11,102 nucleotides of DNA, taken from positions 1 to 11,102 of the forward strand of contig JBCCFQ010000052.1 of assembly GCA_039029655.1 (NCBI GenBank). The letters run 5' to 3'. Numbering within the stretch: the stretch's first letter is position 1; every line of letters starts with the position of its first letter. The translations under genes and the position numbers were made by a program. A model generated the notes under the pieces. It was not told the origin of the DNA, made no database searches, and saw only the letters and a list, made by a program, of their open reading frames with translations. Of the stretch, positions 1 to 11,102 are shown in pieces. This DNA comes from Pseudomonadota bacterium. Lineage in GTDB: Bacteria > Pseudomonadota > Gammaproteobacteria > Steroidobacterales > JBCCFQ01.

Positions 1-105
1 CTGGGGTGTTGGCGTGCAGCCAACATCCTGGCTTTCAGTTTAGTAGCCGGCGGGCGAACGACATACGGCAGGCGGCTGTAATTCTCACGGCCGCTTGCCA
101 CCTTC

Positions 106-180
106 GCTGCGGTAGCTCAATGACAGAGCATCGGATTGTCGATCCGAAAGATGTCGGTTCAAGTCCGATCCGCAGCGCCA
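106..180 (+). tRNA. tRNA-Asp (anticodon GTC), CCA encoded
   Basis: Folded by eye. The 7-bp acceptor GCTGCGG/CCGCAGC is perfect. D-stem is GCTC/GAGC. Anticodon stem TCGGA/TCCGA carries loop TTGTCGA. T-arm has a TTCAAGT loop. Discriminator G is followed by CCA. Confidence 0.85.
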
Positions 181-189
181 CACTTTTTT

Positions 190-265
190 GATCCGGTGGG
201 CGAATGGTTAAGCCACGAGGCCTTCAACCTCGTAATTGCAGGTTCAAATCCTGTTCGGATCGCCA
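190..265 (+). tRNA. tRNA-Glu (anticodon TTC), CCA encoded
   Basis: Acceptor GATCCGG/TCGGATC pairs with one G-T wobble. Anticodon stem CGAGG/CCTCG carries loop CCTTCAA. T-arm is GCAGG-TTCAAAT-CCTGT. Discriminator G is followed by CCA. Confidence 0.8.
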
Positions 266-291
266 CTTCAACTTGTCTTATGGAGGACATA

Positions 292-515
292 TGAACATCA
301 AAGATATTGTGAAACACAACACCGTTCGATTCGTTCGTTATCGCCAAGGAATCGCATACTACGGTGTCGACGTACCCAGCCAAGGCGCTTATGTATTTCC
401 AGTGCCACTAGAGGATATTGGCAGCGCCACCTTGGAACTAGAGGATAAAGCCATTCTGTTTATGCGTTATATCAAACGCGCACTGAGTGAAGGTTCGTTT
501 GTTCCGCTAACGTAA
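292..515 (+). CDS. hypothetical small protein (74 aa) embedded in the tRNA array
   Basis: ATG at 292 sits 5 nt after a strong Shine-Dalgarno GGAGGA (283-288). The ORF runs to TAA at 515 and ends 10 nt before tRNA-Ile. The upstream part of the tracked ORF 204..515 overlaps tRNA-Glu and is not credible. I recognise no homolog. Confidence 0.5.
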
Positions 516-525
516 GGTACCTTGT

Positions 526-601
526 AGACCGGTAGCTCAGCGAGTAGAGCGTGCGACTGATAATCGCGAGGTCGGCTGTGCAACTCAGCCTCGGTCTACC
601 A
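526..601 (+). tRNA. tRNA-Ile (anticodon GAT), CCA encoded
   Basis: Acceptor AGACCGG/TCGGTCT pairs fully. D-stem is GCTC/GAGC. Anticodon stem TGCGA/TCGCG carries loop CTGATAA, identical to E. coli tRNA-Ile. T-arm is GGCTG-TGCAACT-CAGCC. Discriminator A is followed by CCA. Confidence 0.8.
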
Positions 602-607
602 TTTTTT

Positions 608-685
608 CTGGGAGTAGCTCAGCTTGGTCAGAGTACTCGGTTTGGATCCGAGGGGTCGCTAGTTCGAATCTAGCCTTCCAGACCA
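608..685 (+). tRNA. tRNA-Pro (anticodon TGG), CCA encoded
   Basis: Acceptor CTGGGAG/CTTCCAG pairs fully. D-arm is GCTC...GAGT. Anticodon stem CTCGG/CCGAG carries loop TTTGGAT. T-arm is GCTAG-TTCGAAT-CTAGC. Discriminator A is followed by CCA. Confidence 0.85.
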
Positions 686-694
686 CACACTTTT

Positions 695-782
695 GGAGAC
701 TCGCAAGGTTGGCGTGCTTAGCCGGTTTGAACCCGGTGATGTCTTAACGGATGTGGGAGTTCGATCCTCTCAGTCTCCGCCA
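695..782 (+). tRNA. tRNA-Ser (anticodon TGA), type II with long variable arm, CCA encoded
   Basis: The gene is 88 nt. Acceptor GGAGACT/AGTCTCC is perfect. Anticodon stem GCCGG/CCGGT carries loop TTTGAAC. T-arm is GGGAG-TTCGATC-CTCTC. A ~17-nt variable region is present. I could not resolve the D-arm and variable-arm pairing by eye. Confidence 0.7.
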
Positions 783-789
783 AAACTAT

Positions 790-866
790 GGTGTTCGTAG
801 CTTAATTGGCAAAGCCCCAGTCTGTGAAGCTGGCAAATGTCGGTTCAAATCCGTCCGTTCACCCCA
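790..866 (+). tRNA. tRNA-His (anticodon GTG) with extra 5' G(-1); acceptor stem carries two T-T mismatches
   Basis: D-arm is GCTT-AATTGGCA-AAGC. Anticodon stem CCAGT/GCTGG carries loop CTGTGAA. The 3' end ACC-CCA and a G at -1 match the His tRNA pattern. Acceptor GTGTTCG/CGTTCAC has two T-T mispairs and the T-stem has one mismatch. The gene may be degenerate. Confidence 0.55.
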
Positions 867-874
867 ATTCACTA

Positions 875-962
875 GGAGAAGTGGCCGAGTGGCTAAAGGC
901 GCTCGTTTGCTAAACGAGAGAGGCATAGTCTCACCCAAGTTCGAATCTTGGCTTCTCCGCCA
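875..962 (+). tRNA. tRNA-Ser (anticodon GCT), type II, CCA encoded
   Basis: The gene is 88 nt. Acceptor GGAGAAG/CTTCTCC is perfect. D-stem is GCC/GGC. Anticodon stem CTCGT/ACGAG carries loop TTGCTAA. A long variable arm is present. T-arm is CCAAG-TTCGAAT-CTTGG. Discriminator G is followed by CCA. Confidence 0.85.
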
Positions 963-968
963 ACTTCA

Positions 969-1046
969 CTGTCCGTAGCTCAGTTGGATCAGAGCAGCTG
1001 GTTTCGACCCAGCCGGTCGGGAGTTCGAGTCTCTCCGGGCAGTCCA
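969..1046 (+). tRNA. tRNA-Arg (anticodon TCG), CCA encoded
   Basis: Acceptor CTGTCCG/CGGGCAG pairs with one wobble. D-stem is GCTC/GAGC. Anticodon stem GCTGG/CCAGC carries loop TTTCGAC. T-arm is GGGAG-TTCGAGT-CTCTC. Discriminator T is followed by CCA. Confidence 0.85.
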
Positions 1047-1054
1047 TTCAAAAT

Positions 1055-1130
1055 GCGGGCATAGCTCAATTGGCAGAGCACGACGGCGCCACCGTCGGGG
1101 TTGTGGTCTCAGCCTCCACTGCCCGCACCA
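1055..1130 (+). tRNA. tRNA-Gly (anticodon GCC), non-canonical T-loop and C33
   Basis: Acceptor GCGGGCA/TGCCCGC is perfect. D-stem is GCTC/GAGC. Anticodon stem CGACG/CGTCG carries loop GCGCCAC, with C at position 33 instead of U. The T-arm region GTGGT-CTCAGCC-TCCAC lacks the TTC motif. Discriminator A is followed by CCA. Confidence 0.55.
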
Positions 1131-1135
1131 ACTAC

Positions 1136-1206
1136 AGAGAGGGAGGTGGTCTCAGACAGGGCTCATAACCCCGTTTTCGCTGGTTCGAATCCAGCCCTCT
1201 CAACCA
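1136..1206 (+). tRNA. tRNA-Met-like (anticodon CAT) with initiator-type anticodon stem and truncated D-arm; possibly degenerate
   Basis: The anticodon arm GGGCTCATAACCC is identical to the E. coli initiator tRNA-fMet anticodon stem-loop, with its three G-C pairs. T-arm GCTGG-TTCGAAT-CCAGC is perfect. The acceptor shows 6/7 pairs with an A1-A72 mismatch and an ACCA end. Only 14 nt lie between the acceptor and the anticodon stem, so a normal D-arm is absent. A GTC-TCA-GAC mini-hairpin sits there instead. Confidence 0.4.
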
Positions 1207-1209
1207 GAT

Positions 1210-1286
1210 TGTCTGATAGCTCAGTTGGTCAGAGCGCTGCTTTTACACAGCAGAGGTCGTCGGTTCGAATCCGACTCGGACAACCA
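1210..1286 (+). tRNA. tRNA-Val (anticodon TAC), CCA encoded
   Basis: Acceptor TGTCTGA/TCGGACA pairs with one wobble. D-stem is GCTC/GAGC. Anticodon stem CTGCT/AGCAG carries loop TTTACAC. T-arm is GTCGG-TTCGAAT-CCGAC. Discriminator A is followed by CCA. Confidence 0.85.
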
Positions 1287-1394
1287 ATGTTGAGATGTTC
1301 ATAGCGTTCAGCGGTTCGGGTTCGGATCCCGTCTGGCGCACTTACGCTGTCATTGTACGGTGTGTACCGAACGCCCTTCACACTCAACCGCCAA

Positions 1395-1467
1395 TGGAAA
1401 TTAGCTCAGTTGGTTAGAGCATCAGACTGAAATTCTGAAGTCGCCAGTTCGATTCTGGCATTTCCCA
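1395..1467 (+). tRNA. tRNA-Phe (anticodon GAA), no encoded CCA
   Basis: D-arm is GCTC-AGTTGGTTA-GAGC. Anticodon stem TCAGA/TCTGA carries loop CTGAAAT. T-arm is GCCAG-TTCGATT-CTGGC. Acceptor GGAAAT/ATTTCC has a T-C mismatch at the 1:72 position. Discriminator A is followed by ACA rather than CCA. Confidence 0.65.
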
Positions 1468-1838
1468 ACAATGTCCTTCCAAGGCATCTAGGTAAAGGCC
1501 AAAAGCCTGCGGTTCAAATCCGCCCTTAGGCGAGGGTATCGCCCCATCCGCACTCACCGTCGGCTGACACCGAATTGGCTCAGCCAGTTTGGTGGTGGCA
1601 GGCAACTGACCGCCGATGGGTGTGTTGTCGTGTTGATCCGGTGGCTTGTCCTTCGAAGTTCCGTCCGAAGTTTGTTCATGAGACTCAGTCTCAAAAAACC
1701 TAGGACCAAGCTTTGGAAGCACGAACCGCCCGATCATCCGACACCATTTGTCCGCTGTCACTTGTGACGGTGAGTGCTCCATTTTCAAAACAGTTTCAAA
1801 CCAATCAGTCTTCAACCAAAAAAGGAGGTGATCCAATC

Positions 1839-3125
1839 ATGGCTGGTCTTAGGCGACTAGCAGAACTTGAGCGACAAATAACGGCGCGACGGACCAGCCA
1901 ATCTTTGGCATTGGGCCCATCTAGCCCAAGCCCTCACAAACGCCCGTCCCAGGACGGAATATCAAATCACGAAGGAGAACGCAGTATGTTCTATCAAAAA
2001 TTCATCGTGCGTAAGCACGAACGCGGTCTCCTGTTTAAGGACGGAGACTTCATCAAATTTCTTGAACCAGGTACGTATCGTTACATTGGTTTGGGTAATC
2101 GTTACAACGTCGAACGCTACGACCTTTCCGTTGCCGCGTTTGAACACCGCTTGAAGGATTTCTTGATTCAAGCGGAACGTGACGAAATCGATCGCTTGTT
2201 CACTCTGGTTGAAACACGCAGCGAGGAAGTTGCGTTGGTGTACCTGAATGAGCGTGTTGCCACGGTACTGGCCCCGGCAGAGCGCAAGCTTTACTGGAAG
2301 GGTGTAGTGAATGTGCGTGTTGAGCGCTTTGACCTCAATGAGGGCATTGCTTTGAACGCCCGTTTGACCAAACACCTTATCAATGGTCGAGACGCGAAGG
2401 TGTTGTCGACTGCTGAAAAGGCGATCTACGCCCGTATCGTTCCTGAAGGTCATGTGGGTTTGCTTTATGTGGACGGTGAGCTTGCCGAAACGCTACAAGC
2501 CGGCCTACACGCTTACTGGAACGTAGCCCACACGGTTAGCGTGGAACTGGTGGATCTTCGTGTCAAAGCGTTGGAAGTTCAAGGTCAAGAAATCTTGACC
2601 AAAGATAAGGTGGCGCTACGTATTAACGTTACTGCGACCTACCAATACTTGGACGCTGCAAAAGCACTACGTGCTGTGAAAGATCCACTGGATCAACTGT
2701 ATAAGGAAATTCAGTTCGGCCTTCGTGCAGCCGTTGGCACCCGTAAGCTGGACGCATTGCTTGAGGACAAAACAGCGATTGACCACGACATCGCTGAACA
2801 CCTGGGTAAGCGTTTCGCTGATATCGGCATCAGCGTTAAGAGCGTGGGTGTCAAAGACATCATCCTACCTGGTGATATGAAGGATCTTCTGGGTAAGGTG
2901 GTGGAAGCCGAAAAAGCGGCACAAGCGAATGTTATTCGTCGCCGCGAAGAAACCAATGCGACTCGTTCATTGCTAAACACCGCGAAAGTGATGGAAAGCA
3001 ACACAGTTGCATTGCGTCTAAAAGAGCTAGAGACCCTAGAAAAGGTTACCGAAAACGTAGGCAACCTATCTGTCGTGGGTGGTCTCGACGCTTTGCTGGA
3101 TGGACTGGTTAAGATTAAGCAGTAG
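1839..3125 (+). CDS. SPFH/band-7 domain protein (stomatin/slipin/HflKC-like membrane-associated protein)
   Basis: The ORF is long and has no competing frames. ATG at 1839 is preceded by AAAGGAGGTGA with 9-nt spacing. An alternative start at ATG 1986 also has a good RBS (GAAGGAGA) and would drop a low-complexity Pro/Ser-rich N-terminal extension. After residue ~50 the product shows a typical slipin N-terminus (FIVRKHERGLLFKDGDFIKFLEPGTYRY). The C-terminal half is a coiled-coil Ala/Glu/Lys-rich region typical of band-7 proteins. Stop is TAG at 3125. Confidence 0.88.
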   Translation: MAGLRRLAELERQITARRTSQSLALGPSSPSPHKRPSQDGISNHEGERSMFYQKFIVRKHERGLLFKDGDFIKFLEPGTYRYIGLGNRYNVERYDLSVAAFEHRLKDFLIQAERDEIDRLFTLVETRSEEVALVYLNERVATVLAPAERKLYWKGVVNVRVERFDLNEGIALNARLTKHLINGRDAKVLSTAEKAIYARIVPEGHVGLLYVDGELAETLQAGLHAYWNVAHTVSVELVDLRVKALEVQGQEILTKDKVALRINVTATYQYLDAAKALRAVKDPLDQLYKEIQFGLRAAVGTRKLDALLEDKTAIDHDIAEHLGKRFADIGISVKSVGVKDIILPGDMKDLLGKVVEAEKAAQANVIRRREETNATRSLLNTAKVMESNTVALRLKELETLEKVTENVGNLSVVGGLDALLDGLVKIKQ

Positions 3126-3136
3126 TTCAGCCCATG

Positions 3137-3174
3137 GAGGGTGTGCAACGCACCCTCCAACTTTCAAATTTTTC
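3137..3174 (+). terminator. probable rho-independent terminator after the SPFH gene
   Basis: A GC-rich hairpin GGAGGGTG-(TGCAACG)-CACCCTCC with an 8-9 bp stem is followed by a T-rich tract (CTTTCAAATTTTT). The T-run lies a little far from the stem, so confidence is moderate. Confidence 0.5.
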
Positions 3175-3175
3175 G

Positions 3176-3252
3176 ACGGCTGTAGCTCAGTGGATAGGAG
3201 CGCGACATTGCGAAAGTCGAGGTCACAAGTTCAACTCTTGTCAGCCGTACCA
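3176..3252 (+). tRNA. tRNA-Arg-like (anticodon probably GCG); A-A mismatch closes anticodon stem
   Basis: Acceptor ACGGCTG/CAGCCGT is perfect. D-stem is GCTC/GAGC. T-arm is ACAAG-TTCAACT-CTTGT. Discriminator A is followed by CCA. The anticodon stem CGAC(A)/(A)GTCG has an A-A mismatch next to the loop. This gives an effective 9-nt loop ATTGCGAAA, so the anticodon assignment (GCG) is tentative. Confidence 0.6.
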
Positions 3253-3259
3253 ATTCAAT

Positions 3260-3333
3260 TCGGTGCTGGTCTAAAGGCAGGACGCGAGACTTTGATTCTC
3301 GAGGTCGTGGTTCGAGTCCACGGCGCCGATCCA
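3260..3333 (+). tRNA. tRNA-Gln (anticodon TTG), CCA encoded
   Basis: Acceptor TCGGTGC/GCGCCGA pairs with one wobble. D-stem is GTCT/GGAC. Anticodon stem CGAGA/TCTCG carries loop CTTTGAT. T-arm is CGTGG-TTCGAGT-CCACG. Discriminator T is followed by CCA. Confidence 0.8.
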
Positions 3334-3351
3334 AATACGGGTCCAACTATT

Positions 3352-3484
3352 GGTGCCGTGGATCTCGATACTCAGCGATGTACTAAAGATCAATCCGCAC
3401 CTACCGTCCACAAAACAGATGCCATGCGGGCGGATTGGGTTGCAACCCTTGTTTAACTCAGTTCAATTCTGAGCGGCATCTCCA
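3352..3484 (+). tRNA. candidate interrupted tRNA (133 nt) carrying a ~58-nt insert; isotype undetermined
   Basis: The 3' part is a textbook tRNA end: T-arm CTCAG-TTCAATT-CTGAG, acceptor strand CGGCATC, discriminator T, CCA. The only upstream 7-mer that pairs 7/7 with this acceptor strand is GGTGCCG at 3352-3358, which includes one G-T. It is followed by a TG at positions 8 and 9. The conserved repeat element (3382-3439) lies between these ends. Removing it leaves 30+45=75 nt. I could not fold a canonical D-arm or anticodon arm by eye, so the call is tentative. Confidence 0.4.
3382..3439 (+). repeat. copy 1 of a repeated ~58-60-nt structured element (ACTAAAGATCAATCCGCACC ... GCGGGCGGATTGGG)
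   Basis: The 20-nt 5' block and 14-nt 3' block are identical to copy 2. An internal 8-bp inverted repeat CAATCCGC/GCGGATTG is separated by a ~30-nt partially conserved spacer (ACAAAA...ATG). Confidence 0.65.
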
Positions 3485-3486
3485 AC

Positions 3487-3562
3487 ACCCTCGTAGCTCA
3501 ATTGTCAGAGCACCGGGTTTTTACCCCGGTGGTTGTAAGTTCGAATCTTACCGGGGGTACCA
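3487..3562 (+). tRNA. tRNA-Lys (anticodon TTT), CCA encoded
   Basis: Acceptor ACCCTCG/CGGGGGT pairs with one wobble. D-arm is GCTC-AATTGTCA-GAGC. Anticodon stem CCGGG/CCCGG carries loop TTTTTAC. T-arm is GTAAG-TTCGAAT-CTTAC. Discriminator A is followed by CCA. Confidence 0.85.
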
Positions 3563-3601
3563 ATTCTCGTTGTCGCAAGGATTTAACGACTTATCTAATT
3601 C

Positions 3602-3655
3602 ACCCTTATAGCTCAATGGACGAGAGCGCCGAGTTTCTTGGCAAGGTTCTCGGCT
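3602..3655 (+). pseudogene. tRNA-like 5' fragment (acceptor strand + canonical D-arm + aberrant anticodon-like arm) with no matching 3' half
   Basis: ACCCTTA-TA-GCTC-AATGGACGA-GAGC is a canonical 5' acceptor strand and D-arm. It is followed by a 6-bp stem GCCGAG/CTCGGC enclosing a 15-16 nt loop instead of a 7-nt anticodon loop. No downstream T-arm or acceptor strand pairs with it. The repeat element copy 2 follows. Confidence 0.3.
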
Positions 3656-3677
3656 CATCAATCTTTTTTGAAGAAGC

Positions 3678-3737
3678 ACTAAAGATCAATCCGCACCCAG
3701 TGTTATGGAACAAAAATGACAAGGCGGGCGGATTGGG
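3678..3737 (+). repeat. copy 2 of the repeated ~58-60-nt structured element
   Basis: It shares ACTAAAGATCAATCCGCACC (3678-3697) and GCGGGCGGATTGGG (3724-3737) with copy 1. It has the same internal inverted repeat CAATCCGC/GCGGATTG. Confidence 0.65.
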
Positions 3738-3745
3738 GTACCAAC

Positions 3746-3822
3746 GCGGATCTGAAGGGAATGGCATACCTCGGTGGTTTAAACCCATTGGCTTCCCAGT
3801 TCGAATCTGGGGGTCCGCACCA
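3746..3822 (+). tRNA. non-canonical type-I tRNA with Leu anticodon TAA (short variable arm, 3-bp D-stem), CCA encoded
   Basis: Acceptor GCGGATC/GGTCCGC pairs with one wobble. T-arm CCCAG-TTCGAAT-CTGGG is perfect. Discriminator A is followed by CCA. Anticodon stem GGTGG/CCATT has two G-T pairs and carries loop TTTAAAC. The variable region is only 5 nt, although Leu tRNAs in bacteria and phages are normally type II. The gene shares the 5' motif CTGAAGGGAA..GCATACCT with the tRNA at 3947. Confidence 0.55.
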
Positions 3823-3824
3823 AA

Positions 3825-3904
3825 GCGCAGCTGACGGAAATTGGAAAAGCCTTTAGTACCTAAAACCTACTCGTTTCCGCGTTCGAATCGCGGGCTGCGC
3901 ACCA
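3825..3904 (+). tRNA. tRNA-like gene with perfect acceptor and T-arm but non-canonical D/anticodon arms (anticodon arm = 4-bp stem + 9-nt loop CCTAAAACC)
   Basis: Acceptor GCGCAGC/GCTGCGC is perfect. T-arm CCGCG-TTCGAAT-CGCGG is perfect. Discriminator A is followed by CCA. Only AGTA/TACT can close an anticodon-like loop, and that loop is 9 nt. I found no clean D-stem. Confidence 0.45.
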
Positions 3905-3946
3905 TTTTCAAATCGATACCCCACCAGGTTGCGGGTAACTCATCTT

Positions 3947-4024
3947 GGCCGTCTGAAGGGAACAGGCATACCTACCTGTCTTAGAAACGGGTGTTTCTCG
4001 GTTCGACTCCGAGGGCGGCTACCA
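3947..4024 (+). tRNA. non-canonical type-I tRNA with Leu anticodon TAG (short variable arm, 3-bp D-stem), CCA encoded
   Basis: Acceptor GGCCGTC/GGCGGCT pairs with two wobbles. T-arm CTCGG-TTCGACT-CCGAG is perfect. Discriminator A is followed by CCA. Anticodon stem CCTGT/ACGGG carries loop CTTAGAA. The variable region is 5 nt. The gene is a paralog of the tRNA at 3746. Confidence 0.55.
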
Positions 4025-4340
4025 AATTAGGGCACGTTGGCAAATGGACGCCGCCACTGAAAACGTTTAGTTGATAGTGGTCCGGATAAAACCGGTCTTG
4101 TTCTTAAGTAAATGCGAGAGCACGGTTGAAGATGGCAGGCGACTGCTCTGGGTAAAGGTTACTCGCTGGCGCCCGTTTCCAATCTCGCATTCTGCCGGTA
4201 GTAATGCATCGGTTACAGCGGTATGCGGGTTCGCCTGCGATGTGCAGGGATGCACAAGTGTCGCGTAGGACAGGATGTCCGAGAGCGACCCGTCTCCACC
4301 AAAATCTTACACAATCCACATGTTTTCCGGGGAAAGAAAA

Positions 4341-4907
4341 ATGACAATGAGAATTCTAAAATTAGATGTAGGCGGACGTCCTATCGCGTGGATTACACGG
4401 GAAGATGGGGCGCTGTTGTATTGCCGTGACCAGGTAGCATGGGAAGCGGGTGTTGAGGAAGCCATATTACGAGGCGGATACTCCCGTCGCACTGGACTGC
4501 GTTCAACGCTTCGGGTGAACTCAATTCTTGCCACAACGTCCGTGGACAAAGGCGCGGACGATTGGGCAGGTACCCCGGCACTGACCAACGCCCGTCTTTT
4601 TCGCAGAGATGATTACATGTGCCTGTACTGTGGCGAGGTATTGTCGCCGCGACTGCTTACACGTGATCACATCATTCCGGTCTCTGGCGGAGGCAAGGAT
4701 GAATGGGAAAACGTCGTGACGGCATGCCGACCCTGCAATCATCGCAAAGACAACGGTCGTCTTGAGGATATTGGAATGAGGCTACTGGCCGTTCCCTACG
4801 CACCCAATCGTGCGGAAGGACTAATTTTGGAAAATCGTCGTATCCTTAACGATCAAATGGAGTTTTTAAGGGCTCGAGTTGGCACAAAAAGTCGGCTGCG
4901 AGTTTAG
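4341..4907 (+). CDS. HNH-family endonuclease (N-terminal domain + C-terminal HNH nuclease motif)
   Basis: The ORF 4275..4907 has a likely start at ATG 4341, preceded by GGGGAAAG. In-frame ATGs at 4275 and 4320 are alternatives. The C-terminus carries a classic HNH signature: CLYCG...RDHIIPVSGGGKDEWENVVTACRPCNHRK. Stop is TAG at 4907. Confidence 0.85.
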   Translation: MTMRILKLDVGGRPIAWITREDGALLYCRDQVAWEAGVEEAILRGGYSRRTGLRSTLRVNSILATTSVDKGADDWAGTPALTNARLFRRDDYMCLYCGEVLSPRLLTRDHIIPVSGGGKDEWENVVTACRPCNHRKDNGRLEDIGMRLLAVPYAPNRAEGLILENRRILNDQMEFLRARVGTKSRLRV

Positions 4908-4924
4908 TAAATAGAGGAAGCATC

Positions 4925-6334
4925 ATGTCTTACTTACAACAAGTTGAAAAAGTATCAGAAGCACACTACGTGTTGCCCAAGATTGGCGACATGCGTGTCG
5001 AGGTGCACGCCTATCTATCAGATACTTTGTTCGCACAAACCGATGAAGCCTTGTGGCGTCAAGCGGCACAAGCCGCCGCCTATCCTGGGATGCTGGGTCT
5101 GTATCTTATGCCGGATACTCACCTTGGCTATGGTATTCCCGTGGGTGGCGTGGCAGTTACCGAAGACGTGATCATTCAAGCCGGTAGTGGTTACGACATC
5201 TCTTGTGGTGTTGTCTATCTCAAAGTGCCAGGCCTAACGGCTGTAGACATTGCCGATTGGGACAAGCGTCGACGCTGGATTGATGATGTTGAGTTGCGAA
5301 TCGCGACCGGCGTCGGTAGCCACCGTCCCAAGCATATGCCCACCCTATCGGATAAGAAGATTGAGGATATCTTCCGATACGGTGCTCAGGCTATTGGAGT
5401 TCGTGCCGATGTTTGTGAACGTCAGTACATTCCAGTGGATGAATCTGCTCTTGATACCGATCGAATCAAACGGGCGCGAGATAAAGCAAACCCGCAAATT
5501 GGTTCGGTGGGTGGTGGTAACCACTTCGTTGAGATGCAGGTTGATGTCAACGACGGCTCAGTATGGGTGATGATTCATTGCGGCAGTCGCGGTTATGGTT
5601 GGCAAACGGCCAACCACTACTTCTATCAAGGTGCGGAACATCGCGGCCTAGCGAAGAACCGCCGTGAAGAGTCTTGGTTGCGGGCAGATGAACCCTTGGG
5701 TCGTGAATACTGGGCCCATCATAACTCTGCCGCCAACTATGCTGTGGCCAACCGACACATCATTGTGCGGGGTGTGCAAAAGGCTTTGGAGAACGTCTTC
5801 AATGCTAGGGGTGAAGTTTTCTATGAAATTTCACACAACCTGGTGCAAGAAGAAACCTTAGTTCTGCCCGATGGCACCACCAAGAAAGGTTTTGTTCATC
5901 GCAAAGGCGCTACCCGCGCGTTTCCGGCTGGACACCCAGACTTGGTGGGTACCAAATGGGAAAAAACAGGTCATCCATGCCTAGTACCTGGCTCCATGTT
6001 GGACGGTGCCGCTATTTTGTATCCGCTGAAAGGCGCGTACCAATCAGGTTGTTCGGTGAATCATGGTTCAGGCCGAGTCATGGCGCGTGGTAAGGCTAAG
6101 CGAGAGCTTGCCGACAAGCACGACGACATCGATGCCGAAATGCGTTATATCAAGCGCACACTAGGTGGTGTGGAGGTACAAGGCATTGTGGGTAACACCC
6201 GTCGTACACCGCTGGACGAATGCGGTCACGTTTATAAGGACTTAGATGAGGTGCTGCGAGTTCTGGAAACAGAAGGGATCGCCAAAGTAGCAAACCGGCT
6301 ATACCCGGTTGCCAACATCAAGGGCACCGACTAA
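4925..6334 (+). CDS. rtcB: RtcB-family RNA 3'-phosphate/2',3'-cyclic phosphate to 5'-OH ligase
   Basis: The ORF is 469 aa. The RBS GAGGAAG lies 4 nt before ATG 4925. Conserved RtcB metal and GTP-binding blocks are present: MPDTHLGYGIPVGGV, GSGYDISCGV, GGGNHFVE, HCGSRGYG, SHNL and HRKGATRA. Confidence 0.93.
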   Translation: MSYLQQVEKVSEAHYVLPKIGDMRVEVHAYLSDTLFAQTDEALWRQAAQAAAYPGMLGLYLMPDTHLGYGIPVGGVAVTEDVIIQAGSGYDISCGVVYLKVPGLTAVDIADWDKRRRWIDDVELRIATGVGSHRPKHMPTLSDKKIEDIFRYGAQAIGVRADVCERQYIPVDESALDTDRIKRARDKANPQIGSVGGGNHFVEMQVDVNDGSVWVMIHCGSRGYGWQTANHYFYQGAEHRGLAKNRREESWLRADEPLGREYWAHHNSAANYAVANRHIIVRGVQKALENVFNARGEVFYEISHNLVQEETLVLPDGTTKKGFVHRKGATRAFPAGHPDLVGTKWEKTGHPCLVPGSMLDGAAILYPLKGAYQSGCSVNHGSGRVMARGKAKRELADKHDDIDAEMRYIKRTLGGVEVQGIVGNTRRTPLDECGHVYKDLDEVLRVLETEGIAKVANRLYPVANIKGTD

Positions 6335-6347
6335 GGTGCCCTTTTTT
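6322..6347 (+). terminator. rho-independent terminator of the rtcB gene
   Basis: A perfect 7-bp stem GGGCACC/GGTGCCC with loop GACTAA overlaps the TAA stop. It is followed immediately by TTTTTT. Confidence 0.8.
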
Positions 6348-6552
6348 GTGGAGTGAGCTCTGCCATTGTTAAAAGACGCCTATTCGCCCAGTTTAAAGGG
6401 ACGGCGTACTTCATAAGCGTAGACAGTGCCTACGCCAAACCATCCGTGCTACTCGTGAGGGAGCTCTATCAGAAGAGTAATCCAATCGCTCTTGACTCCG
6501 CGCCATCATCGCGTCAGGCTTCTCCGCTCCACTGACTACAGGCAAAGATGCC

Positions 6553-6909
6553 ATGACAGCCCACGTTGCGAGCCTTATCAATGCTGCCCTACTCATCACC
6601 ATGTCGGCATGGGGCTATTTTTCGTCGGGTAATCCCTCTTTTACGGCCTTGATTCCCGGTGTGGTGGGGGTATTGCTGCTGGCTTGCTACAAAGGTGTCA
6701 AGGAACAAAACAAAATAGTGGCGCACATCGCGGTCCTGCTGACACTGTTGATCCTTATTGCGTTGTTTATGCCTTTAAAAGGCGCCATTGGACGAGACGA
6801 CTCCGCGGCTATCCTGCGGGTATCGATCATGCTGGCCAGCACCGTGGTCGCGTTGGTTTTTTTCATTAAGAGTTTCATCGACGCTCGAAAAAACAGGCCC
6901 CAGACTTAA
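6553..6909 (+). CDS. small integral membrane protein (about 4 predicted TM helices), function unknown
   Basis: The 118-aa ORF has four hydrophobic stretches: LINAALLITMSAWGYF, LIPGVVGVLLLACY, IAVLLTLLILIALFMPL and ILRVSIMLASTVVALVFFI. The RBS is weak. An internal ATG at 6601 is an alternative start. Confidence 0.55.
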   Translation: MTAHVASLINAALLITMSAWGYFSSGNPSFTALIPGVVGVLLLACYKGVKEQNKIVAHIAVLLTLLILIALFMPLKGAIGRDDSAAILRVSIMLASTVVALVFFIKSFIDARKNRPQT

Positions 6910-6959
6910 ATCCAAACCTTGCACCCCGATAAAGTCGTCGTAGCCTAAAACTGGCCGTT

Positions 6960-9149
6960 ATGGACCGTGTAGAAATCGTTCACCAGAACTTTCGGACTCG
7001 CCTCGCCGCTGAAGACTTCCCGCCAGGTGTTTCGCCTAAATTCAAGCTACTCAGCACCACTGAGGCGGTTAGTCTGTTTCACGCACAGGTGCTGAGCCGT
7101 CAGCTTGATCGCATCAGTCGCATGATGCAAAAATCGGGACAAGGCTTCTACACCATTGGGTCGTCCGGGCACGAAGGTATGGCGGCAGTTGCCCACGCCC
7201 TGCGACCCACGGACATCGCGTTTCTTCACTATCGTGATGCGGCGTTCCAGATCGCTCGCGCCAATCAGGTGCCGGGGCAGACTATGGCCTGGGATATGCT
7301 ACTTTCCTTTGCCTGTTCATCTGAGGATCCAACAAGTGGCGGCCGTCACAAGGTGTTGGGGTCTCGTACTCTGATGATCCCACCCCAAACTTCTACCATT
7401 GCCAGCCATCTACCCAAATCAGTGGGTATGGCTTTTGCCATTGGCGCCTGTCGTCACCGGAAACCAGAGCACCAATTGGTTTTCGACGACGCGGTCGCTT
7501 TTTGCAGTTTTGGCGACGCTTCGTTAAATCACTCAACGGCTCAAGGTGCGATAAACACCGCTTGTTGGTCATCCATCCAATCAACACCACTGCCTTTGCT
7601 CTTTGTTTGCGAGGACAACGGCATAGGCATATCCACCAAGACGCCAAAGGGATGGGTTCAGGATTCTCTCCAAGACCGTCCGGGTCTAAGGTACTTCTTC
7701 GCAGACGGACTCAATTTTTACGATACCTATCAGGTAACCAAACAGGCGGCGGAATTTGTACGTCGACTCAGAAAACCCGCGGTCATACATCTTAGAACGG
7801 TGCGTCTTTACGGCCATGCGGGTGCAGATTTAGCCACGTCTTATTTGCCAAAATCTGAAGTGGAGGCCGATGAAGCCAACGACCCATTACTTCATTCGGC
7901 GCGTCTTCTCGTGGAGAACCAGGCGTTGACCAGTGCTGATGCGCTAAAGATCTATGATGAAACAGAAGCGCGTTTACAGCGAATACGGACCCATGTGTCA
8001 ATCAGACCTCACCTCAGCTGTGCAGCTGAGGTCATGCACAGTTTGATTCCACCAAAACGCAACTGCCAGACCATCAAAGCAAAAACCGCCGATGAAAGAT
8101 CCACCGCGTTCGGCAATGACTGGCGCAGCATTGATCAACCCCAACCTATGGCCCGACTGATCAACTTCGCGCTAACGGACCTCATGTTGCAGCACCAAGA
8201 AATCACCTTGATGGGTGAAGATGTGGGGCGAAAAGGCGGCGTGTATGGCGTCACCCAAAAATTGTCTCATCGATTCGGGTCGGGCCGCATCATCGATACT
8301 CTGTTAGATGAACAGTCTATTCTCGGACTGGCCATCGGAATGGGTCAGAACGGTTTTCTACCCATTCCTGAAATTCAGTTCCTAGCCTATTTACACAACG
8401 CGGAAGATCAGCTTCGTGGGGAAGCAGCAACGCTGCCGTTTTTTTCCAACGGACAGTTTGCCAACCCCATGGTGATTCGAATTGCCGGATTGGGCTATCA
8501 AAAAGGCTTTGGCGGTCACTTCCACAACGACAATTCTTTGGCGGTGCTGCGAGACATCCCGGGGCTGGTCATCGCCTGCCCATCAAACGGGATAGATGCG
8601 GCTAAGATGTTAAGGGAGTGTGTGCGACTGGCTAGAGAAGAACAGCGGGTGGTGGTTTTCCTAGAGCCAATCGCACTTTACTCAGCAAGAGACTTGCACG
8701 AGGAGAAGGACGGACAATGGATGGGCGTATACCCCGAGCCAAACGAAACTTTACGATTGGGTGAGGTGGGTGTTCATGGTGACGGTGAGCTGGCAATTAT
8801 CAGCTATGCCAATGGTTACTACTTGTCTCGTCAAGCTCAGACTAATCTCTTACAACAAGGCATCAACACAAAGCTGATTGATCTACGTTGGCTGGCACCG
8901 TTACCTGTGGAAAACCTGTTGGACTCTCTAAGAGGGTGTGATCAGGTACTCATTGTGGATGAATGCCGCCGGACCGGTAGTCAATCGGAAGCGATCATGT
9001 CTTTGTTATACGAACAGGGGCTTCGAAGCCTGGCTCGGGTCACTGCCGAGGACAGCTTTATCGCCACGGGGCCCGCCTATGCCGCGCCCTTGCCATCTGT
9101 AGAGAAAATTATAGACGCGGCTCACCGTCTTTGTGGGGATGGATTGTGA
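6960..9149 (+). CDS. thiamine-diphosphate-dependent 2-oxoacid dehydrogenase E1 component, fused alpha/beta subunits (transketolase-like)
   Basis: The ORF is 729 aa. The N-terminal half has the E1-alpha TPP-binding motif (FGDAS...N...FVCEDNGIGIST, compare GDG...NN..YAIS). The C-terminal half has the E1-beta start (MGEDVGRKGGVYGVTQKL...GSGRIIDTLLDEQS...PEIQF) and a transketolase C-terminal-like region. Confidence 0.88.
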   Translation: MDRVEIVHQNFRTRLAAEDFPPGVSPKFKLLSTTEAVSLFHAQVLSRQLDRISRMMQKSGQGFYTIGSSGHEGMAAVAHALRPTDIAFLHYRDAAFQIARANQVPGQTMAWDMLLSFACSSEDPTSGGRHKVLGSRTLMIPPQTSTIASHLPKSVGMAFAIGACRHRKPEHQLVFDDAVAFCSFGDASLNHSTAQGAINTACWSSIQSTPLPLLFVCEDNGIGISTKTPKGWVQDSLQDRPGLRYFFADGLNFYDTYQVTKQAAEFVRRLRKPAVIHLRTVRLYGHAGADLATSYLPKSEVEADEANDPLLHSARLLVENQALTSADALKIYDETEARLQRIRTHVSIRPHLSCAAEVMHSLIPPKRNCQTIKAKTADERSTAFGNDWRSIDQPQPMARLINFALTDLMLQHQEITLMGEDVGRKGGVYGVTQKLSHRFGSGRIIDTLLDEQSILGLAIGMGQNGFLPIPEIQFLAYLHNAEDQLRGEAATLPFFSNGQFANPMVIRIAGLGYQKGFGGHFHNDNSLAVLRDIPGLVIACPSNGIDAAKMLRECVRLAREEQRVVVFLEPIALYSARDLHEEKDGQWMGVYPEPNETLRLGEVGVHGDGELAIISYANGYYLSRQAQTNLLQQGINTKLIDLRWLAPLPVENLLDSLRGCDQVLIVDECRRTGSQSEAIMSLLYEQGLRSLARVTAEDSFIATGPAYAAPLPSVEKIIDAAHRLCGDGL

Positions 9150-10177
9150 CGCGAACAGCGGTCGTAATTTGTCCAGGACGGGGAACTTACAATAAGGATG
9201 AACTTGGTTATCTAGGACGACACCACAGTGACAAAGCAACGCTTTTTCAGGCCTTTGACGCCATTCGATCCGAAAACCAACAGGAATCCATCATCGCACT
9301 AGATGGTGCCGACCGATTTTCTCTACAAAAACACACTCGAGGGGATATAGCGTCTCCTTTAATCTATGCAGCGTCCGTGGCCGATACCAGCACCCTATCC
9401 GATGACATTGAGATTGTTGCCGTTACCGGCAACTCGATGGGTTGGTACATCGCCCTAGCAGCGGGCGGTGCCGCAGAAAAAACCGACGGTTTTCGCATCG
9501 TCAATACCATGGGTGATCTGATGCAACAACAGTTGATCGGCGGCCAGATCATTTATCCGTTTGTTGATGACGCATGGGCTCCTATTGCCGGCAAAAAGAA
9601 AGCGTTGCTGGAATGCGTTGATGAAATCAACAACCACTCCGACCATAGCCTTGCCTTATCCATAGACCTTGGTGGCATGCTGGTCATTGCGGGCAATGAA
9701 GCTGGACTAAAAGCCTTTGAGAAAAGCGTACCGCAATTGCAGAATCGATTTCCCATGCGGCTACCCAACCACGCTGCATTCCATACTGAGTTACAAACAC
9801 CCGTGGCGAAACTGGGGCAAGGATTGCTGCCTGTGACCCTATTTTCCCAACCAAAGTACCCGCTTATCGATGGCCGTGGTCATGTTTGGTGGCCCAACGC
9901 CACCGACGTGGAGTCGCTACGAAACTACACCCTTGACCATCAAGTCCGAAAAACGTATGGATTTAGCCAAGCCATCCAAACGGCAGCACGGGAATTCGCG
10001 CCAGATTTGTTCATCGTCACGGGTCCCGGCACCACACTGGGAGGTGCTGTTGCCCAGTCCTTACTGCTTATCGACTGGCAAAACATGAAGACCAAGCAAG
10101 ACTTTCAGACAAGACAACAGCAAGATCCGTTTCTTATCTCCATGGGCATCCCGGAACAGCGAAGTCTCGTGACCTAA
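9146..10177 (+). CDS. acyltransferase-domain protein, malonyl-CoA:ACP transacylase (FabD)-like
   Basis: The N-terminus VVICPGRGTY resembles FabD FxFPGQGSQ. The active-site-like block GNSMGWYIALAAGG resembles GHSLGEYSALVAAG. The likely start GTG 9146 follows GGGGA and forms a GTGA overlap with the E1 stop, indicating translational coupling. An alternative ATG lies at 9131 inside the E1 gene. Confidence 0.8.
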   Translation: MTRTAVVICPGRGTYNKDELGYLGRHHSDKATLFQAFDAIRSENQQESIIALDGADRFSLQKHTRGDIASPLIYAASVADTSTLSDDIEIVAVTGNSMGWYIALAAGGAAEKTDGFRIVNTMGDLMQQQLIGGQIIYPFVDDAWAPIAGKKKALLECVDEINNHSDHSLALSIDLGGMLVIAGNEAGLKAFEKSVPQLQNRFPMRLPNHAAFHTELQTPVAKLGQGLLPVTLFSQPKYPLIDGRGHVWWPNATDVESLRNYTLDHQVRKTYGFSQAIQTAAREFAPDLFIVTGPGTTLGGAVAQSLLLIDWQNMKTKQDFQTRQQQDPFLISMGIPEQRSLVT

Positions 10178-10187
10178 GGAGTCACAG

Positions 10188-11039
10188 TCAGCGATAGATG
10201 TCGCATAATCTCGATGGTCTCGAAACCCAAATCAAAGGGACCAGTACCAGAATCAGCAATATACTCAGGCTACCTCCACCACTGCGCCGCTCCTCCGACC
10301 AGTGCACCGTGGCACGACGGCCTTGCTTGATGTGTGTTCTAAAGTTCTCTAGTTCAACTTCGAGATGGGTAACCATCTGTTGGGTGGCTTTTGCAAAGGT
10401 CTCGGTTTCCAAATGTCGAGCATCTCGAGAAGCATCCACATAAGTTGCGTTTTGTTGACCCGCCGCTTGACCAGGTGCACGAATCAATAGTTGTCCGGTG
10501 GCCACATCGAACACCGCCGTATCTACCATTGTCTGAACCTCATGGGTATTCCCTTTAACCACCAAAGCGCCAACAATGGTCCAGTACAAAATACTGCTGT
10601 CTCGCTCGCCGGAAATGGCCAGCTGATCGTATGAAACCAACGCCATAACATCGACATTGTGCATACGCGCTACTTGCTGCATACCCAGCATTCCCTTAGC
10701 GGATCGCAAATAGACTTCCGGTATCAACTGAATATCGTCAACGAATGGCCGATCAGCGAATGCCCCTTTAACTTGTTGCATCAATTGGTTCTGCGTATTG
10801 GCTGACAGGCTGTAACGATTTGACGGCACAAAGGCGACCCCAACACGCACTGGCAACTCAAGAGCCGGCATTTCTTGATTACCTCTGGGCAATTCGCCAC
10901 CGGGATATAAAAAGTCCACCAAACTACTGGACACAGAGTTGCGTTTAATTTCATTGTTGGCCCCGAGCCAAATCGAGCTACAACCCATTAACGAGATTGC
11001 GGCGGCTACACAAAACACAGTCCCAAGATACTTGTTCAC
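10188..11039 (-). CDS. rhombotarget-type lipoprotein (N-terminal lipoprotein signal peptide + C-terminal GlyGly-CTERM sorting signal)
   Basis: The minus-strand ORF is 10188..11099. The likely true start is GTG at 11039 behind GGAGG, giving MNKYLGTVFCVAAAISLMGC with lipobox LMGC. The C-terminus is SGGGS + hydrophobic helix LSILLILVLVPLIWV + basic SRPSR. This matches the GlyGly-CTERM rhombosortase sorting signal described for Vibrio/Shewanella-type bacteria. Confidence 0.8.
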   Translation of the reverse strand: MNKYLGTVFCVAAAISLMGCSSIWLGANNEIKRNSVSSSLVDFLYPGGELPRGNQEMPALELPVRVGVAFVPSNRYSLSANTQNQLMQQVKGAFADRPFVDDIQLIPEVYLRSAKGMLGMQQVARMHNVDVMALVSYDQLAISGERDSSILYWTIVGALVVKGNTHEVQTMVDTAVFDVATGQLLIRAPGQAAGQQNATYVDASRDARHLETETFAKATQQMVTHLEVELENFRTHIKQGRRATVHWSEERRSGGGSLSILLILVLVPLIWVSRPSRLCDIYR

Positions 11040-11102
11040 CAAACTGCCTCCTGATGAAAGGATTGCAAACAAACTCTCTTGGGGAGACAAAACACGCAAG
11101 AA

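Follow-up and report, generated by a model that had tools for sequence, protein, structure and literature searches.

L-type tRNA arrays (L-arrays), long viewed as cryptic, spread by horizontal gene transfer, often neighbour HNH and rtcB genes and respond to translational stress by induction (PMC8421152). In Anabaena sp. PCC 7120, the trn operon belongs to the TrcR regulon together with genes for an HNH protein (all8564), RtcB (all3526) and a slipin (alr0740); this regulon is de-repressed by translational stress (PMC10272220). Mycobacterial arrays carry GOLLD and HNH (PMC6582537), phages and prophages typically have GOLLD RNAs and tRNA islands (PMC12286853), and tRNA array units have been discussed as anti-defence elements (PMC12803027).

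The stretch of DNA analysed here (the window) is an entire 11.1-kb MAG contig. Positions 1-6350 of its + strand hold the downstream (3') two-thirds of an operon with the order GOLLD-type RNA tail, tRNAs, 74-aa ORF, tRNAs, slipin (SPFH), tRNAs, HNH, archaeal-type RtcB and terminator (Table 1). We are highly confident that this is an L-type tRNA array operon (tRNA array unit) conserved in Woeseiaceae-like marine Gammaproteobacteria. Our full reading, to which we give a probability of about 0.7, is that of a horizontally spread array operon with RtcB, likely silent until translation is impaired and then serving as back-up and repair. The bacterial long tRNA array is a known kind of locus, and the window adds a new example.

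The cassette order (HTH, tRNAs, 74-aa ORF, tRNAs, slipin, tRNAs, HNH, RtcB) is shared, with up to 29 tRNAs, by about 20 Woeseiaceae-like gammaproteobacterial genomes; their RtcB is 87-95% identical to that of the window. RtcB also adjoins tRNA clusters in Myxococcota MAGs and on huge-phage contigs. The left contig end truncates the array of the window, upstream of which the relatives have an extra Thr-Tyr-Phe-Asn-Ala block and a leader. In this leader, the HTH gene is accompanied by an invariant sigma-70-type promoter, a short ORF (~60 codons) and a terminator that is likewise invariant. The leader resembles a translation-sensing attenuator and would sit past the left contig end. From the single strand, the absence of any promoter-like site on the + strand within 1-7000 and the strong terminator, we infer that the window copy, whose promoter and leader lie outside the window, is co-transcribed.

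Table 1. Features of the tRNA array cassette in the window
Feature	Positions	Strand	Evidence
3' tail of conserved ~360-nt RNA, 5' domain of GOLLD-type RNA	1-105	+	Alignment with L089, L059, L081, L021, L029
tRNA-Asp (GTC)	106-180	+	ARAGORN; Rfam 69.5 bits; 93-97% identical to orthologues; CCA encoded
tRNA-Glu (TTC)	190-265	+	ARAGORN; Rfam 59.9 bits; orthologues 97% identical; CCA encoded
Conserved 74-aa protein inside array	291-515	+	phrog_20427, E 7e-13
tRNA-Ile (GAT)	526-601	+	ARAGORN; Rfam 57 bits; orthologues 91-95% identical
tRNA-Pro (TGG)	608-685	+	ARAGORN; Rfam 60.6 bits; orthologues 85-91% identical
tRNA-Ser (TGA), long variable arm	695-782	+	ARAGORN; orthologues 89-92% identical
tRNA-His (GTG)	791-866	+	ARAGORN; Rfam 53.1 bits; canonical member with greatest divergence
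tRNA-Ser (GCT), long variable arm	875-962	+	ARAGORN; Rfam 59.9 bits; orthologue comparison
tRNA-Arg (TCG)	969-1046	+	ARAGORN; Rfam 58 bits; orthologues 85-97% identical
Non-canonical tRNA-Gly (GCC)	1055-1130	+	92-93% identical to genes called by ARAGORN in L021, L081, L089
Initiator-like tRNA-Met (CAT)	1136-1206	+	Rfam 29.6 bits; 87-90% identical to Met-CAT genes of L059, L089
tRNA-Val (TAC)	1210-1286	+	ARAGORN; Rfam 71.3 bits; orthologues 87-90% identical
TLE-1, conserved tRNA-like RNA, ~105 nt	1289-1393	+	RNAalifold on 12 relatives
X, tRNA-like, conserved body, hypervariable anticodon (GAA here)	1395-1467	+	ARAGORN; Rfam 66.3 bits
TLE-2, conserved element after X	1468-1560	+	Alignment and RNAalifold
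Slipin / SPFH (Band 7) protein, 379 aa	1986-3125	+	Pfam Band_7, 1.8e-29; NCBI name 'slipin family protein'
tRNA-Arg (GCG)	3176-3252	+	ARAGORN; Rfam 60.8 bits; orthologue comparison
tRNA-Gln (TTG)	3260-3333	+	ARAGORN; Rfam 56.3 bits; orthologue comparison
Broken tRNA-Cys (GCA)	3352-3484	+	Local alignment to L089 Cys, 39/46 over 3' half; block alignment; repeats; fold
tRNA-Lys (TTT)	3487-3562	+	ARAGORN; Rfam 71.3 bits
Broken Arg-TCT-like gene	3602-3743	+	Alignments to relatives; repeats; fold
tRNA-Leu (TAA), short variable arm, 77 nt, A73, CCA	3746-3822	+	ARAGORN cloverleaf; orthologues 83-88% identical
Decayed tRNA-Leu (CAA)	3825-3904	+	3' half 95-100% identical to Leu-CAA of relatives
tRNA-Leu (TAG), short variable arm, 78 nt	3947-4024	+	ARAGORN; Rfam 32.3 bits; orthologues 95-99% identical
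TLE-3, tRNA-like RNA, ~220 nt	4030-4249	+	RNAalifold with L020, L022, L025, L031
HNH endonuclease, 210 aa	4275-4907	+	Pfam HNH_5 / HNH; PHROG HNH families
RtcB RNA 3'-phosphate ligase, long archaeal/eukaryal type, 469 aa	4925-6334	+	Pfam RtcB, 300.7 bits
Intrinsic terminator	6320-6343	+	9-bp stem then TTTTTGT; overlaps RtcB stop codon

Protein genes and a possible phage origin

A membrane-scaffold protein (slipin), a homing-type nuclease (HNH) and an RNA-repair ligase (RtcB) are encoded in one operon with the tRNAs. The slipin, which is the protein gene noticed between the two tRNA blocks by the initial annotation, has an N-terminal domain of ~150 aa of unknown function, and its PDB matches are PH stomatin and human stomatin. 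Relatives have it at the same position with 62-88% identity, as they do the HNH endonuclease (57-88%) and the 74-aa protein (79-88%). The latter has 228 homologues, none of them named, and its AlphaFold2 model (pLDDT 90.5) gave no significant fold match against the PDB. RtcB matches Pyrococcus horikoshii RtcB over its full length, and the residues aligned to Asp95, Cys98, Asn202, His203, His234, His329 and His404, which we take to be the active-site set, are all conserved; the active site of this archaeal-type RtcB is intact.

Could the cassette be the remnant or cargo of a phage, e.g., a huge phage, with tRNAs that suit phage codon usage or stand in for host tRNAs lost to anti-phage anticodon nucleases, and with RtcB as a counter-defence ligase? 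Only RtcB has relatives on huge-phage contigs in IMG/VR (130-620 kb), at 60-72% identity, and on two of these contigs large tRNA arrays are found a few kb away at most. The PHROG matches of the 74-aa ORF and the HNH protein, the GOLLD RNAs and tRNA islands of phages (PMC12286853) and the anti-defence discussion of tRNA array units (PMC12803027) also favour such an origin. But the closest RtcB relatives are all on bacterial chromosomes, and neither the window nor the examined 10-kb flanks of the relatives contain a structural, packaging or lysis gene. Megablast of the window against phage and plasmid records gave no match (zero among 50,697 phage records), and the exact conserved motifs of the array are absent from IMG/VR. 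A GC contrast between the cassette and the rest, suggested as a check in the initial annotation, is lacking (0.518 on the island side vs 0.515 on the other), and long-term purifying selection is evident within one bacterial lineage (see below). A phage origin, which that annotation named as one setting for such arrays, is not shown, and we consider it unlikely.

tRNA genes, tRNA-like RNAs and their conservation

ARAGORN called 16 tRNA genes in the window, all on the + strand. Ten are in 106-1467 (block A: Asp-GTC, Glu-TTC, Ile-GAT, Pro-TGG, Ser-TGA, His-GTG, Ser-GCT, Arg-TCG, Val-TAC and 'Phe-GAA') and six in 3176-4024 (block B: Arg-GCG, Gln-TTG, Lys-TTT, Leu-TAA, 'Phe-AAA' and Leu-TAG). Twelve of these score 53-71 bits in Rfam (threshold 29 bits), which adds a weak tRNA at 1140-1203. 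Homology to relatives brings in two conserved non-canonical tRNAs (Gly-GCC and Met-CAT) and two further broken genes in block B, giving 12 genes in block A and eight in block B, in agreement with the dense array initially described. Spacers are 3-9 nt long, except for one of 260 nt that holds the 74-aa ORF, one of 108 nt with a conserved structured RNA, and three in block B (153, 183 and 42 nt). Every canonical member encodes its 3' CCA, and the operon encodes a near-complete spare tRNA set with built-in CCA.

The amino-acid list of the initial annotation was right overall, except that its 'Phe' at 1395-1467 is an anticodon-variable element (X) and not a secure tRNA-Phe. X shows 10 different anticodons among ~19 homologues with a conserved body; its closest homologue (L059, 92% identical) has the anticodon CAT. 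X itself lacks a cleanly encoded CCA and has a mismatch at 1x72. The Gly-GCC gene was called in the window by neither ARAGORN nor Rfam, and its counterparts in L021, L081 and L089 score 48-57 bits. Its oddities, a T loop without the TTC motif and a C at position 33, are shared with relatives, and the window gene has one additional T-stem mismatch. The initiator features of Met-CAT, as read off the sequence, are a GGG/CCC run beside the anticodon loop and a 1x72 mismatch, along with a reduced D arm.

The operon also holds several conserved, previously undescribed tRNA-like RNAs. TLE-1 (76% identical to relatives, no Rfam match) combines a 7-bp acceptor-type stem, a 3' discriminator base with CCA, a T-arm-like hairpin and a long inner helix, without an anticodon arm; 4 of its 34 RNAalifold pairs have compensatory changes. 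TLE-2 (63-73% identical) includes two hairpins, one T-arm-like (GCGGTTCAAATCCGC) and the other terminal. In TLE-3, a large multi-helix insert accompanies the acceptor stem (GGGCACG/CGTGTCC) and the T arm, and 8 of the 70 RNAalifold pairs show compensatory changes; its 3' strand and CCA are damaged in the window copy. It has no Rfam family, the top match being permuted tmRNA (E 0.34). The RNA whose tail opens the window (81-83% identical to relatives over 1-105) lies between tRNA-Ala and tRNA-Asp in the relatives. Its GOLLD-type 5' domain is closed by a hairpin in the window, and the Rfam-defined GOLLD 3' domain is missing from this copy. In L021 and L029, the hairpin loop carries ~490 additional nt that Rfam assigns to GOLLD (154.9 and 132.4 bits); the short form of ~360 nt matches no Rfam family.

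Real decay is restricted to 3334-3904 in block B of the window copy. This block has lost Trp, Ile-TAT and Leu-CAG, and its Cys, Arg-TCT-like and Leu-CAA genes are damaged. The broken Cys-GCA gene retains the acceptor stem, anticodon, T arm and CCA, with a ~60-nt hairpin element (3377-3445) in place of the D-arm region. In the broken Arg-TCT-like gene, the anticodon loop is enlarged and a second copy of the element (3673-3741) replaces the T arm. A third copy is found in L025 at 9078-9150. The same relative has T-loop insertions in two tRNA genes, plus a 2-kb insertion. The gene at 3825-3904, called 'Phe-AAA' by ARAGORN, was rejected as such on account of its 3' half, which matches the Leu-CAA of relatives; its anticodon arm is damaged and it has no Rfam match. 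The origin of tRNA-Lys is ambiguous because its nearest relatives mix Lys and Arg-TCT genes. Since block B is partly broken, the window copy may be losing function.

At four-fold degenerate sites, RtcB and slipin share only 32-43% identity with relatives and are thus near saturation, whereas the tRNAs are 85-97% identical, or 76-97% when the tRNA-like RNAs are included. Because of this, and because the odd members of block A are conserved, the degenerate members that were first taken as signs of a rapidly evolving array largely do not support that view; real decay is seen in block B of the window copy only. Strong purifying selection acts on all of these RNA genes. It also bears on the idea of a selfish, functionless passenger spread by its HNH homing endonuclease or an integrase, with the window copy turning into a pseudogene cluster. 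Such a passenger would fit the lost or broken genes and hairpin insertions of block B, the insertions in L025, the range of array sizes among relatives (4 to 29 genes) and the long-held view of L-arrays as cryptic (PMC8421152). Selfish spread alone, however, does not preserve cloverleaves and anticodons, and here the anticodons of all canonical members are retained across relatives, RNA genes are conserved while neutral sites are saturated, the RtcB protein is well conserved with its active site, and the leader is invariant. We regard this explanation as quite improbable.

Chromosomal setting

Almost every genome examined has the cassette at another chromosomal site, with different flanks, though loss of flank synteny alone does not prove mobility among relatives so diverged. 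In the complete chromosome L021, it lies inside a 14.5-kb island inserted at tRNA-Phe, with a 58-nt direct repeat of the tRNA-Phe 3' part at each end and a tyrosine integrase adjoining the intact host tRNA-Phe gene; this is the one relative that shows an integrase and att repeats, which the initial annotation also named as a check. L033 and L036 have an RtcB 88-90% identical to that of the window with no tRNAs nearby, and in L033 the same leader leads directly into RtcB. On a related TARA scaffold, a slipin (87% identical) with an array is 75 kb away from the E1 dehydrogenase (73% identical) that abuts the cassette in the window. These observations uphold the initial view of a mobile accessory unit rather than a housekeeping operon. 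Divergence from host tRNAs, likewise named there as a check, is seen in the single housekeeping tRNA compared, the tRNA-Phe of L021, which is only 80% identical to the array copy.

An ordinary core tRNA operon of the species would also be chromosomal, have the GC of its surroundings and be conserved in many related genomes, but it is very improbable given the absence of the array from L033 and L036, the separate canonical tRNA-Phe of L021, the varying flanks, the non-canonical or broken members, the many members whose first base is A, C or U rather than G, and the Leu tRNAs without a long variable arm. Equally remote is a misjoining of an array element to a chromosomal fragment at ~6350 during assembly or binning: the window is a short MAG contig, similarity to every relative stops at 6343-6353 and the E1 dehydrogenase beyond has its named homologues in Roseobacter-group bacteria, but the terminator marks the natural end of the cassette, every relative on long contigs or complete chromosomes changes context there as well, GC is the same on either side, and the TARA scaffold carries both genes, so both halves come from one lineage.

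A putative stress operon and its Anabaena counterpart

Returning to the L-type array operon, the Anabaena regulon and the attenuator-like leader of the relatives are the reasons for proposing that it would be silent by default and turned on when translation is impaired, possible triggers being ribosome-targeting antibiotics, tRNA-cleaving toxins or phage attack. Replacement tRNAs would then be released from the long transcript by RNase P and 3' processing, RtcB would re-seal cleaved tRNAs or rRNA, and the HNH nuclease may aid the persistence or spread of the cassette. Such a stress back-up and repair function for translation, based on analogy, has about an even chance of being correct.

In Anabaena, the array, HNH, RtcB and slipin form one stress regulon, and in the window cassette the same four are physically joined. 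The regulators differ, TrcR being a ribbon-helix-helix protein, whereas the HTH gene in the cassette of the relatives belongs to a different family.

Gene content of the cassette

ARAGORN predicted 16 tRNA genes in the window, all on the + strand. The initial annotation had read 12 and eight tRNA or tRNA-like genes in two blocks, and its counts and list of specificities agree with ARAGORN, Rfam and the comparison with relatives taken together (table). In Rfam, 12 of the ARAGORN tRNAs scored 53-71 bits against a threshold of 29, and an additional weak tRNA was found at 1140-1203. Every canonical array tRNA encodes its CCA end, and spacers are mostly 3-9 nt with few larger gaps. The resulting density of 4.1 tRNA genes per kb (16 in 3.9 kb; 12 in 1.36 kb for the first block, block A) exceeds that of at least 2 per kb which, along with at least 20 tRNA genes, defines a tRNA array unit (PMC4758250; Tran et al. 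2016). With 16-18 credible tRNAs, the window stays below the 20 genes formally required, since it is a complete contig whose left end cuts the array; syntenic relatives have 24-29 tRNAs. As in L-arrays, the genes have a single orientation, co-transcribable spacing and a non-repetitive order.

The Leu tRNAs of the array (TAG, TAA, CAA, CAG) make up a family arranged in tandem, with lengths of 77-79 nt (window 3746-3822 and 3947-4024; 9046-9369 in L021, a complete chromosome). All four have a short variable arm, with A73 and CCA conserved, unlike the normal bacterial class II tRNA-Leu. For Lys-TTT (3487-3562), an origin from Arg-TCT via an anticodon shift is not claimed, its nearest neighbours being a mixture of Lys and Arg genes.

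Features of the cassette, its flank and related clusters (window coordinates unless an RtcB-bearing locus of another genome, with an L number, is named)
Feature	Position	Strand	Identity to relatives (%)	Basis or remark
Tail of the short GOLLD-5'-like form	1-105			Alignment with relatives
Ten ARAGORN tRNA genes (block A): Asp-GTC, Glu-TTC, Ile-GAT, Pro-TGG, Ser-TGA, His-GTG, Ser-GCT, Arg-TCG, Val-TAC, 'Phe-GAA'	106-1467	+	85-97 (canonical tRNAs of the array)	ARAGORN
74-aa ORF	291-515	+		Match to phrog_20427
Gly-GCC gene	1055-1130	+	92-93	Compared with ARAGORN-called genes in relatives
Initiator-like Met-CAT	1136-1206	+	87-90	GGG/CCC anticodon stem, 1x72 mismatch, reduced D arm
TLE-1 (tRNA-like RNA)	1289-1393	+	76	Conserved; acceptor-type stem, discriminator and 3' CCA, T-arm-like hairpin
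X ('tRNA-Phe GAA')	1395-1467	+	82-91 (closest homologue, L059: 92)	tRNA-like gene
TLE-2 (tRNA-like RNA)	1468-1560	+		Conserved; directly after X
Slipin/SPFH protein	1986-3125	+		
Six ARAGORN tRNA genes (block B): Arg-GCG, Gln-TTG, Lys-TTT, Leu-TAA, 'Phe-AAA', Leu-TAG	3176-4024	+		ARAGORN
Broken Cys-GCA gene	3352-3484	+		Comparison with relatives
Hairpin element, ~60 nt	3377-3445; 3673-3741; L025 9078-9150			Within broken tRNA genes
Broken Arg-TCT-like gene	3602-3743	+		Comparison with relatives
'Phe-AAA', a decayed Leu-CAA	3825-3904	+		Comparison with relatives
TLE-3 (tRNA-like RNA)	4030-4249	+		~220 nt; acceptor stem, T arm, large insert
HNH endonuclease	4275-4907	+		
RtcB, 469 aa	4925-6334	+		
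Intrinsic terminator, strong	6320-6343	+		Overlaps RtcB stop codon
Fused alpha/beta E1 dehydrogenase	6960-9149			Adjoins cassette
Myxococcota tRNA clusters	L047 9555-9717; L050 906-1157; L055 116-697			Encoded CCA absent in most genes

The RtcB domain scored 300.7 bits against a cut-off of 27 (Pfam PF01139), and a full-length alignment with RtcB of Pyrococcus horikoshii shows that the equivalents of Asp95, Cys98, Asn202, His203, His234, His329 and His404, the seven catalytic residues for metal binding and guanylylation, are all kept; an exact-protein look-up of RtcB gave no match. AlphaFold2 modelled the 74-aa ORF with confidence, but the best PDB match of the model reached only E 0.24, with a TM score below 0.5. 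NCBIfam has no specific family for this ORF, for the slipin or for a 308-aa ORF in relatives, and PADLOC returned generic HNH matches only, with nothing for the slipin, RtcB or the small ORF. No promoter-like site was found on the + strand in 1-7000 of the window. This arrangement fits a single long operon with its promoter predicted to lie beyond the contig end.

Beyond position 6350, ordinary chromosomal genes follow (the fused E1 dehydrogenase, an acyltransferase-like protein and a rhombotarget lipoprotein). The named homologues of the E1 dehydrogenase (71-73% identical) belong to Roseobacter-group Alphaproteobacteria while the cassette relatives are gammaproteobacterial, and this gene may reflect exchange between marine lineages; no relatives of it were found in IMG/VR.

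Conservation, decay and mobility

Relatives were collected with the RtcB protein as query, one genome being kept per species. About 20 RtcB loci are 87-95% identical, nearly all of them in Woeseiaceae or unclassified Gammaproteobacteria MAGs, with several complete chromosomes among them, and in these loci the array stands upstream of RtcB in the same order as in the window. The fullest arrays (L021, L029, L035 and L089, with 24-29 tRNAs) begin with Thr-Tyr-Phe-Asn-Ala, a large RNA, Asp-Glu and the 74-aa ORF, continue with Ile-Pro-(Gly)-Ser-His-Ser-Arg-Lys-Gly-Met-Val, TLE-1 with X, and the slipin, and end with Arg-Gln-Trp-Cys-Ile(TAT)-Arg(TCT)-Leu x4, HNH and RtcB. A second array type precedes the same X-slipin backbone in L019, L020, L025 and L096. 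Homology to the window begins at position 1 and ends at 6343-6353 in every relative.

Three further observations concern RtcB in these and more distant loci. In L089 (~7404-10016), about 2.6 kb of additional sequence splits the gene behind codon ~170; this may be an intein, since NCBIfam lists intein-containing RtcB families, or another insertion. In Myxococcota MAGs with RtcB 70-72% identical, small clusters of unusual tRNAs lie directly upstream of RtcB (table), so that the linkage of RtcB to tRNA genes extends beyond the gammaproteobacterial cassette. In distant RtcB loci without arrays (L045, L046, L048, L064, L083 and L087), a slipin homologue, 43-50% identical, is found within a few kb, which suggests that the association of RtcB with slipin is independent of the array.

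Between the window and five relatives, RtcB and slipin agree at only 32-43% of their four-fold degenerate sites, which is near saturation. Because the RNA genes are far better conserved than these sites (table), and because the anticodons of all canonical members are constant across relatives, the comparison shows that the array is old and under purifying selection, and that the odd members of block A are conserved oddities and not products of decay. The view of the initial annotation that the array is rapidly evolving, with degenerate members as support, was thus mostly wrong. Real decay in the window copy is limited to 3334-3904, where Trp, Ile-TAT and Leu-CAG are gone, Leu-CAA is damaged, and the Cys and Arg-TCT-like genes are each split by one copy of a hairpin element whose ends, ACTAAAGATCAATCCGCACC ... 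GCGGGCGGATTGGG, are conserved and whose middle varies. This element may be a miniature insertion element. Relative to L089, Lys-TTT and Gly-TCC are absent from block A of the window.

In L025, the T loops of the tRNA-Arg(GCG) (6437-6513) and tRNA-Gln (6593-6659) genes are each interrupted, at a common position, by an insertion of 65-80 nt; the insertion in tRNA-Arg(GCG) has a very stable fold (z = -5.1). A reading of the hairpin element and these T-loop insertions as tRNA introns, with RtcB aiding their splicing, was rejected because positions differ between tRNAs, there is no splicing endonuclease and the host genes look broken; they are treated as insertions.

That the array is accessory and mobile, as had been proposed from the sequence, was upheld. 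Downstream flanks are unrelated between most loci, while upstream homology covers about 900 bp only (an HTH gene and the leader), beyond which lie unrelated housekeeping genes including LysR, SDR, IDO, TetR and MFS. Arrays are present or absent among genomes with RtcB 88-93% identical; for example, L033 and L036 have RtcB 88-90% identical and no tRNAs nearby. Together with the unrelated flanks and with the TARA and L021 loci described next, this agrees with the patchiness and horizontal spread that characterize L-arrays. On a TARA scaffold, an array with an 87% identical slipin lies 75 kb from the E1 dehydrogenase orthologue; in the window the two abut. In L021, the cassette sits within a 14.5-kb island flanked by direct repeats of 58 nt, 98% identical, that correspond to the 3' portion of tRNA-Phe, with a tyrosine integrase (Phage_integrase) adjoining the intact host tRNA-Phe. 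A degenerate third repeat in mid-island suggests that this island is composite. An integrase and att repeats are thus present in L021; in the window, which lacks the left end, the L021 att core was not found, and no integrase with direct repeats was seen in the eight other relatives examined. As to divergence from housekeeping tRNAs, which a foreign array would show, the sole host gene compared, the tRNA-Phe of L021, is 80% identical to the array Phe gene. A GC contrast was sought as a further sign and is absent: GC is 0.518 in 1-6350 and 0.515 in 6350-11102.

The suggested phage origin, on the other hand, is unproven. No phage structural, packaging or lysis genes were found by Pfam and PHROGs in the window or in the examined flanks of relatives, megablast of the window against phage and plasmid records gave no match, and exact conserved array motifs, including TLE-1 and TLE-3, are absent from IMG/VR. 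RtcB relatives 60-72% identical do occur on contigs of huge phages, with arrays close by on two of these contigs, and RtcB is the only component so represented. The slipin has a single distant viral relative (46% identical), with no tRNAs nearby.

GOLLD-type RNAs, tRNA-like RNAs and X

In L021, Rfam (RF02032) identified a GOLLD RNA with an embedded tRNA at 4460-5359, between tRNA-Ala and tRNA-Asp (154.9 bits against a threshold of 150, E 3.5e-42), and in L029 one at 4465-5366 (132.4 bits). A short form of ~360 nt, without the GOLLD 3' domain, occurs in the window, L089, L059, L081 and L033, and in the first four of these a hairpin loop stands in place of that domain. No GOLLD match was obtained in the window at E <= 1 in Rfam, and the short element matches no Rfam family. 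The TLE-1, TLE-2 and TLE-3 RNAs, which are structured and show acceptor-type stems, T-arm-like hairpins or both, likewise match no Rfam family; they represent undescribed conserved tRNA-like RNAs and are leads for RNA biology. TLE-3, also found in L020, L022, L025 and L031, resembles a small tmRNA-like molecule; the window copy is damaged at the 3' end.

In all relatives, X stands at a fixed site immediately before the slipin gene. The arms of X hardly vary, but its anticodon is the most variable three-column stretch within the gene, with 10 different anticodons among about 19 homologues (L019-L096, L116, L119 and L127): CAT (7), GTT (2), CAG (2), TGT (2), GAA, CTT, TCT, CAA, TGG and CGA. The closest homologue, that of L059 (92% identical), has CAT. 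X keeps A37 and a 7-nt loop, has C33 in about half of the cases, is mismatched at 1x72 and encodes CCA in only two. The anticodon of the GOLLD tRNA-like insert varies as in X. A metagenome scan for X returned mostly ordinary tRNA-Arg genes, with X homologues in four matches only.

The simplest reading of these features is that X would be a tRNA-like element not used in decoding. A broader scheme, which we consider rather unlikely, is that the operon also encodes a set of conserved non-decoding tRNA-like RNAs (TLE-1, TLE-2, TLE-3, the GOLLD-embedded tRNA and X), in which the anticodon loop of X would be a strain-specific specificity module and not a codon reader. With its Arg-type tRNA body, X could then act as bait or sponge for anticodon-loop nucleases, with the RtcB of the operon sensing or repairing this cleavage; another option is that X is an identity-switching tRNA through which decoding changes under stress. 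If this scheme were true, the cassette would deal with tRNA damage as a self-contained system, one RNA component of which can evolve. Use of X as a stand-in for isoacceptors lost from the array was rejected because its anticodon usually duplicates one already in the array.

Control, proposed function and known systems

In relatives, an XRE-like HTH gene, a promoter-like TTGACAG-N17-TATACT, a short ORF of ~60 codons, hairpins and a terminator precede the first tRNA, in that order. The promoter-like sequence and the intrinsic terminator of this leader are invariant (L021 3600-3935; also L029, L089, L020, L030 and L033). In L033, which has no tRNAs, the leader and the short GOLLD-5'-like element (9600-9960) run directly into RtcB; therefore the leader goes with RtcB, the arrays having apparently been inserted between them. 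In its arrangement, the leader looks like a translation-sensing attenuator. Based on this architecture and on analogy with known systems, we propose that the operon would serve stress-induced tRNA replacement and repair of cleaved RNAs.

Long tRNA arrays are widespread, and to our knowledge that of Anabaena is the only one studied functionally. L-arrays are long same-strand arrays spread by horizontal transfer, with an HNH endonuclease and rtcB nearby; they are silent in normal growth and are induced by translational stress in Anabaena (PMC8421152; Santamaria-Gomez et al. 2021), where the TrcR repressor has among its targets the trn operon, HNH all8564, RtcB all3526 and slipin alr0740 (PMC10272220). 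Like the L-array of Anabaena PCC 7120 (PMC8421152, PMC10272220), the present array has many same-strand tRNA genes with short spacers, a patchy distribution, HNH and rtcB in its neighbourhood, some non-canonical or pseudo-tRNA members, and genes that are probably supernumerary to the housekeeping set (as judged from the one host gene compared, L021 tRNA-Phe, at 80% identity). Array, HNH, RtcB and slipin, which are co-regulated in Anabaena, all occur in the window. But in Anabaena these are scattered over chromosome and plasmid, whereas here they form one predicted operon, in a gammaproteobacterium; an XRE-like HTH gene lies upstream in relatives in contrast to the ribbon-helix-helix TrcR, and the control region of the relatives resembles a leader-peptide attenuator.

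The tRNA array units of Acidithiobacillus, Firmicutes and Mycobacterium (PMC4758250; Morgado & Vicente 2018, PMC5966550; PMC6582537) share with this array the high tRNA density, core isoacceptors in redundant supply (in relatives also the rare Ile-TAT), tRNA blocks with an HNH gene between them and, in the case of L021, carriage on an integrative element. Mycobacterial arrays carry GOLLD and HNH (PMC6582537; Behra et al. 2019), and in L021 and L029 a GOLLD with an embedded pseudo-tRNA is likewise inside the array. The present operon differs from these units by including RtcB and slipin, and in the window its GOLLD-type RNA is only a stump. Near tRNA islands, GOLLD assembles into RNA cages whose function is unknown (PMC12286853). 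Dense tRNAs, large ornate RNAs and homing endonucleases also recall the GOLLD- or ROOL-bearing tRNA islands of large and huge phages (PMC12286853), as do the RtcB relatives near arrays on huge-phage contigs. Unlike those islands, the cassette has no phage genes, is chromosomal and is conserved in one bacterial lineage.

RtcB is co-encoded with tRNA-like non-coding RNAs in rsr-yrlBA-rtcBA of Salmonella and rtcBA of E. coli, and the operon described here resembles rsr-yrlBA-rtcBA in this respect. It differs in that RtcA, Rsr (Ro60) and RtcR are absent, RtcB is of the long archaeal type and the RNAs are mostly real tRNAs. Matches to Y-RNA-like sequences were at chance level only (YrlA, E 0.079, in L021). 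For the Salmonella RNA repair operon, PMC10272220 cites tRNA damage or translational stress as the proposed inducer.

Overall, the locus belongs to the L-array kind. Such arrays are hereby extended to Woeseiaceae-type bacteria, which are among the most abundant in marine sediments; our literature search turned up no publication reporting them in Woeseia. The tRNA-like RNAs without Rfam families, and X with its freely varying anticodon as the most curious of the tRNA-like RNAs, are concrete leads for RNA biology, and the compact cassette, at about 8 kb, could be cloned for testing whether spare tRNAs with RtcB protect translation against antibiotics, ribotoxins or phage. Compared with the known systems, the linkage of the array to RtcB, slipin and HNH is unusually complete: one predicted transcription unit joins the four parts that are co-regulated in Anabaena, and this comparison with a distant phylum is independent evidence that they work jointly.

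Follow-up and report, generated by a model that had tools for sequence, protein, structure and literature searches.

The window analysed here, the whole stretch of 11,102 nt, is a contig from a bacterial MAG. It is a fragment of a bacterial chromosome and holds a chromosomal tRNA-array island, not a phage: the same combination of tRNA arrays with genes for slipin, an HNH nuclease and RtcB is present in Woeseiaceae chromosomes of 4-6 Mb, and the RtcB and HNH genes adjoin the tRNA array in all relatives. A phage origin was first assumed, because relatives of the RtcB sit in IMG/VR contigs and the HNH and further window ORFs match PHROGs, and it was dropped once the slipin protein had turned out to be 100% identical to one encoded on a bacterial MAG contig and the island had been found in Woeseiaceae chromosomes. 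INPHARED contains no phage similar to the window. Two units of the array each carry a copy of a short repeat (hereafter E), and the RtcB gene lies 1.1 kb downstream of them. The features that bear on these units are the following.

608-685: intact tRNA-Pro, with E-disrupted counterparts in the relatives L279, L280 and L281
3260-3333, + strand: intact tRNA-Gln(TTG) (ARAGORN; Rfam, 56.3 bits), flanking the first unit on the left
3352-3381, + strand: tRNA-Cys-like 5' remnant, with acceptor strand GGTGCCG at 3352-3358, then 23 nt without a proper D arm
3380-3439, + strand: E copy 1 (model R1, 61.6 bits, E 4e-17), containing repeat blocks D3 and D8
3440-3484, + strand: tRNA-Cys-like 3' part, joined to the 3' end of E copy 1 and read directly from the sequence
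3440-3446: its anticodon loop TTGCAAC (GCA, Cys)
3447-3451: its anticodon stem 3' strand
3457-3473: its T arm
3474-3480: its acceptor strand CGGCATC, followed by discriminator U73 and then CCA at 3482-3484
3487-3562, + strand: intact tRNA-Lys(TTT) (ARAGORN; Rfam, 71.3 bits), between the two E-bearing units
3602-3653, + strand: 5' part of a second broken tRNA (repeat D6, 88% match to tRNA-Lys; compared with L281 9710-9786 and with L280), comprising acceptor strand ACCCTTA, a D arm and anticodon stem CCGAG/CTCGG around an expanded 15-nt loop
3676-3737, + strand: E copy 2 (model R1, 64.2 bits, E 6e-18), containing the same repeat blocks
3735-3743, + strand: orphan tRNA 3' end GGGGTACCA (GGGGT-A-CCA; repeat D12, identical to the tRNA-Lys 3' end)

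In the closest relative, L279, tRNA-Gln is followed directly by tRNA-Leu(TAA), so that positions 3334-3745 of the window have no counterpart there. This relative has about ten E copies within 6 kb of the same island.

The first-pass annotation described two copies of about 58 nt with identical end blocks, and this holds exactly: 3382-3401 equals 3678-3697 (20 nt) and 3426-3439 equals 3724-3737 (14 nt). For the 16-mer CTAAAGATCAATCCGC, the window holds exactly two occurrences where 0.07 would be expected even with three mismatches allowed. Both copies were scored with R1, a covariance model of the E family. Copy 1 consists of a 5' tail, (C)ACTAAAGA, and a stem formed by TCAATCCGC (3390-3398) and GCGGATTGG (3430-3438) around an unconserved loop (3399-3429); the corresponding stem strands of copy 2 are 3686-3694 and 3728-3736, with the loop at 3695-3727. 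The internal inverted repeat that had been proposed is thus real, although it spans 9 bp rather than 8, with a terminal U.G pair. No Rfam family matches E at E<=10.

The acceptor strands on either side of copy 1, GGTGCCG and CGGCATC, pair 7/7 with one G.U as had been noted, and the orthologous unit in L281 reads CATGCCG...CGGCATG T CCA. The length of 75 nt given for the product after removal of E is also correct as a sum (30 + 45), but the product is not a tRNA. ARAGORN, with its intron mode on or off, finds no tRNA in 3334-3486 or 3563-3745, and the Rfam tRNA model at E<=10 finds none in either E-bearing unit, so that the intron-aware prediction suggested earlier calls no independent complete tRNA at either place. 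In a deletion scan, no deletion with the natural ends of E yields a tRNA call; ARAGORN reports a tRNA-Cys(GCA) in the first unit only for artificial deletion constructs. The junction of copy 1 falls after GG at a stem/loop boundary, in line with the rule that holds for the family (below).

Copy 2 has a comparable setting. Its upstream neighbour is indeed a tRNA-like 5' fragment (3602-3653), homologous to the tRNA-Arg(TCT) found in related arrays and paralogous to the intact tRNA-Lys (3487-3562). Downstream comes the orphan 3' end at 3735-3743, which is joined directly to the 3' end of E, again after GG like the rest of the family, and from which the T arm is missing. Copy 2 thus resembles copy 1 in having a tRNA 3' end behind it, which places the two copies within the remains of tRNA genes. 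A weak Rfam match to Y RNA (YrlA) at 3527-3632 is an artefact in which the T arm of tRNA-Lys is joined to the D arm of the next unit. We consider it likely that two E events left two tRNA pseudogenes in the window. In the tRNA-Cys-like gene the D region would have been replaced by 23 nt plus E, and in the tRNA-Arg/Lys-like gene the variable loop and T arm would have been replaced by 25 nt plus E.

Could E instead be an intron-like insert in functional tRNA genes, excised and followed by joining of the halves by RtcB, as the first-pass annotation proposed? Copy 1 has the look of one: the acceptor strands on its two sides are complementary, and beyond it come a well-formed anticodon loop and T arm, then U73 and CCA. 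E also runs in the same direction as the tRNAs, and RtcB and HNH are conserved beside the array. However, intron-aware ARAGORN and Rfam are silent, excision at the natural ends restores no cloverleaf, and the second unit has no T arm at all. In the E-bearing tRNA-Pro alleles of L279, L280 and L281 the middle of the gene is replaced and about 15-17 nt of tRNA are lost, namely the anticodon stem 3' strand, the variable loop and most of the T stem 5' strand, so there is nothing to splice back. About 74% of the copies listed lie away from tRNAs, mostly in intergenic DNA, and many are inverted or in doublets. With its 60 nt E falls far short of the size of a group I intron, matches nothing in Rfam and has a 9-bp stem as its sole conserved structure. 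RtcB is tied to the conserved island, whereas E is found genome-wide. As no deletion at the natural ends restores a tRNA and tRNA sequence has been lost, the intron with RtcB religation is not supported, and we regard it as barely credible. E resembles tRNA introns (archaeal and eukaryal bulge-helix-bulge introns processed by EndA and RtcB, or bacterial group I introns) in lying co-oriented inside a tRNA gene with RtcB nearby, and differs from them in that its removal restores no tRNA, tRNA sequence is missing, most copies sit outside tRNAs and there is no group I core. For annotation, tRNA-like remnants beside E should not be labelled introns or split tRNAs.

A small stable RNA of the phage type had also been offered as an explanation. 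Such RNAs, for example species 1 and 2 of T4, are encoded in a phage tRNA cluster and processed to stable RNA, whereas the window is a piece of bacterial chromosome and a strict pattern finds no E in IMG/VR, and this idea was dropped. A loose pattern gave 25 matches in IMG/VR contigs, all of which lack the flanking motifs of the family and were put down to chance.

Recurrence in related genomes had been named as a check, and hundreds of copies were found there. The family comprises at least 272 copies in at least 240 loci, from Woeseiaceae or from marine sediment. Pattern scans recovered more than 120 stretches each from metagenomes and from genomes, nearly all of them Woeseiaceae, and matches in other phyla score 20-29 bits against 50-70 bits for true E copies. 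E is a sharp marker of Woeseiaceae DNA in metagenomes. Among the matches listed, 224 of 272 copies lie outside long ORFs. Clustering of the 2007 ORFs within 1.5 kb of E revealed no recurrent neighbour gene, only housekeeping genes, and the ORFs between outward-facing E pairs are ordinary genes.

The consensus, gCACTAAAGA plus stem, describes an element with a conserved 5' tail (CACTAAAGA), a stem of 8-9 bp, the 3' strand of which forms the terminus of the element, and a loop of some 32 nt that is not conserved. Its ends are conserved, and the information content of the loop is close to zero, with neither covariation nor consensus inside it across the family; 256 of 271 copies among the matches listed nonetheless span 53-55 nt from one end of the search pattern to the other. 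Conserved structure and covariation, another check that had been suggested, are evident in the 9-bp stem. In alignments fitted to the model, which somewhat favours the stem, 99% of cells are paired, five of the nine pairs show changes on both sides, and none of 500 shuffles reaches the observed values. One variant, CAGTTTGC/GCAAACTG, carries three compensatory pairs, and such variants coexist in a single genome. E occurs in both orientations, with a mild bias relative to flanking genes. Inverted doublets with 5' ends facing, 0-35 nt apart, were seen at 10 or more of 80 metagenome loci and in tRNA arrays; in these the 3' ends point outward and the partner copies are more diverged, although singlets make up most of the copies detected. 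E is also found in tandem arrays, with parts of its own end duplicated, and as insertions that disrupt genes.

High copy number and short inverted repeats near both ends would also suit an ordinary MITE that stems from a DDE-type insertion sequence and has the 9-bp arms as its terminal inverted repeats, and some subfamilies do share loop sequences between different sites. Such an element should, however, be framed by a target-site duplication, and at none of 25 boundary combinations is there an excess of direct repeats of 2-4 nt. The inverted repeat does not include the conserved 5' tail, arm variants with compensatory changes occur together in one genome, and no transposase is linked to E among its recurrent neighbours. 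We therefore hold this origin to be very unlikely.

Another view of the same anatomy is that E serves the cell primarily as an RNA or DNA module kept at each site by selection, such as a leader or processing hairpin of tRNA transcripts, a stabiliser or a protein-binding site, with the tRNA rearrangements as side effects. The covarying stem and the constrained loop length fit this view, and the ends of E keep to the consensus at orthologous sites across genera while loop and flanks diverge. In six loci the 3' end of E is flush with the mature 5' end of tRNA-Lys(CTT), so that RNase P would release E. Yet the orientation bias relative to flanking genes is only mild, the loop has no complementarity to nearby sequence, and inverted doublets, tandem arrays, partial end duplications and insertions that disrupt genes are typical of DNA that is mobile or recombinogenic. 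We judge a primarily functional module to be unlikely. The conservation of E ends at orthologous sites, as seen at the tRNA-Asn locus and in the copies that abut tRNA-Lys(CTT), could also mean a cellular or RNA-level role, and discrete E RNAs ending ...GCGGAUUG would favour a role as RNA. A guide or antisense function for the loop was rejected: it shows no excess of complementarity to the 300-nt flanks, and an excess of direct matches is due to tandem copies.

E is strongly enriched at tRNA genes. Among the matches listed, 71 of 272 copies (about 26%) lie within 500 nt of a tRNA and the rest near none, and a tRNA on the same strand is found upstream in 47 cases as opposed to downstream in 3. 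Related genomes hold the same tRNA genes as alleles with and without E; besides tRNA-Pro, a tRNA-Glu is disrupted by E in L195/L281. The 3' end of E is joined after GG, often where a stem meets its loop, to fragments from the 3' side of tRNAs. The sequence that follows E repeats a stretch located 40-320 nt upstream in 81 of 254 copies, and the native copy of this stretch is preceded by NGG in 46 of 61 cases; the native junction lies at a stem/loop boundary in 16 of 61, against 9.8% of random GG sites. At the tRNA-Asn locus, compared across nine genomes, the junction point varies between genomes. Acceptor-like 7-mers upstream of E recur at this locus only, and a degenerate tRNA 5' half upstream of E was dropped as a general rule, being significant at just 1 of 26 loci.

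Many inserts are flanked by duplicated tRNA 3' parts, in the order tRNA - X - E - duplicated part, in which X is locus-specific and the inserts measure 60-200 nt. This resembles attL...attR, and E might accordingly be the arm-proximal end of tiny integrase-mobilised elements that enter tRNA 3' ends, a small-scale counterpart of tRNA-targeting genomic islands, the downstream fragment being a displaced attR half. The anticodon loop, the T loop and the 3' end of the acceptor are where the junctions are found, and these are reportedly the classical sublocations of integrases. In L137 the resident tRNA and the displaced fragment are not the same, as an import would lead one to expect. However, no integrase gene recurs near E, the same E has a wide range of tRNAs as partners, as well as REP hairpins and terminators, with GG alone (2-3 nt) in common, and X differs from locus to locus. 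The compensatory stem variants within a single genome argue that a hairpin, not a duplex core site, is recognised, and the duplicated flank is absent from most copies. An integrase origin is in our estimation quite unlikely. The likeness to tRNA-targeting integrative elements lies in the duplicated tRNA 3' fragment beyond the insert and in the three shared sublocations; what sets E apart is the lack of an integrase among its recurrent neighbours, the small size of the inserts, the additional junctions with non-tRNA hairpins and the common sequence limited to GG.

The suggestion of a miniature mobile element that targets tRNA genes is supported, given the hundreds of copies, the enrichment at tRNAs and the alleles of the same tRNAs with and without E. 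E is probably a family of short, non-autonomous, hairpin-forming repeats of Woeseiaceae chromosomes, of the REP/REPIN kind. REPs and REPINs are mobilised by RAYTs, enzymes of the HUH class related to IS200/IS605. E would likewise move on single-stranded DNA by way of a REP-associated tyrosine (HUH/Y1) transposase. Its 3' end (...GCGGATTG) becomes joined to DNA that natively follows GG. In many cases this is the point where the 5' side of a hairpin stem passes into the loop, the hairpins being T, anticodon and D arms of tRNAs, acceptor 3' strands, REP hairpins and terminators, and insertions, local duplications and deletions are the result. Neither a transposition intermediate nor within-population polymorphism of E was seen.

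The comparison with REPs can be made in some detail. Repeats of this kind occur as singlets and as inverted doublets able to form hairpins in single-stranded DNA or in RNA (REPIN definition, PMC3116915). E too is short, extragenic, palindromic, lineage-specific and present in hundreds of copies, occurs as singlets and inverted doublets without target duplication, and persists for long at orthologous sites. One RAYT gene has E just downstream: the C-terminus of the encoded protein matches NCBIfam NF047646 (E 9e-17), and 25 nt after the stop codon lies a 67.9-bit E that is fused to a REP hairpin, this being a single truncated gene on a 1.7-kb contig (L102) with one flank only. A tblastn search with an E. 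coli RAYT and the L102 fragment over the 2.0 Mb of collected loci returned L102 only, and homologues of the fragment occur in unrelated genomes that lack E. Unlike REPs, E has no GTAG motif and carries the 9-nt tail CACTAAAGA instead; GT(A/G)G is absent from the family consensus at the 5' foot of the hairpin, and a GTAGG motif is part of another REP, GTAGGAGCCCGCC..GCGGGCGAT, which is frequently fused to E. The unit of E consists of a 9-bp stem that encloses about 32 nt of unconserved loop sequence, fixed in length. E also markedly prefers tRNA genes, with a junction after GG at the stem/loop boundary, which leads to partial tRNA duplications and pseudogenes. PMC3116915 describes no targeting of tRNAs by REPINs (the word tRNA occurs 0 times), and we found nothing specific in the literature on Woeseia repeats or on REPs that target tRNAs.

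Rickettsia RPEs and Neisseria Correia elements are likewise short structured repeats able to sit inside genes, RNA genes included, and in this E is like them. Both have a defined full-length consensus, and Correia elements make TA duplications. In E, by contrast, only the ends are conserved, and the targets are hairpin junctions.

What had appeared to be a bacterial tRNA intron beside RtcB thus becomes a lineage-specific palindromic repeat family, more ordinary yet informative, with an unusual and quantifiable preference for tRNA stem-loops. In an abundant and poorly studied family of marine sediments, E visibly wears down and rearranges a chromosomal island of tRNA arrays. If the GG stem/loop rule and the fixed loop length reflect the geometry of an enzyme, E would be a natural system for the study of target choice by REP-associated transposases. 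A more speculative extension of the REP-type reading, to which we give a low probability, is that E is an undescribed hairpin-guided element that specifically inserts after GG where the 5' strand of a tRNA T, anticodon or D stem meets its loop. A RAYT-like enzyme would move it on single-stranded DNA and, as a molecular ruler, would set the loop length, and E would continually remodel tRNA loci and islands by duplication, deletion and pseudogene formation; some E-bearing tRNA-like transcripts might have been co-opted as functional RNAs. The fixed length of the 32-nt loop is not explained by the REP-type model itself.

Possible hints of co-option are the retention of paired acceptor strands and CCA and, in two cases, a strand within the loop that could pair with the acceptor 3' strand downstream of E. 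These loop strands lie at 3418-3424 of the window and, as GGAGAAG, in the L281 copy at 6823-6883. By our estimate they are unlikely to have arisen by chance, and the REP-type model leaves them unaccounted for.

Sixteen tRNAs are called by ARAGORN in the tRNA array of the window, 12 of them at or above the Rfam threshold. Two stretches between good tRNAs, 3334-3486 and 3563-3745, receive no tRNA call from ARAGORN or Rfam, and each contains one copy of a ~60-nt hairpin-forming repeat, hereafter E (copy 1, 3380-3439; copy 2, 3676-3737). Self-comparison of the window confirmed the two inserts described in the first-pass annotation, which have identical blocks of 20 nt (3382-3401 and 3678-3697) and 14 nt (3426-3439 and 3724-3737) in common; the 16-mer CTAAAGATCAATCCGC is present in exactly two places, whereas chance would give 0.07 even if three mismatches were tolerated. 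The internal inverted repeat earlier given as 8 bp is present in both copies and measures 9 bp (TCAATCCGC/GCGGATTGG). The flanks are also as first described, with copy 1 between an acceptor strand and a CCA-ended tRNA 3′ portion and copy 2 downstream of a tRNA 5′ fragment; an orphan segment lies on the other side of copy 2:

3352-3358, GGTGCCG, 5′ flank of E copy 1
3′ flank of E copy 1, tRNA 3′ portion comprising anticodon loop TTGCAAC, T arm, CGGCATC, U and CCA
3602-3653, tRNA 5′ part, 5′ flank of E copy 2
3735-3743, orphan GGGGTACCA, 3′ flank of E copy 2

The first-pass annotation proposed counting copies in related genomes, and many exist there. The pattern AAGATCAATCCGC-N20-50-GCGGATTGG matched >120 stretches in the metagenome collection and >120 in the genome collection among the matches listed, drawn from marine sediments and Woeseia/Woeseiaceae MAGs and often with several copies per genome on both strands; it has no match in IMG/VR. 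Matches from other phyla score 20-29 bits with the family model and are attributed to chance, since true copies score 50-70 bits. Among the 271 copies listed and analyzed, conserved ends (gCACTAAAGATCAATCCGCacc ... gGGCGGATTGGG) enclose an interior with almost no information and no covariation, and length is tightly held, at 53-55 nt between the ends of the search pattern in 256. The stem is paired in 99% of cells; both sides have changed in five of the nine pairs and one-sided change is almost absent, a level of covariation reached by none of 500 shuffles, so that the conserved structure sought earlier is present. Variants such as CAATCTGC/GCAGATTG, CAATTCGC/GCGAATTG and CAGTTTGC/GCAAACTG are found together in one genome. 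Such compensatory change suggests that E is recognized as folded single-stranded DNA or RNA rather than as duplex sequence.

A tRNA gene lies within 500 nt of E in 71 of 272 copies among the matches listed; in a 5-Mb genome with ~50 tRNAs, ~1% of positions are expected to lie so close. Neighboring tRNAs on the same strand are upstream in 47 cases vs. downstream in three. The usual layout, 5′ to 3′, is an intact tRNA with its own terminator and a spacer, then E, then a copy of the tRNA 3′ part starting at the T loop (GG|TTCGA...), acceptor 3′ strand or D loop, and the whole tRNA-E unit is sometimes tandemly repeated. More generally, the 3′ flank of E repeats sequence 40-320 nt upstream in 81 of 254 copies among the matches listed. 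NGG precedes the native copy of this flank in 46 of 61 cases, and 16 of the 61 native junctions coincide with a 5′ stem/loop boundary vs. 9.8% of random GG sites. At the tRNA-Asn locus E is present in nine of nine genomes, the junction point differs between genomes and the fragment 3′ of E matches each genome's own tRNA, which indicates that such events have recurred there. In six loci the mature 5′ end of tRNA-Lys(CTT) is flush with E.

Three related loci (L279, the closest relative, L280 and L281) carry the same island, in the order tRNA array, small ORF, tRNA array, slipin, tRNA array, HNH and RtcB, between ordinary chromosomal genes that differ from locus to locus. The covariance model of E finds two copies in the window, ~10 in 6 kb of L279, six in L280 and 10 in L281. 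Could the window be of phage origin? RtcB relatives at 60-72% identity in IMG/VR contigs suggest so, but the slipin (Band 7) protein is 100% identical to an NCBI protein from an 11,102-nt Pseudomonadota MAG contig, and Woeseiaceae chromosomes as large as 5.85 Mb carry homologs at 83-93% identity; these together with the island itself rule it out; the island being chromosomal, the proposed small stable RNA of a phage tRNA cluster also falls. The IMG/VR RtcB loci contain no copies by the covariance model.

The relatives supply alleles with and without E. The tRNA-Pro(TGG) intact in the window (608-685) is normal in L279, L280 and L281 as far as the anticodon (...CTCGGTTTGG), where an inverted E (clear in L280, degenerate in L279 and L281), a spacer and a direct E follow; tRNA sequence restarts 2 nt 5′ of the T loop, with ~15-17 nt lost. 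The homolog of the window tRNA-Glu is broken likewise in the related locus L195/L281, and in L279 an inverted E doublet connects the D loop of one tRNA with the T loop of the tRNA after it. L279 has no counterpart of 3334-3745. The remnant holding copy 1 has an L281 ortholog (CATGCCG ... E variant ... T loop, CGGCATG, U, CCA) whose junction is in the T loop vs. the anticodon loop in the window. The remnant holding copy 2 is a homolog of tRNA-Arg(TCT) of L281 and L280, with 25 nt and E in place of the variable loop and T arm. With genome-wide copies and tRNA enrichment, these alleles uphold the earlier idea of a tRNA-targeting miniature mobile element.

The competing suggestion was an intron-containing tRNA, excised and religated by the nearby RtcB. 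In intron mode ARAGORN gives no tRNA for either E unit, and Rfam at E ≤ 10 matches no family in them, tRNA and intron models included. Scanning all deletions around copy 1 gave tRNA-Cys calls only where part of the E loop and 3′ arm was kept as a makeshift D arm, and never at the natural ends of E; around copy 2 there was no call at all. Because tRNA segments are missing, no tRNA is restored and E is spread genome-wide and mostly away from tRNAs, splicing is ruled out as the explanation. RtcB and HNH are part of the island in every relative and may relate to tRNA biology; no tie to E was found.

What, then, is E? Copies are mostly intergenic, only mildly biased in orientation vs. flanking genes, and occur as singlets, tandem arrays and inverted doublets with 5′ ends face to face; neither a target-site duplication nor a recurrent neighboring protein family was found. 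In some subfamilies different sites have loop sequences in common, as expected for copying. A classical REP, GTAGG|AGCCCGCC..GCGGGCGAT, is often fused to E, and in L102, a further E-bearing locus, the C-terminus of a REP-associated tyrosine transposase (RAYT; NCBIfam NF047646, E 9e-17) is followed 25 nt on by a REP-E composite. REPs are palindromic repeats that form inverted doublets (REPINs), and RAYTs are related to IS200/IS605 (PMC3116915). E matches this picture in its palindrome and, more tentatively, in its inverted doublets and its RAYT neighbor, a link from one truncated gene, and differs in the missing GTAG motif. It is probably a REP/REPIN-like repeat, with a preference for tRNA stem-loops that is unusual. 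At least two further REP-like families exist in Woeseiaceae, GTAGGAGCCCGCC(A/T)TGCGGGCGAT and GGAGCGAGCTCCTAC, frequently fused to the E 3′ end (L102 150-420 and many E loci, e.g., L018, L023, L043, and L130), and one adjoins the sole RAYT fragment found.

The comparisons show E to be a structured repeat that reacts, or becomes joined, at its 3′ end, with sites after GG as partners, enriched at hairpin stem/loop boundaries; the outcomes include insertion with target-sequence loss and local duplication, and probably deletion. Such events would take place on single-stranded hairpin DNA via an HUH/Y1 transposase of RAYT type. This mechanism, suggested by the lack of target duplication, the hairpin recognized as structure, the inverted doublets, the single RAYT neighbor and the RAYT-IS200/IS605 relation, is tentative, and we consider it possible rather than probable.

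The proposed mechanism does not account for the fixed loop length of E or the strong conservation of its ends at old orthologous sites. The loop of copy 1 contains GATGCCA (3418-3424), complementary to the CGGCATC 3′ of E, and an L281 loop, GGAGAAG, is complementary to CTTCTCC-GCCA 3′ of E; the tRNA-Ser(GCT) at this position in the window is intact. A rough estimate makes it unlikely that chance would give two acceptor-complementary loops among ~25 array copies. In view of these features, some E-bearing tRNA-like units may have a role at the RNA level.

Elsewhere, the island, conserved in Woeseiaceae, comprises arrays of 8-19 tRNAs, a 74-103-aa ORF, slipin, HNH and RtcB, with tRNA content strongly variable between genomes; in L280 some tRNAs (Val, His, Cys) are very short, at 68-71 nt, and their D arms are reduced. 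The small conserved ORF embedded in the array (204-515; also L195 1304-1600 and 74-75-aa genes in L280 and L281) has a match to PHROG 20427, a family of unknown function (E 1e-12), and none in Pfam. Downstream of RtcB, 6960-9149 encodes a 729-aa fusion of E1 dehydrogenase alpha and beta (transketolase-like) domains, which L280 and L281 lack at the same position.

Three non-canonical tRNAs lie 3′ of the E units (3746-3822, 3825-3904, and 3947-4024). Two have Leu anticodons (TAA, TAG) without a long variable arm and the same odd D region, CTGAAGGGAA..GGCATACCT; the third is 80 nt with anticodon AAA. None reaches the gathering score in the whole-window Rfam scan, and in a permissive scan of 3100-4400 only 3948-4020 exceeds it (32.3 bits vs. 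29). Two tRNA-like sequences at 1055-1209 lack ARAGORN and Rfam calls, a Gly(GCC)-like one whose T loop, CTCAGCC, is aberrant (~1055-1130) and a CAT-anticodon-like one with an odd D region (~1136-1207); L195/L281 carries a normal tRNA-Gly(GCC) in the equivalent position. Just upstream of HNH-RtcB, a conserved RNA-like region of ~220-270 nt (4030-4301; L280 11968-12187, L281 9959-10177; missing from L279) has tRNA-like ends (GGGCACG...CGTGTCC-A-CCA, a D-arm-like 5′ part, T arm GCGGG-TTCGATA-CCCG), compensatory changes in several internal helices and ~52 extra nt in the T-arm region of the window copy. Its L280 homolog gives a weak full-length Rfam tmRNA match (11.2 bits, E 0.021, vs. a gathering score of 47), and the conserved frame GCA GGC GAC TGC TCT GSG TAA could be a short tag.

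What the first reader, a model, noticed from the sequence alone, without database searches (positions are those of the whole stretch)
3746..4024. Two paralogous type-I tRNAs carrying leucine anticodons (TAA and TAG) with short variable arms
The tRNAs at 3746-3822 and 3947-4024 have perfect T-arms, good acceptor stems, discriminator A73 (a Leu identity element) and CCA ends. They share a 5' motif CTGAAGGGAA..GCATACCT with a 3-bp D-stem. Their anticodon loops read TTTAAAC (TAA) and CTTAGAA (TAG). Each has only a 5-nt variable region, whereas bacterial and phage tRNA-Leu are type II with a long variable arm that is important for LeuRS recognition. They could be degenerate pseudo-tRNAs. They could instead be tRNAs charged by a non-Leu synthetase, which would cause recoding, or regulatory tRNA-like RNAs.
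Basis: seen in the sequence. Interest (0 to 1): 0.6.

Follow-up and report, generated by a model that had tools for sequence, protein, structure and literature searches.

The report
Short-armed leucine tRNAs in a tRNA array
The two odd leucine tRNAs are real, but they are ordinary members of a large, conserved family of short-armed leucine tRNAs carried by phages and by mobile bacterial tRNA arrays, not broken genes or a sign of genetic-code change.

Summary
Positions 3746-3822 and 3947-4024 are cloverleaf tRNAs with anticodons UAA and UAG, a 5-nt variable loop, A73 and an encoded CCA.

They are not oddities. A search on the D-arm and T-arm motif, with no constraint on the anticodon, found 262 relatives in viral contigs and bacterial genomes. 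Of the 262, 260 carry one of the six Leu anticodons, and all 124 unique viral copies have A73. Eighteen of 20 base pairs covary.

With the anticodon masked, the tRNA body resembles long-armed tRNA-Leu more than any other isotype. Ser and Tyr tRNAs in the same loci keep their long arms.

The same family is in 154 cultured phage records. The GenBank record for phage BF23 says its copy becomes an effective amber suppressor in E. coli.

The window is a long tRNA array with HNH and RtcB genes. It is syntenic with arrays in gammaproteobacterial chromosomes that hold a short-armed Leu(UAG)/Leu(UAA)/Leu(CAA) trio.

They are most likely genuine Leu-accepting tRNAs. Published E. coli work shows its LeuRS needs neither the long arm nor the anticodon. 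Pseudogene and recoding readings are not supported for these two genes. The gene between them (3825-3904, anticodon AAA) is a decayed or anticodon-shifted Leu(CAA) copy.

The parts
3746..3822 (+). Type-I (5-nt variable loop) tRNA-Leu, anticodon UAA, with A73 and encoded CCA
   Evidence: Called by ARAGORN. The sequence was parsed. It scores 68.2 bits on the family covariance model, but it was in the training set. Its orthologues are L150:4225, L209:2441 and L137:7455, and they show a compensatory T-stem change, A52-U62 versus G52-C62.
3947..4024 (+). Type-I tRNA-Leu, anticodon UAG, with A73 and encoded CCA
   Evidence: Called by ARAGORN. Rfam tRNA model 32.3 bits. Family covariance model 78.2 bits, training-set member. 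It is 88-95% identical to orthologues in L150, L209, L227, L234, L137, L197, L225 and L214. The extra nucleotide after A10 is A, C, G or U across these orthologues, which fits an unpaired bulge.
3825..3904 (+). Third member of the trio: an orthologue of type-I tRNA-Leu(CAA) that now reads anticodon AAA. It has a C31.C39 mismatch and a diverged D loop, so it is either decayed or anticodon-shifted.
   Evidence: ARAGORN calls it 'Phe(aaa)'. Its acceptor stem and T arm are identical to Leu(CAA) at L209:2520-2597, and its anticodon loop is CTAAAAC against CTCAAAC in the orthologues. It scores 51.1 bits on the family model and was not in the training set.
106..1467 (+). First block of the tRNA array: Asp, Glu, Ile, Pro, Ser, His, Ser, Arg, Val and Phe, plus uncalled Gly-like (1055-1130) and Met-like (1138-1206) genes
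   Evidence: The block is syntenic with L150, L137 and L197.
3176..3562 (+). Second block of the array: Arg(GCG), Gln(UUG), a Cys-like remnant and Lys(UUU)
4275..4907 (+). HNH endonuclease gene directly downstream of the Leu tRNAs
   Evidence: Pfam HNH_5 and HNH, E about 1e-13; PHROG HNH endonuclease. An HNH gene is a conserved neighbour of long tRNA arrays (PMC8421152).
4925..6334 (+). RtcB RNA ligase gene (tRNA repair)
   Evidence: Pfam RtcB, E = 2.8e-89. rtcB lies next to long tRNA arrays and is co-regulated with the array in Anabaena (PMC8421152). It is syntenic in L150, L209 and L227.

Best explanation
These are two functional isoacceptors, UAA (reading UUA/UUG) and UAG (reading CUN), of a widespread family of type-I, short-variable-loop tRNA-Leu. 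The family travels with phage tRNA clusters and with long, horizontally spread bacterial tRNA arrays (L-arrays).

Here the genes sit in a chromosomal L-array of a gammaproteobacterium related to Woeseiaceae and Ca. Rariloculaceae, next to HNH and RtcB genes. They are probably co-transcribed with the array, processed, and charged with leucine by the host LeuRS.

By analogy with E. coli, LeuRS would recognise A73 and the tertiary core (U8:A14, A15-U48, G18G19, A20a, and the 3-bp D stem closed by G13.A22). It would use neither the anticodon nor the long arm. The tRNAs then decode Leu codons as part of a back-up or auxiliary tRNA set.

Shown here: the cloverleaf, the covariation, the restriction to Leu anticodons, the Leu-like body, the conserved identity nucleotides, and the genomic context. 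Inferred: transcription, leucylation and ribosomal use in this organism.
For: 1. The D-arm/T-arm pattern searches did not constrain the anticodon. They returned 135 tRNAs in at least 120 viral contigs and 127 in 120 bacterial loci. Of these, 134 and 126 carry one of the six Leu anticodons. Chance would give about 9%.
2. A73 is present in 124 of 124 unique viral members. The variable loop is 5 nt in 113 and 6 nt in 11, and almost always ends in U48. U33 is present in 123 of 124.
3. RNAalifold predicts the short-loop cloverleaf. Eighteen of 20 pairs have compensatory changes, and 99.2% of cells are paired against 34-46% in the slid controls.
4. A profile of the family with the anticodon masked scores type-II tRNA-Leu at a median of 18.9 bits and other short Leu tRNAs at 23.7 bits. 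Every other isotype scores 11 bits or less.
5. In the same viral loci, Ser (117 of 121) and Tyr (46 of 49) keep long arms. Only the class-II isotype whose bacterial synthetase does not need the arm has lost it.
6. E. coli Leu identity rests on A73 plus A14, A15-U48, G18G19 and A20a. Variants lacking the long arm and the anticodon arm are still charged (PMC9976931). S. coelicolor LeuRS charges a natural type-I tRNA-Leu (PMC6614811).
7. Phage BF23 tRNAL1 is a member of this family. Its GenBank note reads 'replacement of the anticodon with CUA sequence converts this tRNA into effective amber suppressor'. That means it is expressed, charged independently of its anticodon, and used by E. coli ribosomes.
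8. Syntenic arrays in gammaproteobacterial chromosomes and MAGs keep a type-I UAG/UAA/CAA trio at 74-95% identity, with compensatory stem changes.
9. The array-plus-HNH-plus-RtcB context matches the L-array neighbourhood described in PMC8421152.
10. Neighbouring ORFs use all six Leu codons, including 25 TTA and 44 CTA out of 280.
Against: - Nothing here shows expression or charging in this organism.
- E. coli LeuRS failed to charge the S. coelicolor type-I tRNA-Leu(CAA) in vitro (PMC6614811). Charging of type-I Leu tRNAs is therefore not automatic and may depend on the LeuRS.
- The BF23 note does not say which amino acid is inserted.
- This array shows decay around the two genes: 3825-3904, 3601-3745 and 3418-3481.
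- The general Rfam tRNA model scores the two genes low or not at all.
- The first gene has two G.U pairs in its anticodon stem.
- The conservation of GGAA..GGCATAC within the collected family is built in by the search pattern.
Confidence: 0.8

Rival explanations
1. In this particular array the two genes are non-functional relics. They are pseudo-tRNAs that still look intact because decay is recent.
For: Neighbouring members have decayed. 3825-3904 has lost the CAA anticodon and the 31-39 pair. 3601-3745 is an Arg(UCU)-like gene interrupted by a repeat element. 3418-3481 is a Cys-like remnant. Rfam scores for the two genes are low. One cultured-phage record annotates the homologue as 'tRNA-Pseudo-TAG'.
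Against: All four stems are intact in both genes, and U33, A73, CCA, G18G19 and T54-A58 are present. Differences from orthologues are compensatory or G.U-compatible, for example 52-62 A-U versus G-C. The low Rfam score comes from the family-wide Leu-type D arm, not from damage, because undamaged relatives share it.
Confidence: 0.1
2. The tRNAs are charged by a synthetase other than LeuRS, so Leu codons are partly recoded.
For: They lack the class-II arm. E. coli LeuRS did not charge one natural type-I tRNA-Leu. UAA and CAA share A35 and A36 with the Phe anticodon.
Against: The family uses all six Leu anticodons and essentially nothing else. Those anticodons share only A35, so a synthetase that reads the anticodon would not accept them all. 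There is no G3.U70 (the AlaRS determinant) in any of the 77 aligned members, and no long arm for SerRS. The body is Leu-like. The family occurs across many phyla and many phages, including E. coli phages. Wholesale Leu recoding in all of them is implausible.
Confidence: 0.03
3. Their main role is outside translation. They would act as decoys or sponges for tRNA-cleaving toxins or defence nucleases, or as RtcB substrates or regulators, and decoding would be secondary.
For: They lie directly next to RtcB and HNH genes. Santamaria-Gomez et al. propose that array tRNAs may sequester toxin RNases, and they observed cleavage of array tRNAs (PMC8421152). A recent paper's abstract describes mycobacterial tRNA arrays as a putative anti-defence system (PMC12803027, abstract listed).
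Against: Strict conservation of Leu anticodons, A73, CCA and the full cloverleaf is what selection for charging and decoding produces. The BF23 homologue works in translation. A decoy role would not explain loss of the arm.
Confidence: 0.1

Closest known systems
Phage BF23 tRNAL1 (GenBank AJ604530.1) and its homologues in T5-like phages such as Salmonella phage S124 (Epseptimavirus) and in other cultured phages
   Same: It belongs to the same sequence family. It has U8 G9, a 3-bp D stem closed by G13.A22, a GGAAYUGGCAUAC D loop, a 5-nt variable loop ending in U48, A73, CCA and a Leu anticodon. It also lies in a tRNA cluster next to HNH genes.
   Different: BF23 and most of the family lack the extra bulged nucleotide after A10 that marks the window's subfamily (TGA-N-GGGAA..ACCT). 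The BF23 copy is on a lytic phage genome, not in a bacterial chromosomal array. It has a depositor's note of suppressor activity; the window genes have no experimental data.
Streptomyces coelicolor type-I tRNA-Leu(CAA) (Fan et al. 2019, PMC6614811)
   Same: It is a bacterial tRNA with a Leu anticodon and a 5-nt variable loop, and it coexists with type-II tRNA-Leu. It is leucylated by the single LeuRS, and U8:A14 is important.
   Different: Its variable loop is A44 C45 A46 G47 C48, with C48 rather than U48. That resembles the second short-Leu family seen here, which has variable loops such as AAGTG and CAGTG, more than it resembles the window's family. It is reported as an indispensable housekeeping gene, not part of an accessory array. 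E. coli LeuRS does not charge it.
Canonical bacterial type-II tRNA-Leu (E. coli) and its arm-less 'minimalist' derivatives (Larkin 2002; Asahara 1993, 1998; via PMC9976931)
   Same: It shares A73, U8 G9, the 3-bp D stem with G13.A22, A14, A15-U48, G18G19 and A20a. Type-II Leu is the best-scoring other isotype for the family profile. A 90-nt type-II Leu with the same GGAATTGGCATAC D loop lies in the same array in L162.
   Different: The window genes have no long variable arm, with 5 nt in place of about 13-17. Position 37 is A in 105 of 124 family members, including UAG isoacceptors. From my own recollection, not checked here, CUN-reading E. coli tRNA-Leu carry G37.
[quoted passage not shown] 2021, PMC8421152; Tran et al. 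2015, PMC4758250)
   Same: It is a dense same-strand array of about 20 tRNA genes covering most amino acids, with some degenerate members and with HNH and rtcB neighbours. The distribution across phyla is patchy. Nostoc arrays carry a family member, Leu(CAG).
   Different: Neither paper's main text mentions short-armed tRNA-Leu. Regulation by translational stress is not testable here.
Animal mitochondrial tRNA-Leu
   Same: It is a type-I tRNA-Leu with A73 and A14 as identity elements (PMC9976931).
   Different: It is unrelated in sequence, has a fragile structure and uses a dedicated mitochondrial LeuRS.

Membership tests
Leucine-accepting bacterial tRNA (E. coli-type identity set) | Anticodon NAA or NAG | tested here: met
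   The anticodons are UAA and UAG. 260 of 262 relatives carry a Leu anticodon.
Leucine-accepting bacterial tRNA (E. coli-type identity set) | Discriminator A73 | tested here: met
   Both genes have A73, as do 124 of 124 unique viral family members. This position was not in the search pattern.
Leucine-accepting bacterial tRNA (E. coli-type identity set) | Tertiary core: U8:A14, A15-U48, G18G19, A20a, U54-A58 | tested here: met
   All are present by sequence in both genes. U48 and U8 are conserved in the family without being imposed by the pattern. The three-dimensional fold itself was not tested.
Leucine-accepting bacterial tRNA (E. coli-type identity set) | Long (type-II) variable arm | tested here: not met
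   The variable loops are 5 nt. The literature says the arm is dispensable for E. coli LeuRS (PMC9976931).
Leucine-accepting bacterial tRNA (E. coli-type identity set) | Charged with leucine by LeuRS | not testable with these tools
   Only indirect evidence exists: the BF23 homologue is an effective suppressor after its anticodon is replaced.
Short-armed tRNA-Leu family of phage clusters and L-arrays (BF23 tRNAL1 type) | U8 G9 with a 3-bp D stem closed by G13.A22 and a GGAA(N1-3)GGCAUAC D loop | tested here: met
   The window's subfamily has one extra bulged nucleotide after A10.
Short-armed tRNA-Leu family of phage clusters and L-arrays (BF23 tRNAL1 type) | Cloverleaf with a 5-6-nt variable loop, supported by covariation | tested here: met
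   Family covariance model scores are 78.2 and 68.2 bits (both genes are training members).
L-array (long accessory tRNA gene array) | Dense same-strand cluster of many tRNA genes. Tran et al. define it as at least 20 genes at 2 or more per kb. | tested here: inconclusive
   ARAGORN genes, and there are at least 4 uncalled tRNA-like genes, within 4 kb. The cluster is interrupted by one SPFH gene and starts at the window edge. Syntenic arrays hold 22-23 tRNAs in 8 kb.
L-array (long accessory tRNA gene array) | HNH endonuclease and rtcB in the neighbourhood | tested here: met
   compared with PMC8421152.
L-array (long accessory tRNA gene array) | Redundant with a housekeeping tRNA set, and induced by translational stress | not testable with these tools
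   The rest of the host genome is not available, and there are no expression data.
Pseudo-tRNA | Broken stems or loss of universal nucleotides | tested here: not met
   3746-3822 and 3947-4024 are intact. The feature is partly met only by the neighbour at 3825-3904.

The most novel reading that the evidence does not exclude
Loss of the long arm may be an adaptation of mobile tRNA sets, in two possible ways. First, a type-I tRNA-Leu keeps the elements known to be used by E. coli LeuRS (A73 plus the tertiary core) but cannot be mistaken for tRNA-Ser or tRNA-Tyr, so it would be safe to carry between distant hosts. Second, it might escape host or competitor nucleases that recognise class-II tRNA-Leu. 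In addition, because bacterial LeuRS (as characterised in E. coli) ignores the anticodon, the AAA-anticodon copy at 3825-3904 could be a Leu-charged tRNA that reads Phe UUU codons, either as a natural mistranslator or as a decoy.
Probability: 0.12. Interest if true: 0.7.

Novelty: new member of a known kind. Interest (0 to 1): 0.35.

Why it matters
For this window, the result removes a false alarm. There is no recoding and these two genes are not pseudogenes. They are part of an accessory tRNA array with tRNA-repair neighbours.

More broadly, Fan et al. (2019) treat type-I tRNA-Leu in bacteria as a rarity known from Streptomyces coelicolor. The searches here show hundreds of such genes covering all six Leu anticodons. 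They occur in phages, including 154 cultured phage records (mostly coliphages and Salmonella phages), in mobile tRNA arrays, and apparently as native genes in Acidobacteriota, Tumebacillus and Clostridia.

I found no paper in the searchable library that discusses this. The T5-like coliphages offer an easy experimental system for a clear question: how does a LeuRS that rejects one type-I tRNA-Leu accept another, and why do mobile tRNA sets prefer the armless form?

Tried and rejected
- Megablast of the whole window against cultured phages found nothing. The window turned out to be closest to gammaproteobacterial chromosomal arrays.
- The general Rfam tRNA model is a poor detector here. It gave 32.3 bits for one gene and nothing for the other. 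I therefore did not use it to judge whether the genes are real.
- Single-sequence MFE folding was uninformative, with z-scores of -0.8 and -1.0 and no cloverleaf. Comparative folding was decisive instead.
- A missed long variable arm is ruled out. [quoted passage not shown]
- Exact-protein look-ups of RtcB and the E1-like protein, meant to recover the source contig, found nothing on record.
They found no paper on short-armed tRNA-Leu in phages or arrays. The original BF23 and T5 suppressor papers are not in the library, so that evidence rests on the GenBank note.
- I considered that the family could derive from another isotype by an anticodon shift. I rejected this because the masked-anticodon profile is closest to type-II Leu, and because a type-II Leu with the same D loop exists in L162.
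- I did not run the protein-homology, structure-prediction or metagenome scans. They would not bear on the question.

Full report
**1. The observation**

The window starts with a dense tRNA array on the + strand. ARAGORN genes. Two of them are tRNA-Leu(taa) at 3746-3822 and tRNA-Leu(tag) at 3947-4024.

Read directly from the sequence, the first gene is:
GCGGAUC UG A-A-GG G AAUGGCAU A CCU C GGUGG UUUAAAC CCAUU GGCUU CCCAG UUCGAAU CUGGG GGUCCGC A CCA

The second gene is:
GGCCGUC UG A-A-GG G AACAGGCAU A CCU A CCUGU CUUAGAA ACGGG UGUUU CUCGG UUCGACU CCGAG GGCGGCU A CCA

[quoted passage not shown] No long arm can be hidden there.

The general Rfam tRNA model gives only 32.3 bits to the second gene and does not report the first. 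Single-sequence folding is uninformative. The case for reality therefore rests on comparison with relatives.

**2. A large conserved family**

The shared motif CTGAAGGGAA(N1-2)GGCATACCT occurs in 8 IMG/VR contigs. Each hit is a 76-78-nt tRNA with a Leu anticodon.

I then used a looser pattern, GGAA(N1-3)GGCATAC(N26-31)GGTTCRA. It fixes only parts of the D loop and T arm and says nothing about the anticodon. ARAGORN found 135 tRNAs with this D arm in the fetched loci. Of these, 134 have Leu anticodons: tag 64, caa 39, taa 15, gag 9, cag 4 and aag 3.

The same pattern, slightly extended, hit at least 120 bacterial genome loci. There, 126 of 127 tRNAs have Leu anticodons.

Among the 124 unique viral sequences:
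- A73 is invariant.
- The variable loop is 5 nt in 113 and 6 nt in 11, and nearly always ends in U48.
- U33 is present in 123.

On a 77-sequence alignment, RNAalifold independently returns the cloverleaf with a short variable loop. Eighteen of 20 pairs show double compensatory changes. Of all cells, 99.2% are paired, against 34-46% when partners are slid by 1-3 columns. The covariation score is 1.03, against 0.12-0.20 for the slid controls.

The conservation of GGAA..GGCATAC is imposed by the pattern and proves nothing. A73, U8, U48, the stems and the anticodon set were not imposed.

**3. The body is Leu-like**

The D arm has the architecture of E. coli tRNA-Leu: U8 G9, three base pairs closed by G13.A22, then A14 A15, G18 G19 and A20a.

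I built an HMM of the family with the anticodon triplet removed and scored all other tRNAs from the fetched loci:
- Other short Leu tRNAs: median 23.7 bits.
- Long-armed Leu tRNAs: median 18.9 bits.
- Every other isotype: 11 bits or less.

A 90-nt type-II Leu(gag) with the same GGAATTGGCATAC D loop lies in one array, L162. That links the short and long forms.

In the viral loci, Ser tRNAs (117 of 121) and Tyr tRNAs (46 of 49) keep long arms, while Leu is short in 187 of 252. The Leu ratio is biased by how the loci were chosen. The Ser and Tyr figures are not.

A second family of short Leu-anticodon tRNAs, with a different D arm (UAGCCCAAYUGGCAGAGGC), also occurs in these loci.

**4. Where the window comes from**

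Blastn of the window against all fetched loci shows synteny at 74-80% nucleotide identity with arrays in gammaproteobacterial assemblies:
- L150
- L209
- L227
- L234 (Woeseiaceae)
- L137 and L197 (two roughly 6-Mb Ca. Rariloculaceae chromosomes)
- L225 and L214

L150, L209, L227 and L234 share tRNA genes and the SPFH gene with the window, and all four share HNH sequence. RtcB sequence is shared by L150, L209 and L227 only. L137, L197, L225 and L214 match only in the tRNA genes.

In the fullest of these relatives, L137, L209 and L154, the array ends with a trio, Leu(UAG)-Leu(UAA)-Leu(CAA), all short-armed. L214, L197 and L227 show only two of the three, and in L197 and L234 the first gene reads CAG. 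The fetched pieces of L150 and L225 show fewer.

The window's two genes are 85-95% identical to their orthologues in the closest arrays and 81-89% in the more distant ones. The differences are compensatory. For example, pair 52-62 is A-U here and G-C in L150, and pair 50-64 is U-A in most orthologues and C-G in L225.

The extra nucleotide after A10 is A, C, G or U in different orthologues, while its neighbours are fixed. That is what an unpaired bulge looks like.

Pfam and PHROGs identify the downstream genes as an HNH endonuclease (4275-4907) and RtcB (4925-6334).

This is the neighbourhood described for long tRNA arrays (L-arrays). These arrays spread horizontally, are silent in normal growth, and in Anabaena are induced together with an HNH gene and rtcB under translational stress (PMC8421152). 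Neither that paper nor Tran et al. 2015 (PMC4758250) mentions the short arm of the Leu tRNAs.

**5. Functional evidence from relatives and from the literature**

The family is present in cultured phages, where it is usually annotated simply as tRNA-Leu:
- Salmonella phage S124, Leu-TAG.
- Xanthomonas phage X1, Leu-CAG, next to a long-armed Leu-UAG.
- Gordonia phage Fryberger.
- In all, 154 phage records cover at least 80% of the S124 gene, mostly E. coli and Salmonella T5-like phages. One record labels it 'tRNA-Pseudo-TAG'.

T5 itself carries an 85-nt Leu(UAG) with a 13-nt variable region at the syntenic site.

The GenBank record for the BF23 tRNA region (AJ604530.1) annotates its 77-nt short-armed tRNAL1 with this note: 'replacement of the anticodon with CUA sequence converts this tRNA into effective amber suppressor'. 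By the depositors' account, then, a member of this family is made, charged without regard to its anticodon, and used by E. coli ribosomes. The inserted amino acid is not stated.

Established knowledge fits this:
- In E. coli, Leu identity rests on A73 and the tertiary core (A14, A15-U48, G18G19, A20a). It does not rest on the anticodon or the long arm, and arm-less minimal tRNA-Leu are still charged (PMC9976931).
- S. coelicolor has a natural type-I tRNA-Leu(CAA) charged by its LeuRS (PMC6614811).
- Among bacterial synthetases that ignore the anticodon, AlaRS needs G3.U70, which none of the 77 aligned members has, and SerRS needs the long arm. That leaves LeuRS.

One caution from the same paper: E. 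coli LeuRS did not charge the S. coelicolor type-I tRNA. That tRNA has C48 and a different variable loop. Charging of the window's tRNAs by their host enzyme is therefore an inference.

**6. Verdict on the interpretation**

The structural call is right. The suggestions of pseudogenes, recoding or regulatory RNAs are not supported for these two genes. The premise that the long arm is needed by bacterial LeuRS is not correct.

The most likely mechanism is ordinary. The two genes are transcribed with the array, processed, leucylated by LeuRS through A73 and the core, and used to read UUR and CUN codons. The neighbouring ORFs use both codon sets freely. No promoter-like or terminator-like site separates the genes. 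That is compatible with co-transcription but is only weak evidence.

A non-translational role as a nuclease sponge, as speculated for L-arrays, cannot be excluded as an addition.

**7. The gene between them**

ARAGORN's 'tRNA-Phe(aaa)' at 3825-3904 has the same acceptor stem and T arm as Leu(CAA) of L209. Its anticodon loop is CTAAAAC where the orthologues have CTCAAAC. It also has a C31.C39 mismatch, an extra base near position 26 and a diverged D loop. It scores 51.1 bits on the family model, only slightly above unrelated tRNAs, which score up to 47.2.

It is either a decaying Leu(CAA) or an anticodon-shifted copy. If it were still charged by an anticodon-blind LeuRS, it would read a Phe codon.

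**8. Novelty and score**

The two genes are new members of a known kind. The kind has been annotated in GenBank for years, has a depositor's note of function in BF23, and has an experimentally studied analogue in S. coelicolor.

What seems under-appreciated is how common the armless form is. Fan et al. (2019) call it rare. I found no discussion of its abundance in the searchable library, though most subscription-journal literature is not covered.

Interest for this finding is modest, at 0.35.

Noticed in passing
window 3825-3904: ARAGORN's 'tRNA-Phe(aaa)' is an orthologue of type-I tRNA-Leu(CAA). Its acceptor stem and T arm are identical to L209:2520-2597. It has C34->A, a C31.C39 mismatch and a diverged D loop. 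It is either decaying or a Leu-type body carrying a Phe anticodon.
   Followed up: partly
window 3601-3745: This is a strongly structured stretch (MFE z = -3.9) that no tRNA finder calls. Its 5' half matches tRNA-Arg(UCU) of the syntenic arrays, but the anticodon loop is enlarged (TTTCTTGGCAAGGTT). The T-arm position is occupied by a repeat element, followed by a matching acceptor 3' strand and ACCA.
   Followed up: partly
window 3377-3439 and 3673-3737: Two copies of a roughly 63-nt element (GA.G.ACTAAAGATCAATCCGCACC ... GCGGGCGGATTGGG) at the same internal spacing. Each lies inside a degenerate tRNA gene: the Cys-like remnant that ends at 3481, and the Arg(UCU)-like gene. It could be a small insertion element that targets tRNA genes.
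   Followed up: partly
window 3487-3562: The gene called tRNA-Lys(UUU) resembles the Arg(UCU) genes of the syntenic arrays in its acceptor stem, D arm and anticodon stem, and it lies where they lie, just upstream of the Leu genes. The Lys(UUU) gene that relatives carry after Arg(UCG) is missing here. This may be an Arg-to-Lys anticodon shift (C35->U).
   Followed up: no
window 1055-1130 and 1138-1206: Two tRNA-like genes that ARAGORN and Rfam both miss. One is a Gly(GCC) with a non-canonical T loop (UCUCAGC in place of UUCRANY), which is conserved in relatives. The other is a Met(CAU)-like gene with an initiator-type GGG/CCC anticodon stem and an aberrant D arm.
   Followed up: no
L133, L141, L142, L151, L156 and about 25 other Acidobacteriota loci; L167 and L242 (Tumebacillus avium chromosome); L139, L145, L148 and L160 (Clostridia): Nearly identical short-armed tRNA-Leu(CAA) genes occur in many Acidobacteriota assemblies, mostly at loci with only 4-6 tRNAs but some inside dense arrays. 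They also occur in ordinary tRNA clusters of Tumebacillus. Short-armed Leu(CAG) and Leu(GAG) genes occur as single genes in Clostridia. Type-I tRNA-Leu may be the native housekeeping form in several bacterial lineages, not only in S. coelicolor.
   Followed up: no
L137:7191-7283, L197:4025-4119, L214:6928-7022, L225:4994-5086: The syntenic arrays carry a 93-95-nt 'tRNA-Ile(UAU)' with an insertion of about 18 nt (..GCGCCAGATAAGCGGCAG..) in the variable region. L150 and L209 carry a 79-nt version without it.
   Followed up: no
family-wide: Position 37 is A in 105 of 124 family members, including most UAG isoacceptors (loop CUUAGAA). From memory, CUN-reading bacterial tRNA-Leu normally have G37 (m1G). 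If so, these tRNAs would not depend on TrmD.
   Followed up: no
L132 (phage T5, 28-46 kb) and L253 (BF23): The T5 and BF23 GenBank records annotate several 'tRNA-like stable RNAs with unknown functions' (RNA1, RNA2, RNA3) among the tRNA genes. These recall the degenerate tRNA-like genes seen in this window's array.
   Followed up: no

Follow-up and report, generated by a model that had tools for sequence, protein, structure and literature searches.

A gammaproteobacterial HNH nuclease gene and rtcB lie at the distal end of a probably horizontally spread tRNA-array island

The adjacent HNH nuclease and rtcB genes described here form the distal part of an island, probably spread by horizontal transfer, that comprises a long tRNA array, an SPFH/Band-7 gene, the HNH gene and the gene for the RNA ligase RtcB. 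Islands of this type are already known from cyanobacteria and from surveys of RNA repair by comparative genomics, and the present locus is a new proteobacterial example, not a new system. The window, by which we mean the whole stretch of DNA that was analysed (11,102 nucleotides from an uncultured gammaproteobacterium), contained the following features of the island, and about 40 relatives of the locus were found.

106-4024, forward strand: long tRNA gene array, the part within the window (16 tRNAs by ARAGORN, with Rfam tRNA matches; most with an encoded CCA)
291-515, forward strand: small conserved ORF inside the array (ORF 204-515 read from M30, about 74 aa; phrog_20427, E 1.3e-12)
1986-3125, forward strand: SPFH/Band-7 (slipin-like) gene within the array (379 aa from the ATG at 1986; PF01145, E 2.5e-29)
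3746-4024, forward strand: three tRNA-like genes of 77-80 nt, Leu-UAA, 'Phe-AAA' and Leu-UAG (ARAGORN structures; unusual D-arm and no long variable arm)
4030-4320, forward strand: degraded tRNA-like element of about 220 nt (alignments; blastn, 78% identity to intact copies in L010, L001, L095 and L018)
4306-4329, forward strand: degenerate 'site B' of an inverted repeat (alignment, motif survey and duplex analysis)
4341-4907, forward strand: HNH protein, 188 aa (PF14279, E 2.7e-13; PF01844, E 5.5e-13)
4925-6334, forward strand: rtcB, 469-aa RNA ligase of the archaeal-like long form (PF01139; phrog_1075, E 3.9e-68)
6320-6349, forward strand: intrinsic-terminator-like hairpin and T-run (scan; 9 bp, hairpin at 6320-6343, overlapping the rtcB stop)

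Both distal genes were found to be genuine, being intact and on the same strand behind the tRNA array, as a sequence-only reading of the same DNA had stated. The HNH ORF ends at 4907 and has alternative starts at 4275 and 4341. The encoded protein consists of an N-terminal beta-rich domain of about 90 aa, an HNH/zinc-finger core and a conserved C-terminal helix. The motif CxxC...DH...N...CxxCNH is intact (C94, C97, D109-H110, N124, C129, C132, N133-H134) and supplies the catalytic His (DH), the Asn, the Asn/His and the CxxC...CxxC zinc site that characterize beta-beta-alpha-Me nucleases. The core resembles the DNA-cutting Cas9/IscB/Gme-HNH/McrA type, and a PDB profile search with the N-terminal domain found nothing. 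An IscB- or Cas9-like RNA-guided enzyme using the RNA of about 220 nt was considered and rejected: the HNH domain alone matched (44 bits against a cut-off of 175), there was no RuvC or PLMP domain, and the candidate RNA was absent from most loci.

RtcB matched PF01139 over the full length of the profile (300.7 bits; residues 46-467 aligned to positions 1-426 of 426). Its closest solved structure was P. horikoshii RtcB (4dwr, E 4e-52), and alignment to it indicated that all catalytic motifs were kept: GYDISCGV (D91, C94), GGGNHF (N199, H200), HCGSRG (H218), SHN (H304) and NHGSGR (H380). Following published RtcB structures, we take these residues to be the metal-binding Asp/Cys/His and the guanylylated His. 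The predicted activity is GTP/Mn-dependent ligation of 3'-phosphate or 2',3'-cyclic-phosphate ends to 5'-OH ends. Copies of rtcB that are 84-93% identical come after HNH in related arrays. The closest RtcB relatives at 65-83% identity stand alone on chromosomes, with neither tRNAs nor HNH in their vicinity, and RtcB may therefore be a captured housekeeping gene. Neither RtcA nor a divergent RtcR was present in the window or in related loci, which agrees with the earlier assignment of the pair to the tRNA array and rules out an rtcBA-type stress operon.

We surveyed species-level loci with HNH at 60% identity or more (n=12), all from related Gammaproteobacteria represented by Woeseiaceae-like MAGs. 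A same-strand tRNA array and an SPFH gene lay upstream of HNH in 12/12 loci, with HNH at the 3' end of the array, and rtcB followed 17-63 nt downstream in seven of the 12. When the survey was centred on RtcB (84% identity or more), HNH was directly upstream in 13/16 contigs. Because this adjacency was seen in many independent contigs with saturated synonymous sites, it is not due to chance. Each gene was also found without the other. HNH occurred without RtcB in L001, L006, L012, L014, L015 and L017, in phage contigs and in Methylibium; RtcB occurred without HNH in L096 and in L105, the latter with tRNAs, SPFH and RtcB; and one locus retained an rtcB deletion scar.

A betaproteobacterial branch carried the same full-length HNH family (41% identity to the HNH protein in the window), again beside tRNAs. 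The gene order was tRNAs-PcfJ-HNH-Band_7-RtcB (405 aa) in L179 and L180, both of which had a conserved tRNA-like piece upstream of Band_7, and tRNAs-RtcB (400 aa)-HNH-Ro60-2xYrlA in a Caldimonas locus (L177); a Methylibium megaplasmid carried 27 tRNAs followed by HNH. The RtcB proteins of the gamma and betaproteobacterial branches were only 28% identical, belonged to different clades and were non-orthologous, whereas the Band-7 proteins were orthologous (50% identity over 378 aa, without gaps, for the betaproteobacterial Band_7 next to HNH and RtcB). The ligase function was therefore recruited at least twice, and the presence of different RtcB clades beside the same HNH, Band-7 and tRNAs argues for selection of a 3'-P/5'-OH ligase in these surroundings. 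Among phage contigs, 19/29 HNH homologs lay within 10 kb of tRNA clusters, and in the Salicola jumbo phage SCTP-2 the HNH gene was found among the phage tRNAs.

The full HNH family, which comprises about 120 clusters at 50% identity (E below 1e-30), is not confined to arrays. HNH was a single chromosomal gene in conserved synteny in seven Microbulbifer species, with no array nearby, and in a large branch comprising Cellvibrionales and others, at 42-50% identity, no tRNA, RtcB or SPFH lay within 10 kb, from which it follows that the function of the HNH family is not strictly array-dependent. HNH, RtcB and SPFH were all under strong purifying selection with dS saturated (HNH dN 0.09-0.34; SPFH dN/dS 0.05-0.18).

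The SPFH gene, whose start was taken at the ATG at 1986 within a mechanical ORF that opens at 1713, had 380-aa orthologs in every gamma-clade array locus. SPFH (1986-3125) and rtcB (4925-6334) share one strand, and the same pairing recurred in the gamma and beta relatives. This embedded gene is a core partner that the sequence-only reading had overlooked, as it had the prior publication of the arrangement (PMC8421152; PMC10272220; Burroughs and Aravind 2016, cited in bioRxiv 10.1101/312249).

The array itself extends past the left end of the window, and homologous arrays in related loci contained 13-26 tRNAs. Besides the 16 ARAGORN tRNAs there was one marginal match at 1135/1140-1203, so the earlier figure of about 20 tRNA genes was a slight over-count for the window. 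Nor does HNH lie 'directly' behind the array, since 316 nt separate HNH from the end of the last tRNA at 4024; the gap between HNH and rtcB, previously given as 18 nt, measured 17 nt (4908-4924). The closing terminator that had been proposed was confirmed as a terminator-like hairpin and T-run at the end of rtcB, conserved in relatives with compensatory changes in the stem (GGGCACC/GGTGCCC, GGGCGCC/GGCGCCC and GGGTGCC/GGCACCC). It also marks the right edge of the island: DNA homology to all related loci ended at 6343-6353. Flanking genes were different in every related locus, relatives were found on megaplasmids and phages, and the GC content of the array showed no contrast with its flanks. 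A DNA search with the window returned no near-identical match in plasmids or phages. The small ORF at 291-515 was recovered by tblastn at 78-88% identity in the same relative place in L001, L009, L011, L012 and L018.

Several RNA elements of the array were distinctive. The Leu-UAG element at 3947-4024 was the most conserved RNA of the island (82-96% identical across loci with saturated synonymous sites), and all 35 distinct short 'Leu' genes carried a Leu anticodon. The element of about 220 nt ends in CCA and combines acceptor, D and T arms with a very large variable region, and in the window copy the T-arm is split by an insertion of about 45 nt. It matched no Rfam family. Identification as tmRNA, Y RNA or a group I intron was rejected, as there were only insignificant tmRNA end-matches and the fold was no stabler than shuffles (z = 0.83). 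Covariation was minimal, with only four intact copies, and we class the element no further than as tRNA-like. An inverted repeat of 20-22 nt with the consensus GTCTACACAATCCGCATTGT encloses the entire array in related loci, site A lying upstream of the first tRNA and site B about 30 nt upstream of the HNH start. The 20-nt repeat flanking the array, ACAATGYGGATTGTGTAGAC, is a candidate HNH cleavage site.

The closest known systems include the cyanobacterial L-arrays, where translational stress co-induces the linked HNH gene all8564 and an rtcB nearby (PMC8421152); the TrcR regulon comprises the trn operon, the all8564 HNH gene, rtcB and a slipin gene (PMC10272220). Like the Anabaena trn operon, the island has a long array of tRNAs, putatively supernumerary and with a distribution that appears patchy and HGT-like, and its 16 tRNAs at 106-4024 stand in tandem on one strand, close enough for co-transcription, in keeping with the L-array definition (Santamaria-Gomez 2021). 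An HNH protein of about 180 aa flanks the array on the same strand in both cases. This linkage held here and in 12/12 close loci, and all8564 is a distant relative (hhalign probability 99.5, with the core in the same position) whose N-terminal domain is barely alignable with that of the HNH protein here. Both systems also share short tRNA-Leu genes without a long variable arm, and both include rtcB and a slipin/SPFH gene, which in cyanobacteria belong to a common response (PMC10272220). They differ in that HNH follows the array at its 3' end here and flanks it at the 5' end in cyanobacteria, and in that rtcB and SPFH lie inside or next to the array here and elsewhere on the chromosome there. 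Unlike in the TrcR regulon, a 20-nt inverted repeat brackets the array in related loci and no TrcR-type direct repeats were recognised. The host here, moreover, is a gammaproteobacterium.

Burroughs and Aravind 2016 predicted a repair system of RtcB, Band-7 and 'b7a-tRNA', which is summarized in bioRxiv 10.1101/312249. According to that preprint, RtcB is encoded near a Band-7 protein and tRNA-like RNA(s), as in the island, and Ro60/YrlA occasionally replaces Band-7, as in the Caldimonas relative; relative to that summary, the present locus differs in being embedded in an array of at least 16 tRNAs with an extra conserved HNH gene. Among the many tRNAs adjacent to Band-7, the highly conserved element at 3947-4024 is the best candidate counterpart of the b7a-tRNA. 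An SPFH gene is also found inside the P. aeruginosa rtc locus (PMC13086221), and the rtcBA operon of Salmonella is described as induced by damaged tRNAs (PMC7790460). With rtcBA/RtcR of E. coli and Salmonella and with rsr-yrlBA-rtcBA, the island shares a ligase thought to repair stress-cleaved tRNA or rRNA. Unlike these operons, it lacks RtcA, RtcR/sigma-54 and Rsr, both in the window and in close relatives, and its 469-aa archaeal-like RtcB is only about 28% identical to the enterobacterial-like form (400-405 aa).

In phage T4, PrrC-cleaved tRNA-Lys is repaired by Pnk and the ATP-dependent Rnl1. T4 thus resembles the island in combining a tRNA cluster, a free-standing endonuclease gene beside it (the role of SegB being the one cited in PMC8421152) and a tRNA-healing ligase. 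However, SegB is a GIY-YIG and not an HNH enzyme, the ligation step belongs to Rnl1 and Pnk there and to RtcB here, T4 has no SPFH partner, and the HNH gene here, unlike SegB, has host-gene-like conservation. In mycobacterial tRNA arrays, HNH is the most widespread CDS (PMC5966550); ribosome-rescue or translation genes are sometimes embedded in these arrays, and an anti-defence role has been proposed for them (PMC5966550; PMC12803027). HNH is thus shared with the arrays on mycobacterial plasmids and phages, and HNH genes from mycobacterial plasmids match 67-73% of the protein here. Those arrays nevertheless belong to another phylum and another array lineage, and RtcB and SPFH are not reported as core there.

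We consider it probable that HNH-rtcB is the distal, likely co-transcribed part of a four-part long tRNA array island that works in RNA repair. Its parts would be the supernumerary tRNAs, a cytoplasmic SPFH/Band-7 protein, a 188-aa HNH protein of a family that travels with tRNA clusters, and the RtcB ligase. We infer that an attack on or stall of translation, by anticodon nucleases, toxin RNases or ribosome-targeting stress, would be met by extra tRNAs from the island, while RtcB would reseal tRNAs, and possibly rRNA, with 2',3'-cyclic-phosphate or 3'-phosphate and 5'-OH ends. Cleaved tRNAs are the most likely substrate, and selection for RtcB in a tRNA setting fits the mending of tRNAs after cuts by metal-independent RNases, the array serving as the tRNA supply. 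As in the proposal for the RtcB-Band-7-b7a-tRNA system, Band-7 together with a tRNA-like RNA would probably act as a scaffold or cofactor. HNH would not be the nuclease upstream of RtcB; as a metal-dependent enzyme of the Cas9/IscB/Gme-HNH type it would most likely act on DNA, with a role linked to the array, for example in maintenance, spread or conflict.

The sequence-only reading had also suggested, more speculatively, that HNH and RtcB might form a cleavage-ligation machine for processing or splicing interrupted array tRNAs. The tight 17-nt spacing on one strand and the tRNA-like gene with a large insertion just upstream, at 4030-4320, are compatible with this proposal, but it is very improbable and has been largely refuted. 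Beta-beta-alpha-Me nucleases leave 5'-P/3'-OH ends, which RtcB cannot join. ARAGORN in intron mode (-i) found no intron-containing tRNA, and the supposedly interrupted gene proved to be the degraded copy of the element of about 220 nt, which is present in only about five distinct loci and carries its insertion in the variable region, outside the anticodon loop. No window ORF encodes an EndA-like splicing endonuclease, and the DNA-cutting type of the HNH core and the independent assortment of the two genes likewise tell against coupling. Of the associated idea of tRNA healing, the RtcB half is supported by an intact active site and the recruitment of different RtcB clades to the HNH/Band-7/tRNA context, and the HNH-RtcB couple is not supported. 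An alternative that we regard as unlikely, though less so, is that HNH resembles T4 SegB in being a free-standing, selfish homing endonuclease and spreads the array through double-strand-break repair, with RtcB as an unlinked passenger. The protein has a classic homing-endonuclease fold, its gene borders an array that occurs in varied genomic contexts and on plasmids and phages, and HNH and RtcB assort independently of each other. Homing was proposed for all8564 by analogy with SegB (PMC8421152), and adjacent HNH genes have been implicated in the diversity of tRNA repertoires (Pope et al., as cited in PMC5966550). Against this, the whole 188-aa protein shows no decay under its strong purifying selection, and the gene recurs beside differing RNA-repair genes (two RtcB clades, Ro60 and Y RNA). 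Where SegB-like genes would be sporadic, decay fast and move independently of host benefit, the low dN and the Microbulbifer synteny without an array point the other way and weaken a SegB-like assignment, though the presence of HNH does vary among arrays. Homing from within an intron, which had also been raised, is contradicted by the position of HNH as a free-standing ORF between the tRNA-like region and rtcB, outside any intron or intein; Rfam scans of the window and of L010 detected no intron family, and RtcB is uninterrupted.

It is also rather improbable that the island serves attack and repair, with HNH as a DNase against competing or invading DNA or the host, and RtcB and the tRNAs shielding translation in the carrier from retaliation. 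HNH-Rnl2 RNA ligase fusions in jumbo phages have been read by this logic (PMC7824862), the HNH family occurs in jumbo phages and megaplasmids, and the DNA-cutting type of core gave weak PADLOC matches to PtuB, DpdF and type II REases. PADLOC assigned neither RtcB nor SPFH to a known defence or anti-defence family, and for HNH it returned only those weak core matches. However, no conserved immunity or partner gene accompanies HNH, which is stably inherited in free-living Cellvibrionales with no mobile-element context. We hold as similarly doubtful a self-contained 'translation rescue cassette' in which HNH is a dedicated array partner rather than a generic homing enzyme and the repeats are either an rRNA-operon-like leader-trailer stem or sites of HNH nicking or cutting. 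Pairing of the repeats in the primary transcript would make the array, SPFH, HNH and rtcB one giant operon. If they are instead cut sites, HNH would nick or cut there, and the array would thereby be moved, inverted or regulated as a cassette. Combined with Band-7 and a class-I-like RNA derived from tRNA-Leu, such a dedicated partnership would amount to an undescribed cassette that bacteria, megaplasmids and jumbo phages have in common.

Long tRNA arrays are widespread, yet their function is understood only in Anabaena. In the Proteobacteria surveyed here, the array, SPFH/Band-7, HNH and RtcB are physically fused into one unit, with non-orthologous replacement of RtcB in the sister lineage. This is independent comparative support for the view that these arrays, coupled to RNA repair, work as translation-rescue or anti-RNase devices, and likewise for the reality of the predicted RtcB-Band-7-tRNA-like system. 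The question thereby comes down to the small, highly conserved HNH protein and a single RNA, each of them directly testable.

We found that an HNH gene and rtcB do lie behind a tRNA array, as a sequence-only reading had claimed. The parts of the island, with the searches that identified them, are as follows.

106-4024, + strand: 16 tRNA genes (ARAGORN, Rfam)
1135/1140-1203, + strand: marginal additional tRNA match (Rfam, ARAGORN intron mode)
291-515, + strand: small ORF inside the array, matching the phage family phrog_20427
1986-3125, + strand: SPFH/Band-7 gene inside the array (PF01145; 379 aa)
4341-4907, + strand: HNH gene (PF14279/PF01844)
4925-6334, + strand: rtcB (PF01139 matched end to end)
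Overlapping the rtcB stop, + strand: 9-bp hairpin and T-run (sequence scan)

Several details of that reading needed correction: the array holds 16-17 tRNA genes rather than about 20, the gap between the adjacent HNH and rtcB genes is 17 nt rather than 18 nt (and contains a GAGGAA ribosome-binding site), and the HNH gene, although downstream of the array, is separated from the last tRNA by a 316-nt spacer. The terminator said to close the unit is present and conserved, its hairpin being upheld by compensatory changes among relatives, and DNA homology to related loci ends just past it, at 6343-6353. The island is followed by unrelated genes of housekeeping type, which indicate that the chromosome is gammaproteobacterial. 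They encode a small membrane protein, a fused E1 dehydrogenase (6960-9149, alpha and beta parts in one 729-aa ORF), an acyltransferase-like gene (9131-10177, weak FabD/MdcH match) that overlaps the dehydrogenase ORF by 19 nt, and a rhombotarget lipoprotein. Several related arrays have a copy of the small embedded ORF at the corresponding position, with 78-88% identity. The SPFH/Band-7 gene likely starts at the ATG at 1986, which gives a homolog-like length (379 aa); on inspection the protein had no predicted membrane segment, and its N-terminal ~150 aa look as if the start of the SPFH region had been repeated there in degenerate form (RGLLFKDGDF... and HVGLLYVDGEL...).

We surveyed HNH neighborhoods on contigs from one genome per species; detectable HNH relatives numbered 3788, almost all ~188 aa. 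At HNH identities of at least 60%, all 12 loci, from Woeseiaceae and other gammaproteobacterial MAGs, carried, 5' of HNH, a tRNA array on the same strand with an SPFH gene inside it, and none shared the flanking genes of the window. The SPFH/Band-7 gene is a core component of the island. rtcB (89-92% identity) lay directly 3' of HNH in seven of the 12, and the remaining loci had either a 121-aa gene with WapI or a 307-aa protein there. Proteins of 307-313 aa with no Pfam match, 3' of HNH or rtcB in several islands (L006, 10623-11546; L004, 12019-12945; L211, 906-1847), may be a further accessory component. A second HNH branch (42-50% identity; Porticoccaceae, Microbulbifer, Cellvibrionaceae, Achromobacter, Pigmentiphaga) had no tRNA, RtcB or SPFH gene within 10 kb, and in seven Microbulbifer species the HNH gene sat in conserved synteny between housekeeping genes.

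The neighborhood check of RtcB homologs that the reading had called for bore out the linkage. In 13 of 16 metagenome contigs with RtcB at 84% identity or more and usable upstream sequence, HNH was directly upstream of rtcB, usually with tRNAs and SPFH, at a spacing of 17-48 nt apart from one exception of 503 nt. One related locus (L105) had nine tRNAs, SPFH and RtcB without HNH, and in another (L096) a tRNA lay directly 5' of rtcB. RtcB relatives at 65-83% identity were stand-alone chromosomal genes with no tRNAs, HNH, RtcA or RtcR nearby. At L211 (790-900), the HNH 3' end runs in frame into what is left of rtcB, its final ~25 nt (…ANINGTD*) and terminator hairpin, and the 313-aa protein follows. 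This is an rtcB deletion scar, and it shows that the loss of rtcB is secondary. Given HNH without rtcB, RtcB without HNH, and this scar, HNH and RtcB assort independently within one island type.

The signature motifs of RtcB are all intact (GYDISCGV, GGGNHF, HCGSRG, SHN, NHGSGR), and the protein aligned over its full length to P. horikoshii RtcB (E 4e-52) and fell far below the cut-off of the E. coli-type RtcB NCBIfam model; by sequence it is a long, archaeal-like form. The HNH protein likewise retains its DH...N...NH catalytic motif and CxxC...CxxC zinc site. In sequence and fold, the nearest to its core were the Gme HNH nicking endonuclease, the Cas9/IscB HNH domains and McrA, all of which cut DNA. 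Its N-terminal domain (~90 aa), which the sequence-only reading had proposed to check for tRNA-binding or homing-endonuclease domains, and its C-terminal helix are conserved family-wide and gave no informative match in sequence and fold searches. In comparisons of the window with related loci, HNH and rtcB had saturated dS, with dN of 0.09-0.34 and 0.04-0.09, respectively, and SPFH dN/dS was 0.05-0.18. The three are old, constrained genes under purifying selection and not decaying selfish elements.

These results bear on how the parts might work together. Because beta-beta-alpha-Me nucleases yield 5'-P/3'-OH ends, which RtcB cannot use, HNH cannot feed RtcB; with the independent assortment of the two genes, this speaks against the HNH-RtcB coupling entertained in the sequence-only reading. 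A tRNA splicing machine made of HNH and RtcB, which that reading had offered for interrupted tRNA genes, is not supported, since the window contains no intron-containing tRNAs (ARAGORN intron mode) and no EndA (profile search), and the single insertion-bearing tRNA-like gene carries its insertion in the variable region, is restricted to a few loci and survives in the window as a degraded copy. That HNH is purely a homing endonuclease is weakened by the strong constraint on the gene and by its conserved synteny in Microbulbifer. We favor an array-linked role for HNH on DNA, in maintenance, spread or conflict. RtcB, for its part, would reseal tRNAs of the array and host, or rRNA, with 2',3'>P or 3'-P and 5'-OH ends such as metal-independent RNases would leave, the array could provide replacement or decoy tRNAs, and Band-7 with a tRNA-like RNA might form a scaffold.

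The idea of repair allied to an array, unlike coupling and splicing, stands, and the linkage recurs in more distant relatives. Full-length HNH homologs at 41-45% identity end a 27-tRNA island on the Methylibium PM1 megaplasmid, lie inside a 39-tRNA region on Variovorax megaplasmids and occur among tRNAs in the Salicola jumbo phage SCTP-2. On IMG/VR contigs, tRNA clusters were near 19 of 29 HNH homologs (10-kb flanks), and a Ro60-like gene was near three. In or beside the megaplasmid arrays are further genes of repair or translation: AlkB, an HD-domain protein, NADAR and ERCC4 (Methylibium, L089), and release-factor-like and SecB-like proteins (Variovorax, L092). A PcfJ-like protein (PF14284; L179, 8828-9964; L180, 8060-9208; L001, 1-478) recurs in or beside the arrays of both the gamma and beta branches. 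The large Burkholderiales branch showed three layouts:

L179 and L180: tRNAs, PcfJ, HNH, Band_7, RtcB (405 aa)
Ideonella: two tRNAs, HNH
L177 (Caldimonas brevitalea CP011371.1, 8041-12607): three tRNAs, RtcB (400 aa), HNH, Ro60/Rsr, two YrlA Y RNAs

The YrlA-like RNAs of L177 scored 65.9 and 34.7 bits in Rfam. The locus is a hybrid in which the array-linked HNH has joined a Ro60/Y-RNA repair operon, and another tRNA array begins ~9 kb downstream. Between the gamma and beta branches, Band-7 is 50% identical over its full length but RtcB only 28%, indicating that the same HNH/Band-7/tRNA context acquired RtcB from two clades, and in one case it acquired the Ro60/Y-RNA module. Of all the observations, this recruitment argues most strongly that the arrays are functionally linked to RNA repair.

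Other elements were seen in and around the arrays. An inverted repeat of 20-22 nt (ACAATGYGGATTGTGTAGACGT, complement GTCTACACAATCCRCATTGT) brackets the whole array in relatives, with site A 80-150 nt 5' of the first tRNA and site B ~30 nt 5' of the HNH start. A search of 2.79 Mb of loci with its core pattern gave 35 matches, nearly every one at site A or site B; pairs are intact in L001, L004, L011 (4546 and 9968), L012, L016, L020, L154 and L169, and the window has a degenerate site B only (4306-4329). Where the two sites of a locus differ, the change is in every case G.U-compatible on the + strand, and the sense-strand duplex was more stable than the antisense duplex in seven of eight loci. 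These features make the repeat a candidate leader-trailer processing helix, operator pair or set of nuclease targets. The 'tRNA-Leu' genes (3746-3822, 3825-3904 and 3947-4024 in the window) are short (75-79 nt), have an unusual D-arm and do without a long variable arm; the 35 distinct gamma-clade copies have only Leu anticodons (UAG, UAA, CAG, CAA), and the trait also occurs in the Anabaena array (L093) and is absent from betaproteobacterial arrays. The copy beside HNH (3947-4024) keeps 82-96% identity across loci with saturated synonymous sites. A tRNA-like gene of ~220 nt, with no matching Rfam family, combines an acceptor stem of 7 bp, D and T arms and a discriminator followed by CCA with an anticodon-like arm, whose loop is 14-17 nt, and a variable region into which ~125 nt are inserted. 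It is intact in L010 (9740-9966), L001 (9731-9957), L095 (3854-4078) and L018 (9732-9956), and the window copy (4030-4320, 78% identity) has its T-arm split by a ~45-nt insertion.

The repair-and-array idea has already been published for cyanobacteria. Santamaria-Gomez et al. 2021 (PMC8421152) gave the definition of long tRNA arrays that spread horizontally, noted the HNH gene all8564 as conserved alongside cyanobacterial arrays, found rtcB near some arrays, and showed that translational stress co-induces the array, all8564 and rtcB. The TrcR regulon (PMC10272220) has the same four parts (trn operon, all8564, rtcB and a slipin), which in the window island are physically joined. In Anabaena, all8564 (178 aa) sits beside the array in the same orientation; it matched the window HNH family with an hhalign probability of 99.5, the HNH core being at the same position and the N-terminal part aligning weakly. 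In mycobacterial tRNA arrays, too, no protein gene is commoner than HNH (PMC5966550), and the P. aeruginosa rtc locus has an SPFH gene inside (PMC13086221). According to a citing preprint (bioRxiv 10.1101/312249), Burroughs and Aravind 2016 predicted a repair system, sometimes swapping parts with Ro60/YrlA, in which RtcB and Band-7 are joined by a tRNA-like RNA (b7a-tRNA), and the Caldimonas locus is such an exchange. With both the cyanobacterial arrays and the RtcB-Band-7 system described, the window is a gammaproteobacterial member of a described kind, and the comparison with relatives brings into focus questions that can be tested on the HNH protein, its Band-7 partner and the bracketing repeat.
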